Part shown: in pieces, positions 1 to 64,000 of the stretch
How the letters are laid out: each line of letters begins with the position of its first letter
How positions within the stretch are numbered: the first letter of the stretch is position 1
NCBI GenBank assembly: GCA_010356995.1
Contig: ML996690.1
Location: forward strand, 203,101 to 267,100
Source: Trichodelitschia bisporula
Lineage: Eukaryota
DNA: 64,000 nt
Reading direction: 5' to 3'
The notes under the pieces: model-generated
Told to the model about the DNA's origin: nothing
Database searches by the model: none
What the model saw: the letters and a program-made list of their open reading frames with translations, nothing else
Translations under genes and position numbers: made by a program

Positions 1-3000
1 AAGCCGGCAAACCTCGCGACGCGCCTTGCCGCGACTCCCGTTGACCGCAATACGCCGGTTCCAAGCAGTGATCCGGTTGCTCTTTCTAGTCCCCTGACCA
101 CTGGGCGCAACAAGGAGAATGGTCGGGCTTCTCGTCCTGCCGCAGTGAAGCGTGCTGGCGAGGACGCAGACGACATGCCTAGCTCACCAGTGAAGAAGGT
201 ATGTGATGTAATTGCGATATATTTTCCGCACTGACAACTTCAGGGGAGGAAGGCCGTTAAATACGCGGAGTCGGAAGATGAGGCCAATATCGACGAGGTC
301 TTCAAACCTGTCGACGCAAACCGGCGTAGAGTGAACCCCAGCAAGCGCAGAAAGACGGCCATTGAAGATTCTGACGACGAGTTCGGCCTTGATGCGGACA
401 CGGAGGCCGCCATGCTTGCGGCCGAAGAAGGCATGTTCTATGTCCAGTTTCATAACCCTAGCTGACGTACCAGACATGGACAACTTTGTCGTTCCTGATG
501 ACTCTGATGATGACGTTGCAGCCTCAAATAAGCGCAAGCGGTCCGCACCGAAAGCACGCAAGGCGATCCCGTCGTCCCCTCCGCGCCCGTCCACCGACAA
601 TGAAGATGTGGAAATGGACGGGCCCACGGCTACGGCTTCACAGTGGGCGTATGATCCTGAGAATCCCGGTCCGCGCAATCCTTATAGGAAACCGGTTGAG
701 GCCAAGAAGTCAGACAAGAAGCAGAAGGCACACATGAGCGAGCCTGACCAGCGGTATCCATGGTTAGCCAACATTAAGGATGCGGATAGAAACCCCATCG
801 GTCACCCCGACTATGACCCGCGGACCATCTTTATCCCCCCCGGTGCTTGGAACAAATTCTCGCCGTTTGAAAAGCAGTACTGGGAGATCAAGTGCAAGCT
901 CTGGGACACCATCGTCTTCTTCAAGAAGGGCAAGTTCTATGAACTCTACGAGAACGATGCCACCATTGGCCACCAGCTGTTCGACCTCAAGCTCACCGAC
1001 CGTGTCAATATGCGTATGGTCGGAGTCCCAGAGGCGAGTCTGGATCTATGGGCGAACCAGTTCCTTGCCAAGGGCTTCAAGATTGCTCGCGTGGATCAGA
1101 TGGAGAGTGCGCTTGCGAAGGAGATGCGAGAGCGGGATGATTCGGGCCCGAAGAGCAAGAAGGAGGAGAAGATCATCAAGCGCGAGCTGGCCAGTGTGCT
1201 GACGCTGGGCACCCTCGTCGACCCCGGCATGTTGCAAGACGACATGGCCACGTACTGCGTTGCCATTAAGGAGTCTGAAGAAGATGGTCGCCCGGTTTTC
1301 GGTATCGCCTTTGTCGACACCGCCACCGCTCAATTCCAGCTCTCGGAATTTGTCGATGACGTCGACATTACCAAGTTCGAGACCTTCGTCGCTCAGATTC
1401 GACCTGCTGAGCTTCTGCTCGAAAAGGTATGGAGTGTTCTTTCGTATGTTTCGTTAATTAACACCCCTAGGGTTGCATCTCTACTAAAGCGCTTCGTATC
1501 TTGAAGAACAACACCGGGCCTACTACGCTCTGGAACTACCTCAAGCCTGGCAAGGAGTTCTTGGAGGCCGACGTTGCTTGCCGCGACATTGATGGGAGCG
1601 ACTACTTCAAGTCGGATGACGGAGCTAATGCGTGGCCCAAGGCGCTCGAAGAAGCACGCGAGAAGGAGGTTGTGATGTCCGCCTTCGGTGCATTGCTCCA
1701 ATATCTCCGTCTTGTTAAACGCGACCAGGAGCTCATCTCCCTCGGGAACTTTACCTGGTACGATCCGATTCGTAAGGCTACTAGCTTGGTTCTGGACGGG
1801 CAAACCCTCATCAACCTCGAGATCTTCGCAAACACCTTCGATGGTGGCGCCGAGGGAACCTTGTTCCAGATGATCAACCGTTGTGTCACGCCCTTCGGCA
1901 AGCGCATGCTGCGGCAGTGGGTCTGCCACCCGCTCGCCGATGCCGCTAAGATCAATGCGCGCCTTGACGCCGTCGAAGCCATCATGGCCGATTCCGCCTT
2001 AACCAGCAACTTCACGTCATCCTTGAGCAAGATTCCTGACCTCGAGCGCCTGCTGTCTCGTATTCATGCTGGCAGTATCAAGGCGCAGGACTTCGTCCGC
2101 GTTGTCGAGGGCTTCGAGCAGATCGAGTACACGATGAGTCTTTTGGACGAACTTCCTGCGGGCGAGGGTGTCATCGGGCAGCTGCTGTCGTCGATGCCTG
2201 ACCTGGCTGGCAAGCTGGACTTCTGGAAGGACGCCTTCGACCGCACCAAGGCGCGCGAGGAGGGTATCCTCGTGCCGCAGCGTGGTGTCGAAGAGGACTA
2301 CGATGAGAGCCAAGACAAGGTCAACGGCATCTTGAGCGAGCTGGACGCCTACCTCAAAGAAGTGCGCAAGAAGCTCTCCTCCAGCTCCATCGTCTACCGC
2401 GACAACGGCAAGGAGATCTACCAGCTCGAGGTGCCGGTCAAGATCAAGACCGTGCCCAAGGGCTGGGACCAAATGTCCGCCACCAAGCAAGTCAAGCGCT
2501 TCTACAGCCCCGAGCTGCGGAACCTAGTTCGGCGTCTACAAGAAGCGCAAGAAACGCACGGCCAAATCTCACGCAAAGTAGCCGGCCGCGTCTACGCCCG
2601 CTTCGACGAAGACTACACCATCTGGCTCGCCGCCGTCCGCATCATCGCCCAACTCGACTGCCTAATCAGTCTCGCAAAAGCATCCTCCAGCCTCGGATCC
2701 CCCAGCTGCCGCCCTGAGTTCGTCAACTCCGCGCGCACAGTCGTAGAATTCGAAGACCTGCGCCACCCATGCATGATCGCCAAAGTCGACGACTTCATCC
2801 CTAATGATATCAAACTCGGCGGCTCCGCGCCGCTCATCGACCTCCTCACCGGCGCCAACGCAGCGGGTAAATCGACGGTCCTGCGCATGACCTGCATCGC
2901 CGCCATCCTCGCCCAGGTCGGGTGCCACCTACCCTGCGCATCCGCGCGCCTCACGCCTATCGACCGCATCATGTCGCGCCTCGGGGCTTTCGACAACATT

Positions 3001-3576
3001 TTCGCCGCGCAATCGACGTTCTTCGTCGAGCTCTCCGAGACCAAGAAAATCCTCGCCGAGGCCACGCCGCGCTCCCTCGTTATCCTGGACGAGCTGGGCC
3101 GGGGGACGAGTAGCTACGATGGCGTGGCGGTGGCGCAGGCCGTGCTGCACGATGTTGCGACGCGGATTGGGTGTGTTGGGTTCTTTGCTACGCATTACCA
3201 CAGCCTCGCTGCTGAATTCGCGGGACATCCGGAGATCCGCCCGGCGCGCATGGCGATTGAGGTCGATGAGGCGGAGCGCCGCGTGACCTTTTTGTATAAA
3301 CTCGAGCGCGGCGTTGCGGAGGGCAGTTTCGGCATGCATTGCGCGGCGATGTGTGGCATTCCGCGGAAGGTGATTGAGCGGGCGGAGGTTGCGGCCCGCG
3401 AGTGGGAGCATACGAGTCGGCTCAAGGATAGTCTGGAGAAGGCGAGGAGTGCGTGTTATATCCCGCTTGGGATGCAGAGTGATGTGGCGTGGGTTATGAA
3501 GAGTGGGAAGGGGGAGGAGGGGGCGGTGGGTGAGAGGACGCTTGAGGTGCTGCGGAAGGCGATTGCGGGGTTGTAG
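1..3576 (+). CDS. MSH6: DNA mismatch repair protein Msh6 (MutS family), 5' end outside window
   Basis: Mismatch-binding motif FFKKGKFYELYE, Walker A TGANAAGKST, Walker B ILDELGRGTS, and FATHYH. Inferred introns 199-243, 431-473 (GC-AG) and 1427-1470 join frame 1, ORF 362..1504 and ORF 1501..3576 in frame. Confidence 0.95.
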
Positions 3577-3793
3577 AGGCTTTTGCCTTTGTCTAGATGT
3601 GGTGTTCTGTTGTTCGGAGCAAATTGTGGGATGGGCGGTGTTCGTATGGCTGGTAATCTGAGCAATGTCTAATCTGTATCCTCACTGTGGCGATCGTATG
3701 TCCGTCGGATCGATAGTGCCTAGTTCATGTACTAGTGAGTACATGGAATGGTCCGGATAGGATGCCCACCATCAGCATGCTTGAGCAACACCA

Positions 3794-3883
3794 GCCCCTT
3801 TAGCTCAGTTGGTAGAGCGCGGCACTAGTACCTGTTCACAACAGTCAATGCCGAGGTCGATAGTTCAACTCTGTCAGGGGGCA
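3794..3883 (+). tRNA. tRNA-Thr (anticodon AGT) with a 17-nt intron at 3831-3847
   Basis: Acceptor stem GCCCCTT/AGGGGGC plus discriminator A, D arm GCTC-AGTTGGTA-GAGC, anticodon stem CGGCA/TGCCG with loop CT-AGT-A, intron after position 37, T arm GATAG-TTCAACT-CTGTC. Confidence 0.93.
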
Positions 3884-3906
3884 AGCTTAAGCAGCTTGAT
3901 TCTTTG

Positions 3907-3916
3907 TTTTTTTTTT
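3907..3916 (+). terminator. Oligo-T RNA polymerase III terminator of the tRNA gene
   Basis: T10 run about 24 nt downstream of the tRNA 3' end. Confidence 0.7.
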
Positions 3917-4390
3917 ATCTCAACATTTTGGTCCCGCTGCCTTGGGCATTGAGTCGCGGTTGTCACTCGTTGGGACTGACCGTAAGCATAGTATTTGATG
4001 AGACACCTTAAATCACAAGCATGCATCCCACACATCACATCAACAAGGTAAATGGGGGGAACGATGAGTTATCATGAGCCAGTACCTATCCAGAGCCGCT
4101 GTCTGAATAAGTCTAAAACGAGCTCAAGGAAATATATGAACTGTGCAACTGGGGGTATAACAAGCCACCGAGAACGCCATCAGCTATGAAAAATGCAAGC
4201 GGAAAAGGTCGTGTCCTCTCATTCGCACATCTCCATACTAAGCCCGCACAACCGTGAAACCCAGATATGCGCTAGTGACGAATCAAATAGCGTGTCTGGC
4301 AGTTTCGGCCTGAGAAGGAGAAGGCAGGGGAGCCTCAGTTTGGGATCGCTCAGCAGCCGCTCAAAAGCGTTTGCCATGGTAAGGATCTGC

Positions 4391-7300
4391 TTAAACGTTA
4401 GCACTGGTCAAATCCGGAAGGGGGATTATACTTTTCGAGCGACCTTGAGACGAAGTACCCGGAGCAAGTGTGCTACCCTTGGTGATTTTGCTAGCGGGCT
4501 TCTTCGTGGGTTTGCTGGTGGATTCGGCAGTGCTGCTCGGGGTGGAGGAGCTTCCCGGTAGCGACTGGCGAGACAACTTAGAGGAAGACCTCTTCTTGAC
4601 CTTTTCACCTGTCCCGTCAAGATTGCTGGGAAAGCTCTTTCTGACCGGCTTAGGCGGAACAACGAAACCGCCATTGCTGTTAAAGCTAGAGGCGGGCTTC
4701 GCAGGGACCTCAGGTTTCGTAGCCTGAGGCTTTGTAGTTTTGACGATCGTGCCGGGGCGAGGGGGTTTGCTGGAGGCGGGCTTGATCAGAGTTTGGCGCG
4801 CCGTGGCCTTCGAAGTTGGAGCGTCGGGGTTACGCGGCGCCACAGCTGGATTGACATTGCCGTTGGTGGGTTTCTCGGAAACCTTAGCTTTCTCAATGTC
4901 AGCTTCGATGTCAGGAGTGGGAGACATTTCCTGGTCGGTCACCAGTGCTGAGTCTACTGCAGATAGGACTTTGCCGTTAGTCACGTTCGTCAAGGAAGCA
5001 CCGGCCATGCCGTTAGCTGCTTCAATGGTACGCTGCTTCTTCGCAGGAAGACGCTGAGGCGTATCAAAAGCCTTGCGACGAGGGGCGTGGGAGCGAGCCA
5101 GAACACCTGAGACATCCGTAGTAGTAGATACGGAAGGAGTACTACAACGTTAGAGTACATACGAGATTGGGTTTGAGATACATACCGGCTGGCTTCAGGA
5201 GACACAATGGCTCGCATGGCCTCCAACGTCAGAACACGGGTCGTGTACCGCGGAGTGATGGTCCCATAGTAGTACTCAGAATAAGGAACTGGTTCTTGCC
5301 CATTCCTCACGAGATCAATCACGTAAGGAAGGTAGTCTTTGTCATGTCGAATCACGTAGTCATCCCAAAGGGATGGATGGGGACGGAACTCGGACGCCGA
5401 GCTCGCCTCAACGCAGATGTTCTTGAAATGGCCGATATTTCCGTGATACTCGGGGTACACTACGGAGAACTCGAGATATATCTCCTCAAGACTGGGAGCT
5501 TGGGCGGATGTCGGGACGAGCGCCCATGCGTGACCGCGTGAACTGACTGATATCGGAGACGCCTGCTGGAAGGACGTTGGATCAACCTGCATAGGCGATG
5601 CGGAACGATGCTGGAAAACAGTTGGGGATGGCTGCGCAGACTGGGGCTGCGACCCTTGAGTAAAACCAGGCGACTGGTATTCCAGGACGCGTGCCAGCGA
5701 CTTATGAGAGGAAACTGCAGAAGGTTGTCGAAGAAACGGACTCTGTTGCTGGATAGGGGTCCGGGCGCCGCTTGCGTTTGAAAAGGCATGAGGGCTCTCT
5801 GGAAGAGAGTGTTGAGACTCAATAGAGTGGCGCCGGGGACCTGGCAGAGATGGAGAAGGGACGAATCCAGGACTGATAGACGGCTCACGATTCATTATGC
5901 CGGCTCCAGATGCCGTTGGGGTTTGGGCATTCGGACCCTGCTCAGATCCTCCGTTGGGTGTCTGGTGTGCAGGAAAAGAATTGTCCTGCCCCATTGCCCG
6001 TAATTCCGCGTTCAACGATGCTCTGTTGGAAAATCCGACTGCTTCTGGTTGCGACGCAGCATGCATGTGCTCCGCGGTGGACAGTTCATGAGAACCAGTA
6101 GGTGCACTAGACAAGCTGCGTCTGCGGGCGTGAATTGCCGACAACCCGGAGCTCGGCAGGGCTGAGGTGCTCAAAGCCGACGACGCAAACGCAGCGCGGT
6201 AGCTTGATGACGACCGCAAAGGGGATGAGTTGGTTGCGGGTAAATTCGTCCCAAAGCTTTGCGTCTGGAATAATTCATGGACTTCGTTACGATGCTGCAC
6301 TTGTGTTGCCACCGCAGCATCCATCGCACTCTGGACGGGGTCTCGGCTAATAAAAGTCTTCTCAGCCGACATGGGGGAGATACCAGGAGGCTGAAAGCTG
6401 GTGGGAGCACTGTGCTTCGCAGATTGACCAGTGTATTCCAGCGACGATTGCGGAACAGATGTGGTGGAGGTGCTGGACTGGAGCCGCTTAGCAAGTCGGA
6501 CCTGCGGCGTGTCTTCTACTTCGACTACGACGTCAATGTTTACATTCGTCTCTACTGCTGTTTCGAGGGCTCGGGGAACATCCATTTCCATTTCCATTTC
6601 ACTGTCCTCTTCCTGGAGATCTTGACGCTTCTGGAGCCGTTGTTGTACATCGGCTGACTCGGCAAGCGGCCGCTTCTGATGCTCCTTGTGGCGCATATTG
6701 CCGGCATGGCCCAAATCTCGCACGGGGGAAGAATCTGGTGGAAGATCAGTGCCAGACGGCAAAGCGTCATCGTGTGCCCGCAAAGTAGGCGACAGTGGCC
6801 ACTCGTCTTCGCCCAACGCCTCGGAAGAGTCAGAATCAGAATCAGTATTGTTGACGTTTATTGCCTCAGCCACTTTCGGAGTGTCTGCATTCTTCGGCAT
6901 AGCCGAAGCACGATAACGCTCATACCACAAAGTCGGCACGTTGAGAACTGGGAATGAGACACCAGGGTGCTGTGGAAACCAGGAGGTGCGTTTCTCGAGA
7001 AGCTCCTCTTGATCCTTTGGAATAACTGTGAGCGTCCGAGTGATACGAGCAAAGCTGCTCCATGGATCAGATTTCTCAACCGCAGGACCCTTGGTCGATA
7101 CAACGGTGGACAACGCGGCGTCGGGCTCAGCAGTTACAACTGACTCGGGAGCATTGAGTGCAGATGGGACAGATTCAAGCTCGTCAAGATGGACTGGGTT
7201 GTCTTTTGTGGCGCCGAGTGTCGTCTCGAGGTTCAGGGCCGAGTCTCCAACTAACATGCCCGACTGCACGTTGAACGTGAGAAGCGACTCCGATGGGCCA

Positions 7301-8081
7301 TTGGTCAGGTTTGTAGATACCGTACCACCCCAGTCAAAATCCGGGAGCTCCTGCTTAATCACTGGCGTGATTTGACCATCTTGCAGAGGGGGCTCTGGAC
7401 CCCGAAGAGATGCTGTGTTGTGCACAAACTGTGTGGCGAATTGACTCTCTCCTACCCCATTAGGGGGCGCCATCTCAATCTCACAGAGCCGATCCAATTC
7501 TCTTATGAACTCCACGATTTTGGGAAGTGTCGCAGCCCAAGGTGGCTTATTGGGAATGGAAGACTTTCCGGTCACTGAGAACTTTTCCACGATGAGCTTG
7601 ACGGCAGAATCAACACCGCCGTAGCAGGTGAAGATCAGCTCGAACTCATGTAATTCAATGATGGCACCCGGAGAGAGCTGGTTGAGCTGCGGGACCGGTA
7701 AAGCCTGCAGCGCACCGGGGGTGATGGATACTGCGATAGATACATAATCGTCGGAGAGGATAGCATTCCGATAGGAAGTCGGGTCCGGCTTGTTTTGGAC
7801 CTACTGATATCAGCAAGTTCCGCAAAGGAAAATTGAACGCGACTTACGTCAATGATGTGCAAGACGTATGGGCCTCCTTTTTTCGAAGTGAATGTCGCGT
7901 GGACGTCGGCGTCGGTATACCTTGCGCCCGTCGAGCGATTGGTGAGCGGTGGAACTGTTTTTGAAGCACTGCGCCTCCAGGAAAGGAGGGGGTGAACCTC
8001 CTCGACAATGAATGTAGCAAGCCAATTATTCATGGACTGTGACGCGTCGTAAGGGAGTCGGGGAGTAGGTTGCGTCTCCAT
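4391..8081 (-). CDS. Shelterin TPP1/Est3-like OB-fold telomere protein with a long disordered region; exact 3' end uncertain
   Basis: Splicing GT-AG introns 7801-7847 and 5142-5185 joins ORFs 7635..8081, 4990..7590 and 4391..5008. The N-terminal part then reads NAILSDDYVSIAV...GAIIELHEFELIFTCYG, resembling the TPP1/Est3 OB fold. Internal block YPEYHG...HF...HPSLWDDYVIRH..DY..Y...PVPYSEYY matches what I recall from Pezizomycotina homologs. A further intron (GCTAAC...CAG near 4387-4402) may extend the C-terminus. Confidence 0.72.
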
Positions 8082-8728
8082 GGTGGCAACGGTGGTGAGG
8101 GGAGGTGTTGCGGAGTAAAGAATGGAGTGAGGTTGAGAAGAATGTATGGCTGCAGTAAGCTACTGTAAGGGTTGTACTCCCATGACTCAATTAGCGACAG
8201 GCCAAATCGTCGCGATGTGGTCAAGATGAGAAGGATAGAGGCGGCATATCGAAGGTGCGTTGGGCACGTAGTATGGAGTTGCGGCAGGAAGTTTGGACTG
8301 CGTTTCGCGACACCACGGGGTCACGCGTCTGTGGCGGGGTCCTGGAACATCGTTGTTCCCCTTCCGCCTGCCATGTCGTCAGACGTCGATCTTGAGCCTG
8401 ACTTCAAACGAGGCATGCGCATCTCGTTCAAAGACATTCCCTCCTGCTTGATTTCAAACACCTGACCGCTCTCTTTTGCTTCTTCAACAACGGTTCGCCT
8501 TTCAACCGTTCGCCGGTTTCCACTCCTTCCCAAGGCCTTCATGTCCGCTTCCACTTCCCTCCGCCCCAAAGGTACTCACTCAGTCACCCCGCCCTCTGCC
8601 TACTTTCACCAGCGCGTCTCCAAGCTGACTCCCGAGTCGCAGAATCCTCCACCGCTCATATCCGTCAACTTCCTTGTCTGACGGGTGATCCCACATGCTG
8701 GCTGGCGCGCTGAGCCTCGCCGGTCACC

Positions 8729-11700
8729 ATGGCTCGATCGCGCAGTCCGTCCGCCTCCTCCGCCCTCTCCTCTATATCCTCTCGGCCGACGCTGGACAAA
8801 GAGGCGCTGTCGCTTGCCCTGGACCAGATTCACACTTCAGCTTCTCGAACCGATACCCTCACTACGTTCGATGACTTCGCCGCGCCTCCACGCCCGACCA
8901 GCAGCAATGAGACCAAAACCTTCAACGCGGGTGAGATAGTTCCAGGCGGTTTGAGCGGATTATACAGTCGAATCAAGGCATCAGTTGGCGCGGCGAGAGA
9001 TGCAGTGTCTGGTACTACGGTCGATAGTGCCGATGACGCCTCTCTCAAAAGTGTCAAGCCCAAGCCTTTGGTGGCCAAAGTCTCCGTTGCGACGACTGCT
9101 GTCAACGCGGAATCGACGCCCTCTTCACGCCTACAGTCGCCTCTATCGGCAAAATTTTCGGATGCACCGGTCACAGTCAGCGAGAGCTCTGAGTTCCCCG
9201 GCAAGCTTCCACCTCCACCACAGGAAAGGCTACAGCCCGGGAGTGCGGAGTCGCTGGTGCGGGCTCCGAAGGGCGGTGATCGGTCTCCCGATAGTGCCCG
9301 CCGCAAACAGAGTAGCGGAGAGGCGTCTATGAGCAGGCCGCGTCCGTCGGATGCTTCGCTTGAGGGCACGATATTGCTCAGGCCAGCCGATCCCTTGGTT
9401 CCTGGCATTAAGCTACAAGATACGAGGCTGAAGCAAGTCGGATTTGGGGTCTCGAGGGACGGTCCTGTGGATCCTGCCAGGCCTCGAAATGTGGTCACGT
9501 CTGCGCCAACCTCAAAGGGGGCGCCCTTCGTGCAAATGCTTGATTTTAGATCTAGACAGGATTCGTCCGGCCCCTTGGCGGAGGTGTCTGGTTCGTTCCA
9601 AGGCTCGGGGGAACCTTCTGCCACGCCAAACCTCTTGTCTGCCGCCGGCAGCAACTCGCGTCCGCCGCTTCTTCAAATAGGTGCTTCTCACCTTCCCGGC
9701 TACCGCCCGTCTCGTTCAAACTCTTCCGAAGGCGACTTTAGCTCGGTAGCGACGATGATCGCCCCCGTACGTCGTCCGCATTATGAGGATATCGAAGAGC
9801 ACCCCAGACCCACTCATGTTGACGAAGATCACATCTCACGGATGAGGAGCAAGATATTAGCCAAGGAACTGTGGATGCGAGATGAAAATGCGAAGGACTG
9901 CTTCTATTGCGGAGACACCTTCTCGGCATTCCGGAGAAAGCATCACTGCCGCATCTGTGGGAATATCTTTGACTCCAAATGCACTACGCTGGTCGATGGC
10001 AAGATGTTTGGGCAGTCAGGCAGAATTAGAGTGTGTACGGGATGTGAAGGCATCGTTTATGGCACGGACGACGACTCATCTGAGTACTCAGACGATGGCT
10101 CTGTCGCACATCAAACTTCCCCTCGCAACACTGCAGACTGGACACCCTTGGTCGGGCAACAGAACTGGGAGTCCGGAGCCCAGGATGACCACTTGACCGT
10201 TGGCACGCCTACGATGGGCATCCCTGTATCGTGGGAGTCAAAACGGCGGTCTGCCGTCATCGAGTTTGACAATGAGCCTTCTCTAGCGCGTCCCAGCTCG
10301 TCCCGATCACTCAGGTCGTTGAGTGGCCACCCACGATCTTCCACTCACAGGCGTCACTTGTCACGCCATGGCCATCAGCACATGAAAAGTCTTAAAGGTC
10401 TCACTGATGACCGTGCCCCCTTTCAGGGCCATGATATGGAGTCAGTGAACAAAGGCTTTCTGCTCCCTGCCTTCCACCACGACAATATTATTGACCCTGA
10501 TCTTGCGCCTTTTCTATCCGACGACGGTTCGAGTGAAGAAGATACACCTAGCATATTTGCAACCCTAAACTCGGACCCACACTCCCCTACAAGAGGCGAA
10601 ACCGATCGGTCAGGCTTTGGGGGCCTTTTCTCATCCGTCCGCCGGGGCAAAACCTGGGCTGACCGAAATGTACCAATAGGCCACGCCAGTGGTGCTGACA
10701 CTATGAGTATGCTGGGAAGGGCCAACTCGCGCCACAACCGCAAGCGCACCTTGAGCGTCAGTAGCATCTACCATCCTCGCCCCTCCCCCAGGCGCACGAA
10801 GAGCAAGAGCTTGTTGAATGGATTCTCTTCTAATATGCCCGCATCGCTGATGCCAACTGGCACCCCGAAGAACCCCCCTCTGCCCAGCCGCGGGCCGAAC
10901 AAGATGATGCGCAGCGCGTCGATGCGCGGGGCCTCCGCCCCCGTTGTTGAGCTCAACCAGGCGAGCTTGCTGCACGTGCGACGCATGCTGAAGCAGATGT
11001 TACAGGATGCTCAGATTCCGAACTCACGGCGGTGGGAAAAGGCGTTACGGCCCATCTTGCTTCAGTGCACCGATGACGTCAATCCGGACATTCAGCGCAA
11101 CGACGATATTGACGTCCGTCATTACATCAAGCTGAAGAAGATCCCAGGTGGGAAACCAGGCGATACCAGCTATGTCTCTGGAGTGGTATTCACGAAGAAC
11201 CTCGCACTGAAGAGCATGCCGCGGAGTATCCCTCAACCACGGATTGCCATTGTTGCATTCCCGATTGAATATACCCGGCACGAACAACACTTCATGAGTC
11301 TTGAGCCTGTGATCGCGCAGGAGCGCGAATACCTGTGGAATCTCGTCAAGCGGATCGCCGCGCTGAATCCACAGGTGCTACTGGTGGAGAAGAACGTCGC
11401 CGGGCTGGCCTTGGATTTTCTCGAGCAGGCTGGCATTGCCGTTATTTGCAATGTCAAGCCCTCGGTGCTGAATGCGGTGGCACGGTGCACCCAGACTCGC
11501 CTCATAACGTCCCCGGACAAGCTCGCTATTGACCCGTCTCAATTAGGCCGCTGCGGTAGTTTCGACGTCAAGACCTACGTGCATGGAAAGATGAAGAAGA
11601 CATTTGTCTACATCAGCGGCTGTCAGAAAGATCTGGGCTGCACTATCGTACTGCGCGGCGCCGAGATGTCGTATTTGCGAAAGCTGAAGCGCATAACTGA

Positions 11701-14700
11701 GTTCATGTGCTTTGTGGTGTACAACCTCAAGCTCGAGACTTGTGTCATGCGCGATGAGTTCGTCCTGATTCCTGCCGTGTTGCCTGGTGGCACATTGAAT
11801 ACCGAAAGGCGGGAAGCTAGCCCGGCCCTAGAGACTTCCGGTAGCGAAAAGGTTCAGAATGGCGAGGGGGACAACGATGAAATGATCACACAGGAGTCCG
11901 AGGCCGTGAAAGCTCAACCGGTGGCACCTGGGGCTGAAACCGCGCGGCCTGCTCCGGTCGCCACGCCGTCGTTCTACAACGATGTGGTTGAGAAGCATCA
12001 GACTAGAGTTATTTCCTCTTCCCCCTTTGTGAAATTCACTCAGCCTTACCTTCTGACCCAGGCACGCGAGTTGGAAGCGAAACTAGAACAGCTCAAATCA
12101 TTGCGCGACCAGTATCTGTCAGACTCCGAGGACACGTCGAACTCCGACCCGCATCACTTCGAGCTTGTTGAGCCTGAGATGGTCCACAGGGTCGTGGAGA
12201 AGCCGTCCAAGCAAGTCCGCGACTTCCTGTTCGCTGTCCACAACGCCGAATACGAAAAGGCCCGACATCATTACCTAACGCAGAAGCGACAGTGGGAGAT
12301 GTACCTGACCAACAATGCGAGCCTGTTTGATCCATTCAACCATCAGCGCATCGCGGTCCTGTACAGTATGGTCAACACGCGAACATCTACGCCTTGTGCT
12401 GGACCTGACATCATTGCTCTGAGCTTCTACAACGAACACGATTTGGAGCACTTCTTTCTACCTGACATCCCACTTGGGCAATATGTGGAGGACCTCTGTC
12501 AAGGCGCCGACAGCTTATGCTCTGCGAATGGCTGTGAGGATCCCATGTTCAACCACCACCGCCAGTATGTCCACGGTGACGGGCAAATGAGCGTCATGGT
12601 GCAGTCGTACCCCGCTCGGATCCGCGGCATGCAGAATACGGTACTCATGTGGAGCTGCTGCCGGATCTGTCAACGGGAGACAGGGCCCATGCCTATGAGT
12701 GAAAATACTTGGAAGTACTCATTTGGCAAATATCTGGAGTTGACCTTTTGGAGCACGGAGCTACACCCACGCAGCTCTGAATGCACCCATGACATCCACC
12801 GCGACCACTATCGTTATTTTGGGTTCAACAACATCGCTGTCAGGGTCCAGTGGGACCCAGTCAATCTGCATGAGATCATTGTCCCGAAGCCTACTATCAC
12901 GTGGAAGGTTGATTCTGACTTGAAGATCAAAAATCAACAGTATCATCGATTCAAAGAACGGCTGGATCGGTTTATGACTTCCCTCAAGACGCGAATCCGG
13001 AGTATTAACATCGAGTCAATCGCGCCCGAAAAGCAAGAGGCGTGCAAGGCGGCCATTGAAGAGCTGATGCAGCGCGCGAACGACGACCACACGGCGTTGG
13101 TCCACAACCTGCAGGAGAAGTACATGACCTCCCGTTACTACGAAGTGATCCCGATGAACCGTGCCGCCAGGGCGATTCACGAGAATTCTATTGCCTGGGA
13201 TGACGCCTTTGCTGAGTTCGAGAAGAACTTCTTCCCTTCCGAAAAGGATATTCGTCGGCTTGCGGCCATCCAGCTCAAGAAACTGTTTTTAGAGCGGGAT
13301 GAAAGCACGTCTTCGATACCCACCGTCGACGAAAGTCTTGAGGAAAAGGATATTGTCCCAGAAACTCCAGAAGTGTCCCGCAAGTTGTCAACCATGTCTC
13401 CAGAGGACACCCACAATGCCCTCAGTACTATTGTCAAGGAGCAACAACTAAGCGAAAAGGACGGCATGCACAGTTCGACCGAGGAGAGCACGCTCGCCAC
13501 TAGCAAATCTTCCACCGCCACTGTGGAGAGTCCCATTGAAGCCCTCGAACATGAAAGTGTCAAGCATCTCGATTTGGCTGTCAGTTCGGAGTTCCCCTCA
13601 CCTGCGGTGCCTGAAATGAAGGAGGTAGCTCCCAATCTTCCTCCTGAGCCACCCACTCCCCAGGCCTTGGAGCTCTCCCCTCAAGTCACCAAGAGCGTTG
13701 AGCAGATGCGGACGTCGCCGGACAAAGCAGAGGCACCGGAGACCCCCATGGTGGAGTCGAAGATTCCGCGCCCTACGCCAGAGCTGCGCCGCCCAGGACC
13801 TCGCATCTCGCCGCCTCTCTTCCGAACGCATTCCCAACCGGCTGCAGGCTTCATCCCGCGGGCGCAAAGCAGCGCAGCCCTTCCGACCAACTCCTCTACT
13901 ACGAACCTGAACACCATCCGCCCAGAAAAACTATCGCGTATGATAGCCGATCCTGCTCGGCGCATGAACTCCACTGGCTTCCGCGGCGGACGGGCTATCT
14001 CCCAGAGTTTGATTCCCCGCTCTGTGGCCGGCCCATCCTCCGTCAAGAAGGATAGTCGGGTGTCGACGCTTGCGAAGCATTTTGAACAGCTGAGCCGCGA
14101 ATTCGAGAAGCAGCGCATGCGTGACCGGGAGATGCGAGTTGAGCGCGGGCGGCAAGCTCGGGCTTATCCTCTGGGATCGTCTAAACCCATTGTCAGCGTG
14201 TACCGTGACGCGCACGAGGCGGTTCAGGAGCCGGAGAGCGAGGGGCAGAGCCGCATGGAAAGCAGTGCTGTCACCGAGTCAACCGCGGAAACCGGGACAT
14301 CCACCGAGCCGATTTCGACCGGCGATGCATCTTCGTTAGCCGAGACTCCAGTCGATATTGAAGCGCCGCCGGAGGACGAACATGAAGCCGGCGAGCCAGT
14401 TGAAGGGGAGCCGGAAGGCGAAGGCAGCGATGCCGACCATGTCAGCGTCGAAGATCACGACCTCCCAGAAACTACGGCGTCCCATTCCCCAACCGATTCG
14501 TCCCTCGAGCTGACCCTCGAGCTCCCCAAGCACGAGAAGACATCCTTAATGCGCATGCTGACGTCCTTCTGGAGCGAGCGCTCTGCCAGCGGCTGGGCGC
14601 CACTCGAGTATCCGTTCGCGAGCAACGAGCACGTGTGGGGCGACTCGGATGTGATTGTGCGCGAGGACGAGCCTAGCAGCATCATCGCACTTGCGCTCTC

Positions 14701-15774
14701 CAGCAATGATTATCTTGAGAAGGTGGCGAACTTCCGGGGCATAGACAGCGAGGAAGAGTCCGTCGAGCGCAACCTGCGGCATCCAAAGAACACGAACATC
14801 AAATACGAGTTTCAGAATCGCGGCGTGCGGGCGCAATGCAAAATCTTTTACGCGGAGAGCTTCGACGCCCTGCGTCGCAAGACGGCTGTGGCGGAGCGGT
14901 TCGTCGAGAGTCTCAGTCGCTCGCTCAAATGGGACTCCAAGGGCGGGAAGACGAAAAGTCTGTTTCTCAAGACGATGGACGATCGCTTCGTGCTCAAGAG
15001 TCTGTCACAAGTTGAGGTGAACGCCTTTTTCAAGTTCGCGCCCAACTACTTTGCCTTCATGCATCAGACACTCTTCCACGGTCTACCGTCCGTCATTGCG
15101 AAGATGTTCGGGCTTTTCCAGGTCACGATTCGCAACGCCGCGAGCGGTACCGAGTTCAACTGGTACATGCTGGTGATGGAGAATTTGTTTTACGAGCGTA
15201 CGCCCAACCGGCGGTTTGACCTCAAGGGTTCCATGCGCAACCGCAAAATTCATAGCACTGGTGACAGTGACGAAGTCCTACTGGACGAGAACCTCGTCGA
15301 CCTCATCTTCGAGAAGCCCATCTTTGTGCGCGAGCACACGATGAAGCTTCTCCGAGCGAGCGTGTGGAACGACACGCTGTTTCTGTCAAAACAGAACGTC
15401 ATGGACTACAGCCTGATGGCGGGCTTTGATGATGAAGAGATGGAGATTGTGGTTGGCATCATTGGTAAACTTCTCACCTTCATTTACTGACAAAACTAAC
15501 GCGGTTAGATTGTATCCGCACGTACACATGGGACAAGAAACTCGAGACCTGGATCAAGGACCGTGGCAAGAATAAGCCGACTGTCACATCGCCCAAGGAC
15601 TACCGCAACCGCTTCCGCATCGCTATGGGGAAATACATACTGCAGGCACCTAACAGTTGGCATCAGTTCCAGACGGCACATATTCAGGGTCGGCCGGTGC
15701 GTCTGCGGAGCGGGTATGAGGATCATGCGCCCGGTGGGCATGGTATCGAGGGGGAGAGGCTTGATGAGGAATAG
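8729..15774 (+). CDS. FAB1: 1-phosphatidylinositol-3-phosphate 5-kinase Fab1/PIKfyve
   Basis: FYVE finger ([22 protein letters not shown]), CCT/TCP1-like domain ([15 protein letters not shown]), and PIP kinase domain ([18 protein letters not shown]). Intron 15465-15508 restores [16 protein letters not shown]; stop TAG at 15772-15774. Confidence 0.96.
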
Positions 15775-17288
15775 AGGTGCATTTTTTGGAGTATTGGGTG
15801 CTGGGGAGAAGTCGGTTGGCATGAGCGATTAGCGGGCTGTCGGAATCATTCGGTTGTTGTGAGCGATCAGCGAGCGGTGTTGCGCGATTCTGCCTGTCTG
15901 CGAACGGCGTTGGAGTCATGGGCATTACATGCGGTGGGCAGTATGACAGAGTAAGTGGCTGGTGAGACTCAGGTACGTTGGTAGTGTGCATTGAACTTTT
16001 CGTGGCGACTGCGGTGAGCGTTCGGGGATACCATAGCATCATACCCCCTCGGTTTAGGATGGCGAATCACTACATTATTTTGCTTGCTCACTGTTGGTTC
16101 CCTTGCACTGTGCTGCTTCGAAGGTGAGCAATCGCCATACTGCCCTTGGCCCATTGTTGCCTCTCTAGTTCTAGGTCCTGGCTGCTGTATCAAGCTCCTG
16201 TTGTGCGACCGGCCCGGACCCAAGACTACCGCACCTCCCCTCCCCTAACCCACTACTCCACGCCCAGCCATTCCGAAGGCTGTCACATTCTCCGCACGGC
16301 CTACTGGTAAGGTGTTCCGTAACACTCAACCGCTCCCCCGCACCAACCCTGGGATTTGGCCAGAGAGCTTCACCTCGGAGGCGCCTTCCCTTGCAGGGCG
16401 CTGTGATCGGTGATTTCTAGTAAAGTCAAAGTCTATGAGTGACGAGATTGATGGATAGTTATCACTACTTCATAAACTTTATCCATCCTAGAAAGGAATT
16501 TTATAGGCTGCGGCATGAACTGGTGGATTGGTGGAGTGGAAGTGGTTAGTGCCGGGTAACCTTGAACTAATCACTCTGCATTGTTGACGCTAGACCTTTC
16601 ACTTCCTCTTTCATTTTGGGCATTTGAGCAGGCATTACCCGCGCATGGTTGATCGGTCATCTCAAACCCATAATGAAGCCCATGTGATTCGAAGGGTGAC
16701 AAAAGTTCGGATGTGGGCCACATTATTTGGACGTTCATGTGTCCAGAGGTATATTCTTTGCGCCCTATTCATGATGCCAGGCTGAATCGTGAGGTGGGGT
16801 GTACACGCTTCGATTGATGCACTTTCTAAAAACAACCGTGCATCTGAGAGATTAGCAAGTACAAATACCAAGATGAAAGGCGTGCAGCCATATATGCGCC
16901 CGATCTGGGGGTCATTGAGTGCTTCATCAGGTGGCTATTTTGGGAAACAGGAAGGTTTGGATCGGGTACATGCCGCAATAGAGGAACGGACCCCGGTTCT
17001 CGGGTATTAAAGGCCAAATTTATGCACGCTATCTCATTCATATTCAAGCACATTTCACGTTGCAAAGCACGATCTTCCGCGGGACATTCAGTGTATTTCC
17101 TATGATATGGATCGTTTGACAGGAATTAAACAGTCAAGTACGAATTGTGTACAAAATTCTCATGAAATGGTCCACCTTAAACGCCCGCACATTTTTTTGT
17201 TCAAATCCACACAAGCAGACAATCAGCTACATTCGGAATGAGGCGTCCATGAACCCATGATGTTGGAGTGATTGTCGAGCACTGAAGT

Positions 17289-18776
17289 TTAGGTGGGTTT
17301 GAGTTGTTCTAGGCGCGTCAAGAGAGCCTCCAACGCCCCGATGTCCATGTCAAGCAGGTCGACCGGCTGATAAGGACCCGTCGGCGGAGCGGAGAATGCG
17401 GGCGGGGTGGTCGCAGCTAAGGCGGTTTGCGGTGAGTTCTGGAAATGACGATGAACCGGTGGAGTGGTGATTGCGGGAGGAGCCACGGCGGTGGTGAATG
17501 CGAGCGGAGGCATGTCGGCGGTGAGAGGGGGAAGAGCCACAGCGGCGGCGACTGTAGTAGGAGCCACAGCGGTGGTGACTATAGTAGAAGCCACGGTAGT
17601 AGTTGGAGTGGTAGAGATGTCAGGGTTGGCGGAGGTGGCAGTTGGAAGAACGATGCTGGCAGAGCCAGTGGTGGACGCTGCAACTTGTGCAGGCGAAGCA
17701 TTCCAGTTTGACTGAGGAATTTGAGGAGCAATTTCCGGTGTCGAAGAGTTGGACCCTGCAAACGGCAGCACTCCGATCGGCGTCCTCACCGAAGTGCGCA
17801 GCATTGCAGCGGTCATGACGAGTGCAGGATCGCGCGGCGGAGCGCTCTCAACATCCATGCCCTCCTTCTCTCTATGCACCGTGGTACACAAGATCTCATC
17901 GACCAGCAGGGCCAGGCCGGGGCAGGTCGCCTCCCAGAAGGCAAACGCCTCCTTCCACACCTCAGCATCGCGGTCTGGGAACTTGCGCCGAGTGGCCGTG
18001 ATGAAGAGGTGGGCAGCCCAGCGAATCATCCGGGAGTTCATGTCAATGAATCCCTGGTAGAAGAGCAACAACGACACCTTATTGAGACCTTCTATGTTGA
18101 CTGCCTTCCGGATGGACTCGCGCAGACGGAACGGGTCGTGAAGCGGCGCTTTCAGCTCCAGCAGCTCCAGGACATGGAAGATGGAGAGGAGGGTGATGAG
18201 ATCTTCGTCTCCCTTCAGTGGATACTGGTACTTTCCATAGAAAGTTGCCGGGACTGGAACTTTGAGCGTGTTGAGCCACAAAAGGACGTTTCGAAGAACC
18301 GGGATGTCTACGTGCTCTATGAATGAAGCGGGGAGGATGAGATTCGGCTGATTAGGGTTCAGGGCACTCGCAACCTTCAGGTAGCGACACACCCAGTTCG
18401 AGACGTGGACCAACTTGTTGAGACTGACGGCAAGACCCAGAGGCATCACGGCACTCTCGCCGCTGTGTTTGACAACGATGACTGAAGGGGAGACCGGAAC
18501 AATGCTGGAGCGCAGTTTGAACTCGTCGACCGGGTGTTTGACGGTGCGGCGCCACTTCTTCAAGTCATCGGTGCCATCAATCTCTTTGGCAATCATCTGC
18601 AGGGCCGGAACAACCTCCTCCATGGAGTAGAGTGTGTGCTTCGCCAGAATCGCAGCCGTGATCACATCATAGCGGTCGAAGAGCTTGAAGAGGATGCGCA
18701 GCATTTCAGCATCGTCGATGGTCGGGAAAGCTGCCTGGTATTTGACCAGAGCGCTTGAAATCTGTACTGAAGACAT
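17289..18776 (-). CDS. Unknown-family protein, paralog A (495 aa; probable divergent BTB-like core, Thr/Ala/Pro-rich tail)
   Basis: Intronless ORF from a good-context ATG (GCACCATG). Its motif GKYQYPLKGDEDLITLLS...LLELKAPLHD is shared with the two neighbouring genes. Confidence 0.8.
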   Translation of the reverse strand: MSSVQISSALVKYQAAFPTIDDAEMLRILFKLFDRYDVITAAILAKHTLYSMEEVVPALQMIAKEIDGTDDLKKWRRTVKHPVDEFKLRSSIVPVSPSVIVVKHSGESAVMPLGLAVSLNKLVHVSNWVCRYLKVASALNPNQPNLILPASFIEHVDIPVLRNVLLWLNTLKVPVPATFYGKYQYPLKGDEDLITLLSIFHVLELLELKAPLHDPFRLRESIRKAVNIEGLNKVSLLLFYQGFIDMNSRMIRWAAHLFITATRRKFPDRDAEVWKEAFAFWEATCPGLALLVDEILCTTVHREKEGMDVESAPPRDPALVMTAAMLRTSVRTPIGVLPFAGSNSSTPEIAPQIPQSNWNASPAQVAASTTGSASIVLPTATSANPDISTTPTTTVASTIVTTAVAPTTVAAAVALPPLTADMPPLAFTTAVAPPAITTPPVHRHFQNSPQTALAATTPPAFSAPPTGPYQPVDLLDMDIGALEALLTRLEQLKPT

Positions 18777-19449
18777 GGTGCGTTCAACAATTGAGGTTAG
18801 GTTTGTGGTTTGAAAGTTTCTGCGAACGGTGATTGTTCTGACCGCAGGCAAAGAGTGAAACGATAAATGATTTTGAGAGGATGGTGCAAGCGACTGGCAA
18901 ATGATGAAAAGCGCGGAGTTTGAGGGGTGGTTGAAGGGTGAAAGAAATTGCGGTGGAAGAAGTGACGGTGGAAGAATGTTTGAGGAGAGAAAATTGAGGA
19001 TTGCTGAAGAATGAAGTTGAAAGATAGAAAATGGTGTGGTCCTCCAGGTCCGAGCAACTGAAGCATATATCTTGGCGACGTCTACCGAATCGGGATATAC
19101 CTGCCAAGCCTGCCGCATACGGTCGCGGCAAATCCAAAACTCCAAATGCTCCTTCCTTGGCCTGTGCTCAGTGTATATAGACAATCATTCACTGTTGTTA
19201 GCGAAAGTCACGGCCTGGGCGAGGGGGGGGGGGGGTACATATACCGGCTCCTCAATCTGCTTTTACACTTCTTCTTGTACAACCCATTTCACAGTTCGCA
19301 AGCCCATCATCACGCACCCCAATCCTCAGTTCTTTTTTTCGACAGCAACACCCCTCACCACACTTCGATCAACTTTACCCCCTCCTCAGTTATTCAGCCA
19401 ACAGTCTCGGACTCAGCTTTTGATCAAACGCAACTCCACTGTCTTCAAA

Positions 19450-21009
19450 ATGGTGGGTCATTCAACTCTGAAGCCCATGGCCGCGATCAAGAGACCCGCA
19501 ATCACCTTCGACACGAACACCCTTCCTCAAGCTGCTTACATGGCAGTCAAAGGCTCGGACAACACCACGGATCTCAACGGCGAGTTGATGAAGTACGGCA
19601 ACATCGTTCCAGGGGCGGATCCCGACGTGGTTCGCAAGCTGTTCCACTTGTTTGCTCGCTACCCAAATCCGTCGATGGGGTACCTTTGCAACGCCACAGA
19701 CACCAACAAGGGTCAGCTTCTCAACATTCTCAAGGCCATTGCGCAGGAAGCCACCGGCGCTGGAGAGAACGGTTGGGTGTTGTCGGTCAAAGCTCCCATT
19801 GACGCTGTTCAGCTTCCAGCCGGCGTTGTTGATGTCACTCGCGCGTTGTTTGTGGTTGTTCGCTATGACAATAAGGGGCAAGCGATGTACAAGAAGGTCA
19901 GCACGAACATCACAGTTATGAAGCTCTGTCATGCTTCTAACTGGGTGTCTCGCCACGTCTCTGTCATGAAAGTCAACGGCTCTGCAGCTTGTGATCAGCC
20001 AAAGCAGGAGTTGGTCATTACCTTCCCCTCCCACTTCGCGAACTTTATCAATCCTAACACCATCGTGCGCCTTGGACTCTGGATCGGATCCTGCCAGCTT
20101 CCTGCTAGCGCAGCCTATAAGGGTAAATACCAGTACCCTTTGGCTGGCACGGAAACACTCTACGAGCTGCTCAGCTTGCAGCGCATCGTCAACCTCTTGG
20201 AGCTGAAGGCGCCACTCCATGACATGTTCAAGATTCGGCACCTCATCATCGCCCGTCTCCAACAGGCGGATGTCGAGATTGATCGGGTACATCTGATTCT
20301 GATGCATCTGTGCTTCGGGGATGTTGACAAGCCGCTTGTTGGCTTTGCAATTGCCCGCTTCATTGAGCAAGTCCATACTGTTTGCCCCGACCCGTACGGA
20401 GGCTTATGGGCTGACATTGATGAGTTCTGGGCAACATACTACCCGGCGCTGATTCCTATCGTCAATGACATTTATATGGAGTATGAGGTCGCTCTATATA
20501 TGAACTTCCAGGATCCATCGAACTTTCCTACCATCTCCGAACTGGCTTGGAAGCACTTTTGCGTCTCGACTCGCGTCGTTGGCGCAAAGAGCGCGGGGAA
20601 AGCTCGTTCCGGCAATGGGTTTGGAGTCAAGGCCCCTGCTCATAAAGCCCAACATGTCAATGGTGGTCGGATGGTTCAGAATTCCGGGAAAAAGCATAAG
20701 GGTAGCAAGCCTCAGATTCCGAACCAGCAGAAGTCGACTTCTCAGGCTGAGGCGCTTCCTGACGCAAGGACTCCTGTCCGGGGTTCTGTGAAGGGGACGG
20801 CTCCCCTTGAGCAGATTAAAAAGCACCTGGCGAAAAATGTCAATGTCAAGGTCGTCATCAAAGAAAAGACCAACAACACGAACGGGAAGCAATCCAAGGT
20901 CGACACCAACAACGGAAAGCATCCCAAGGTCCACGTTGAGGGTGGTACTCATCCGAAGGCCACCGTCAACGACGGCAATCAGCTGAAGACCAGCAACCAT
21001 GTGGAGTAG
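19450..21009 (+). CDS. Unknown-family protein, paralog B (519 aa; the frame stays open 59 more codons after the TAG, to 21189)
   Basis: ATG in TTCAAAATG context; motif GKYQYPLAGTETLYELLS...LLELKAPLHD; transcribed divergently from paralog A. Confidence 0.82.
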   Translation: MVGHSTLKPMAAIKRPAITFDTNTLPQAAYMAVKGSDNTTDLNGELMKYGNIVPGADPDVVRKLFHLFARYPNPSMGYLCNATDTNKGQLLNILKAIAQEATGAGENGWVLSVKAPIDAVQLPAGVVDVTRALFVVVRYDNKGQAMYKKVSTNITVMKLCHASNWVSRHVSVMKVNGSAACDQPKQELVITFPSHFANFINPNTIVRLGLWIGSCQLPASAAYKGKYQYPLAGTETLYELLSLQRIVNLLELKAPLHDMFKIRHLIIARLQQADVEIDRVHLILMHLCFGDVDKPLVGFAIARFIEQVHTVCPDPYGGLWADIDEFWATYYPALIPIVNDIYMEYEVALYMNFQDPSNFPTISELAWKHFCVSTRVVGAKSAGKARSGNGFGVKAPAHKAQHVNGGRMVQNSGKKHKGSKPQIPNQQKSTSQAEALPDARTPVRGSVKGTAPLEQIKKHLAKNVNVKVVIKEKTNNTNGKQSKVDTNNGKHPKVHVEGGTHPKATVNDGNQLKTSNHVE

Positions 21010-21920
21010 GCTCACGTCAACATCCAGGAGACGAAGCCTACCGATGCGAAGCCTGCCGTGGCGGACGGCACTGCGGTCGACAACACTACTACTACGGGTC
21101 CTGCGCTGGCCACCACTACCAACGCTACCAACGACTCTGACGGGTTCGTTGCCCAGGGTCGTAAGCGCCGCGTGAGGAAGTCAGGTTAGATGGTTGAACA
21201 CTGTGATGGACTTTGTGTAGAACTTACTACTGCGGGCATCATCTGCATGCTCAGCTAGTGATGAGTTTGAAAGATAGCCAATCAATTTATCTTAAAAATG
21301 ATCGTGCTTGCTGAATCGCCAAATCGTGAGCCCAGCATGACCGGGCCCATGATTGAACATGTTAAGGGACGTAGTATGTTGGTGTGATGGCCCTTGAAGT
21401 GACGTAGAACTAAACTCGCGATACCCCTGTCCGGCTCCCGGCCCCGTAAAGCTTATATTCTTAGGACCACGGCATGACTGGATCTGAAGATATTGGACGC
21501 GTACCAATCCGACAATTTCCTAGTCACACCCTTACTACAGGACCCGATGACTCTAAGAAACGTCCCGCGAACCATGGTACCTTCAAAATTTTGGTAGTAG
21601 GCTACGATTACTACGGTCGCTTCTACGCGCCGCTGGCAACGGATCCTAAACTTGATATGAATCCCTTCGCAATGTGTACCAAAAGAACCCTCTCATGACG
21701 CGAGAGTGGGATTATGTATACGTGTATCTTGAATGGGTACTTGTCCACTGGCACTTTTGCCTATCCTTTGTTCCAGTTCCCGTGAGTATAAAGTCTGCTG
21801 GTCTCCCTCAGAACTCACCCTGTCTTCAACCTTCTCCCCGCTCCACACACGCTACTACTCATTCAGCCATCACTCAACACATCCATCACTCAGTTTACTC
21901 CACGCTCAATACAATTCAAC

Positions 21921-23405
21921 ATGGCGCCCAGCTCCGTCATCTCCGACTCCTCTACCGCCTCCAACTCCTCTACCGCCTCCGACTCCTCTGCATTCTCCGG
22001 CTTCTCTACCGACTCCTACTTGTCTTTTGCCTCCGACATCTCCACCCCATTCTTGGGATTCAATCCTCACGCAATAAATTCCAATATGTCTCCTAGCTCC
22101 AAAATCTCTGACTTCTCTACCACTTCCGACATCTCCACCCCATTCTTGTGGTTGTACGGGTATCCCCACGCGATAAATTCCAACATATCTCTCAGCTCCA
22201 TGATCTCCGACTTCTCTACCGCTTCCGACTCCTCTACCGCCTCCCACTCCTCTACCAAATCCGATACCTCTGACGTCACCCAGATCTTACCGCAGTTTGT
22301 TCAAAAAGCGCAAAATGAAGGCTTGGAAATTTTTCAAATCGCTTTCCCGGCCTCCGACCCAAACGTGGTTCGGCAGCTTTTTACTGCTTTAGACAGATTC
22401 AAAAACAATACTTCAAAATATCTATCCGAAGTTACCGGCAAAGATCTGTCGGTCCTCCTCCCAGCGCTCACGATGATCGCTCAGGAGCACAAGCCCTCAG
22501 GTCGCGGTGACTCGTACTGGACGCGATTAATTGGTATCCCGCGTCCAGAGGACCTTGCGAAGTTCTGCGGCTACCTCGAAGAAGGAAATGAAGCAGAGTG
22601 GACCGCAGAGACGTACCCAGCGCTGTCTATGGAATCCCCCGAACTAGCATAGTATGTTCGCTGCTTGCGTAAAAGCATCAAGTGTAGGAACTTAGCTTTG
22701 ACTTCCAACCTGTTTGCCCGCCGAGTATCGGCTCACCGATGTCCGCCGATGGGAGATTGCTGGCAGTCATGCGTGATTGCGTGCTCTCTGGAAATTGACG
22801 CTACGTGTGTGGAGCGAGGTACTCAATGGCTGACAACCGTTGACCTGTCTTCGTCCGACCGTTATCAGGGGAAATTTCAGATGCCGCTTACAGGACGCGA
22901 GACCTTGCAAGAACTCTTATCACTTCAATGGCTGGTCGACGGCCTGGATCTAAAAGCACCATTCCACGACCAGTGGCGTCTCCGCAAAGCCATAATGTCC
23001 CGTCTTAAAAAAATCCAACTCCCAACAATAACCCACCTGGCAATGACCTACCTCTCTTTCAACGAGTTCGACAAAGTCTTTGTCCGCTGGGCCGCAATCC
23101 GGTGTGTCGAGAGTTTGTGGTTGCTCTACCCAGCAAACCGTTTTGCTAAGCTGTACCCTGACTTCTGGGAAGAGTACTATTCCGAGGTGTGTGAGATGGT
23201 CGACGAGTTGTGCGCAGATCCGCGAAGCAAGGGCGCTCTCACGGATGATCTGCCGATGGAAGGATGGTCGTGGCCATATGAGACCGACGCCTTCGAGGCC
23301 TATCAGGACTGGAGCAAGTGCCGGTGGAACTTCCGTCAGCCGGCGACAAAGGATCTAAGCGAGGAGGGCTTCATGTTTCCCGGGCGGAAGGGGCGTGCGA
23401 AGTAG
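21921..23405 (+). CDS. Unknown-family protein, paralog C, interrupted by one in-frame TAG at 22650-22652 (recoded gene or pseudogene)
   Basis: ORFs 21921..22652 and 22665..23405 are in the same frame. The N-half (FPASDPNVVRQLF...LTMIAQE) and C-half (GKFQMPLTGRETLQELLS...LDLKAPFHD) both align colinearly with A and B. TATAAA at about 21787. Confidence 0.75.
21930..22260 (+). repeat. Internal Ser-rich repeats in the 5' part of paralog C
   Basis: About 18-bp units (CTCCTCTACCGCCTCCGA-like) plus a ~95-bp duplication encoding SDISTPFL...PHAINSN twice. Confidence 0.75.
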
Positions 23406-24246
23406 GGCTGGTAGCCTTGGTTTGGCGAAAGCGTTTCGATGATTTAGGAATGGCCTGTATCGGAGTTTGAGGAGGAGCTTGTTCGTTCTGATCGACAGGA
23501 AAGTTGATGATACTCAGCAAGGGGTTAGGGACGTTTAACAGTGCTGTAAGGTCGACATTTTCATGGCACTGGGCGTTTGGATGGGTCGGCGGTTCCAATT
23601 TATCTTCGCACTTCAGTGTGACTTTTCATCAATTCCTCGCTAGAGCATGATCTTGGTACTTGTAGATGTGTATCCTGGCTTTGGTACCTTGCCCGGTTCC
23701 CGAAAAAGCACGCCGAACATGCGTCCTGATGTGGGTACGAAAGGGATGAGAGATTAAGGCAAAAATGCTTGCAACAACATACTTAACGTTAGAAGAAGCA
23801 TTCTACTCCTGAGAAAGGACCAAGGGTAATGAGGGTGATGTAGTCACAAAAGTGAGGAAGGAGCTATGGAGGTATCCACCACATCGTATATTCAGTTCTA
23901 AGAGCCTCTTCACTCTCTTCTTCCTTTATCTTTCATTTGCCCTTCACTTGGCCCAGTTGCAATGCACGTGTAAAGGGATCCCATACATTACCTCCGATCG
24001 GTATGTGGAGACCTACGCAGTTACAGATTGCTTTCGTGACTCCACAGGCGGATGCTGATACATCAACCTCTGTGCCATCGGTGGCCACTGTTTTGGTGGC
24101 TACTTTCCTTGCTTTGTTAGTCGTCAATCCTCCTTAGCAGTCGTCTGACTCTTTCATACACATCGTGTAGTCTTGACCGGAATCCCGGTGGCAGTCACAT
24201 AGCACCGTAGCACCCATTCCACAAACCAGGCGAACGAGCACGAGAT

Positions 24247-24525
24247 CGATCCCGCGTAACCATACACGACCTCCAGACCCGTAAGGTTATGTGCTGCATA
24301 ACGCACAACGCACCACCCGAACGGTTCCTATCTCCAAAACTCAATCCACCGTCGTCACAGCCGGCCTTAAAATGCTGACCACGCGTGCGATCCGCGTAAC
24401 CGTACACGATCTCCAGACCCAGCACGTACGCGCCGCATAACGCACAACGCACCACCCAAACGGTTCCTACCGTATCTCCAAAACCGAAGTCCTCTGTCGT
24501 CATAGCCGGCCTTAAAATGCTGACC
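24247..24525. repeat. Diverged tandem duplication of about 140 bp upstream of the ALDH gene
   Basis: Copies at about 24247-24380 and 24388-24525 share GCATAACGCACAACGCACCACCC and AGCCGGCCTTAAAATGCTGACC. Confidence 0.85.
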
Positions 24526-24704
24526 CCACCATCCCCCGATAGGCAAGTCGAGCCTATCCGCCCCCCTGCCTCACCCCGCGGCGGGGTCAACCACGCCAAC
24601 CACAACCCCAACACTCAACCCCACGAACCCCTCCCCCACCAACCGAACCCCTCCAAGCTATCTCCCGCACCCACACCAGGAATCAGCCCTCCTAGCCTCC
24701 TCCG

Positions 24705-26427
24705 ATGCGGGCCAGACCCGTCCCTATAAGACGCCTGCTGCCTGCTCCGCAGCGCGTTTCCCGTCTCACCCCGCGCTTCCTCTCAACCTCACCCGCGATC
24801 CGCACCGACTGTGACCGCCCACGCATCACCCTGAAATTCACCCGCGACTTCCTCGAGAAACACGCCACACCACGCCGCACAATGCCAGACCTAAAAGTCA
24901 AGCTCACGGCGCCGAACGGCACCGAATACACACAGCCGACAGGGCTGTTCATCAGCAATGAATGGGTGCCCAGCAGCGACGGCGGGACCATCACCAGCAT
25001 AGACCCTACGTACCGCCCCCTCACTGCTTGCCCGGCACCCGCTAACCCTTCTCAGGACCGAAGAAGTCATAACCTCCGTCTCCGCCGCAACAGAGTCCGA
25101 CATCGACGCCGCCGTCCGCGCCGCCCACCGCGCCTTCAAATCAGAGTGGCGCTCCTTCGAAGGAACAGCCCGCGGTGCATTGCTCTACGAATTAGCCGCC
25201 CTCGTCGACGCGCATGCCTCCACCCTCGCCGCCATCGAAACATGGGATAACGGCAAGCCCTACACCGTCGCGCTGACCGAAGACCTGGTCGAAGTATCCG
25301 CCGTGCTGCGGTATTACGCCGGGTGGGCAGACAAGATCTCCGGCAAGGTCATCGACACCACTTCTGCGAAACTGACCTACACGCTGAGGCAGCCGCTGGG
25401 CGTGTGCGCGCAGATTATACCGTGGAATTATCCGCTGGCCATGGCGGCGTGGAAACTGGGTCCTGCGTTGGCGGCGGGGAATACGGTTGTGCTGAAGGCG
25501 GCGGAGCAGACGCCGCTCAGTATACTGTATCTGGCGGAGCTGGTTAAGAAGGCCGGTTTCCCGCCAGGCGTGGTGAATGTTGTGAACGGGTATGGCCGCG
25601 TGGCGGGCGCGGCGCTGGTACAGCATCCGCTTGTTGCGAAAGTGGCATTTACAGGCTCCACAGCCACGGGGAAGGAAATCATGAAGATGGCGGCCGGCGG
25701 GCTGAAGAACATAACGTTGGAAACGGGCGGCAAGTCGCCGTGTCTTATCTTCGCAGATGCGGATCTGGATCAGGCGGTGAAGTGGGCGCACGTCGGCATC
25801 ATGAGCAACATGGGGCAGGTGTGCTGCGCCACAAGCCGCATCTACGTGCACGAGGATCTGTACGAGAGGTTCCTGGAAGGGTTTGCCGCGAGAGTGAAGG
25901 AGGTGAGTGTGATTGGGAGTCCGTGGGAGGAGGGCACGTTCCAGGGCCCACAAGTCACGAAAAGGCAACAAGAACGCGTGTTGGGGTATATCGAGGCGGG
26001 ACTGAGTGAGGGCGCGCGGCTTGTTACCGGCGGTAAGGAGGCTGCAGGGCAGGGAAAGGGGTTCTTCGTCGCGCCGACTGTGTTCGCGGATGTGCGTGAG
26101 GATATGCAGGTCGTCAAGGAGGAGGTTTTTGGTCCCGTCGTTACTGTCTCATCCTTCAAAGACGAGGACGAAGTCCTGGCCCGCGCGAACGATACCATGT
26201 ACGGCCTGGGCGCGGCGGTGTTCACGGCCGATATTGCAAGGGCGCATCGCATTGCGGCGTCCTTGGAGTCGGGCACGGTGTGGGTTAATAGTTCTAATGA
26301 CGGCGATTTTAGGGTGCCGTTTGGGGGGGTCAAGATGAGTGGGATTGGGAGGGAGTTAGGTGAGGCGGGGCTGGATGGGTATACGAGTACGAAGGCAGTT
26401 ATGGTTAATTTGGGGACGAGATTGTAG
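24705..26427 (+). CDS. NAD(P)-dependent aldehyde dehydrogenase (ALDH1/2-like); alternative start at 24882
   Basis: IIPWNYP, FTGST, catalytic LETGGKSP and NMGQVCCA, EEVFGPV, PFGGVKMSGIGRELG. Intron 25010-25055 joins the two ORFs in frame. Confidence 0.94.
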
Positions 26428-27188
26428 ACTGTTGGTGGTGTTCTGGGTAGATATGTATGCCTCGCCTCTCACATCTTCGGCATCTGCGGACCGATCTGGT
26501 ATCATGATGTTCTCCCACGCCTCGTCTGACGGCAAGCTGATCTCGCGATGCTGCCTTGCATCTCGCGGTTAACGGTCTCACTCCGCAACAGCTCAAGGAG
26601 CGTTGATCGCTAGCGATGCAAGTTCGCCAGAGTGGCGCGGACCACGTCCACTGATGAGACAGGCGTCGGTGTTTAGCGTCCGCGAGCCACGATGAACTCA
26701 GGAAGGAACATTGGTATTCGTGAAAGGGGCATACTAACCTGGGCAAGTGACGAAGGGCAAGACTGGAAGGAACCCTGGAGGACAGGTGGCAGGCACTGAG
26801 TCTTGATATGAGTGATCCGCCGCTTGACTTCTCTTCTTCTTCTTCATTTTCTTTGTCCTTGGTTTTCCTCTCGATCATGCACTTTGTGATGCTCCGATCA
26901 GTGCCGATCTCCATCCACATTCAAACGCCATTTACGAGCAGACACTTGATAGAAGCACTTGCGAAGCTATGTATCACCATACTCCGACAGCTTTCTCAGT
27001 GCGTCATCTCTCCTTGAGAACACAGAGCGTAAGACCAACGGCACGCAACAAAGCTCATTGTCCGCACTCCTCACCTAACGTTCAGTCTCACTGCAGGACT
27101 CACAATCACCAACACATTCAAGGCCCTTTATCACACCTTTGATAAATCCCCACAGAGTGCAGCATGTACGTAGCTCCATCACACAATC

Positions 27189-27974
27189 ATGAACACGACG
27201 GCCAACATGACCACCCTTTCATCACAAGAACTAGAACTAATCCGTTTCTCCCTCCCCCACCCCACAACCCACACCCCGCAATACACCCAATCCATCCCCG
27301 CCCCCATCCTCCTAACCTACAGCGCCTACGCCCAGCGACACCTCGCAACCGCGATCATCTCCTCCCGCCGCAAGCCCCGAAAAAGCAAGGTGCCTAAAAC
27401 GCTGGCTACTATACCCCTCCTCCCGCACTCCGCAACCCTGCTCGCCCTGAAGCACGTCCTCGTCTTCATCAAAACCGTGCACGGGCTTCCGTTGCTCCCA
27501 TCTGCGACGCCCTTCATCCGTCTAACGGGCCTGTGGACCTTCGCCGAAGCCGCGGGGCTGTACAGGACGTGCCTGACGCTGGAGCTGCCATGGCCGCAGG
27601 TGCGGCTGCTGGATGAGTTACGGGCGGTGATTGGCGAGCGGCCGCTGACGGTGGAGGAGGTGAGGGTCGTTTGGGAGTGTTTTCCTCGCTTTAGGGAGGA
27701 TGGGTTGGTGAGGGATATGCTGCTGTGTTGGGGGCGGTGGGTGGGTAAGATCTGGCCCGGGAAGGGGGAGATGAGGAGGTATCTGAGGGCGAATCCGGAA
27801 CTGTGTAGGGCGATTGAGGAGGCGAGGAAGGAGAATCCCGGGGTGTGGGTTGAGAGGGTGGGGGGGGAGGAGAGGAGGTGGGAGGATGTTAGGAGGGGGG
27901 TTAGGCCGTTGACGAGGGAGTTTTTGAGGGAGATGAGGGGGATGGAGGGTGAGGATGGGGGGGGGGGGCTGTGA
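27189..27974 (+). CDS. Hypothetical protein with a divergent BTB/POZ-like pattern
   Basis: 261-aa ORF with ACAATCATG start. The pattern IPAPILLTYSAYAQRHL...ALKHVLVFI...LYRTCLTLEL...LTVEEVRVVWECF is reminiscent of fungal BTB-like proteins. Confidence 0.65.
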   Translation: MNTTANMTTLSSQELELIRFSLPHPTTHTPQYTQSIPAPILLTYSAYAQRHLATAIISSRRKPRKSKVPKTLATIPLLPHSATLLALKHVLVFIKTVHGLPLLPSATPFIRLTGLWTFAEAAGLYRTCLTLELPWPQVRLLDELRAVIGERPLTVEEVRVVWECFPRFREDGLVRDMLLCWGRWVGKIWPGKGEMRRYLRANPELCRAIEEARKENPGVWVERVGGEERRWEDVRRGVRPLTREFLREMRGMEGEDGGGGL

Positions 27975-30291
27975 GTAGGTGGACGGTGTAGTAATGGATG
28001 ACTGATGTGTTGGTTCTCGTGTCTTTGCCCTGGACGTGCTTTTAGCGTTGTATTGTTTGAACCGATCCGGCTCTTGTCGAGGTGGTTATGGAAGGAGCAT
28101 TCTTATGTAAGCAAGGGACATGATGTAATGCGAGTATGATAGAAGGAAGGAGCAAAGGAGGATACTTGGCATGGTGTACTTAAACCTCGAGAGTCTCTGA
28201 CTCTCTTCCTCTCTCCGTCTTCAACTTCAATCTTCAGTTTACACAGATGTTTTGCCTGTGTACGAAGCTCTGCTCCCATCACTTGTCCCAGCCCTGTCCC
28301 AGCGTCATACTGTCGGCCCGTGCTCACACAGACGACGTCGTGCCCTCGGACCGACATCCTACATCGAGTCACTCCCCGCCCATCCGAGCAAGCGTCTCGT
28401 GCCGCGCCGCGCCGCATTGCGGGGATCCCCGCTACTCAATGGCGGCTCAAAACGAAGAAGTTCTAGAACGCCACATTAGCAAATCGGGACCGTCCCTTTT
28501 GGCGTCTGGCTTATGACCGTCTCCCTACGGTAGAACTAGTATTTGTTCCCCTTTTCCCGCGCCCGTGATTCTCAACCCATGACCTTCGCACGTGCGGCCA
28601 AGACTGCAAACTAGCGGGGATATGTGTGCATGCCTAGCGTAAGGCCCAAGCCATTCGAGAAAGTCGTAGCTGCTTGCCATAGCATCCTTGCCGACGACAG
28701 TGACAATGATTTTTTACGGATAGCTCTTGGCCTCGCGGCCGGGAAACGGAAGAGGGCGAGGAAGCGATAGCACTGGGCTATCACGGTTAACGGGTAATGT
28801 TGACAAGATGTCCGATGCAATGCGTGCGGAGGGCTTGAGTCGGGTTGCTCTAGGCCCTTATTCGTCACTCTCGTGGTGTGCTACGAGGCAATGCTGTGTC
28901 AGCCTGGGCAAGGCGAAGGGTGAGGGAGCCGGGAAGCCGAGCATGTCATCCGATGCAGGCCGGTTGCTGCTGTGTGGGTTGGGACCGGAAAAGGGAACGG
29001 TGAGCAGCCGGTGAAGGCTGGTGCCGGGGATTGCCTGCGAGCGCGATGGTCCCAACGCGGAATTGGCGGGGTTGAACGCCTCGTGGACGCGCGATGCAGA
29101 TCGGCTCGCTTCGGGGGTTGGCGAGGCGCGGCGGGGAGGCCCAGAGTCTGGGTGGTGTCCCGCGAGCCGGGCTGGGTTCTGGAAGGTTCGGTTCATGGGC
29201 TTCAGCCTTGAATGTAAGGCTGTTCTTCGAGGGTTAGGCTGATTTATACCGTAGCACTGCGGATGTAGTCTCTCAACCGATCTGGCCCTTCCGGTGTGAT
29301 GGGTTGACAGGTCATGTGATTTGGGGAAGCTTTCCATGTGTGCGACGGCATGAGCGGGCTCCGAGCCCAAGGCTCGGCTTCTTCGTTGCCCAGAGCCCAG
29401 AATTGTTTCCCGGTGCAGCGCAGCGTGCAGCGCGGCGCAGCCTTGTGTGTCTCGGCGGCTTAGCATCAGATGGGGGAGTGTGGGAGGTTGGGCTCGAAGG
29501 GCGAGATGGGGAGAGAGCAATTGGGTGTCGATGGGATGGGTTGCTGGGCATTCGCTGGGCATTGAAGGAGCTGGTGAGTGCTAGTATGTTCGCGGGGTTG
29601 CGATCTTTGTCCCTTTGTCCCTTTGTGCGGAAGGGGGAGTGAATGGGATGCTTGGTTGGTGAAGGGGGGGAGGGAGGGGATGCCTAGCTAGTGCTGGTGG
29701 GGGAGGAAGCTGTGGAGTGGGGCAGGGTATGACGATTTTTTATGGAGCCCTTGGGGCTCAGTGCGTGACTGGGCGCTTTGCATGATGGAGTGAAGCGGGA
29801 GTGGTGAGAGGGAGCGAGTGAGGGCGTGAGGCGAGAGGGAAAGGGAGAGGGAGAGGGAGAGGGAGAGATGGATGGTCCTTGGTGTTTGCAGAAGGGGCAT
29901 GGATGAGCATTAGTAAACAGCAGAAAATAGTTGCCAATTGAAGACATCCCGTCTCAACATTGACGACTTGCTGATGCAACAATTCAAGAAAGAATTGGAG
30001 ATAACCGTGGTTGATGTGAAGCCAGCAAGTTGTGTGCATCACGTCGTTGCAGCAAGGGAAGTTGGTGGTTGTTCCGTCACTGCCAGCAACTTTGGTACCG
30101 TTGCACTCTGCGGCCCGTTCGCAACACACACGTCTTGTCCTTCAGTCATTCTCCTCTCTTGTTCCCGCTCCCTCCGCCTCCCGCTATCCGCCATCCACCA
30201 TCCACCGTCCACCATCCACCTCTCTTCTCTCTCTCCACTCACTAACTCACTCACTCTCCTCCAAAGTCAGTTGAGTAGGTGCGACGACAAC

Positions 30292-30321
30292 ACCACCACC
30301 ACCACCACCACCACCACCACC
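30292..30321 (+). repeat. (ACC)10 microsatellite in the pyrimidine-rich region upstream of PPZ
   Basis: Read directly from the sequence. Confidence 0.9.
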
Positions 30322-30702
30322 GACATCACCAACTACCTCTTTATTCACTCGAACCCCTTCTACATCTACCTCCTCCTTATCGTCGCCGTCACCTTCCTTC
30401 TGCACAAAAACACCCACCTCCATCCCACGCGCACCGCCACAAACTGGCGCAGAGACGAGACCCGTCAGCGTCGCTCGTTCCTTCCTCTGCAACCCTCTCA
30501 GCGCCTCGCTCTTCCCTCGTCTCGACTGGTCAACTCCAGTCGCGCTTTCTCTCGTTTCTCCAGCGCCTGTACCGACCTCCTTAATACTTCCCTTGACGCA
30601 ACACCATACCTAAGACCTTATCGCCACCTCCCCGTACAATATTCCCCACCCTCCGTCACCACTTATCGTTTCACCTCACCCACATCCCACACCCACACCG
30701 CA

Positions 30703-32364
30703 ATGGGGAACCAGTCCTCCAAAGAGAAAAAGTCCAGTGATGCCAGCTCCATCACTTCCGCGAAGGACCCGGGCTTTGGTAGCTACCCCTCCTTCAGCCG
30801 CAGCGAGACACGCGACTCTGCGCGCAGCATCAAGACTGCTATTCTCTCCAAGATCCCCACGGGGAAGGACAGCCCGCGCTCGTCCACTCCCGCGTTAGGG
30901 GAAGCAGAGAAGACTGATAAATCGGACGCAGGCAGTGTTAAGTCGGCAAAGCAAAACGGCTCCCGCTCGCAGCGCGGCTCAACGACATCGCTAGTGTCTC
31001 CCACCGTCGATTCTTCCGTCGTGCTGCCGGACGTTCCGCAGCCGCCGCCTTCTCCTTCGCAGAGCACATCGTTGGGCCACGGTCATAGCGCTGTTGGTCG
31101 GGCGCAGCGTAGCGGCGAGGTGGACAATGTGTCAGAGCGACCACCGTCGGGAATGCCGCCACATTTGCAAAATGCTCAACCTAAGGAGTCGATACTGATG
31201 AAGCGCGATTCGCCGGCACCGCGCTTTGTTCGGGAGCAGAGCACTACGGAGTCTGGCTCGCCCGTGGAGCTGGCTGCGCTGAAGACGATCGATCTTGACG
31301 ACATGATTACACGCCTGCTGGATGCAGCATATGCGGGCAAGGTCACGAAGACGGTGGTGCTCAAAAATGCCGAGATCCATGCCATCTGCCGCGCCGCCCA
31401 GGAGGTCTTCCTTTCGCAGCCGTCGCTCCTCGAACTTTCTCCGCCAGTCAAGATTGTCGGGGACGTGCACGGGCAGTACACGGACCTGATCCGCATGTTT
31501 GAGATGTGTGGATTCCCGCCACATTCCAACTTCTTGTTCCTCGGTGACTACGTCGACCGCGGCAAGCAATCGCTCGAGACAATCCTTCTTCTCCTCTGCT
31601 ATAAGCTCAAGTACCCAGAGAACTTCTTCCTGCTGCGTGGGAACCACGAGTGTGCGAACGTGACGCGCGTCTACGGCTTCTACGACGAGTGCAAGCGGCG
31701 CACTACGATCAAAGTCTGGAAGTCATTTATTGACACCTTTAACACTTTACCCATCGCCGCTATCGTTGCAGGCAAGATCTTCTGCGTGCATGGCGGGCTT
31801 TCGCCGTCGCTGAGCCACATGGACGATATTCGCCAGATCCAACGGCCGACCGACGTTCCGGACTATGGATTGTTGAACGACCTACTGTGGAGCGACCCTG
31901 CGGAGATGGAGAGCGACTGGGAATCGAATGAGCGGGGAGTCAGTTACTGTTTTAGCAAAAAGGTCATCATGGAGTTCCTCCAGCGACACGACTTTGATCT
32001 TGTCTGTCGAGCCCACATGGTGGTCGAGGATGGGTACGAGTTCTTCAGCGACAGGATCTTGGTGACTGTGTTCTCTGCGCCAAACGTAAGTCTTTCGTAT
32101 TTGTCTCTCGTATAATTCTGACTGTCCAGTACTGCGGCGAGTTTGATAATTGGGGCGCTGTCATGTCGGTATCGGCAGAGCTGCTCTGCAGCTTCGAGCT
32201 GCTAAAGCCGCTGGACTCGAGCGCGCTGAAGAGCCACATCAAAAAGGGGCGGAACAAGAGGGAAAAGATGCTGAACAGTCCGGTAAGTTGGATTGAAGAT
32301 GCACTCGGTCCTTTCGTATCTAACCCATTCGCAGCCCGCCAACCAATATCCGCAATCTTTCTAA
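30703..32364 (+). CDS. PPZ1: Serine/threonine protein phosphatase Z (PPZ, PP1-related)
   Basis: N-myristoylation-type start MGNQSSK, Ser-rich N-terminus, GDVHGQ, GDYVDRG, RGNHE, and SAPNYCGEFDN after splicing. Introns 32086-32129 and 32283-32334; stop TAA ends at 32364. Confidence 0.93.
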
Positions 32365-32964
32365 ACGGGCTTTGTGGCAGAGGACGGCTTTGGTCCTTGG
32401 TGTCATCGCTACTGCTGGAGCTATTTCTCAGGTTGCTTTGGGGCTACGCATTGCTCGAAGGCGCCTACGCATAGCGCTTACGCCTAGACATGCTGCGAGG
32501 CACACGGCAAGGCAGGGCGAGGCCGGGAACGCTGGAATGCGGACCTGTTTTGTTGCCCACGGGCGATGCGTTGCTGTCCTGAGCGAGGGCGTCTTTTGTG
32601 CGAATGGCGCTGCGGTTTCGCGCGTAGAATGGGAGATTAAAAGGGGGGATGATTCGTTACGGGGAGGATGAAATTGCGAGGTCGTCTGTAGCGTTTTTAG
32701 TGAAGGGTTTGTTTGTTGTACGATAGGGAGATGGGCGCGCTTTTTTAACTCTCCGTGGGATGATATTGAATGGGCTGGGGGTGTTTGTAGGACGAATACA
32801 TGCGGATAATGGGATTGTTTGTTAGCGTTTAATGGCTGATGAAGGACGTGGGCACTATTCTATAACACACTCCTCCCCATCAACCCCTTCTTCGACCCTC
32901 CTGGTATCCCTCCCCCTCCTATCCTCCTTCCGCGCCCACCCAACTTTCCTTCCCCTCTTCTCCT

Positions 32965-33044
32965 NNNNNNNNNNNNNNNNNNNNNNNNNNNNNNNNNNNN
33001 NNNNNNNNNNNNNNNNNNNNNNNNNNNNNNNNNNNNNNNNNNNN
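32965..33044. other. Assembly gap (80 N)
   Basis: N run flanked by C-rich low-complexity sequence. Confidence 1.
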
Positions 33045-34195
33045 CCCTCCTCCCCCCACCGGCATCCCCCTTCTTCGCAGCCGCCGCCGCAGCCTCACAC
33101 CCCCTCCTCCACGCCCTAACGCACTCCCCAACCCACTCCGCCCCAAGCACCCCCGCCCTTATCCCCTTCACAAACCCCTCCTCTCTCTCCGCCGCCTCGC
33201 CCGCAACGCACCACTCCTGCACAAGGCCGAAGATCATCCCCGCCACCACGCCGCTCCCCATGCGCGGGCCCACCCCGAACGCGCCCAGGACCTCGGCCAC
33301 GGCGAACCCAGTCCCGAAATCCATTTACACGGGGTCGCACCGGGAGACCGTGCGTGCGGCGCGGAGGGACCGGGCGGAGGCCAGGGTCGGGAGGCGGAGG
33401 AGGTGGGCGACGTTGGCGGAGGATGTGCTCAGGGCGCTGAGCGTGGAGAGCGGGGCTTGGGATAGGATGCTGGCCGGCGGGAGGGAAGCCCAGGCTAGAT
33501 ACTCTGCGCGGCCGCGGTAACGGATGTGCGGCGGAGGGTAGACAGGATGGTGCTGACCGGGTAGATGGCTGTGGATTGCGCGGCGGTCGGGTCGTGGAGG
33601 AGGGTTATGTGGGTTTCGGATTTGGGGGAGGGGGAGAGGGAGGGGGGAGGTGCTTGGGGAAGGGTTCGAGGTGTGCAGGGCGCGGAAGATGGCCCAAAGG
33701 AGGGAGTCGGAGGTGCTTATGAAGGGACTGGCGATTTTGGCGCGGGCTAGGTGGTTTGCGGCTAGGTAGGCGAAGAAAGGGTCGTCTTGCGACAGCGGGG
33801 GGCGGATAGGCGGGTGTTGATGGGGAAGGGGTGAAGAGGCCGGCGCGGAAAGGTGGGTGTGTTTTGGCCCGAGGAGTGCGGGTGCAGGTGTGGAAGAGGA
33901 GGGTTGGGATTATTGGGTCCGAAGGGGGGCGGGTTGGCGGGGAGGAGGGAAGTTCGAGTGCCTCTGAGGGGCGGGGAGGGGCGGTGAATTCGGTTGCCCT
34001 GCGGAGGGGAGAGGAGGTTAGGTCGATTATGTTGGCGACGGGGCGGGGGCGGTGGGTGAGTGAGAGGTGTTGTGCGTGTGCCTGGTCTTCGGGATCTGGC
34101 GAGGGGGAGGGATCTTGACGGTAGGTGTTTCGGTGACGATGGGACTCTGCCAGCGTACCTGGGTGGATGTGTCGCAATGGCTGAAAGTCGTTCCG

Positions 34196-34699
34196 CTGAC
34201 GGTGAGCTTCTCTCGGGGTTTCCGGATGGCTGTTCCTCGATGGCCGAGGATGGACATCCCTCGATGCGTGCGTATGGATGCCTCTCGATGCTTGCGGATC
34301 GATATCCCTCGGCGTCACTGGATGGATATTCGTCGGTTGCTGGGAGTGGAGATAACTCGATGTCTGGGGATGGGGATTCCGCGATTTTTGGGGATGGAAA
34401 GTCCACGATGCTTGGGGATGAACGTCACTTAGCAGCTCGTGGTGATCATCCCTGGACGACTGGAGATGATTATCCCTTGATGACTGGTGATAGGCATCCC
34501 TCGCCAGCGGGCGACGGGCATCCCTTGATGCCTGGAGGTGGACGTCCCTTGACGGCTGGTGGTGAGAATCCCGGGACGACTGGGGAGGGGTATCCCTTGC
34601 CCACTGGTGATAGGCGGCCCTTGACAGCTGGGGATGGATGTCCCTTGACGGCTGGTGAAAGGCACCCATTAACGGCTGGTGATGGGCCTCCCGCGATGC
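34196..34699 (-). repeat. About 21 degenerate 24-bp coding tandem repeats (consensus xSRDxHxQ)
   Basis: Translation ASREAHHQ-PLMGAFHQ-PSRDIHPQ-...-TPREAHRQ keeps an exact 8-aa period. Confidence 0.85.
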
Positions 34700-36915
34700 C
34701 TGCTGATGGCCCCCTCTCATCCTCTGCTCATGGCTGTCTCGCATGGGTTGGTAGGCGTCCCTAGAATCCCGTTCGTGCGTGCCCAGCAAAAAATCATCCT
34801 CAGGCTCCCAAGTCGCAGGAACGCGGTTAGTACCCGGCATCCGCATCGGCCGCGGAGAATCAAGCCGCTCCCGCCGCTGCGTCATCGGGATCTGCACACA
34901 CGCCATCCGGCGCGAGCTGTGGTTCGACCTCAAACTATCCCCAAAGCTGCCGTATTCCGGCCTGTCGAACTCGCTGAACGGGCTGCTGTCGCCTGATGGT
35001 AGGGGCGTGCTATCTGGCGGTGACGAGAGAGCAGGTTGGGCCGGGCGACGGGGCGTTTGTGGACCGACGTAGCGGTACTGGTCGATTGTGAGGGTCTGGC
35101 GGGTCGGATTGTTCCCATTGGCAGCACTGGAGGGGTCGGCAGCAGCCCGACGAGAAGTCCTGAGGGCATCTCGGGCGGCCTTGACGGCTCGAGGATCAGG
35201 TTTAGCCGGAAAGTGGTGTGAACGGAAGTTGCGGCCCTGCGTGGGAAGATCCCGTGTGCGCTGGACCAAGTGTATATCCGCCGACATCGCCGCATGCTCC
35301 GACGTCGCGATGGAAGCCGCGTGTTGAACGAAAATATCGTCGAAGTCATAGTTCCAAGCCCGTTCCCAAGCCTGCTCGTGGGTTTCGCCGTCCTTCTGGC
35401 GTTCGCGTTCGGGGGCATAGGCTGCCTTGATTTCTTGCCAGTAGACGTTAACCATTTGCCCGTTGAATTTGACGGCAAATTTTGGGAAGGTTGCGTTCAT
35501 GAGATCTGCGAGCAGTTCCAGGTCACGTCGACGACGCGGCGGGCGAGGACTAGCATGACCTCGTGAAAGGACCAGAAGTGAGATACCTTCTTTCGGGTGG
35601 AGAGTACGGAGCCGACGTAAACTACGTCGGTGCTGTCACCGCCCCCCGCTATGGGCTGCCATTCAATGGCAGGTTTCTTAGTTCGCTTCTTCTCTGCTCT
35701 CCGAGCATTCATGTTCTTGTGGGACGGCGCCATGGTGTCTGGAAAGAGAGGAAGTTAAGGAAGTAGTGAGGTCGAAATCGAAGGATTTGAATTCAGAGTG
35801 CGCGAGGAAGCGAGGGCAAGGCAGCAGCAGTACTCCTTTTCCTTACGGCCGCTTTAGACGCATGCATACGCGTGATGTTTGTACGACGCGGATTCGCCGC
35901 ATATTGGTCTGGAACCAAGCGGAAGCTCCCACGGCCAATGTCTTGGTTTGTGATTGCTCGCAAGCAGGCGATGCAACCGCCTTACTGGAGATTTGGTGTC
36001 CAAAAGTGCTGACCGGTCAATCTGGGCATTGCCTGAGCCATAAGTATGACTGTTAGCCGCATACATCGCTGGACTGGACACTGGCGAGGAGTGTGGGTGG
36101 AGGACCCCAGGCCGTTGGATGCATTGATGTGCCGATTCGAGGTTATTTGAATTTGACTCCAACGTGTCGAAGCAACTGAATTATAATCGAGCGACCAAAT
36201 GGAAAGATAATATGTGCGGTTGATTTACAGGCTTCGTACCGTGGACGCGGATGATGCTTTGGTTCTGGGTAGATTGAGATTTGGGTCTGATACGGGCTTC
36301 CCGAGAGCTATACAAAGCAACAACTCGCTAGCCTAAAAATACATGTCAGTAATCAGTGCCATATTCAAGAAGGGCTCTCGATTCTGAATGACATGTCGTC
36401 TTAACGTGGTTGACACCGGTACGGGCTGATGGTCACCGACTTTCCTCGCCAGAGGAATTGATGATGAAGAGGAGTCCTTATCATCTTATAACGCTATCAT
36501 AGAATATATACACGCTTTACAGGGTACGGGAAGCAAGAATTGCGTCTATAAAGGCCGACCGCGAGGTGATGAACAGAAGTTGCTGATGAACGAACGTCGA
36601 GATAAAGTACAGATATCGGGCCTTGGCATCTCCGATGTCACTCCCTCCACTTCCCCACACTCCAGTCGTCACATCTCCAACTTCATCTCCGTGTTTAGAA
36701 CTCGCAGCCTGGCTTCTGGCTAAATCAGCAGCTAAATAAGTAGCTAAACTCGCGATGCAGCAGAGCTACGCCTCGTCCGCCTTGTCCCAGCCTCCCACGA
36801 CGGAACACCGCACCCGGACCTCGGTAGTCGCGTCGAGCTTACATCAAAAGTGAAGCAACCCGCAATGTAGCATCACCATCACCACCACATCGTCAAGATA
36901 CCACTCCCTCCAACC

Positions 36916-37993
36916 ATGCAAGCAATACACATCCCCGCCTTCGTCAAGGTACGCCCTCCCCTCCCCAAAAGTCACCCACCTAACCACCTAGGATCCCTCC
37001 GCCCTCAAACCAACCACCCACCCCACCCCCACCCCCTCCCCAACCCGCATCCTAATCCACACAACCCACGTCTCCCCAACACACGTCGACCTCCTCTACG
37101 CCCAAGGCCTACACCAAAACAACAAACGTCACGCAAAGCCCCCCTTCATCCTAGGCATGGACTTCGCCGGCACCATTCTCTCCGCCCCTGCAATCACTGG
37201 TTTCCGCCAAGGCGACAGCGTGTACGGCTCCGCTGCCGGCGGGTTTGCGGAGTACATCAGCGTCGATGTTTCCAAAGGTGGTACGGGCGGGATTCGTCGC
37301 GTACCCGACGGGTGGAGCCGCGCCGGCGCGTGTGCGGTGGGGGCGAGTGGGGCAGTTGGCCTGGGGTGTTTCCGCGCGGTGGGCGGTGTGAGGAAGGGGG
37401 AGTGGGTGCTTGTGACGGGGGCGACGGGTGGACTGGGATGTGTTGCGGTGCAGATTGCGCGGGCGATGGGCGGGCGTGTGGTTGCGCTTGTTGGCGGGGC
37501 GGGTGCGGAAGAGAAAGAACGCGTGATAAAGGCGCTGGGCGTGGAGGCGTGCGTGCGGTATGATTTAGAGGGATGGGAAGAGCGGGTTAAGGAGGTTAGT
37601 GGCGGGGGCGTGGACGTGGTGTACGATGTTGTCGGGATGGTGGAGAGTTGCCTCCGGTGCTGCGCGTACGAGGGCCGGGTTGTTATCGTCGGGTTTGCGG
37701 GACGGGGCGGGGATGTGGAGCGCGTACGGGTTAATCGTGTGTTGTTGAAGAGTGCGTCGGTTGTGGGGTATCGGTTTGGTGAGCAGGGGCGCAGGAAACC
37801 GGAGGTGGTGCGCAGGATTTGGCAAGACTTTGATGAGATGGTTGCGAGAGGGGGAATTGTGCCGGTTATCTATCCGAAGGAGTATAAGAGCCTTGCTGCT
37901 GTGGGCGCTGCGATGGGCGATCTGGCTCGCCGCGAGGTATATGGGCGTGCGGTGATTGAGGTCGTGGAGGTGGAGGAGCAGGCGAAGTTGTAG
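36916..37993 (+). CDS. Zinc-independent MDR/quinone oxidoreductase (zeta-crystallin-like), probably peroxisomal
   Basis: PFILGMDFAG, VLVTGATGGLG (Rossmann), GVDVVYDVVG; intron 36949-36991; C-terminal AKL (PTS1). Confidence 0.9.
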
Positions 37994-38294
37994 CAGTGCT
38001 GATATTGGATAGGCCCCCCGCTGGACTAACTGTACATAGAGCGGTGCATACAGAGCTGCAGCGACGGAAAGCAATGAAGATAGCGATGTCCACCCACGAG
38101 AAAGATTACGCACCCAGCGAATACAGATGCAGATCCAAGGTCGAGCCAACGAACGCCAAACACAAATGCAAAGAGAGAAATACCCACTCTAAAATCGCCA
38201 ACCTCCCTCAAATTACAATGCCGCCAAAAATGCACCGGGTCGTCCAAAGTACTGCTCGCCTCAATCGTCTGGAAGCATAGCGTGGTAGACCACA

Positions 38295-41200
38295 TCATCC
38301 TGTCCGCCGGCGCTTCCTCGCCGGACCTTCTTCCGCCGGTGAATCCCCTGCCGGTACATCCTTCGCGGGTGTATCCTCCGCCGGTGCCTCCTCGGCTAAT
38401 GCATGCTTTGCCGGTGTATCCTCAGCCGATGCATCCTCAGCCGATACATCCTCGGCCGATGCATCCTCGGCCGATATACCCTCAACCGGCGCACCCAACG
38501 CCAGTCTATCAGCCGCTGCAGCCCGCATCGCCTGTTCGTTCAACCAAGACGAAAGCTGGAACAGCGCATCAGCGTGCGGCCTGGCCTCTTCGGCCGAAAG
38601 ATCCGGGCCCCAGAGTCCTGTGGCCGACAATTCGGCTGGTGCGTCCTCTGTAGGTGCATCCTCCGCAGGTGTATCCTCCGCCGGTGTATCCTCAGCCAGT
38701 CCATCCCACACCGACTCTTCGTCGCTCGGCGCAACCCAAAGCTGGAACACCATATCAGCGTGCGCTCTTGCCCCCTCGGACACCGAAGCATCCGGGCCCC
38801 ACAGTCTAGTGGTCGACAATTCAGATGGTGTATCCTCCGCAGCCGTATCCTCCGCAGGTGCATCCTCTGCCGTTGCACCCTCTGCCGGTATATCTTCGGC
38901 TGGTGTATCCCTCGGCGCATCCGCTGCCGGTGCGTCCCCCGCCGATGTATCCCCTGCCGGCCCATCCTCATCCGATGCAACGCCAATCCGCTCTTCATCG
39001 CTCAACCAGTCCCAAAGCTGGAACTGCATATCAGCGCGCGACCTTGGCGCCACAGGCGCCGAAGCATCCGGGCCCCACATTCCAGTGGTCGACAATTCGG
39101 ATGGTGTATCCTCCGTAGGCGCATCGTCCGCAAGGGCATCGTCAGCAGGCGCATCGTCCGCAGGTTCATCGTCAGCAGGCGCATCATCCGCGGGTGTATC
39201 CTCCGCCGGCTCATCGTCCGCAGGTACGTCGTCCGCAGGCGCGTCGTCCGCAGGGGCATCGTCAGCATGGTCATCGTCCGCAGGGGAATCGTCCACAGAT
39301 GCATCGTCCGCAGGTGCATCTTCGGTTGGTGTATCCCCCGCAGGTGTATCCTCTGCCGGTGCACCCTCGGCTGGTGTATCTCCCGCCGATGTATCCTCTG
39401 CCGGTGCATTCGCAGCCGATGCCTCCCGCACCCACTCATCGAACGCAACCAAGAACCGCATATCAGCGTGCGGCCTTGCCTCCGCGGACGCCGCCGAGGC
39501 ATCCGGGCCCCAGACTCCAGCGGTTGAAACACCCTCCGGCAGCGAAACCGGGTTCGCTTTCGCAGCCGGGCGTCGTATGGCTACCCCCTGCTCAGATTCC
39601 TCACTAGTGCTGCTGCTAGTTTCCACGTCGTCGTTTGCCGGTAGCTCCTCCCTTTGGCTGGGCACTGCGGTGGGAGGCTTGGGCTGGGGCGACGGGGGGG
39701 GGATCTTCAATTGGGACATCATGGCCTCCATCCCAGCGAGAGCTGAGTCAAGCGTAGCATCAAGCTTCTTGATGATATTTGAAGTAGCCGGATACGACTT
39801 ATAAACGATTTGACGAAGTTCTGCGGCCTCCTCCATATGCGGGACGAGCTTATCGGCGACCGAGGACTGGAGTATCTGCATCTGCTTAGCAGAAACCGGA
39901 AGCGACATTTCCACAATGTTATCCCGTAATTCTGCGGCCTCCCGCGTAATTTTACGAATCTTCTTCAGCGCCAACTGGAGGTCCTGGACTTGCGATTCCG
40001 GTGCAGGCTTATCGGACGGCAATTCCTCCTTGGACGAACCGATTTTTGCGACAGCGTTGACGTGCTCTTCCTGGACGGGACGATCAAAATGGGCAATCGC
40101 GGCCTTGAATGCATCCATTACAAAGTCAAACGTAGCAATGACCTCCTCGACGGTCTTAGGCGTATTCGGAGACGACTCAACGCTTGCATGAAGGTCGACG
40201 GCCTTCCTCAAACATTCCAGGAGCTTCATGATGATCTCGCGCTCGATTGCCTTGCTGTTATGAGAAGGATGCGGAAACACCTCATGCATGCCTTCCCGAA
40301 ATAGTGTGGCCTCGTTCGTGTCTAGACAAATTTCCGCGATCGCGGACTGGACTTCCTCGCTTGACAATTTCCGTGCAGGCACAACGGACTGACGGATCTG
40401 CCTGACGGTGTTGGCGCGCTCTTCCTCGTTGGGAGGCTCTTCCTGGTCGCGAGACTCAAACTTGGCGATAGCAGCCTTGAGTTCATCCATTGCAAAGACC
40501 AACGTAGCAGTGGCCCCCTCGACGATCTTAAAATTCTTCGAAAACGACTTCTTAACGCTTTTACGAAGTTCCGCGGCCGGCTCCAAACATTTGACCAGCT
40601 TCCTGATGATAGTGCGTTCGAGTGCCGTGTTTTCACGAGAAGGAATCGGAAACCTCTCATTCATGCTTTCCCGAAGTTGTGCGGCCTCGTCCGCATATAG
40701 ACGAATTTTCACAATCGCGGACTGGACTTCCTCACTTGACAATTTCCATGCAGGATTGAAGGACGGGTCGATCTTTGCGACAGTTTTGGCACACTCTTTC
40801 TCGCCAGAAGGCACTTCCTCGCCGGAGGGCTCTTCCTGGCCGGAGGGCGCTTGCTGGTTGAGAGGCTCTTCCTGGTTGAGAGGATCTTCCTTGTCAGGAG
40901 GCTCTTCCTGGCCGGGAGGCTCTTTCTGGTCAGGAAGCTCTTCCTGGTCGTGAGGCTCCTCCTTGTCCAACGTGCCGGGTTCGTCGGGGGATTGTTGGTC
41001 GGTGGGGACTAGGTGCAGATGTTCGAGCATAAATTTCTGGTACGTCATCGCCGCGGCAGGGCCTAGTGCAGCTGACAGTGTTAGCAGAGCCAGCAAGTAT
41101 GCCTTGTGCCAGCTCACGATCAAACCGCCAGTTCGGTTGACGAGGGTCTAGATCCCACACCGGCAACCTCGTTGGGCCCGGCAACGCCCCATAGAGCACC

Positions 41201-44200
41201 AACATCCCCGCAAACTCATGATAGATGACGCCACACAAGGCCAAGCTGCAATCCACAAGGGAGAAAACCCCATTGAGCAGCGTGTACGGCCCATTAATCA
41301 ACCACACCGGTTTATCGCACGTCCCATTGTCCGCGAAGAACGGGCCTTGCGCCGAGTAGTATGGGCCCATGCTCATGCTGACAGACATCTGTGGGGGAGT
41401 GACGCAGGGAATCGTCCATTTGACTGGCGCAACCGTCCAGAATTTCACGGATACCCACGTTTTGTCTGCCCCTGGTACGTCGACCGGCAGCATCAAAGTT
41501 TCCGGGGCGTCCACCGGTCTGAAAGGGGGCGCTGATGCGCCATCTTGAGAGAATTTATCGGTAAGCCGTGGGGACATAGACACGACGGTCTCCGAAAGTC
41601 CTGGGGCAGTAGACGCCGAGGATGGCGGTGGGTCGGGCGACGGCTGACGCGGCTGATCGTCGTGCGACGGGACAGATGCTGAGTTTTCAGGCAACGGCAC
41701 AAATACCCACCTTTCGGCTAACGGGGGGTTCGATGCCGAGGATGGCAGTGGGTCGGGCGACGGGACCGATGCCGAATTTACGGGCAAGGGGGATATCCGC
41801 GGTGGATTACTGGCTGTGGCCGGTGTGACCGTTAGCCAAGGTAGCCCTCCCGACACTGGCCTCCGGCATTGCGCGAACTCCATGTTAAACGCGTATAGCG
41901 CTTCCCGGGCACGGCTTTCCAGATCCCGGGCACGGCGGCTCAGACGTCTTAGTAGTAGCAGATGCGTGTTGTATATCGACCTCTCGTGGTCCCAGAGTAC
42001 TTGGTTGTACCAAGAGCGAATTACTGAGGGCGGGATTTTGACGAAGGGAGCAGCTGGTATAACGGGTCGGCCGGTGGCGGCTTGGGCTTTTGCTGTTCCG
42101 GTGCGCGGAAACGCCCTCCGGGGCGACGTTCTAGCTCTGTATACCCGTTCTACCACGTTCAGTAGGGACTTGATCTGAAGAGCGATTGTAGTTGGCTGGC
42201 CGGGGAAGAAGATTTCCTTCAGGTCACGCTCTTCCGTCCTGGCATCCCCTGGATCTCCTGGTACTCGTCAGTTAACGTCCAGATGCAGCATCCTCTCATC
42301 GCCCATAGGCTAGTGTTAGCAGTAGAAACCCACCAGCTTTATTCGTATTCGCCGTAAATACCGTTACATTCAAGTGTGACGTACCAATCGGCGCCGTCCA
42401 GTCGAGTGAAGGAAATAAAGCCAAACACTCCTCAAATGGCATGCATAAGCTTTCTATCATCTGCGATCTAGAAGATGATTGCGAGCCAGAACGTGAACAC
42501 GTGCTCGACTCGAGGGCGTCCGGCCGCAGCGGAGGCATTTCTGGGCTCGGGTCCGGCACGACGGGGAGACCTGAGCGGGCTAGCCATGTTGAGAAGGATT
42601 CGATGCTCCGATCATTCAAGGGCGGGAACGGCTCTGCTTCTGGAGCTGGGCTGTACGTGGGGGAGGCTATCCGTGAGCACTTGAGCAAGGCTGGCGGGGA
42701 TGAAATCATGCCTGACCGAGAGGTCATGGGCGGAATAGAATCATAGGAAGAGTCTAGTAGAACAGTTACGAAAGGTCAGCAAAGAAGGAAAACGATATCA
42801 ATTAGAGCGGATATCTACAAACCAGTGGTGGCTGGCACATGAATAACTCCCGACGAGGACATTGAAACCATGTTGTAAACTTCATAAAGCCTTGAGGAGG
42901 AAGTGTTGTCGGATGCGGCTCCAGCCGCACTGGGCGACGATCCGCCAGGGTTGGAACTGGGTGGTGGTCCACCGGATCCAGATCCAGGCGGTGGTCCGCT
43001 GGAACCATGCTCAGGCGGTGGTTGATCAGATCCATCTCCAGGCGGTGACTGAAACGACCCATCTCCAGAGGGCGGCTGACCAAATCCATCTCCAGAGGGC
43101 GGCTGACCAAACCCATCTCCAGGCGGCGATTCCTCAGACTTATCATCGCTCTCCTCCGCCATGCTATAAAGTACATCATCTGACTCATCATCTTGCTCCT
43201 CATCATCTTGCCTCTCATCTTCTGGCTCCGCATCATCTTGCTCCGCATCATCTTGCTCCTCATTACCTTGCTCCCCATCATCGTGCTCCTCATCATCGTG
43301 CTCCTCATCATCGTGCTCCTCATCATCTTGCTCCTCATCATCTTGCTCCTCATCATCGCGCTCCTCATCATCATGCTCCTCATTATCATGCTCCTCACAG
43401 TCAACCCCCTCAGACCCCCGCCAAGCCCGCAAGAGCGTGAGATAAGCCGTACCACGAAGGTGTGGCAGCGAATAAGCTCGGCGCCTCGAGCACATTCTGG
43501 CATACTCCACCACGACCTCACCGGACGTCCGTGTAGAAGATTTTGCGCGACTCCGCCCTGGCCGCAGCCACACCGGTCTGTTCCGCCTCCAATGGCGCCA
43601 CGCACGTACGCGCGAGGTAGAATCCATGCTAATTTCCGACGGCACCTCTTCCCTAGGTTCTGGCCATAGAAGTTTCGGCCAGCGCGGCTCGCTGGCGCTG
43701 TGCAGAACGAGATCAAGAAGCGCGACGTCGAGCTCAGCGGGAGGAGACTCGACGTTTCTGTCCGGCAAATCGAGTGATGTATTAGCGCCCATCATGAGAT
43801 CATCACTACCGACCGGCGACGTCCTCCCGCTGGGGTCAGCCTCAGTATGCGGCTCGGGAATATGAATCTCCTCGATTAAAGAATACGTCCTGCGTAGTAG
43901 ATCCGCGGTACCGAAAGGCGCGCTGTCAAGCCCAGGGACCGGGCGCTCGGGGCTGATGCTTATGGCGTGGGATCTATGCAGCCGGACATGATCGTGCCAC
44001 CACAGGACCTCACTCTGTGTCGGGGAAACCGGGAGCTCGGGACTGGCGCTTGTGCTGGGGGATCTATTCCGCCGGATGTGGTCGCGAAACCACAGGACGT
44101 CACTCAGCGCCGGAGAAACCGAGCGCTCAGCCCTGGTACCGGGAGGGGGGGGTCTTTCCTGACGGATTGGGTCGCGCTCGGGGCTGGTGCTTATACTGGA

Positions 44201-47200
44201 GGATCTATCCCGCCGGACTGGGTCGCGCATCCACAGGACCTCACTCAGCGCCGGGGAAACCGGGCGCTCGGGGTTGGTGCCGGTGGGGGAGGACCTTTCC
44301 TGAGATATCGGATCGCGTGGCGCATCAAGGCACATCTCCGGGATGTCGCGGTCGGCCAGCGATGAGGGCATCTCGCTCGACGTGGGGAAAACCGGCCGCT
44401 CGGCGTGGGAACCAGAACTGTAGGGTCTACGCCGGCGGATCGGTTCACGCGGCGGATTAGTGCACATCCACAGGACATCGTTCAGCGATGGGGAGCCTAG
44501 GCGGTCGACGTTGAAGCCGCTAGTAAAGGGTCTATCTCGGCGGGTCAGACGGCGCGGCGCATCAGCGCGCCACCTGAGGATGTCGCGGTCGGTCCGCCAT
44601 GACGAGTGTATCTCCCTAGGCGCCGGGGAGACTGGGCGCTCGGCAATGCTTCCACGAGTGGGAGACCGATGCCGGCGGGTCAATTCGGGCGACACATTAA
44701 TCCGCAACAACGCGGCATCGCTGTAGTCCAGCGGCGACGATGGCAGCGTCGACAAGGACCACTGCTCCGTGGACGCGTTGCTCAGCATCGGGGAGGCCGG
44801 GTGCTCTGCCCTGGTGCCGGTAGTAGGGGATATATCCCGGCAGATTGGATCGCGCGGCGCATCATCCCGGATCACCGAGATATTGCTACCGGCCAGTGAC
44901 GATACGAGCCTCTCGCTCAGAGTCGGTGAGACCGGGCACTCGCTAGGCGTCGGGGAGCCGAGAGGCGCACTGGGCGCCTGGGTGGTGCGCGACTCAGACG
45001 CCGCTTGCCTGCGCAGCGCGGTGCGGAGTTGGCTATGGACTTGGTCACGCAGTAGGGGCATAACACGGTCGCGCAACATGGGTAGAACCTGGTCGCGCAC
45101 AAGGGATGTGAAGTGCTCGCTCACCATGGGCTTGACTTTGTGGCGTACCGCGGCCTTGACGTGAAGGCAAAACTCAGGGCTGACTTCGTCGTGGCCTTGG
45201 GCGCGCAGCATGGTGTTGACCAGGTCGCGTACAACGATGCTAATCATGCGGCTGGTCACGCCGCAGATGTGGATGTGCAGCTGGGTGCTGATTTGGTCGA
45301 GTATCCGGGTTACGTACGGGCTGGCAGTGAGCGGGGGCTTGGAGGCGGCAAGCTGGCCTGTGGCTGTGGGCAGGGACGTGCCTTTCGGGACGGCCGGGAT
45401 CGGGTTGACTTGGTCGACCAGCACTATGCCTACGTACTCGTCGCCGGCGTTCGAGGACTGGGAGTCGGGGTCCTGGGGCTGAGAGTCGGGGTCCTGGGCC
45501 TGGGAGTCGACGTCCCGGGCCTGAGAGTCGGCATACTGGGCCTGAGATTCGGCGTCCTGGGGCTGAGAGTCGGTGTCCTTGAGCTGAGGGTCAGCGTCTC
45601 GGGACTGAGAGTCGGCATCCTGGCGCGTGGGCGAGGACCGAGACGTGCCTACTGGGATGGCCGCGCCCGTACGAACCTGTTCCTGCAGCACGGCACTAGC
45701 CCCTTCGAGCAGCTGGGCTATGTACGGGTCGCGAGCGTCCAGGGGCTGCAGGGAGTCGGTGCGTGGACGTGCGGGCGTGGGCCGGTGCAGGGGCGTGCTC
45801 ACCATGGGGGTCGTGCCAGTGAGGGTATGATATGGGGGCGGAGAGCTAGGATCTATAGCGGTTGGGGTGGGCGATAGTGGCGGCTCAGGAGGTGCGGTTG
45901 GACCTGGGGCGAGCAAACGGGCTAGGATCGAGCGGGCTGCCTTGTATTCTGGGTTGGGGGCGGAGAGGCGGGATCGTACTCGGGCTGAGGCGGCCGGCTG
46001 GGAAGAGGCGGGCGCAGGAGACGAAGTAGAGGCGGCCGCGACTGGCGCCGAGGCGGCGGACTCGGAATCAACGGGTGCTGGGGATGAAGCAGAGGCGGAC
46101 TCGACGGGTGCTGGAGACGAAGCAAAGGCGGCCGCGACAGGCGCTTGGGATGCGATCCAGTCGTGGATGAACAAGCCAACGGGGCGCGAGGCCTCAGCGC
46201 CGGAGGCTGATCTAGCTGCGGCGGCCCGGGACAAGCTGGACAGTTGTATGAAGCCGATAGGGCGCGAGGCCGTGGCGCCGAAGGTTGATCCAACGGGGCG
46301 GGCCCGGGTCAAGGCGGACATGTCCATGAAGCCGATGGGCGTGAAGCCGGTGGCTGGTATTACTGGGCCGGCCGGGGACAGGGTGGGGGCGGCGACTGGG
46401 GTGGATGGCACGGTGGGGGAAAAGGGGGCTGATGTCTCGGTTAAGCCGGGCCCGGAGGAGGTAGAGTCGTGCTCGTCGTCCCGTTTGTGCTCGGCTGAGG
46501 CCGATACAACAGCAGGGGCAGATGGCTCGCCTGGGCCGGCCTCTGGCGGGAAGCTGGATTCAAGCGCATTATTTCCTGCATATGTCACTAATGCGGATCC
46601 GGCGACGAGGGTTGATGGTTCGGCTGAGCTGGACCCGGGGGAGCTGGAGACGCGTTCCCCGTGTCGTCCGTCCCCGTCTGAGGCGGATGCGGGCTCGACG
46701 TGCCGTTCGTCCCGTTCGTCGACGGCGGCGGCGGAGGCGGACCCGACGGCGGGAGCTGATGACCCAGATACTCCGGGTCCGCTGAACTCTCGGTCAGACC
46801 TGGACTCGAGTGTTTTCCGTTCGTCTCCCCCGTGGAGGCTTCCTCCGTCGTTGGGTGCGGCGCCATCGCTCGACTGTCCTGCGTCGCCTGGGGCAGCCTC
46901 AGTGCTCGGTCCGGTTTCGGTGCCCACGGCGGTGTCCTCGGGTCCGGTCGTTGGAGTAGTCGCCTCCGTGTCTTTGAGCTTAGAGGCAGCGGTCTCGCTC
47001 ATGCCTGAGAGTCCCGATCGTTTTCTTTCCTCTTCCTCGTGCTCTGCTCGCGTTACCCCGGCCTCTCTACGGTTCCGAATCCGCGCGACCCACTTCGCGA
47101 CTTTTGAGGCCAGGCTTTTTACCTTAACCTTGGTGCGGTCTTGTGCCTTGAGGCGGATGCTGTGAGCCTTGAACCTGGCGCCCGCAAGCTTTGCCTGGAG

Positions 47201-47257
47201 TGGCGTGTGTTGTCGTTGAAAGCGACCACCGAAGGACTCGGTTGAGCCCCCGTACAT
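38295..47257 (-). CDS. Very large (about 2906 aa) repeat-rich, acidic, largely disordered protein of unknown function; 4 exons
   Basis: Phase-consistent GT-AG introns with branch points at 42754-42822, 42258-42384 and 41072-41117 join ORFs 42815..47257, 42296..42727, 40930..42156 and 38295..41123 into 8721 nt. Ends in RKRRRTG. Confidence 0.7.
38320..39530 (-). repeat. 15-bp coding repeats (EDTPA/DDAPA) interspersed with 4 copies of a WGPDxS..AR..ADxxF module
   Basis: Recurrent ATCCGGGCCCCA at about 38600, 38790, 39066 and 39500, and many GTATCCTCCGCAGG-like units. Confidence 0.85.
43183..43397 (-). repeat. 15-bp coding tandem repeat (EE[Q/H]DD)n
   Basis: TGCTCCTCATCATC[T/G] units repeated about 14 times. 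Confidence 0.9.
45456..45622 (-). repeat. 21-bp coding tandem repeat (QDxDSQx)n
   Basis: CTGAGAGTCGG-containing units at 21-bp spacing. Confidence 0.85.
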
Positions 47258-48178
47258 AAACAGTCAAGTGAGTAGAGATGGCCAATTGGGTGGGTAAGCC
47301 AATGTGTTATCGTAAGGATGTTGGGGTGAGATATTCGGTCCGGAAGCGAATGTTGGGGGTCCGGAAGTGAATGGGTAAAACTGTGCATGTTGGGATGAGT
47401 GGACGAGGAGTGGGATTATATGGCATGGCGGGTGCTGGTCCCATATTTACTGGGCCAGACTGCAGAGAAGGCGGCCTTCCCGGTGAGGGAAGGACGGGGA
47501 CGGTAAGCATGGCATAGCTAGGAAGTTGAGTCCATGGTATGGCAAGCGCTCTGCCCCAGTGGGCAGCGATGGGGTGCACTGGAGGCATCGTGATGACCGA
47601 GAAGAGATGAGAAGCAGGCACAATACGTTTCTTCTCTGCAAGAGTGAGTAGGTAGTGGATTTAGGATGGTAGGTGCTACGGATTGTGTGCAATGAAGCCC
47701 TTTGTAATGACACAAAGGTCAGACCTCCTGCTTACGATGTGTCTGTTTACTGGTGTTGTAAGGCAGTGGCTTCTCTCGTGCGGTGAGCGCAACTGCAGCT
47801 AATGAGAATTGGAGCAATGGGACACTGCCAGCCGAATATGAAAGATGGTGCTATGACGATGTGTTGTCGTCTGGTGTTGACTGCCTCAAGTCGTCAAGCC
47901 TTGCGGATGACTAAGCTGTACCGGATAATTGTTTACCCCCGTGACATGCGCCACTCCCTCAGCCACCTCCCATCTAAAGCAGACTAGTGGCATCTGCAAG
48001 CGTGTCCCTCAGACTTGCTGCTTTGTAGCAACTCCATCTCCATCTCCAAACACCGTCCCCATCCCCCATCCACCCTTTCGCTACTGCTCTCGCATCAGCA
48101 GTATCCACCAAGTGCCATCAGGCACTGTCATTCCCTTTCTCTCTTTTCGCGCAAATCCTACCCACGCCATAGCCAACA

Positions 48179-51100
48179 ATGGCCGAGTTTCTTAACCACA
48201 ACTTCTCCGACTCGGAAGACGATGACGACTTCAACCCACCGCCTGCCGACATTTCCGACAATGAAGATAATGCCGAAGACAATTCCGCTGGCACGCGCCG
48301 CAACCAGCCGGAATCCGATGATGTCGAGTCGCCGGAGAAGCCGCGCAAAGGAGGCGCCAGCAGACGCGCGAGTGCTGAGGACGAAGGCGAGGATGATGCC
48401 GAGGAGGAGCAAGACGATGAAGAAGATGACGAGGAGGAAGAAGAGGAAGAAGAAGATGTATGCTTGCTGCGCCGTTCCTTGACTCTGCTAACCCAACTTC
48501 CTTAGGATCGCCCGCGCAAGCGCCATCGTCGTGCCAGGGGCATGCAACAGTTCATTGATGTCGAAGCCGAGGTCGATGATGAAGAAGAAGACGAAGAACT
48601 TGAAGAGGATGATTTGCCTGACGAGGTTCACCCCGACGACCTTCAGGACCTGCCCCCTGGCGCTGCCACCGATGACCGCCAGCACCGCGAGTTCGACCGC
48701 CAGCGCGAGCTGGAAGCGAGCATGGACGCTGAGAAGCAGGCTGCAGCTATGCGGGAGAAGTACGGCCGCCGCGGACCTGCCGTCAGCACCACGTCTGCTG
48801 TACCTCAACACCTATTGCTCCCTAGCGTCGACGATCCGAAGATCTGGGCCGTCAGAGTCAAGCCGGGCAAGGAGTCGGAGGTTATCAACTCCATCATGAA
48901 ACGGTTCATGGACCGCATGGGCACGCGGAATCCGCTGCGCATTACATCTGCGTTTGGCCGCGGCGGCGCTATGACTGGGTACATCTATGTTGAGGCTATG
49001 CAGTCCGCCGACGTCATGGAGGCTTGCGACGGCGTCCAACTGTGCTATCCGCGCAGCAAGATGGAGCTCATCGCGCTCGCCGAAATGCCAGAGCTGCTGC
49101 GCACGGTTAAGCCTAAGGAGTTGCAGGCGGGCCAGTGGGTCCGTATCAAGCGCCCGGCGAAGTATGCTGGCGATGTGGCCCTGATCAATGCCGTCGACAC
49201 CAACGGCTCCGACGCCGAGCTGCGTCTCCTTCCGCGCATCGACTACACTGCCGAAGAAGAAGCTCTAGCAGGACAGTCCAAGCGCAAGCGGCCGGGTGCT
49301 TCAAGTGGCGTGCGCCCGCCGCAGGCTTTGTTTAACGAAGCCGAGGCGAAGAGGAAGCTGGGCCGCGCCTACTCGACTATGCACCGGCAAAGCGCCAAAC
49401 ACATAATCTTCCAAAATGAACATTACATCGATGGTTTCCTGGTCAAAGACTTCAAGATTGGGGCGCTCGAGACGGAGAACGTCAACCCAACGCTCGAGGA
49501 AGTCTCCAAGTTCGTGGCTACCGACGAGACTGGCGTCGATAACCTGGATCTCGCCGCCATTTCGAACACGCTCAAGGCCAACGCGTCCGATTACCTTGCC
49601 GGGGATATGGTGGAGATTTACGAGGGCGAGCAGCAGGGCGTCAGTGGGCGCGCGGTCGCGGTCCACGGTGATATTGTCCATCTCGAAGTGCTCAAGGGTC
49701 CGCTCAAGGGCACCAAGATGGAGGCGCCGAAGAAGAGTCTGCGCAAGCTGTTCCACGAGGGTGATCACGTCAAGGTCGTTGGCGGCAGCAAGTATCACGA
49801 TGAGGTGGGCATGGTGACGCGCATCCATCAAGACCGCGTCACCCTCGTCACAGACTCCAACAACCAAGAAATCACCGTCTTCAGCAAGGACCTGCGCGAG
49901 GCATCCGATTCCGCCGGCCCCATCACCATGTCCAAATACGACCTCTACGACCTGGTGCAACTGGACGCTACAACCGTCGCCTGCGTCATCAAAGTCGACC
50001 GCGAGTCCCTGCGCGTGCTGGATCAGGAAGGAGGAGTGCGCACCATCCTCCCCTCCAACATCTCCAACAAGCTCGAGTCCGAGAAACACGCCGTGGCCAC
50101 CGACCGCAACGGCCAGGAAATCCACCACGGCGACACGGTTAAGGAGTATGCCGGCAACGAGCGCCAGGGCCGCGTCATCCACATATACCGCAACTACATC
50201 TTCCTGCAAACCCGCACCGAGGCCCGCAACGCAGGCGTCTTCGTCGCGCCCCGGGCTAGCCTGCAAACCATCGCCGCCCGCGGCGGTCGCGTCGCCAACG
50301 CCGGGCCCGACCTTACAAAAATGAACCCCGCCCTCCAACGCCCCAACGGATCCCCAACCGCCGGCCCCACCATGGCGCCCCCTAAAACTTTCGGCCGCGA
50401 CCGGCTGATCGGCAAAACCGTCTCGATTCGCAAAGGCGCGTACAAAGGGCTCATCGGCATCGTCAAGGACACAACAGAGACACAAGCCCGCGTCGAGCTC
50501 CACACGAAAAACAAAATAATGACCATAGACAAGGAACTTCTGATCGTCAAAGACCCCATCACAGGCCAGACCATGAACATGGGCCGTGGCGGCGGGCGCA
50601 TGGGCGCGCTGCCCAGCCGCTTCGGACCTGGCACTGCGTCTCGCGTGCCAGATTACGCAGGCGGGTCCCGCACGCCCATGGGCGCTGGGTCCGGCGGTCG
50701 GACACCCGCCTGGGGCGCTGCGCCGGAGTCATCCCGCACACCAGCCTGGTCAGGCGGCGGGAGCGGCGGCCGGACGCCGGCTTGGAACTCGAGTCGCACG
50801 CCTGCGTGGTCGCGCGATGCGAATGACGGGGCTAGGACGGCGTATGGAGACGGGAGTCGCACGGCGTATGGTGGTGGTGGGCGGACTGAGTACGGTGGCG
50901 TGAGTTTTCCCCTTCTCATTTTCTCTCTTCCCCCCCCCTCCCCAAAACACTACTAACCCACCCCAGGCCCTCTCTGGCTCCCGCACACCCTTCGCCCCCC
51001 CCACCAACTACACCGACGGGAGCAAAACACCCGCCTACACTGCCCCGACGCCCGCCGCCGGGGGCCGCACTCCGGCACCAGGCGCATACAGCGCCGGGTC

Positions 51101-51353
51101 CTACAGCGCTCCAACTCCAGCTGCATACGGAGGCGCACCCACACCGCGCCCCTTCGTCGACGCGCCCACGCCGGCTGCGTTCGGTGCGCCGACGCCGGCG
51201 GCAATGGATGCGCCTACGCCGCGGCCTTATGCGGCTTATGCGACGCCCGCGGCGAGTGCGCCGACGCCTGCGGCGTATCCGGAGACACCGGGGGCGTTTG
51301 GGGTGGATACGCCTGCTGGGTATGGGGAGGAGGAGGATCCTAGGTATGAGTAG
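48179..51353 (+). CDS. SPT5: Transcription elongation factor Spt5
   Basis: Acidic N-terminus, FIDVEAEVDD, NGN domain (LLPSVDDPKIWAV..GYIYVEA), KOW motifs, and G[SG]RTPAW C-terminal repeats. Introns 48458-48505 and 50900-50966. Confidence 0.96.
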
Positions 51354-51719
51354 GTGTGTTGAGCGTTGGTGGGTATGGAGATGATGATTTGAGGTACGAG
51401 TAGTTCTAGTCTTTGGGTTGAGTGAGTAGGGATGTGTCTTGAGTAAGTAGTGACAGCGGAGGAGTTGCATGCTGGCGCTTTTGTGGGTTCGTTCTTGCGT
51501 GGCTCGCGGGTAGGTAGGGCGTTGGGCGGAAGGAAAATTAACGGGGTTTTCATTGTGATGTGCTTTATGTGCTGTGGTGATAGCTGATCCTGCCCCTTTA
51601 CCATGCTCCCCTTGCTAAGCCAACACTGTAAACACCAGGCCATAACCCAAAATGAGGGTATCTCCACCGCCCGCCAGAACGCACCGTTCCCACAACGCCC
51701 AAAGAAGCCCAGTCCCCCA

Positions 51720-53809
51720 TTACCCCTTAACCCGCACAACCTCCACAACGCCCTCCCACCCGCGTCCCGCCTCTCTCTCCCTCCTTCTCCAATCACCCAC
51801 CCAACGCACAACATCGATACCCTCACCCCGCTCCAATCCCATCCCACCACCGCCCCCTCCCCCCCCCGCCTCCCCCTCCCCAAAAAACGTAAAATCCCCC
51901 CTCGCCGCCCGCCAAAACTCCTCACAATCCGCGTCTTGGACCGCACTTTCCCCCCCAGCCCCACCTTCTCTTACCTCAAGCACCACCTTCCTCAACCCAA
52001 ATAATCCCGCAGCGTAAGCCGCCGCGCGCGCCTGGGACCATGTTTGCGAGTTGGGGGGGAGGTCGTACGCGCGTTGGCTCCGGGCGGTGGACCAGCGTTG
52101 CTGGGCGGCGCAGGCGGAGAGGAAGGTGCAGATGCGGGTTGGGATGTGGGGCGTGGGGGTGTGGGAGGGGAGGGCGGTTAGGGTTAGGGTGTGGAGGGAG
52201 GGGATGTGGGAGNNNNNNNNNNNNNNNNNNNNNNNNNNNNNNNNNNNNNNNNNNNNNNNNNNNNNNNNNNNNNNNNNNNNNNNNNNNNNNNNNNNNNNNN
52301 NNNNNNNNNNNNNNNNNNNNNNNNNNNNNNNNAGCTGATATGCCGTGCTGTGATATGGCCGAGTGTAAAGGCGAGTACGGCGGTGATGGCGGGAGGAGGA
52401 CTTCAGGCGCGTCGGCGCTGTACGAGCGCGGCAGGGCGGGCCGCAGGTGTTCGGGTCGGGGCTTCGGGCTGGGGTGCACCGGTCCGGCTTCCAATTCCAC
52501 GGCGGGAACGTCGGCGGGTAATTCGCAGGGCTCGGGATCCGCAGGCGCCTCCACCAGCGCTGCGCCTTCGAGTTCCGCACTCGCATGCCCATCTTCCTCT
52601 TCCACCATCCGCTCACCCGTAACAACCTCCGCCCCGATCTTCAAACAGCTCAACCCCCTATGCCTCGCAAGCACGGGCACCAGCGTCCCCGCCCCCTCCG
52701 CATCCCCAGCATCAAGCACACATAGCCCCCCAAGCGCGACACACGCACCCACCCCCTTGGCGCTAGCACCATTGCCGGCGACGTACAAATGCGTCGCCCC
52801 GCCGCCAATCCCACAATCCCCCGCGCCAAAACCCGCCATCAAGTTTCCGCACAGCACGGTTTCGAACCGCGGACCTTGCAGAACGGCACGGACACTGGCG
52901 CCCAGCGCCGCCTCGTCGCCCTCCCCGCCCGGCTCCCGCACAAGCGGTGCTAGTGCCGCGATCCCCGCGTCGCGCAGCCCGTTGTCCCGCACGTCCAGGC
53001 TCCGGACCCGGCCGCGCACGCTCTGCACCAGTAGCGGGGCGTCTCGCGGCCCGAGACCTACGGCGCGCAGATTCAGCACACGCAGGTCGGGTAACCATGC
53101 GAGCGCGTTGAGGACAGCAGGATGGCGGGCGGCAGACACGCGCTCCAGGTCCAAGGCCACGAGCAGCGGGAGGCAAGCCAGCGCATGGGCGAGAGCGGTA
53201 GGCGTGATGTTATGGCAGTGGCCAGCGGCGAGGAGGCGCAGCGGATACGTCGTGCCCGAGTTAGCGAGGGCGATGAGCGCGGCGTGGTCGAAGAAGGGGA
53301 GGGAGGTACTGGACCTAGGGTTAGGAGTGAATGAAAGCGATTGGGCAGACGCAGACTCACACCATCAGCCCGTCCAGCGCCGGCAACGCACCCAGCGCGC
53401 TGCGCACCCACGCTGCGCCCGGCGCGGCATATCCGTCGCGCGTGGGCCTAGTGCCGAATTCCAGCCCTTTGACGAGCGCGCGCGTGGCCGGGCGGATGTG
53501 CTGCAGGCTGCGGATGAAGCGGCCGAGGGCTTTGAACGTGCGCTCGTCGGCGTCCTCAGCGGTGGCATGGCGGGCGCGCAGGTAGGCCGCTGGGTTGGCG
53601 TAGAGGGCGGGAGTGAAGAGGCGATTGAAGTTGCGGCTGACCAGGACTAAGGCTGGGAGGGCAGAGTGTGGGACGGAGGGCGCGATGACGGGCCATGGGT
53701 TGCGGGTTGTGTGCGCTGTGTAGGGCGGGGGTGTTGGGGAGAGCATGGTTGAGAGGTCGATGGGGTTTGCGCCGGGCAGGTGGTTCTGTTGCGCATATAT
53801 GTTGGCCAT
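51720..53809 (-). CDS. F-box-like/leucine-rich-repeat protein (spans an N gap; start uncertain)
   Basis: PPPY..TTRNPWPVIAP...LVSRNF..LF.P.LY.NP, LPFFDH after intron 53315-53360, LRR-like LRVLNLR / VRSLDVRDNGLRD / THLYVAGN, and C-terminal DADCEEFW..A.GDFTFFGE. Confidence 0.8.
52213..52332. other. Assembly gap (120 N) inside the LRR gene
   Basis: N run. Confidence 1.
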
Positions 53810-54691
53810 CGGGGAGGTTGTATGCGCCGAGACGGGCTGTGAGGCGCACGATGTCATTTGGCCGGGCAAGGCAGAGTGGAGGTGGGAGGGAATACGACCT
53901 CGGGCTTGGCGGCTGACTTTCCTTGACCGGGGAGATATCCCGTTGGGGAAAGGCTCGGGACTGTCGAGATAGTAAGTTACGGGTACCGTGCTTGCTGCTT
54001 TAGTGTCGTGGCCGGGTACGACAAGTGACCATCACCGGCATCATGCTGTTGGCACCGGTCGGGCCGACCGCTTTAGTCCGTTCCCGCCGTCGGGCCGAAC
54101 ACTGGGCAGAAGAAGCCGAGCGTTAGGAAGAACAAGGTGACCGGCTTCGCGGGCAGGGTGCCGGACTTTCTTTAACCTCCGCCATTCCGAACTGGGACAT
54201 ACCTCATGGAAGCAGAGACTTCATACGCCTAATGGCTAAGGTGTGAATCTAATGTTTGATAAAAGACGAAGAAGAGAAGAGAGTCGGGGGGCGCTCGAAA
54301 CTAAATATACGATGTGGCAAAGTCTCTGTGAAGTTCCTTCATCGTGAGCACATTGCATCATGAGCGCCTTCCATTGGCATGTCCCTTCCCAAAAGTGACA
54401 TGCTCCTTCTAACGGTAAGTGTTGCAATCATGTACGTAAACCGAACAGTGACGGAACCACGAAGGAAGTGACCCGAGATCCACATGATTTGCAGATTAGT
54501 CATCAGCCCATTAGTATATCAGGAAGTGGGAATCTTCCCACTTCCCTAACATCAAGCAATACAATCACCACGACTACTCACTCACTGACACCGGTGATCT
54601 GTGTGGCTTGGCACCCATATCTCACAGTTTATGAGCCCGGCGTCTTCACTACGCCTTCGTAATATCAGGTAAGTCAATCCCCACTCCTCTT

Positions 54692-54906
54692 GAGAAAGCA
54701 CAACCATGTGGCGCTGGACGTGGGTCCGGAAGTCCTCGTATGGTTTGCCGAGGCCAAGCATGAAGCACTGAATCTATAAAGCGCAGGAATGCGAAGTAGT
54801 TTGTATTCCCCGCGCTCTACAGATTCAGCGCTTCATGCTTTTAGCGTCGACAAACCGTGCGAGGACTTCCGAACCCACGTCCAGCACTACATGGTTGTGC
54901 TTCCTC
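54692..54906. repeat. Long imperfect inverted repeat (about 105-bp arms, 4-nt loop)
   Basis: Left arm AAGCACAACCATGTGGCGCTGGACGTGGG...GGAATGCGAA pairs with right arm TTTGTATTCC...CCCACGTCCAGCACTACATGGTTGTGCTT. Confidence 0.92.
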
Positions 54907-55111
54907 CGTAAGGCTTGATGCTTTGTTGCCATACATGCCTTCATGCCCTATTATCTCATGTATCCAGGCCATGTAAGATGCGACTCCCAATCCTCCGAAA
55001 GAATGAAACGAATACCACAAGAATCGCAGGGACCCACGGCACGTTATATCAGCAGATTTATTAACTCCTCCGACAGCCCCACGGCCCTCTTCCTCGGACG
55101 TCTCTAATAAT

Positions 55112-55315
55112 CTAACTTCGGTTTACACTCGACTCTCCAGTGACGCCGTTCTCTGCATCACACTCGCTGCAATACAAGTGCCCACAAAAGGGCCACGCAC
55201 ATTCCTTCCTGCATTGCCTGCTTGGCTCGGCAAGAGGAAACAGGCACTTCAAACACCACCAATCTGTTGGACCTCCTTCTTTCTTAATGGGGGCGGGAGC
55301 CTCCAGGCACGCCAT
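55112..55315 (-). CDS. Small Cys-rich, putative zinc-ribbon protein (67 aa)
   Basis: WWCLKC...C...C...CGHLYCSEC pattern; upstream TATATA at about 55605; AATAAA on the minus strand at 55057-55062. Confidence 0.55.
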   Translation of the reverse strand: MACLEAPAPIKKEGGPTDWWCLKCLFPLAEPSRQCRKECAWPFCGHLYCSECDAENGVTGESSVNRS

Positions 55316-57278
55316 CGCGGTTCGCTGAACGGGTGTTAGAAGGGGGATGGATAAGGGGGAGGGGAACGTACGAGATGTGTGGGCTTTTAGTATTAGTTCT
55401 AGGAGGGGAGGAGGCTGAGGTGCGCTCGATGTAATGAGGTGGACGCGCTGGAAGTTGTTCGGTCGTAGAATCGCTGTAAGATGCGCTGTGTACTGTCGTT
55501 TGCAAGGCTATGTGGAAAACTCGAGTGGGAGAATATCGGCTAGCTTCAAACTTGGGATCGGGGGGATGTTCTCTTTGGCGGTCGTTTTTATGCGATCTCG
55601 AATGCTATATATGCCCTCAGAGGCTGAGGCAGTGACATGCGTCTTGAATTAGGCATCGGCGCGGGAATCGGCCCAAGCAATCAGTTTGGGCAAAAAAAAA
55701 ATGGGCATCGGAATGGACGCCGCCTCAGTGTCTAGGTGTGTAACCCAGGGTTTGGGTGTCGCACTTGCAGCACTAAATAAAGATCGGGATCGACCTTGGG
55801 GCCGATAAACGAGGGTTAAATGAGGGTTAGATAGGAACAAATTGCGGGAGGGAATAGACATAGAAGAGATTTGAGCTTTCACTAATATTAGCAGAGGACG
55901 AGGCTGTAGCTCTCTTGCTTTCGATGGGGTAGACGCGTTGTTAGGGGCCGCTCTTAGTGCATCTATTGAACGAGATATCGGGCGACTCCCGAGGCTATAT
56001 ATCCCCTCGGAGGTTTAGCTCGAGGCATCAGCGGGAGTATCGGCTTGTGCATGAAATCATCGATCATGAGTTCGCGCAAGGTTGGGCAATACGAAGATGC
56101 TTCGAAAAACGAAGCGGCTAATCCAGCCTGAAGGCAACTCGCACTACGAAAGAATAAATGAGTAACCTATAACAAAGAACCCAAAGGAGTGCGTAATTAA
56201 CCCGGGTATGCCAGGAGCACGGCTCAAGCACATGCAGCAGCAACGAGCCCGAAGTTCAAGCACTGATAGAATACAAAATAACGCGAACAGAGAAGTGAGC
56301 CCCTCTACCGCTCAATCCCAACTGCAATCTCACATCGGCTAGCCTAGCCATTGTCACCCTCTCCTAGGCCCACAAAGCAACCCTTCCTATCCCTTGACAT
56401 CAGGGTTTATCAGACAGTGACTGCAACGCCCCTTCCGGGATGCCGAATCCAAAGCACGCTCGACGGCACCATGTTCAAATACATTTCCACACTTGCAACA
56501 GCCCCACGCGGGTGTGATTTTGTTGACGGGAAGGGAGGGCTCGTGGTAGATCATTGCGGTTGCTAAACAAGTGTTAGATAGGGCATAGTTGCGGGGGTGA
56601 GGGACGTACTGGGAGGCTATGCCTTCGGTAGTAATTGTGAACGATGAAGCTTATTTGGCTCGCTTTTGATGAGGGCGATGCGTCGAAGTCCTTTAGTCTT
56701 GAACTCGCTGTAAACTGTCGTTGCAATGCTCTATGGCAAATTCAGGTAGGAAGCATCAATCGAACTCGATCTCAGCAGATTCCCCACCCTATATATCCCC
56801 TCAGAGCCTTAGAACTCCTCGTTTGCTCCACATCCGCAACCGGTGCTACCACACTAGGCCACGGAACGACATCGGAAAATGAGGTGGGGTCAATACTTGC
56901 CTGAAGGTGCAGCCTGGCACGCCTTGCAAAGAAGGCGTCCATCCACACGAGCGCGTGGAAGCAGGGGTCGCGAGGCTGGCTCTGGGTGGATTTCAGGGCG
57001 TCATGTCGTGCCACTTAGTAACGATATCGTTAGCGCACATCCCGTAGCGGGGTTTCGGCAGGGCACGTCGGCGGTACGTACCGGTACGTACCCTCTGCGC
57101 TACATGAACAAAGCTAGTATCATTTCCTTTCTATCTCTGCCTATCTAGCAAAAGCCGACATGACGAGTCCCAGCCATTCCCGCACCGTGTGTTCGACATA
57201 TCCACATATCCTCATTCCACCCTTAAACCCAGTAACCCATACTCCGTCCCAAAACCAAATATATACCCCTTTACATCA

Positions 57279-58560
57279 TCACGCAAACGGCCCCGCCCCA
57301 AACGTCGCCCTCGGCGGCGGCACACCAACCCCGTTCCCTTGCGCGCCCTGCGGCGACTCCGGAGCCGCACCCGCCGTCCCAGGCGCCGGAGCAACAACCG
57401 GCGGCACCGCAGCCGGAGGAAGCGCGGCCGGCGACGCAGGAGCCGGTGGTGGGAGAGCCGGCGCAGGCGGAGCGGGCGGCGGGAGCGCGGGTGCTGGAGC
57501 CGCAGGCGCAGGTGGCGGCGGAGGTAACGCAGGTGCAGGACCACCAGGCGCAGGCTCGGTCCCACTCCCAGTCTCCCCCGCCCTCGGCGCAGCACCCGGT
57601 TGACCAGGCAAAGGTGCGGCACCCGGCTGCCCAGGCGCGGGTGCACCTTCTGCAGCTGGTGCGGGGGCGAGCGGCGCGGCTTGCGCGGTTTGGTTTCCGC
57701 GGCTGCTTTCGGCGGCGGGGGCTGGGAGGGTGGAGTTTTGGAAGGGGGAGGGGGCGCGGCCGGCTTCGGGGGAGGGGAGGGTGGAGTTTAGCCCTGGACC
57801 TTGGGGGGGTTGGGTGCTGGGTTCGCTGGCGGAGGGAGCGGAGGAGGGTTGCGCTGCGAGGGAGGGTTGGCTTGGGTTGGTGCCGGTGCCTGTCCCTGCG
57901 CCGGTGCCGGAGCCGGAGCCGACAGATACGCCCGTCCCGCTACCCGTCCCAGCCCCAGTCCCAGTTCCCACGCCGGTGCCAGTACCCGCGCCCGTGCCAG
58001 TCGTGCCCGTGGTGCCGGTCCCCACGCCCACACCCGCCCCCGTCCCACCCCCAACACCCTGCCCTCCCGTCGTCCCCGTCGTACCCGTCCCCCCCGTAAC
58101 CCCCACACCACCCGTCGTCCCCGTCACCGGCAAATTCGCCAAATTCGCCCCCCCACCCACCCCAATCAATAAGGCACCGATATCACCCCCCTGCGTTACC
58201 GCCCCATTCGGTCCTCCCGCACTGGTAGCCGAGAGCAGGGCGCCGAGGTTGCCGGTTATGCCTGTGCCGGCTTGGGCGGCTTGTTGGGTGCCGGTGTTGG
58301 GGGAGGAGCCTTGCAAAGTTGAGCCTGAGCCTGTATTGGAGGTGCCTGTGCTAGAGGAGGTGCCCGTGCCGGTGGGGTTGTTAAGCGGGTCGAGGAGGGT
58401 GGCGAGGTCTGCTCTGTTAGATGGGTAAAGGGGAGTGGGGGAACGAACCGAGTTGCCTCCGCGTCCACCAGTCTACTCCGTCCGTCGACTGCTCATTTGT
58501 GCTGACGATCGGGCGCGCGACGACCGCCAGGGCCGCGGCGAGGAGGAGAACCGTCTTCAT
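57279..58560 (-). CDS. Secreted Gly/Thr/Pro/Ala-rich low-complexity protein
   Basis: Signal peptide MKTVLLLAAALAVVA. Intron 58409-58448 (GTTCGT..CTAAC..CAG) joins it in frame to ORF 57279..58316. (GT)n and Pro-rich tracts; TATA-like element at about 58626. Confidence 0.8.
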
Positions 58561-58869
58561 GGTGTTGATGAGGGGCGGGAATGGGAAGGCCTGCTTGCCG
58601 GGTGAGAGGAGGGGGGGCGGGAGGGGATATAGAGTGCGCCTGAGAGGGGGTGGGGGGTGTTGGGAAGAGTAAGTTTTGGGTTGGGAAACGAGATTTTGTA
58701 CCGCGTTTCGGGTGGGGTGGCGATGGGACGCGGCATGTTGCGGGTGGGATGGGCCCGGTGAGATTAAGAAATGACAAGATTTTTGGAAAGGCTTGATATC
58801 GGGCTTCTAGGGGGGAGAGGGGTTTCTTACTCGCGGGGAGCCTTAGAAGGAGTGGTGGAGGGGGGAGGT

Positions 58870-58911
58870 TGACGATGCATGGTTCTGTGATGACGATGCA
58901 TGGTTCTGTGA
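58870..58911. repeat. Perfect 21-bp tandem duplication TGACGATGCATGGTTCTGTGA x2
   Basis: Read directly from the sequence; lies upstream of the secreted-protein gene. Confidence 0.9.
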
Positions 58912-60440
58912 TGAAGATGAATGGCAAGTCTTTCAAATATTGTGTCCTGGCATTCATCTTCTAATTTCCATGATGGCAGGAGGCCCATCTTTGGTAGTTA
59001 GCTGGGTTTTCTGAACAATAGGAGCTGTAAATGCGAGTGGGAGAACCGGCGGCGATCTTCATCGTCCCGTTATACGCCCGTTGAAACCACAGCACTACCA
59101 TTCCACCCTCCACCCTCGCCTCCATCTTCATCACCGCCCCAGTCCAGCATTCTTCTAGAACACCCCGTAACGACGTTCAAACGCACCACCCCGCAAATCC
59201 CCCACCCACGCCGCCAAGCCCCCCGAACCCGCAACCGTCACGACGCCGTCTCAGATCCGCATGCCCCGGTCTACCCGGCTTGGGGCCCGGCGTCTGCACC
59301 AAGAAGGCGAAAGCTAAAACAGAAGCATTGCCGACGGTTTCGGGGAATGAGCTTAGTGGGATGGTGGACGGGGGATGGGGCTGGGACGCGGTCTAAGAGG
59401 CTGTGGTCCAAGCGGTCATAGCTCCGGGATTGCTGCTCGGCACAGCCACGATCCCAGCCCCACGCCGATCCCACGATGACGCCACAGGCCGCATCATTCT
59501 TTCGAACCCCACACCTTCCCCTCAATCCCACCCACGTCACCTCACCTCCATCCAACATCGTGACTGTGCAAAAACACCACGGGAGTGCAATCCGAGAGTG
59601 AAGGGTCAACGCTCAATTCGCCTTCCCCGCAAGCACTACACATCTACATATTCCACTATCCTGTCCCCCATCCTGTCCCCCATCCCCATTCCAATTACGC
59701 GAACCACGGAGCCAACCAGTCTAGAGTGCCATACCAAAATGAGCGAGACAACCAGCCGCGCAACCAAAGAGCCAACCCACACATATATGCCATACCTCCC
59801 CCCCCATCCTCCCCCGAAAACGCCAAAACGAAGCTCCCCTCCCCTCACCCCTCCCGACACCCCACCCATGCCCCTCTACACTCCTACTCGCCAACCCAAA
59901 GCCAAGATCGAAGCCATGCCGTCTCTTCGTCAGCATCTCATCGTTGGCATCATCAACATCGTAACTCCCGAGCCCCCTCAACCCCCCTTCCCTCTCCTTT
60001 GGGACATCCGCAAGCCATTAAACCAAGAAAAAGGACCAAAAGCCACGACGCCCACACCTGCAGACATGCAAGTCATCCATCCGTCCACCAACCCAACAAG
60101 CCCAAGCCTTTAACCCTCCAAGAAGCTAACCCTCACCCTCCTCACCATACTCCCGAGAAAAAAAAACCCGCAAAAAGCAAAAAGAATTGCCTGGCTACGT
60201 GTACCCCGCCCATTCGACCCCACCCAACACATCGGCCCCTCCCAGAAACTTGCCGATACCAGCCCCCCGGTACGCCGGCAATTGGCTGCCAGCACGCAGG
60301 GCCTCGCTTTCGTCGCAAACCCAGAGCGGAGGGTTCGGAACCGCGCGCCATCTCGCCAGACCGGAGGCGCCGCCATTCCGACGCCCATCGGCAAGCCAGG
60401 TCCAGCAGCTGTGTCCACCGCATCCTTTCCACTTCTCTCG

Positions 60441-62468
60441 TCACCGCGCGCAGTGCTCCGGGCAGCGCTCCGGTCGCCCCCGTACGACCCAGCGCTCCCA
60501 CGCCTTGCGTGTGGCGTTTGACACAAAATCCCCGTTGTCGCCCAGATCTTCCGGCGACTCAGGCTCGCGGGTTCCGCTGCTGTTAAGTGTGCACCATGGC
60601 ACCGGGCACCGCGTTTCAGGGTTGTCTTCCGGCACCACGTTCCACTGCGGAAATTCCATCGAGTGGCCTTGGAGACCGCGCTCGTCGTCCGTGTCGTCAT
60701 CATCATCGTCGTCCATGTCGAGGTCAAAGTGCCCGTGGTCGTCGTTGTTCAAGTCGTTGACGTTAATATCCGCGAAGCTCGACGCTGTCCCTAAGGACAT
60801 GTCGTCGTCCAGGCTCTCCTCGGGCGCCTCCGCCGCCATTGCTCCTTCAAGGTCCATTTCGTGGTCGGAATCGTCAAAGTCGTTATCGCTGTCGCTGCTG
60901 TACCCGCCAGGCGGATCATCCGGTACCTCGGCGCCAGCCCCAGCCCATTGTTCATCAAAGTGCCGCGAGTAGCCGATGCGCCGCAGGCTAACCCAGTCCA
61001 GTCGCGCCATGTCGTTGCGCAGAAATGACAGCACATCCTTCCACATGCTGCCTTCGTTAAGTAGCACATCGCGTAGGCGCAGGCCGCGCAGGGTGTAGCG
61101 ATGACGTGCCGCCAGCGCAATGATCTCGGCCGCGTTCAGTCGCCACCCCTGGATGCCAAACGCCAGGAGCTTCTCCCAGCACACGCCGTGGAATATCTCC
61201 TCCAGTGACAGGCTCAGCGGCCGGTGCGATGGGAAACCGACGTGCACAGCCTCGAGATTGCGTGCCGCCAGAAATACCGTTTTGAACAGCGGTGACAGAT
61301 CGCGCATCTTTGCGTCCAGGTCCATGTTGTCGTCAAAGTGCAGCTCCAGGCATGTTAGTCGCGCCGCCAGTGTTCCCAGCGTACTCGACTCTGCGCCCGG
61401 TGGGTGCTCGGCGAGGATCATGGCACTTTGCGGACTGAGCATCGGCGAGGAGAATCTTGTGCATGGTGAGTGTGACGCGATCATGGCCTCGCCAATCGTC
61501 CGCGTGCTGTGCAAGCAGGCTGGTGCCCACTTGAGCTCAACAAACTGGGTGAGATTTATGTTGTGATGAATGTAGGTGAGCAGCATGTCGTCCTGACGGT
61601 CCTGCACCGGTAGGATCTGAACGTGTTGCAGCTTTGTGAATGCGGCAAGTGCTGCCTTGAGCGCCTTGAGGTCCTGTTTCGTCTCGACTATGCGCTTCTG
61701 CTCATTGACCTTGTCGATATAGACTCGGACGTCTAGGTGGCCCAGACTGGCCTCTAAAGAAGGGAGCACGTCGCCAACGCGGTCTCTGCCTGAGTTGAGT
61801 GATCAGCTGGAGGCGGGCCCAAAAGGGAGGAGTCTATTACCCTCAACGTAAAAATAAGGCACCATGTAGCTGAACTTCTTGACATGCTGCCCAAGGTGTT
61901 TTTGCTTTGCGATCCACTCAAGCCGTTGGAAGCCTTTTTGCGAAAAACGCGTCGTGACGCGCGCAAATTGGTGTATAGCGCCTAGTTCGGAGAAGCGCTT
62001 GCACGTCAGGCGCAAGTTACCCAAATCTTGCGCCAGTGTCGTCGGCAGCTTCGGATGCGGTCTGAAGCTCTCCTGGGACAGATATGCGCGACGGTCAACG
62101 TTGATACCCTTGTCGGGATCAGCTTCGATCTGGTCGACTACAGCGCGCAGAAGCTCGTTGGGTAGGGTTAAAATGGCGGGAATGGGGGGCGTCGTTTTGA
62201 CTGATCCATTGCTTCTACGTTCCGCTGGTACTGGCATCGACGATGGAGCTTGACTCGGCGGCAATGACGGTTGTGTCAGAGCTTCAGGCTGAGGCGGAGG
62301 TGGTTCGTGCGCCGGCGGGAGCGAGGGCGGGTAGGGCTGGTGATCGGGCGCGTTGGGCAAAATCGCCACGGCGGGTGGCGGAGAAGCATGGTCGAGGGCA
62401 TCGACAAGGCGTTTGGGACCGGATGGTCTCGAAGGTCGAGCCACAAGTGACTCGGCGGCTCGAGTCAT
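60441..62468 (-). CDS. Fungal F-box-like protein with an LRR-like region and acidic C-terminal region
   Basis: ILTLPNELLRAVVD...LGNLRLTCKRFSE (F-box-like). Intron 61790-61840 joins ORFs 61803..62768 and 60441..61769 in frame. Confidence 0.8.
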
Positions 62469-63256
62469 GGTGTGCAAACGGCGAGGTTGGCCTCCGCGGG
62501 CGGCGCGCGGGGGTCGGGAGGGGGGAACGGAACGTGGTGTGGCAGATTTTAAAAAAAAAAGTAATGACGTCGCCAGGGGTGCTGAAGAGCCAGACGAACG
62601 GCAGATATAGACGACGTCTAGACCACAACAGATACGTAGAGTGACGACGGTAGCGGAGAAGTCAAAGGTCGTAGAGAACTTGGACGAGGGGATGGCGGAG
62701 GGCGAAAAAAAGAGCTTCAACGGACATTTGGCAGCGATGACGGCGGCAAGGCGCAGCAAGGACAGCAAAGCGATATTCAGTAGTGGCCATAAGTCGATGC
62801 AGCATGACCGCAGCTAACACAGTGCGAGTAGCGGAGTGGAAGCTGGCCTCATGCGTGGTTTCCGGAGAGGCTGCTGCCAGGTGCTGGGAGGGAGGGGGGG
62901 TGGAGAGTGGAAGGGAACGCTGCCGGGCGATGGTTGGCGGCAGACAGGGCTGCAAGTTGCCGCAATCCACTCACTAGAGCAATCGTGAGCTAGGTTTGGG
63001 ATATCAAGGGTAGGGAGAGGGGTGCGTAGGGGGAGGTAATGATGGAGTGGGAGGGGGCATCGTACGGAACGCAGTGGAAGACCAGGCACAGGGTGAGATG
63101 CAGATTCCAGTTACGTAGGCCAGTAATACTCTTTACTCGAAGATGGAATGGAGGGCCATGAGTGGTAGGTAACGGATACGGAGAAGAATGGAAGAATAGG
63201 ATGGGAGGAGATGGAGGAAGCGGGGGGACGTGGAGCTGGAGCTGGGTAGGGAGCTG

Positions 63257-63289
63257 GGTGGTGGTGGTGGTGGTGGTGGTGGTGGTGGT
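63257..63289 (-). repeat. (ACC)11 microsatellite on the minus strand, upstream of the F-box-like gene
   Basis: (GGT)11 on the plus strand. Confidence 0.9.
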
Positions 63290-64000
63290 AAGGTGTGTAT
63301 GTGTGGAAAGGATAGCGGCAGGGCCGAGAAAGTGACCAACTAACACCAACAAGCAGCTACCAACGCAAGCAGGAAAAAGCGACAGCAGATATTGGCAAGC
63401 TATTGCTGCTGGTGCTGCAAGCCGCGGCAGAGGCAGGTAAAGACTTGTGAGCCTCGTTGTCACCAAGCCCGTAACAGCCGAGTGAGGACGCAGAGTGGAA
63501 CAAGAGGTGCGGAGAGGGTGTAAGAGATCGGAGAGAAAGGTGCAAGAGGTTCGAGGAAAGAACAAAAAGTGCCGGGACACCGAACCACTCAGAGTTCAAG
63601 CTACCCTATCGCGATCACCTGACCGACTGGAGCTGCGCGTCGAGCTGCGGAGAAGGGCCCGTTCCGCTGTTCGGGTTAAGGCTTTTGGGTTCGTTTGGTG
63701 GGAGGGGGAGGGGTGGAGGGGTTTGAGTGGGTTGAGAGATGCATTGCCGGGAACATGGGGTGTGGGGGTGGGTGAGGGATGATTGTGTTTGGCGCAACTG
63801 GGGGGAGGGGGGAAAGTATGTGCGTCGGCAGAGAGGGAATGGAGAGGGGGGGGGGTTTACGCTACGAGGAGACGCTGTGGATGCATTCCCGGATGCACCT
63901 GTCTATGGTGCAAAGCCCAGACGGACCACTGCTACAGGGCGAGAGACAGGGCAATGCAGGTCTGCAGACAGGCATTGGGGGGGAGGGATGCAGACGATGC

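Follow-up and report, generated by a model that had tools for sequence, protein, structure and literature searches.

A probable lineage-restricted tandem expansion of a divergent BTB/POZ-fold family in Trichodelitschia bisporula, with one copy carrying a premature TAG

Related Systems

BTB/POZ-BACK proteins such as SPOP, the KLHL/KBTBD proteins, gigaxonin, NPR1 and A55 are built from a beta-hairpin and helices, to which a helical extension is joined, and the wider BTB fold also takes in Skp1 and Elongin C. The family described here has the same modelled topology in residues 93–305 of its intact member A. However, its identity to the matched chains is 8–18%, and no Kelch, MATH, zinc-finger or ankyrin partner domain accompanies the core; instead, the family has a small N-terminal helical domain, a disordered tail made of repeats and a signature of its own. 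Lineage-specific, fast-evolving BTB expansions, for example the MATH-BTB genes of grasses (PMC4091423), are alike in the local expansion of a BTB fold, the strong divergence of the copies and the presence of broken copies. Unlike the present family, those families are recognisable by Pfam and carry a defined substrate-binding MATH domain, and the expansion reported here is small, with four members inside the window and two or more elsewhere. For the broken copy, the closest parallel is the group of fungal genes with restorative A-to-I editing (premature stop codon correction), which likewise show a lone in-frame UAG in a conserved, otherwise intact open reading frame (ORF), bridged in the annotation by an artificial intron.

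The Gene Cluster and Its Members

Trichodelitschia bisporula is a dung-dwelling ascomycete. This Dothideomycete is the source named on the gene models of the window, that is, the whole 64,000-nucleotide stretch of DNA that was analysed. The cluster lies between two housekeeping genes, FAB1 (FYVE, Cpn60_TCP1 and PIP5K domains) on one side and an aldehyde dehydrogenase gene (ALDH) on the other, and both flanking genes agree with the names given to them in the sequence-only reading. The members and their repeats are as follows.

17289–18776, minus strand: paralog A, an intact 495-aa ORF with stop TAA
17464–17594, minus strand: 27-nt tandem repeats (x4.3) encoding the T/A/P-rich C-terminal tail of A
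19450–21009, plus strand: paralog B, an unbroken 519-codon ORF ending in TAG at 21007–21009
21921–23405, plus strand: paralog C, 243 codons, a TAG and then 251 open codons with the conserved BTB/BACK-like core
21941–22256, plus strand: 18-nt and 99-nt (x2.1) tandem repeats encoding the S/T-rich N-terminal extension of C
27189–27974, plus strand: D, a distant fourth member, a 261-aa ORF beyond ALDH, annotated as the 155-aa model P0010

The paralogy of A, B and C was upheld: they share 27–31% identity across some 300 aa, and every motif quoted for them was found, including the family signature GK[YF]QxPLxGxE...L[ED]LKAP[LF]HD. Core identity to A is 31% for B and 27% for C, 50 of the 332 columns of the three-copy alignment are invariant, and tblastn with A against the window returns B at E=1.8e-39 and C at E=1.6e-16. 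A and B stand head-to-head as described, 673 bp apart, and each copy does have a different low-complexity extension, partly made of the tandem repeats listed above. The lower GC content claimed for the region held only in part: B (53.1%) and C (52.8%) lie below FAB1 (56.0%), MSH6 (58.3%) and ALDH (60.6%), A (57.1%) does not lie below FAB1, and the GC3 of the three copies (0.63–0.67) is level with that of FAB1 (0.66). The fourth member was aligned to the family profile by hhalign with a probability of 90.9% (E=1.1e-6, 139 columns) and was found by hmmsearch at E=5.5e-5 among 412 window ORFs. The low identity of the copies, together with the distant D, supports the view of an old local expansion. 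The cluster has three and probably four members, strongly diverged from one another, of a protein that is restricted to this lineage.

When the A/B/C profile was searched against 1,835,955,588 representative sequences, eight proteins were found at E<=1e-3; three of them are the window's own gene models, and two (P0005 and P0008) are further paralogs that lie on a different contig of this genome. With A or the family alignment as the query, word-based searches matched only the window's model of A and P0006, while the sole match of D was its own annotated model. No Pfam family was found at E<=1 for A, B or read-through C, and the Pfam BTB family, PF00651, matched none of ten family proteins (A, B, C, D and P0004–P0009; E<=1, or E<=5 for D). 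The family had been called unrecognised, which is correct for these sequence libraries and incorrect for the fold, as described below.

Fold of the Conserved Core

18501–18776, minus strand: A residues 1–92, N-terminal helical block common to A, B, C and P0005 in alignments
17862–18500, minus strand: A residues 93–305, BTB/POZ-like core with a helical BACK/3-box-like extension, from AF2, VIA-align and the ESM Atlas

Paralog A is identical to the annotated model P0001 (495 aa) and is covered without a joint by RNA-derived contigs of runs X1 and X2 (one sample, growth stage unstated), in agreement with its description as intact. The AF2 model of A, built on an alignment of eight sequences, has a mean pLDDT of 69.9 and a pTM of 0.68, with blocks of 80–91 across residues 121–300 and values of 40–57 in the hairpin region at residues 91–120. 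The N-terminal block modelled alone reaches a pLDDT of 56; its residues 19–79 gave a weak structural match (VIA-align, Z 5.7) to an entry of a ZBP1 nucleic-acid complex, and residues 1–92 had no usable match in the ESM Atlas. The S-N-W, GKYQYPL and LELKAPLHD motifs all fall within residues 93–305.

The modelled core of the family has the BTB/POZ fold, with Z scores only moderately above background. In the VIA-align comparison of the A model with 48,161 chains, ranks 1–8 are all of the BTB superfamily (Z 8.8–7.0), with 93–179 residues aligned within 93–305; NPR1 comes at the top with Z 8.8 and 8.7 (173 and 179 residues aligned), together with SPOP (8.7) and the gigaxonin BTB domain (7.5, rmsd 2.8), and ASK1, KBTBD2 and vaccinia A55 BTB-BACK take the next ranks. 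Skp1 and KLHL proteins are among the other matches, and BTB/POZ, Skp1 or Elongin C entries make up about 30 of the best 50 rows, where the best row outside the superfamily has Z 7.0 over 66 residues. In the ESM Atlas, a search by features found Ascomycota clusters at scores of 0.97, 0.95 and 0.95, one of them automatically named 'putative BTB domain-containing protein', and, at 0.94, a cluster with PF00651 in 39% of its members; a search by structure gave BTB-BACK, Skp1 and KEAP1 clusters. Helices 233–304 of the A model overlay the BACK/3-box of SPOP, KLHL11, KLHL3 and A55, a likeness of modelled shape only.

It is also conceivable that the core is an unrelated alpha/beta-plus-helical fold that resembles BTB by chance or through model bias. 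The background of VIA-align is stated as Z 7–8 for unrelated models, so that the scores of A, at most 8.8, are only just above it; Foldseek with the A model found nothing at E<=1e-3, the family profile had no hit below E=0.18 among PDB sequences, and the small alignment behind the model, the low pLDDT of the hairpin region and the lack of a Pfam BTB match point in the same direction. However, a single superfamily fills the first eight ranks and most of the 50 best rows over long aligned stretches, the ESM Atlas arrives at BTB clusters both from sequence features and from a separate model of its own, and the order of elements (hairpin, S-N-W helix, 'LILP' strand, W helix and a helix pair round LKAPLHD) corresponds to the BTB layout. 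The weak Foldseek rows are themselves rich in BTB proteins (NPR1, A55, KBTBD2, SPOP and KLHL11). A chance resemblance is thus considered unlikely.

The fold also bears on the suggestion that the cluster is a conflict system, either a poison-antidote spore killer or a locus of non-self recognition (heterokaryon incompatibility). A fast-evolving, lineage-restricted and clustered family with variable tails and one broken copy is circumstantially what such a system might look like; however, none of the analyses gave a match to any known killer or incompatibility domain, the Pfam search was empty, the fold is one of general scaffolds, and the copies, at 27–31% identity, are old rather than a young selfish duplication. 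None of the analyses run lent support to a sexual-stage system, non-self recognition or poison-antidote drive, and a conflict system is regarded as extremely improbable.

Copy B and Its Stop Codon

19961–20021, minus strand, antisense to B: 61-nt intron GTAATG...ACAG, removed in X1 and X2 contigs
20827–20883, minus strand, antisense to B: 57-nt intron GTTCGT...GCCAG, removed in one X2 contig with a shorter side of 28 letters
21010–21189, plus strand: 59 open codons behind the stop of B, not counted as coding

The sequence-only reading took both B and C to be interrupted by an amber codon. In B, an unbroken ORF runs up to its first stop, the TAG at 21007–21009, which follows the conserved core at a distance of about 170 codons and also ends the annotated model P0003. 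The open stretch behind it was matched in length in 1303 of 20000 shuffles, and of the window's 3645 stop-to-stop gaps, 14.2% reach at least this length; this stretch is within chance, and the TAG of B is an ordinary stop codon. Because of this, the premise of two amber-interrupted copies is reduced to one, namely C.

In the one sample, the canonical introns removed in contigs over B belong to the opposite strand, so that this RNA is a spliced antisense RNA. Splicing of both introns breaks the antisense ORFs and does not join them, and the contigs are equally compatible with the presence or absence of sense RNA of B or C. P0003 misuses the junction of the antisense 61-nt intron on the plus strand; the public gene model of B is an artefact that borrows an antisense splice junction.

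Copy C and Its Premature Stop Codon

22650–22652, plus strand: in-frame TAG of C, overlapping a GTATGT string
22656–22814, plus strand: annotated 'intron' of P0002, 159 nt, most likely coding, with NLALTSNLFARRVS as the BTB helix-1 motif

The interruption of C is real. Its TAG is aligned opposite A109 in the second beta-strand (E107–113) of the modelled BTB hairpin of A, in a column that holds Ala in A and Met in B, and homology to both restarts 11 codons further on. Any decay of C is at most recent, because past the TAG its 251 codons remain open and no family-invariant residue is lost. The contigs that hold the TAG (21836–22652 and 22638–22851) end or start there, so that none bridges it with 31 letters on each side and the base of the RNA at this position is only weakly established; they show no other letter at the site in this single sample of unstated stage.

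A splicing event that removes the TAG, as in P0002 or by another intron, would make C an intact gene. The codon overlaps GTATGT, a perfect donor string, one contig ends exactly at 22652, the annotated 440-aa model P0002 is missing the 53 residues after the TAG, four in-frame GT..AG pairs of 51–75 nt with weak donors at 22613 and 22625 would excise it, and a GTACCG donor is in use in the ALDH intron according to the contigs. Against this, no joint is reported anywhere in C, and one contig runs unspliced across the annotated acceptor at 22814/22815 and 37 letters beyond. P0002 is not reproduced by any single intron; on our reading, it skips the TAG codon and then removes 22656–22814, a stretch that encodes the L..SN..AR motif of the family and aligns by tblastn in the frame of C with the distant relatives P0006 and P0009 (from 22686) and P0007 (from 22722). 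An intron that begins at GTATGT has just one acceptor within 400 nt that keeps the frame; it would be 36 nt long, and its removal would recreate TAG. The small alternative introns would remove the BTB beta-hairpin. Removal of the TAG by splicing is accordingly given very little credence, and the public gene model of C is an artefact in which a stop codon is skipped and part of the domain is deleted.

A second way for C to remain functional would be recoding of its UAG. The ribosome might read through it, or sexual-stage A-to-I editing might turn it into UGG, a Trp codon, after the pattern of the 'premature stop codon correction' genes in Fusarium and Neurospora; the stop of B might likewise be edited to add 59 aa. 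Apart from the TAG, the conserved frame of C is open throughout its 243 and 251 codons, and the annotators also had to skip this codon. It supplies the U at position -1 that is preferred in fungal editing according to PMC11156358, and PMC10776026 reports restorative editing of UAG in 71 pseudogenes of F. graminearum. In a 31-nt fold, the UAG lies in the loop of a 5-bp stem; however, this hairpin does not exceed chance, with z=-1.1 and an equally good fold in 25 of 200 shuffles, and the 61-nt context has z=-0.25. The residues of the paralogs at this column are not Trp, the contigs, though they end there, give no edited letter, the extension of B is within chance, and an in-frame UAG in conserved coding sequence is true of C and not of B. 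The host is a Dothideomycete by the source names of the gene models, and a literature search by title and abstract found no report of A-to-I RNA editing for this class. In PMC11087585, the Ame1-Tad3 editing interaction is placed as arising in Sordariomycetes, with no editing found in Leotiomycetes and an independent origin in Pyronema. In the class of its host, in the letter seen in the contigs and in its insignificant hairpin context, C differs from the fungal genes that are edited restoratively. Stop-codon A-to-I editing, as put forward from the sequence, thus gained no supporting evidence in a Dothideomycete with a single interrupted copy and a fold that is not unknown, and recoding of C is judged very unlikely.

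Biological Significance

The explanation that we favour, and consider somewhat better than evenly probable, is that a very divergent, lineage-restricted family with the BTB/POZ fold has expanded in tandem (A, B, C and the distant D), that C is a recently inactivated, degenerating copy and that the TAG of B is an ordinary stop. The proteins would consist of an N-terminal helical domain, a BTB core with a BACK/3-box-like extension and a copy-specific disordered tail expanded by repeats. Other BTB-BACK proteins suggest by analogy that the core would most likely serve as an oligomerising scaffold, possibly as a cullin-3 substrate adaptor, and the N-terminal domain or the tails would bind partners. 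Among the copies, A is intact and is covered by RNA contigs, B is an intact ORF lying under spliced antisense RNA in the one sample, and C, with its genuine premature TAG inside the BTB beta-hairpin, most likely represents a recent inactivation rather than a recoded gene.

A far more speculative idea, to which we attach only a slight chance, is that C is alive and its UAG becomes a sense codon only when fruiting bodies develop, and that the spliced antisense RNA keeps B off in mycelium; this would make the cluster a set of stage-switched BTB-fold adaptors with editing in a Dothideomycete. If this were true, restorative A-to-I mRNA editing would extend beyond the documented lineages (Sordariomycetes and Pezizomycetes), and its known fungal range would be widened. 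Otherwise, on the favoured explanation, the locus would be an ordinary case of birth-and-death evolution among fungal scaffold proteins that evolve fast. A set of 'hypothetical proteins' without a family gains a fold assignment, BTB/POZ with a BACK-like extension, and two public gene models, those of B and C, are exposed as artefacts.

Locus and Paralogs

The locus holds a very divergent family with a probable BTB fold that has expanded within its lineage; one of its copies is most likely broken. Of the sequence-only reading, the observation is confirmed in part and the interpretation is supported only in part. The members in the window are as follows:

17289–18776, minus strand: paralog A, 495 aa, stop TAA
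19450–21009, plus strand: paralog B, 519 aa, stop TAG
21921–23405, plus strand: paralog C, 243 codons, a TAG at 22650–22652, then 251 open codons
27189–27974, plus strand: D, a distant fourth member, a 261-aa ORF past the aldehyde dehydrogenase (ALDH) gene, whose annotated model (P0010) has only 155 aa

The claim of the sequence-only reading that A, B, and C are paralogs is borne out by the alignment of the conserved core, where B and C are 31% and 27% identical to A and 50 of the 332 columns are invariant, and by tblastn of A against the window (B, E = 1.8e-39; C, E = 1.6e-16). All the motifs that it quoted are found in the alignment; A and B are indeed head-to-head, with a spacing of 673 bp, and the extensions specific to each copy, which it also described, are tandem repeats in part. 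D matches the family profile in hhalign with a probability of 90.9% (E = 1.1e-6, 139 columns), and it is the sole ORF below E = 1 in an hmmsearch of 412 stop-to-stop ORFs of the window (E = 5.5e-5); no Pfam family is found in D. The flanking genes encode an MSH6-like MutS, FAB1 (FYVE, Cpn60_TCP1, PIP5K), and ALDH, and an S/P-rich ORF of 866 aa lies at 4990–7590 (minus strand) between MSH6 and FAB1. The lower GC content ascribed to the region holds for B and C (53%, compared to 56% in FAB1) but not for A (57%), and GC3 of the three paralogs is equal to that of FAB1.

Distribution of the Family

Pfam gave no match at E ≤ 1 in A, B, or read-through C. The profile search proposed in the sequence-only reading was run with the three cores against 1,835,955,588 representative proteins and returned eight matches at E ≤ 1e-3: three correspond to the window's own A, B, and C in their annotated form (P0001, P0003, and P0002, respectively); P0005 and P0008 are two paralogs that the species carries on a different contig; P0004 is from a Logan assembly; and P0006 and P0007 are from JGI metagenomes. 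Word-based searches gained no further members when queried with A or the family alignment, and found only D's own annotated model when queried with D; metagenome locus scans with P0007 and with the A+B alignment yielded no confirmed relative. According to the source names of the models, the organism is Trichodelitschia bisporula, a Dothideomycete.

Predicted Fold

The AlphaFold2 model of A residues 1–305, which rests on 8 sequences, has a mean pLDDT of 69.9 and a pTM of 0.68, with blocks of 80–91 over residues 121–300. Foldseek of this model against the PDB gave no match at E ≤ 1e-3, although BTB entries are frequent among its weak rows. With VIA-align, run exhaustively against 48,161 chains, ranks 1–8 comprise NPR1 (Z 8.8 and 8.7, over 173 and 179 aligned residues), SPOP (Z 8.7 and 7.6), and the BTB domain of gigaxonin (Z 7.5, rmsd 2.8), together with ASK1, KBTBD2, and vaccinia A55 BTB-BACK; BTB/POZ, Skp1, or Elongin C account for about 30 of the 50 rows listed, and the top unrelated row among those listed has Z 7.0 with 66 helical residues. 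Similarly, ESM Atlas sequence features point to Ascomycota clusters with a BTB name or annotation (0.97–0.94), and its own structure model points to BTB-BACK, Skp1, and KEAP1 clusters. By sequence, the Pfam BTB family PF00651 matches 0 of 10 family proteins. Based on the AlphaFold2, VIA-align, and ESM Atlas matches, A residues 93–305 are therefore read, with moderate strength and at the level of the fold, as a predicted BTB core extended by BACK/3-box-like helices. In the model, helix 1 of the BTB core contains the "L...SN" motif, and the loop and helix pair after it are covered by the GK[YF]QxPL...LKAPLHD signature. The description of the family as unrecognised thus stands as far as Pfam is concerned but gives way at the level of the core fold, which is BTB-like.

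The N-terminal 90 residues are helical, and AlphaFold2 of that part alone has a pLDDT of 56. In ESM Atlas this domain had no usable feature match, and the rows scored by TM were all below 0.5, some belonging to helix-turn-helix families; its weak match (Z 5.7) to a ZBP1 nucleic-acid complex entry is a lead at most. Staphylopine dehydrogenase, the best profile match among PDB sequences, has E = 0.18 and was taken as chance.

Transcripts of A and B

The stretch matches two runs only, X1 and X2, both marked "RNA?" and both from a single sample of a single study; they are taken to derive from RNA, because the 46-nt GT..AG intron of ALDH (25010–25055) is missing from their contigs. Contigs cover A without any joint, so A is intronless; together with the unbroken 495-aa ORF, this upholds the view that A is intact. 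Over B, the contigs skip 19961–20021 (X1 and X2) and 20827–20883 (X2); on the plus strand both stretches begin with CT and end with AC, whereas on the minus strand they read GTAATG...ACAG and GTTCGT...GCCAG, with TTGAC branch-like sites. Because these GT..AG introns are on the minus strand, what the contigs record over B is a spliced antisense RNA. A coding gene antisense to B was considered and rejected: once spliced, the antisense ORF of 304 aa falls into pieces of 128 and 156 aa, and the antisense RNA accordingly looks non-coding. It extends across the whole B gene in contigs spanning 17100–21410, continuous in these contigs with the transcript region of A, though contigs cannot tell whether it is continuous with A mRNA.

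In the A–B spacer, a joint of 52 nt at 19185/19238 (X2 only) is without GT..AG ends at any cut position tried and abuts a G13 run at 19225–19237; one X1 contig is one letter shorter at 19236.

Stop Codon and Public Model of B

The sequence-only reading held that both B and C are interrupted by an amber codon. For B this fails: the ORF is unbroken, and its TAG lies about 170 codons past the conserved core, closing a K/N/G-rich tail; the public model P0003 stops at the same TAG. A run of 59 open codons follows it, which is within chance: when the sequence downstream was shuffled 20000 times, 1303 shuffles gave a run at least that long, and 14.2% of the window's 3645 stop-to-stop gaps reach this length. 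The TAG of B is an ordinary stop codon. Meanwhile, the public model of B (340 aa) begins in a shifted frame and regains the frame of B via the 19960/20022 junction, which belongs to the wrong strand; over 19931–20023 it is an artefact.

Premature Stop of C

For C the claim holds: its TAG is genuine and within the domain, where it aligns with A109 of A, a residue of strand 2 (107–113) of the modelled hairpin. It is very unlikely that this UAG is recoded. Restorative editing of UAG is well documented for F. graminearum and N. crassa (PMC10776026), and it has been reported (PMC11087585) that the Tad3-Ame1 interaction enabling mRNA editing originated in Sordariomycetes and was gained independently by Pyronema, with no editing found in Leotiomycetes. 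The present organism is a Dothideomycete, and the papers found on editing together with this class contain, by title or abstract, no report of it there. In addition, the hairpin at the TAG is no better than in shuffles, and the paralogs have no Trp at the aligned column. Removal of the TAG by a real intron is less probable still: a GTATGT string overlaps the TAG, but as a donor it has a single frame-keeping acceptor within 400 nt, giving a 36-nt intron that recreates the TAG; four further in-frame GT..AG pairs around the site, of 51–75 nt, have weak donors, and the hairpin would be lost.

The public model of C, P0002, lacks the 53 residues after the TAG and is unreproducible by any single intron; on our reading, it appears to skip the TAG codon and then drop 22656–22814 (159 nt). 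This stretch encodes NLALTSNLFARRVS, the helix-1 motif of the family, and tblastn matches of distant relatives start inside it in the frame of C (P0006 and P0009 from 22686; P0007 from 22722); the annotated "intron" is therefore coding sequence, and over 22650–22814 P0002 is an artefact. One C contig crosses 22814/22815 unspliced.

The contigs of C, 21836–22652 and 22638–22851, have neither variant letters nor a joint; none bridges the TAG by the 31-letter rule. They meet exactly at the TAG/GTATGT site, where one ends and the other starts, and share 15 letters (22638–22652), with no joint or loose end there. Cover is absent at 21438–21754 and 23340–23656 and is very little on the 3′ half of C. 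Between C and ALDH, one low-depth X1 contig has a 52-nt joint at 24107–24158 whose ends are CT..AC, or GT..AG when read on the minus strand; this hints at an unannotated spliced RNA of that strand.

For the genes, dinucleotide indices led to the rejection of RIP as an explanation of either the TAG or the divergence: TpA/ApT is 0.42–0.47 and the composite index 1.30–1.36 in A and B, while C has 0.71 and 1.09, the same as ALDH. RIP-like values occur in the B–C spacer only (21010–21920; TpA/ApT 0.98, composite 0.98), and the genes around it differ.

Possible Roles of the Family

The suggestion of a spore-killer or incompatibility locus gained no finding in its favour. It is proposed, with somewhat below even confidence, that the core would be a scaffold that oligomerises and might act as a cullin-3 adaptor. 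Partners might be bound by the N-terminal domain or by the repeat-made tails. Within the expansion, the antisense RNA may restrain B, and C is most likely a copy inactivated recently.

Follow-up and report, generated by a model that had tools for sequence, protein, structure and literature searches.

A probable young stop-gain mutation before an undecayed coding tail in a BTB-like gene of Trichodelitschia bisporula

Protein extensions beyond a stop codon are known from fungi and animals, where readthrough can add targeting signals (PMC4207609; PMC3840789; bioRxiv 10.1101/2021.11.09.467898; accessible text of each). In the accessible part of the fungal study, a change of UGA to UAG or UAA reduced readthrough (PMC4207609). 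Stop codons of fungi can also be recoded by A-to-I editing of mRNA. For F. graminearum, the accessible text of PMC13123824 and PMC11156358 counts 403 genes as carrying stop-loss sites, and describes PUK1, together with another 70 genes, as interrupted by stops in the coding sequence and in need of premature-stop-correction editing; because of a strong preference for U at position -1, fungal editing often hits UAG. The range of editing among the classes of Pezizomycotina is stated as undetermined in the accessible part of PMC11156358, where A. nidulans and B. cinerea are named as fungi in which no mRNA editing was found. The Ame1-Tad3 interaction behind the editing is reported, in the accessible text of PMC11087585, to have arisen in Sordariomycetes.

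The locus described here belongs to the Dothideomycete Trichodelitschia bisporula. The window is the whole stretch of 64,000 nt that was analysed. Gene B is homologous to paralogs A and C from residue ~33 onward. The features are as follows.

17289..18776, minus strand: paralog A, 495 aa, deposited as P0003, ending in TAA, without the terminal motif
19450..21006, plus strand: ORF of gene B, 519 codons from the ATG at 19450 to the codon preceding the TAG
19825-20499, plus strand: residues ~126-350 of gene B, predicted BTB/BACK-like fold
19961..20021, minus strand: intron in an antisense transcript over the gene B coding sequence, 61 nt, GTAATG...TTGAC...ACAG
Residues 376-519 of gene B, plus strand: basic low-complexity tail, 26 K/R in 144 residues
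20827..20883, minus strand: second candidate intron, 57 nt, GTTCGT...CCAG, in one 58-nt contig of run X4 only
20866-21015, plus strand: 30-nt repeats of the gene B tail
21006..21042, plus strand: predicted hairpin, outer 7-bp stem GUAGGCU:AGCCUAC with the TAG inside
21007..21009, plus strand: in-frame TAG of gene B, its annotated stop, context GAG TAG GCT
21010..21186, plus strand: 59-codon extension in the gene B frame, with full coding signature
21124..21186, plus strand: terminal motif of the extension, ATNDSDGFVAQGRKRRVRKSG, with a homologous counterpart at the end of paralog C
21187..21189, plus strand: second TAG of the gene B frame, likely the ancestral stop
21921..23405, plus strand: paralog C, with its final stop TAG at 23403-23405
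22650-22652, plus strand: in-frame TAG of paralog C, within the conserved domain
23343-23402, plus strand: motif of paralog C, C-terminus ...EEGFMFPGRKGRAK

The deposited model of gene B, P0001, ends with ...SNHVE at the TAG 21007-21009, which stands in the wider mRNA context GAG UAG GCU CAC. Past the TAG, the frame reads AHVNIQETKPTDAK...NDSDGFVAQGRKRRVRKSG up to the second TAG at 21187-21189; the interrupting stop and the 59 open codons beyond it, claimed in an earlier note on this DNA, were both read in the sequence. The same note called these codons coding-like, and the codon statistics agree. Third-position A occurs in 1 of the 59 codons (9% in the B coding sequence and 20-30% downstream), and the codon log-likelihood of the extension is +15.0 bits, or 0.25 per codon (0.23 in the B coding sequence), while the other five frames over it score from -9 to -61 bits. 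None of 2859 control windows of 177 nt, drawn from three non-coding stretches, matched this value, the control maximum being 12.5 bits. The whole window was also scanned for single stops with a frame of 150 codons or more on one side and of 40 codons or more on the other. Among the 35 places found, that of gene B has the lowest downstream third-position A (0.02), and it also scores highest, with 0.33 per codon upstream and 0.25 downstream, barring two anomalous rows with per-codon values of 1.87 and 2.83. These results support that the 59 codons are, or very recently were, coding sequence; such a protein-coding signature is also what is looked for in the extensions of readthrough genes. An ORF of 228 codons on the minus strand (21180..20494) was rejected as a real gene, as its translation is rich in L and R and all minus frames score negative.

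The extension closes with a motif that has its homologue in the last residues of paralog C. ATND--SDGFVAQGRKRRVR of the extension is aligned with ATKDLSEEGFMFPGRKGRAK of paralog C, the consensus is [DE]-G-F-x3-G-R-K-x-R, and paralog C still has the motif at its C-terminus. The local alignment score of the two tails, 36, was equalled by 6 of 5000 shuffles, and the score of 33 obtained when both C-termini were anchored by none of 5000. Homology of downstream sequence to the coding C-terminus of a relative, as is expected of a truncation, is therefore present here by the anchored shuffles (0/5000). Paralog A was searched for the motif, and it is absent there. The earlier note had pointed out the common tail, its lack in paralog A and its position beyond a UAG in paralog C as well; the first holds with the anchored score, the comparison bears out the second, and an in-frame TAG is indeed present in paralog C at 22650-22652. 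The part of gene B retained before its TAG holds a KKHK cluster and the 26 K/R of the 144-residue tail, so the extension is not the sole NLS-like element of the protein.

The TAG of paralog C aligns with Met in gene B. The deposited model P0004 of paralog C is reproduced exactly only by a 3-nt step over the TAG together with the dropping of 159 nt. No single intron reproduces the deposited protein, and the in-frame GTATGT-to-AG options at this TAG measure only 24 or 36 nt and would delete the SN..R motif that paralog C shares with A and B. Non-canonical gaps occur in the deposited model of B as well as in that of C, and annotation at the locus is unreliable for this reason. Another B-like protein of T. 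bisporula, P0007 (200 aa), is coded on another scaffold and misses part of the domain. When 1.84 billion representatives were searched with a profile, just 8 proteins were returned, 5 of them from T. bisporula, with no ortholog among the 8. The word-based protein search with B matched 1 sequence, the B protein itself, and 272 pattern matches in a scan of metagenome contigs included no relative. The family shows itself as small, fast-evolving and lineage-restricted, with gene turnover. RIP was rejected as the source of the TAGs, since the coding sequences of A, B, and C have dinucleotide indices like those of the rest of the window.

Proteins A, B, and C are best read as a divergent kind of BTB/BACK-like protein whose basic tail is disordered. 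In the predicted structure, residues 126-349 of B resemble the NPR1 BTB-BACK (Z 9.5, rmsd 4.1, 172 residues), and KEAP1, SPOP, and Skp1 were matched with Z 7.5 each, although Z values below 8 are common among unrelated models in such a search. The fold is that of BTB, Skp1, or Elongin C in all 50 structural matches listed for B, and the core of B is in this respect similar to solved BTB domains. Foldseek E-values are not significant, and the model reaches a mean pLDDT of just 65. The Pfam search of A, B, and C (E up to 0.01) found no family, PF00651 included, and that of seven family members (E up to 1) nothing relevant. An Atlas cluster with BTB on 39% of its members (score 0.83) is taken as a lead only.

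The earlier note had placed the TAG at the Q/H position of the repeats and suggested its origin from CAG. The 30-nt register puts it elsewhere, in the K/K/T/N column (AAG, AAG, ACT, AAT), with the Q/H column one codon later, and this register evidence is non-significant, being equalled by 2001 of 5000 codon shuffles. Both the register and the best local match give AAG; with the same 2001 of 5000 shuffles, deduction of the ancestral codon from the repeats was abandoned. AAG and CAG are each one step from TAG. Mutational origin of the TAG is kept as the preferred reading, with CAG no more than one possible ancestor.

Contigs of four runs from two studies were compared with the locus: two DNA runs, which may be the assembly's own source, and, from the second study, two probable RNA runs, X3 and X4. 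The latter are presumed to be RNA; neither is on record as such, and all runs carry one organism label. In these contigs, minority variants are dropped, strand is not given, and growth stage is not recorded. The TAG 21007-21009 is real: it is present in contigs of all four runs with zero differing letters. Contigs of both probable RNA runs have A at 21008 and no A>G, within the limit that minority variants, and with them any low-level editing, would be dropped. No splice joint across the TAG occurs in the contigs of X3 and X4, and 0 plus-strand intron candidates span it (GT/GC..AG, 35-400 nt, at least 5 of 6 donor positions matching, branch site needed); an intron removing the TAG was rejected accordingly.

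A spliced antisense RNA crosses gene B. Its joint 19961-20021 is carried by one contig each in X3 and X4, and across these positions the antisense-spliced form is the only one assembled in both runs. RNA contig cover is zero at 21420-21640 and little over paralog C, from which no inference was drawn. A further joint, 19186-19237, was treated as an artefact, having no GT..AG in any placement, spanning a G13 tract, and coming from one contig.

A young stop-gain mutation probably truncated the ancestral tail of the divergent BTB-like protein B. The ancestral coding sequence would have had 579 codons, running to the stop at 21187-21189 and ending in the motif kept by paralog C; a recent single-base mutation would have made codon 520 a TAG, the codons downstream would have had too little time to decay, and the present protein, provided that B is expressed in the first place, would miss its last 59 residues. 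The reading is favoured by the uniform TAG in four runs, the 0 spanning introns, the coding-like extension, and the C-like tail, and also by turnover in the family, as seen in the TAG within the conserved domain of paralog C and in P0007 with its partial domain. The UAG-GC context is not a leaky one, and the predicted fold places the TAG in a stem and not in a loop. Three observations speak against a young stop-gain. Both interrupted paralogs use TAG, which by our own estimate would happen in about 1 in 9 cases under random nonsense mutation, and the extension is without any decay, which fits continued translation too. The third is that the antisense-spliced form is the sole one assembled over 19961-20021 in both RNA runs. 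Among stop codons, only TAG can be made a sense codon by A-to-I editing. We infer both that the mutation in B is recent and that a programmed bypass of the stop is absent.

Programmed readthrough, in which ribosomes would decode the UAG 21007-21009 as sense in some rounds and make a short isoform and a long isoform with the basic C-terminal motif, is unlikely. The undiminished coding signature of the extension and the conservation of its terminal motif with paralog C would suit such a system, but downstream of the TAG there is no hexamer of the CAR-YYA type, a downstream motif of leaky stops. The stop lies within the predicted hairpin, whose stability does not exceed that of shuffled sequences (z -1.15 and -1.68; 32 and 14 of 200 shuffles at least as stable). 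The context in B is UAG followed by GC, while the efficient fungal context in the accessible part of PMC4207609 is UGA followed by CU, and neither kind of leaky context was found at B. Quite improbable is A-to-I editing during sexual development, by which UAG would become UIG and be read as UGG in B (21008) and C (22651), as happens in Fusarium and Neurospora at sites of stop-loss and premature-stop-correction. The use of TAG in both interrupted paralogs agrees with it, and the antisense-spliced RNA contigs over the 5' half of B, the only ones there, would agree with silence of the gene at the stage that was sampled; B may be expressed stage-specifically. The accessible editing literature, however, describes Sordariomycetes and Pyronema, with no report for Dothideomycetes in that text, and gives hairpin loops as the preferred place of the edited A (PMC11156358), while the A of the B TAG is in the 7-bp stem and the U at -1 is there trivially. 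The RNA contigs have A, not G, minority variants being dropped, and no Trp stands at the aligned place in any paralog or repeat unit (K/K/T/N in the B column, Met opposite the C TAG), so editing would not restore an ancestral residue.

Very improbable is the wider proposal that T. bisporula edits UAG to UGG stage-specifically, with B and C silent in vegetative mycelium and made in full length as BTB-like proteins, basic C-terminus included, in fruiting; equally so its corollary that the spliced antisense RNA covers B in vegetative mycelium. An artefact, whether an error of sequencing or assembly at 21007-21009 or a stop removed by an overlooked intron, could be suggested by the non-canonical gaps in the deposited B and C models; this reading is largely refuted and hardly credible, since the TAG is the same in four runs of two studies, the DNA runs being possibly the assembly's own source, and neither an RNA joint nor an acceptable GT/GC..AG pair was found across it. 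That the extension was never coding and is a chance open frame in the 3' UTR has a negligible probability. A run of 59 open codons is expected by chance in ~9% of cases at this base composition (own arithmetic), which makes the length weak evidence taken alone, but the controls are exceeded in codon bias, in frame specificity, and in homology to the end of C, which refutes the chance reading.

Between a mutational origin of the TAG and its recoding, the mutational one is the better reading. The proposal of the earlier note that recoding switches on nuclear import is disfavoured by the A in the RNA contigs, the UAG-GC context, the stem, and the KKHK cluster already retained. The locus shows turnover under way in a BTB-like family of restricted lineage. 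For both B and C the deposited model is wrong in detail; the true frame of gene B begins at 19450, with its likely ancestral end at 21189. Positions 21008 and 22651 are two cheap, defined sites for testing stop editing in a Dothideomycete. If neither is recoded, as expected, B is an ordinary young truncation; if stage-specific editing were true, fungal stop-codon editing would be extended to a third, independent class.

Compared with known systems, B resembles the fungal UGA-CU peroxisomal isoforms (Stiebler et al. 2014, accessible part of PMC4207609) in having a C-terminal extension with a short signal-like motif, but its context is UAG-GC and its motif is basic (GRKRRVRK), not PTS1. With stop editing in Sordariomycetes (F. 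graminearum PUK1 and DBF2; N. crassa; accessible text of PMC13123824 and PMC11156358), B has in common a UAG with in-frame extension, and paralog C a UAG within a conserved domain; it differs in belonging to a class without reported editing in that text, in the A placed in a predicted stem, in RNA contigs with A, and in the lack of a Trp ancestor. The core fold of B is in predicted structure like that of the BTB/POZ-BACK proteins NPR1, KEAP1, SPOP, and KBTBD2, a fold common also to Skp1 and Elongin C, but unlike them B has no Pfam BTB match, its Foldseek E-values are non-significant, and its mean pLDDT is 65. Nonsense alleles and young pseudogenes of lineage-specific fungal families have, like B, one stop before undecayed coding sequence, and as in such families the sister gene C is also interrupted by a stop and the family is small and restricted. 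Unlike typical young pseudogenes, B loses a disordered tail only, and its folded domain is intact.

The reading frame of gene B has 519 open codons from the ATG at 19450 and, starting near residue 33, aligns to both of its paralogs, A and C. It is closed by a TAG (21007-21009), followed in frame by 59 codons and a second TAG at 21187-21189. A and C were the two relatives of B found in the window by tblastn, with identity of about 30%.

17289-17291 (TAA stop) to 18776 (Met), minus strand: gene A
19450..21006, plus strand: gene B up to its TAG
21010..21186, plus strand: extension of B up to the second TAG
21921 (ATG) to 23403-23405 (final stop), plus strand: gene C, with an in-frame TAG at 22650-22652

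An open run of 59 codons has a probability of about 9% by chance (arithmetic from composition) and is unremarkable alone. Third-position A, however, occurs in 1 of the 59 codons, versus 9% in the B coding sequence and 20-30% in the spacer downstream, read in its three frames. With six other long ORFs of the window as the training set, the codon log-likelihood is +15.0 bits (0.25 per codon versus 0.23 for the B coding sequence); the other plus frames of the region scored -22 and -33, and the three minus frames -61, -9, and -15. None of 2859 non-coding windows of 177 nt from three stretches reached this value (maximum 12.5). Surveyed in the window were 35 places where one stop lies between a frame of 150 or more codons and one of 40 or more; the B TAG had the lowest downstream third-position A and, two rows with anomalous values aside, the top pair of scores. 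The coding-like frame described in the earlier note was thus confirmed by third-position A, codon score, and non-coding controls.

Against the 60 C-terminal residues of C, the extension had its best local alignment in the pairing of ATND--SDGFVAQGRKRRVR with ATKDLSEEGFMFPGRKGRAK (score 36, reached by 6 of 5000 composition-preserving shuffles). With both segments fixed at the C-terminus, the score was 33 and was reached by none of 5000. The A tail scored 16 and does not contain the motif, so that the ending proposed as common to B and C, and missing from A, is upheld. On this homology, the hidden extension is the real, ancestral C-terminus of B; a chance open frame was ruled out by codon bias together with C-terminal homology.

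The tail of B consists of 30-nt units, each starting with AAG. By this register the TAG occupies codon 8, whose column reads AAG, AAG, ACT, and AAT, and the Q/H column is codon 9; its earlier placement at the Q/H position was not borne out. The 12 nt past the TAG have their best in-frame match at 20959, likewise preceded by AAG, but this match is not significant, as 2001 of 5000 codon shuffles do equally well.

Contigs from four public runs were compared with 17000-23600. Two are DNA runs, which may be the source of the assembly itself, and two are presumed RNA runs from a different sample and study, their RNA status being a guess from contigs that cover 17100-21410, end there, and contain splice joints. 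All four runs, both presumed RNA runs included, match the window at the TAG with zero differing letters. No A>G at 21008 was present in the contigs of the presumed RNA runs, in which minority variants are lost, and no splice joint crosses the TAG in the contigs of the four runs. Nor did a scan of the plus strand find any GT/GC..AG intron across the TAG whose donor and branch site were acceptable. The contigs, strandless and of unspecified growth stage, exclude an error of assembly at the TAG, as well as splicing or editing that is constitutive there, but would miss recoding that is low-level or stage-specific. Genes A and B are divergent, and the spacer that separates them has a G13 homopolymer (19223-19235) at which the DNA contigs break; one RNA contig is one G shorter there, and another skips 52 nt around it.

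Trichodelitschia bisporula belongs to the Phaeotrichales (Dothideomycetes). With the B ORF up to the TAG as query, the protein search gave a single match, EJ06DRAFT_308063 (P0001, the deposited B), a T. bisporula hypothetical protein of 340 aa with 99% identity across 64% of the query. It ends in ...SNHVE, and its annotated stop is therefore the TAG at 21007-21009. As its start, the deposited model has the internal ATG at 19931, which lies in a different frame (region 19450-19965), and it requires a 56-nt gap that is non-canonical, since none of its four equivalent placements has GT..AG. In one contig of each presumed RNA run, 19960 is followed directly by 20022. The 61 nt left out (19961-20021) are CT..AC on the plus strand and GTAATG...TTGAC...ACAG, a good fungal intron, on the minus; a second candidate minus-strand intron (20827-20883, 57 nt, GTTCGT...CCAG) is in one short contig only. 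Since the 61 nt belong to the B frame and are retained in none of the contigs listed, most or all of the RNA seen across the 5' half of B is antisense. Antisense transcription probably accounts for the odd deposited model, and the transcript crossing B may extend into A, as the RNA contigs span about 21410 to 17100.

The in-frame TAG of C is flanked on both sides by segments aligning to A and B, with the SN..R motif, invariant in all three, just 3' of it in the same frame. A donor-like hexamer GTATGT overlaps the TAG, and with in-frame acceptors the introns would be no longer than 24 or 36 nt. The sole RNA contig running past it (22638-22851) is colinear with the genome. The deposited C protein, P0004 (KAF2402748.1), is exactly 21921..22649 + 22653..22655 + 22815..23402, a model that skips the TAG by 3 nt and omits 159 nt containing a motif that A and B have conserved; this protein is obtained with no single intron. 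On these grounds, the stop in the conserved domain of C is genuine. The N-terminal third of C (21921-22260) has a serine-rich repeat (S-D/N-S-S-T-A-S and ISTPFL units) not present in A and B.

The family has no Pfam match. A domain profile run against 1.84 billion representatives matched 8 proteins: A, B, C, P0005, and P0007 (the last two from another T. bisporula scaffold; P0007 is B-like, 200 aa), as well as one protein of a Logan assembly and two of IMG metagenomes. For B residues 1-400, the structure model computed from 9 sequences reached a mean pLDDT of 65, mostly >75 in 190-350. Foldseek gave no significant match to this model, with many BTB domains near the top of the ranking. In a second-look aligner, NPR1 BTB-BACK was best (Z 9.5, rmsd 4.1, 172 residues), followed by KEAP1, SPOP, KBTBD2, and Skp1 (Z about 7-7.5), and a BTB-type fold was present in all of the best 50 rows listed. 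An Ascomycota cluster in Atlas (0.83), in which 39% of members have BTB, is a lead only. We read the modelled domain as a divergent BTB/BACK-like module, after which comes a disordered basic tail.

Elsewhere in the window, an ORF of 2253 codons (8729-15490, plus strand) has FYVE, Cpn60/TCP1, and PIP5K domains, the architecture of Fab1/PIKfyve. At 60443-62813 (minus strand), two stretches of 336 and 453 codons, each of which has a positive codon score, lie in the same frame with a single TGA from 61805 between them. This could reflect either an in-frame intron or a further interrupted gene.

The RKRR of the extension is, by the usual pattern rule, NLS-like, and to this extent the earlier reading stands. 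It is not the only candidate import signal, since retained B already contains KKHK (residue 414), and K/R number 26 in its 144-residue tail versus 8 in the 59-residue extension. With this cluster already retained, and no positive signal for readthrough or editing found at the B TAG, recoding as a switch for nuclear import is unsupported.

The simplest account, which we consider fairly probable, is a young stop-gain mutation in a visibly turning-over family; RIP signatures were absent. The extension free of decay, the TAG in both interrupted paralogs, and the weakness of the RNA evidence leave some room for a bypassed stop; readthrough is unlikely and editing more unlikely still. UGG produced by editing would not be restorative, because Trp is at no aligned position in the repeats and paralogs.

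For Sordariomycetes there is good documentation of stop-loss editing and of premature-stop-correction (PSC) editing; PMC13123824 and PMC11156358 give stop-loss sites in 403 genes of F. graminearum, with PSC editing required by PUK1 and 70 further genes. The key interaction of the editing machinery reportedly originated in Sordariomycetes and, independently, in Pyronema (PMC11087585). Editing was not found in A. nidulans and B. cinerea, and other classes are an open question, according to PMC11156358; no report of A-to-I mRNA editing in Dothideomycetes was found in the passages on editing that were covered. PMC11156358 gives hairpin loops as preferred sites, whereas the B TAG is within a 7-bp stem (GUAGGCU:AGCCUAC) in predicted folds of 61 and 101 nt; these folds are not above shuffles (z -1.15 and -1.68; 32 and 14 of 200 equal or better). 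Efficient readthrough in the fungal study PMC4207609 requires UGA followed by CU and is lowered when UGA is changed to UAG or UAA, and the B stop (GAG UAG GCU CAC) differs from this leaky context, being UAG followed by GC.

What the first reader, a model, noticed from the sequence alone, without database searches (positions are those of the whole stretch)
22641..22667. Single in-frame TAG splits paralog C between its two conserved halves: candidate UAG-to-UGG editing site
Seen: GAA CTA GCA TAG TAT GTT CGC TGC TTG. There are 243 open codons before and about 250 after, with no other lesion and all family motifs retained downstream. Established: sexual-stage A-to-I editing in Fusarium and Neurospora restores premature UAG to Trp and prefers U at -1 and purines at +1 and +3, which this context (aTAGtA) fits. 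A GTATGT donor overlaps the stop, but the in-phase acceptors give either a 24-nt intron (too short) or a 36-nt intron that regenerates TAG, so splicing does not explain it. Alternative: a recent C-to-T or G-to-A (RIP-like) nonsense mutation, or a sequencing error.
Basis: partly seen in the sequence, partly recalled or inferred. Interest (0 to 1): 0.8.

Follow-up and report, generated by a model that had tools for sequence, protein, structure and literature searches.

The report
Real premature stop in fungal gene
One of three neighbouring copies of a species-restricted fungal gene carries a real stop codon in its middle that splicing cannot remove; it is most likely an ordinary, recent gene-breaking mutation, and repair by RNA editing is possible but untested.

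Summary
TAG at 22650-22652 lies in frame, 243 codons after the ATG at 21921, with 250 open codons after it. Contigs of two DNA runs and of one RNA run all read T-A-G, so it is not an assembly error.

An identical public protein names the source as the Dothideomycete Trichodelitschia bisporula. Its 440-aa model cannot be made from this DNA with one intron. It needs the TAG skipped, plus a 159-nt gap that deletes conserved coding sequence.

From the GTATGT overlapping the stop, only a 24-nt "intron" restores the frame. RNA-confirmed introns here are 46-61 nt.

Gene C belongs to a tiny orphan family (8 hits among 1.84 billion representatives) with a BTB-like fold. The stop sits in a variable loop early in that domain, and no relative has Trp there. 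The downstream half is as well conserved as in the intact paralogs.

Nothing specific supports editing. The UAG context is trivial, 1 of 5 flanking preferences fits, and the ±30-nt fold pairs the A in a stem. Editing is unreported in Dothideomycetes, and no sexual-stage RNA is known to be available.

Best reading: a recent nonsense mutation (about 0.6). Editing: about 0.1.

The parts
21787..21792 (+). TATAAA box upstream of gene C
   Evidence: Read directly from the sequence. The longest RNA contig over the gene starts at 21836, 44 nt downstream. Contigs cannot prove a transcript start.
21921..22649 (+). Upstream 243 codons of paralog C: a Ser/Thr-rich repeat region, then a conserved helical N-domain and the first strand of the BTB-like domain
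   Evidence: Translation. Tandem repeats at 21941-22256 (periods 18 and 99 nt). Homology to paralogs A and B. Covered by an RNA contig at 21836-22652, depth 12.5, colinear, with 0 other letters.
22650..22652 (+). In-frame TAG, the finding itself; the A at 22651 is the proposed editing target
   Evidence: Read as TAG by DNA-run and RNA-run contigs. In the model it is core residue 126, in the low-confidence loop between strands 116-119 and 128-130. The aligned residues in relatives are A, S, G, G, F, G, F; none is W.
22652..22657 (+). GTATGT donor-like hexamer overlapping the stop; probably not used
   Evidence: 15 downstream AG acceptors were tested. Only the 24-nt one (ending 22675) gives a full-length frame, and it has no branch-point-like motif. 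The 36-nt one regenerates TAG. No joint was seen in gene C, and the four GT..AG-type joints nearby skip 46-61 nt.
22653..23405 (+). Downstream 250 open codons plus the terminal TAG: most of the BTB-like domain and its helical extension
   Evidence: 0 stops in frame against 6-12 in the other five frames. Keeps 36 of 94 outgroup-majority residues, against 30 (A) and 34 (B). Model residues 109-315 match BTB structures (NPR1 7mk3_A Z 11.3, rmsd 3.6, 169 aligned; SPOP Z 8.6; KEAP1 Z 8.5).
22656..22814 (+). 159-nt stretch left out of the public 440-aa gene model; it is coding sequence, not an intron
   Evidence: The model P0001 reads ...SPELA-Y-RGTQW.... No single gap reproduces it. The plausible two-gap solution skips the TAG, keeps TAT, then skips GTTCGC...AG at 22656-22814. 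The stretch is open in frame, holds the family motif L..SN...R.V, and is covered colinearly by RNA contig 22638-22851.
19450..21006 (+). Paralog B, an intact ORF
   Evidence: About 32% identity to C over the core.
17292..18776 (-). Paralog A, an intact 495-aa ORF identical to public protein P0002

Best explanation
Gene C is the third of three tandem, highly diverged paralogs (about 30% identity) of an orphan family. The family has an N-terminal helical domain followed by a divergent BTB-like domain. An identical public protein names the source as the Dothideomycete Trichodelitschia bisporula.

A single point mutation has turned a sense codon into TAG. The codon lies in the variable loop between the first two strands of the BTB-like domain. 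The stop is present in DNA and in RNA, and no plausible intron removes it.

Translation therefore ends after 243 residues, and nearly the whole BTB-like domain is lost. The downstream 250 codons carry no second lesion and are as well conserved as in the intact paralogs, so the mutation is evolutionarily recent. It may be strain-specific.

The locus is thus a young pseudogene or nonsense allele; a truncated N-terminal product may survive. The public annotation hides the defect behind an impossible exon structure.

Shown here: the stop is real, it is present in RNA contigs, no splice rescues it, the domain layout is as described, and the downstream half is intact. Inferred: that the mutation is recent and that function is lost.
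For: - TAG and both open halves.
- DNA-run contigs at depths 438 and 211 agree with the window, and RNA-run contigs read TAG with 0 other letters.
- No in-frame intron rescues it. One search tested GT or GC donors at 22500-22652 with lengths of 35-300 nt. Of the 67 open candidates, none has a G at donor position 5, and only 8 (all with GC donors and acceptors at 22868 or 22880) have a CTRAY branch motif. The RNA contig is colinear up to 22652.
- From the GTATGT donor, 1 of 15 acceptors restores the frame, and that one gives a 24-nt intron. The confirmed GT..AG-type introns in this stretch are 46, 52, 57 and 61 nt.
- The public model cannot be derived with one gap (0 solutions). It needs the TAG skipped and conserved sequence removed.
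- The family is small and fast-evolving: 8 hits at E<=1e-3 among 1.84 billion representatives, 5 of them from this species. One of these (P0008, 200 aa) lacks about 30 conserved columns. This fits birth-and-death turnover.
- The site is variable: A, S, G, G, F, G, F in relatives. Many sense codons one step away from TAG would be acceptable there.
- The downstream half shows no decay: 0 stops, GC3 0.63, and 36 of 94 conserved residues kept against 30 and 34. This fits a recent event.
Against: - A perfectly intact 250-codon downstream frame is also what a tolerated, recoded stop would leave. This analysis cannot tell 'recent' from 'maintained'.
- The gene is transcribed in the one RNA sample, so it is not silent.
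- No other isolate or close ortholog exists in the searched collections. Whether the TAG is polymorphic or fixed is unknown.
- The two DNA runs may be the very data the assembly was made from.
Confidence: 0.6

Rival explanations
1. Restorative A-to-I mRNA editing. During fruiting-body development, the tRNA deaminase complex (Tad2/Tad3 with stage-specific cofactors) would deaminate A22651, so that UAG is read as UGG (Trp). The full-length BTB-like protein would then be made only in the sexual stage.
For: - There is a single UAG in an otherwise intact, transcribed gene.
- UAG is a preferred triplet in Fusarium, where about 9% of UAG/UAA triplets are edited and 69-71 such pseudogenes are known (PMC4817773 and PMC10776026, passages).
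- +3 is a purine.
- A 31-nt fold puts the A in the 11-nt loop of a 5-bp hairpin, CGAAC/GUUCG, at -4.3 kcal/mol.
- The downstream half is fully conserved.
- Qi et al. note that the restored residue need not be the ancestral one, and that stops occur at some editing sites in other Pezizomycotina classes whose editing status is unknown (PMC10776026).
Against: - RNA contigs read A, with no A>G listed. This is weak evidence: the stage is unknown and contigs drop minor variants.
- The hairpin is not better than chance: 25 of 200 shuffles fold as well. With ±30 nt the A is paired in a stem (z -0.25).
- Only 1 of 5 weaker flanking preferences fits.
- Editing is documented only in Sordariomycetes and Pyronema, and was reported absent in a Eurotiomycete and a Leotiomycete (PMC11156358). 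My searches found no report for Dothideomycetes.
- No relative has Trp at this column.
Confidence: 0.1
2. The TAG is now the working stop codon of a shortened gene. The 243-residue product (Ser/Thr-rich repeats plus the helical N-domain) would be functional on its own, and the downstream ORF would be a not-yet-decayed relic.
For: - The upstream part is transcribed from a position that fits the TATAAA box, and it is covered by the deepest contig of the gene.
- The N-domain is conserved in paralogs A and B and in P0005.
Against: - No family member of this short architecture was found. All 8 hits include the BTB-like part.
- The product would end inside the BTB-like domain, after its first strand.
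- Nothing shows that the truncated protein is made or stable.
Confidence: 0.15
3. Translational readthrough of UAG by a near-cognate tRNA gives some full-length protein without any change in the RNA.
For: The downstream frame is intact.
Against: The codon is followed by UAU GUU. I know of no readthrough-promoting context that matches this (recalled, not tested). No downstream structure stands out: the 101-nt fold has z 0.06. There is no precedent in this family.
Confidence: 0.04
4. A 24-nt micro-intron (22652-22675, GTATGT...AAAAG) is spliced out. This replaces the stop and eight codons by one Tyr codon and gives a 486-aa protein.
For: It is the only acceptor of the 15 tested that restores the frame. 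The donor hexamer is a good consensus. An RNA contig ends exactly at 22652.
Against: - 24 nt is about half the shortest confirmed intron in this stretch (46 nt), and it has no branch-point-like motif.
- No joint is listed in gene C.
- An RNA contig runs colinearly from 22638 to 22851, across the whole candidate intron.
Confidence: 0.03
5. The TAG is a sequencing or assembly error, and the true genome has a sense codon.
For: None was found.
Against: Contigs assembled independently from two DNA runs (depths 438 and 211) and from an RNA run of another sample all read TAG.
Confidence: 0.02

Closest known systems
Young unitary or duplicate pseudogenes made by one nonsense mutation, masked in automatic annotation by an invented intron
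   Same: There is one real stop in an otherwise intact member of a tandem gene family. The public model avoids it with a non-biological exon structure.
   Different: No intact allele or near-identical copy is available to show the ancestral codon. Recency is therefore inferred only from the absence of further decay.
[quoted passage not shown] PUK1 and AMD1, restored by sexual-stage A-to-I editing (PMC4817773, PMC10776026; passages read)
   Same: A single in-frame UAG in a transcribed, otherwise intact ORF. U at -1 and G at +1 come with the codon itself.
   Different: - No edited RNA was seen.
- The organism belongs to a class where editing has not been reported.
- The stop cannot be shown to be conserved in any ortholog, because none exists in the databases.
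- The predicted local structure is not a stable hairpin loop.
- No Trp occurs at the site in relatives, whereas in Fusarium TAG mostly derives from TGG.
BTB/POZ domain proteins with a helical C-terminal extension (NPR1 BTB-BHB, SPOP and KLHL/KBTBD BTB-BACK)
   Same: Model residues 109-315 superpose on these folds: 7mk3_A Z 11.3, rmsd 3.6 Å, 169 aligned; SPOP Z 8.6; KEAP1 BTB Z 8.5. All 50 listed rows are BTB or Skp1-type chains. The protein Atlas gives the same lead for paralog A.
   Different: - No Pfam BTB hit at E<=1.
- No PDB sequence hit to a BTB protein.
- Foldseek E-values are all above 0.001.
- The model has only moderate confidence (pLDDT 66).
- An extra conserved N-terminal helical domain has no match.

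Membership tests
Fungal restorative (PSC) A-to-I editing site | Genomic in-frame UAG in an otherwise intact, transcribed ORF | tested here: met
Fungal restorative (PSC) A-to-I editing site | A>G at the stop's A in sexual-stage RNA, absent from DNA of the same strain | tested here: inconclusive
   Only two RNA runs of one sample were found, held as contigs and of unknown stage. They read A. Contigs drop minor variants, and no raw reads could be laid.
Fungal restorative (PSC) A-to-I editing site | The organism performs sexual-stage mRNA editing | not testable with these tools
   No whole genome is held. The papers read place editing in Sordariomycetes and Pyronema only. Searches found no report for Dothideomycetes.
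Fungal restorative (PSC) A-to-I editing site | Target A in a stable hairpin loop, with the flanking base preferences beyond the triplet | tested here: not met
   The ±30-nt MFE pairs the A in a stem (z -0.25). The 31-nt hairpin is matched by 25 of 200 shuffles. 1 of 5 flanking preferences fits. These are statistical tendencies (62% of sites lie in loops), not strict requirements.
Fungal restorative (PSC) A-to-I editing site | TAG (or TGG) conserved at the site in orthologs, under purifying selection | not testable with these tools
   No ortholog was found in 5.8 billion clusters, in 1.84 billion representatives or in metagenome contigs.
Young pseudogene / nonsense allele | The stop is real in DNA and is not removed by splicing | tested here: met
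Young pseudogene / nonsense allele | Relatives or other alleles carry a sense codon at the site | tested here: inconclusive
   Distant paralogs have sense residues (A, S, G, G, F, G, F). No allele or ortholog of C itself is available.
Young pseudogene / nonsense allele | Relaxed constraint downstream of the lesion | tested here: not met
   There are no further stops, and conservation equals that of the intact paralogs. This is compatible only with a very recent lesion.
BTB/POZ fold | Sequence match to the Pfam BTB model (PF00651) | tested here: not met
   No hit at E<=1 for either half of C or for A or B.
BTB/POZ fold | Three-dimensional match over the whole domain | tested here: met
   Z 11.3 to NPR1, and 7.5-8.6 to SPOP, KEAP1, BCL6 and Skp1, over model residues 109-315. 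The model is of moderate confidence, and this was a second look at Foldseek's own list.

The most novel reading that the evidence does not exclude
The TAG is a maintained, editable stop. A Dothideomycete would then use sexual-stage A-to-I editing (UAG to UGG) to switch on a lineage-specific BTB-like protein only in pseudothecia. That would extend restorative mRNA editing to a fungal class, and to a fruiting-body type, where it has not been reported.
Probability: 0.1. Interest if true: 0.7.

Novelty: new member of a known kind. Interest (0 to 1): 0.25.

Why it matters
As it stands, this is a small correction to an annotation. A public protein model (440 aa) hides a real premature stop and deletes 53 conserved codons.

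It would matter more if the stop proved to be edited. Which classes of Pezizomycotina have sexual-stage mRNA editing is an open question in the reviews read (PMC11156358, PMC7306014). A verified PSC-type site in a pseudothecium-forming Dothideomycete would bear on whether the system is ancestral or arose more than once.

The locus is a cheap, well-defined amplicon for that test. By itself it gives no evidence for editing.

Tried and rejected
- **Whole genome.** None is held for this window. I could not look at other family copies or at the editing machinery.
- **RNA evidence.** One run search listed no holder on record as RNA. Runs X3 and X4 were guessed to be RNA, and I accept them as such because they splice out a 46-nt GT..AG intron of the neighbouring aldehyde dehydrogenase gene and have very uneven depth.
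- **RNA cover after the stop.** In X3, the summed contig depth falls from 11.9-12.5 before the stop to 2.65, 0.3 and 0 in the bins after it. Contig depth and uncovered parts cannot show transcript level or ends, so I draw nothing from this.
- **Bridging the stop.** No single RNA contig has 31 nt or more on both sides of the TAG. 62 further laid pieces were not shown.
- **Orthologs.** Two word-index searches found only the gene's own public model. The profile search found 8 family members and no ortholog. The metagenome scan gave 2 weak loci (41-43% identity over 39-46 residues), which I did not follow up.
- **Sequence-level family.** Pfam gave only sub-threshold noise, and a PDB profile search gave 4 irrelevant hits with E>0.5.
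- **RIP.** TpA/ApT is 0.66-0.78 and (CpA+TpG)/(ApC+GpT) is 1.06-1.14 in both halves, like the window as a whole (0.61 and 1.20). There is no regional RIP signature. The usual thresholds, above 0.89 and below 1.03, are recalled. A single mutation cannot be assigned either way.
- **Upstream-donor introns.** 67 in-frame candidates were found and none is credible.
- **Earlier scan notes.** There is nothing on this genome or sequence. A word search returned three unrelated cases, which did not affect my reading.
- **Positive control.** A second 'single in-frame stop' in the window (60441-62813, minus strand) lies in a canonical-looking intron of about 51 nt.

Full report
**1. The observation**

The quoted letters are at the quoted place. 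Window 22641-22667 reads GAA CTA GCA TAG TAT GTT CGC TGC TTG, with the stop at 22650-22652. The frame opens with ATG at 21921, runs for 243 codons, meets the TAG, then runs for another 250 codons to a terminal TAG at 23403-23405.

This is one interrupted gene, not two chance ORFs:
- Both halves hit two other genes in the window, in the same order and frame. Paralog B (19450-21006, + strand) gives E 1.6e-7 for the N-half and 3e-25 for the C-half. Paralog A is at 17292-18776, − strand.
- The downstream frame has no stop, against 6-12 in the other five frames. Third-position GC is 0.63 in both halves, as in the paralogs.

**2. Is the stop real?**

One run search returned four coded runs. X1 and X2 (one sample) behave as DNA, with flat depth of 438 and 211. 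Their contigs cover the site with no differing letter. They may be the data the assembly was built from, so they rule out an assembly slip rather than giving an independent isolate.

X3 and X4 (another sample and study) behave as RNA. They splice out a 46-nt GT..AG intron of the adjacent aldehyde dehydrogenase gene (25010-25055), and their depth ranges from 0 to about 4500.

In X3, one contig covers 21836-22652 (depth 12.5) and another covers 22638-22851 (depth 2.8). Both have 0 other letters and no gaps, so both read T-A-G. Neither has 31 nt on both sides of the stop, so continuity across it rests on their 15-nt overlap. No A>G and no joint is listed anywhere in gene C.

**3. Whose gene is it, and what does the public model do?**

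A protein search found one identical public protein: hypothetical protein EJ06DRAFT_519774 of Trichodelitschia bisporula, 440 aa. Its sequence passes from ...SPELA through one Tyr to RGTQW....
- No single gap in the window's DNA reproduces it (0 solutions).
- Of the 105 two-gap solutions, the only one that looks like an annotation skips the three letters TAG, keeps TAT, then skips 22656-22814 (GTTCGC...AG, 159 nt).
- That stretch is open in frame and contains the family motif L..SN...R.V. The RNA contig 22638-22851 covers it colinearly.

The model is therefore a device to avoid the stop. It is not evidence of splicing.

**4. Can any intron remove the stop?**

From the GTATGT at 22652 I tested all 15 AG acceptors within about 300 nt.
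- Only the 24-nt intron (to 22675) yields a full-length frame (486 aa), and it has no branch-point-like motif.
- All the others end in early stops.

With donors upstream of the stop (GT or GC, 22500-22652, length 35-300 nt), 67 in-frame open combinations exist. None has G at donor position 5. Only eight GC-donor ones have a CTRAY motif. The RNA contig is colinear over all of these donors.

The GT..AG-type introns confirmed by RNA in this 10-kb stretch are 46, 52, 57 and 61 nt.

A useful contrast lies elsewhere in the window. A single in-frame TGA between two long minus-strand ORFs (60441-62813) sits in a normal-looking GTAATA...CAG intron of about 51 nt.

**5. What the gene is**

Pfam finds nothing at E<=1 beyond noise. 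A profile of the three paralogs, run against 1.84 billion representative proteins, finds 8 proteins at E<=1e-3:
- the models of A, B and C;
- two more proteins of the same species (P0005 and P0008);
- three from metagenomes or Logan assemblies.

This is an orphan, fast-evolving family.

An AlphaFold model of the C core, with X at the stop and a 9-sequence alignment, has mean pLDDT 66 and pTM 0.55. Foldseek's best rows are all BTB proteins, but none reaches E 0.001. A second look by VIA-align gives NPR1 (7mk3_A) Z 11.3, rmsd 3.6 Å, 169 aligned; SPOP Z 8.6; KEAP1 BTB Z 8.5. All of these cover model residues 109-315. The protein Atlas gives the same lead for paralog A.

So the 'second conserved half' is a divergent BTB-like domain with a helical extension. 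The stop (core residue 126) lies 17 residues into this domain, in the low-confidence loop between strands 116-119 and 128-130. A product ending at the TAG would keep the Ser/Thr-rich repeats, the helical N-domain and one strand of the BTB-like domain.

**6. Age of the lesion**

At the aligned column the relatives have A, S, G, G, F, G, F and never W. The column is variable, so the alignment does not indicate which sense codon preceded TAG.

Downstream of the stop, C keeps the residue held by the majority of the six more distant members in 36 of 94 informative columns. Intact paralogs A and B keep 30 and 34. With no second lesion in 750 nt, the stop is either recent or tolerated; these data cannot separate the two.

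By my own rough estimate (an inference, not a computation), absence of a second disabling change is unsurprising up to a few percent of neutral divergence.

The dinucleotide indices show no regional RIP signature.

**7. The editing hypothesis**

What is established, from passages read:
- In Fusarium graminearum and Neurospora crassa, sexual-stage A-to-I editing converts premature UAG to UGG in about 70 'pseudogenes'.
- Edited sites have U at -1 in 86% of cases and A or G at +1. About 9% of UAG/UAA triplets are edited.
- The weaker preferences are -3 G, -2 U, +2 G, and purines at +3 and +4.
- 62% of sites lie in predicted hairpin loops when folded with ±30 nt.

(Sources: PMC4817773, PMC10776026 and PMC11156358.)

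Applied to this site:
- U at -1 and G at +1 come with any UAG, so they carry no information.
- Of the five weaker preferences, only +3 fits. The context is C A U-A-G U A U.
- With ±30 nt, the minimum-energy fold pairs the A in a stem and is no better than shuffles (z -0.25).
- A 31-nt fold does put the A in the loop of a 5-bp hairpin, but 25 of 200 shuffles fold as well.

On taxonomy, the review places editing in Sordariomycetes and Pyronema. It reports none in Aspergillus nidulans or Botrytis cinerea, and calls the distribution open. A 2020 review says pseudothecia had not been examined (PMC7306014, one passage). My two searches returned no paper reporting editing in a Dothideomycete. I saw the other listed papers only as search listings.

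The one direct datum, A in the RNA contigs, is weak. The developmental stage is unknown and contigs suppress minor variants.

**8. Verdict**

The proposed mechanism is neither shown nor excluded, and the indirect indicators lean against it.

| Reading | Probability |
|---|---|
| Recent nonsense mutation in a member of a turnover-prone tandem family, hidden by annotation | about 0.6 |
| The truncated N-terminal product is what the locus now encodes | 0.15 |
| Restorative editing | about 0.1 |
| Readthrough, micro-intron and error together | under 0.1 |

**9. What remains unexplained**

The deeper RNA contig stops exactly on the G that is both the last letter of the TAG and the first of GTATGT. 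This may be a coverage gap or a branch in the assembly graph. Raw reads or long-read cDNA are needed to tell.

Noticed in passing
window 19450-21359 (paralog B region): RNA contigs show minus-strand (CT..AC) introns inside paralog B's plus-strand ORF: 19961-20021 (61 nt, in both X3 and X4) and about 20825-20883 (57 nt, X4 only). One 4.2-kb RNA contig spans 17100-21359, so a spliced antisense or read-through transcript seems to cross B. The public model of B (P0003, 340 aa) starts at an out-of-frame ATG at 19931 and omits the N-domain, although the ORF 19450-21006 is intact.
   Followed up: partly
window 22638-22652: RNA contig record 12 (depth 12.5) ends exactly at 22652, the G of the TAG and the first base of GTATGT. 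The next contig (depth 2.8) starts at 22638. No joint or loose end is listed. The cause is unknown.
   Followed up: partly
window 19222-19235: A run of about 13 G lies between paralogs A and B. Both DNA-run assemblies break here. One RNA contig lacks one letter at 19236, and another shows an odd 52-nt skip (19186-19237, ends CA..TA). These are probably homopolymer artefacts.
   Followed up: no
window 60441-62813 (-): Two long minus-strand ORFs (336 and 453 codons) are separated by a single in-frame TGA. The stop lies in a canonical-looking intron of about 51 nt (GTAATA...CTCAAC...CAG), so this is an ordinary gene with an in-phase intron. Neither ORF has a Pfam match.
   Followed up: partly
protein P0008 (same species, another contig): This 200-aa family member lacks about 30 otherwise conserved columns (the L.W...LP.S..Y.G..Q.PL block) and ends early. 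It may be another degenerate copy, or a mis-modelled one. Its DNA could not be fetched.
   Followed up: no
window 21941-22256: The N-terminal extension of gene C is built of tandem repeats (18-nt period, 4.4 and 2.9 copies; 99-nt period, 2.1 copies at 82% match). They encode Ser/Thr/Asp-rich sequence that is absent from paralogs A and B.
   Followed up: no
window 32965-33044 and 52213-52332: There are two runs of N, 80 and 120 letters long. They are either assembly gaps or masked stretches.
   Followed up: no
window 335-15490, 25003-26427, 29917-32115, 48506-50956: The neighbours are ordinary housekeeping genes: a MutS-family gene, a Fab1/PIKfyve-type FYVE-Cpn60-PIP5K kinase, an aldehyde dehydrogenase, a PP1-type Ser/Thr phosphatase with a long N-terminal extension, and Spt5. 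The orphan triplet therefore sits in a conserved, gene-dense region rather than a repeat-rich one.
   Followed up: no
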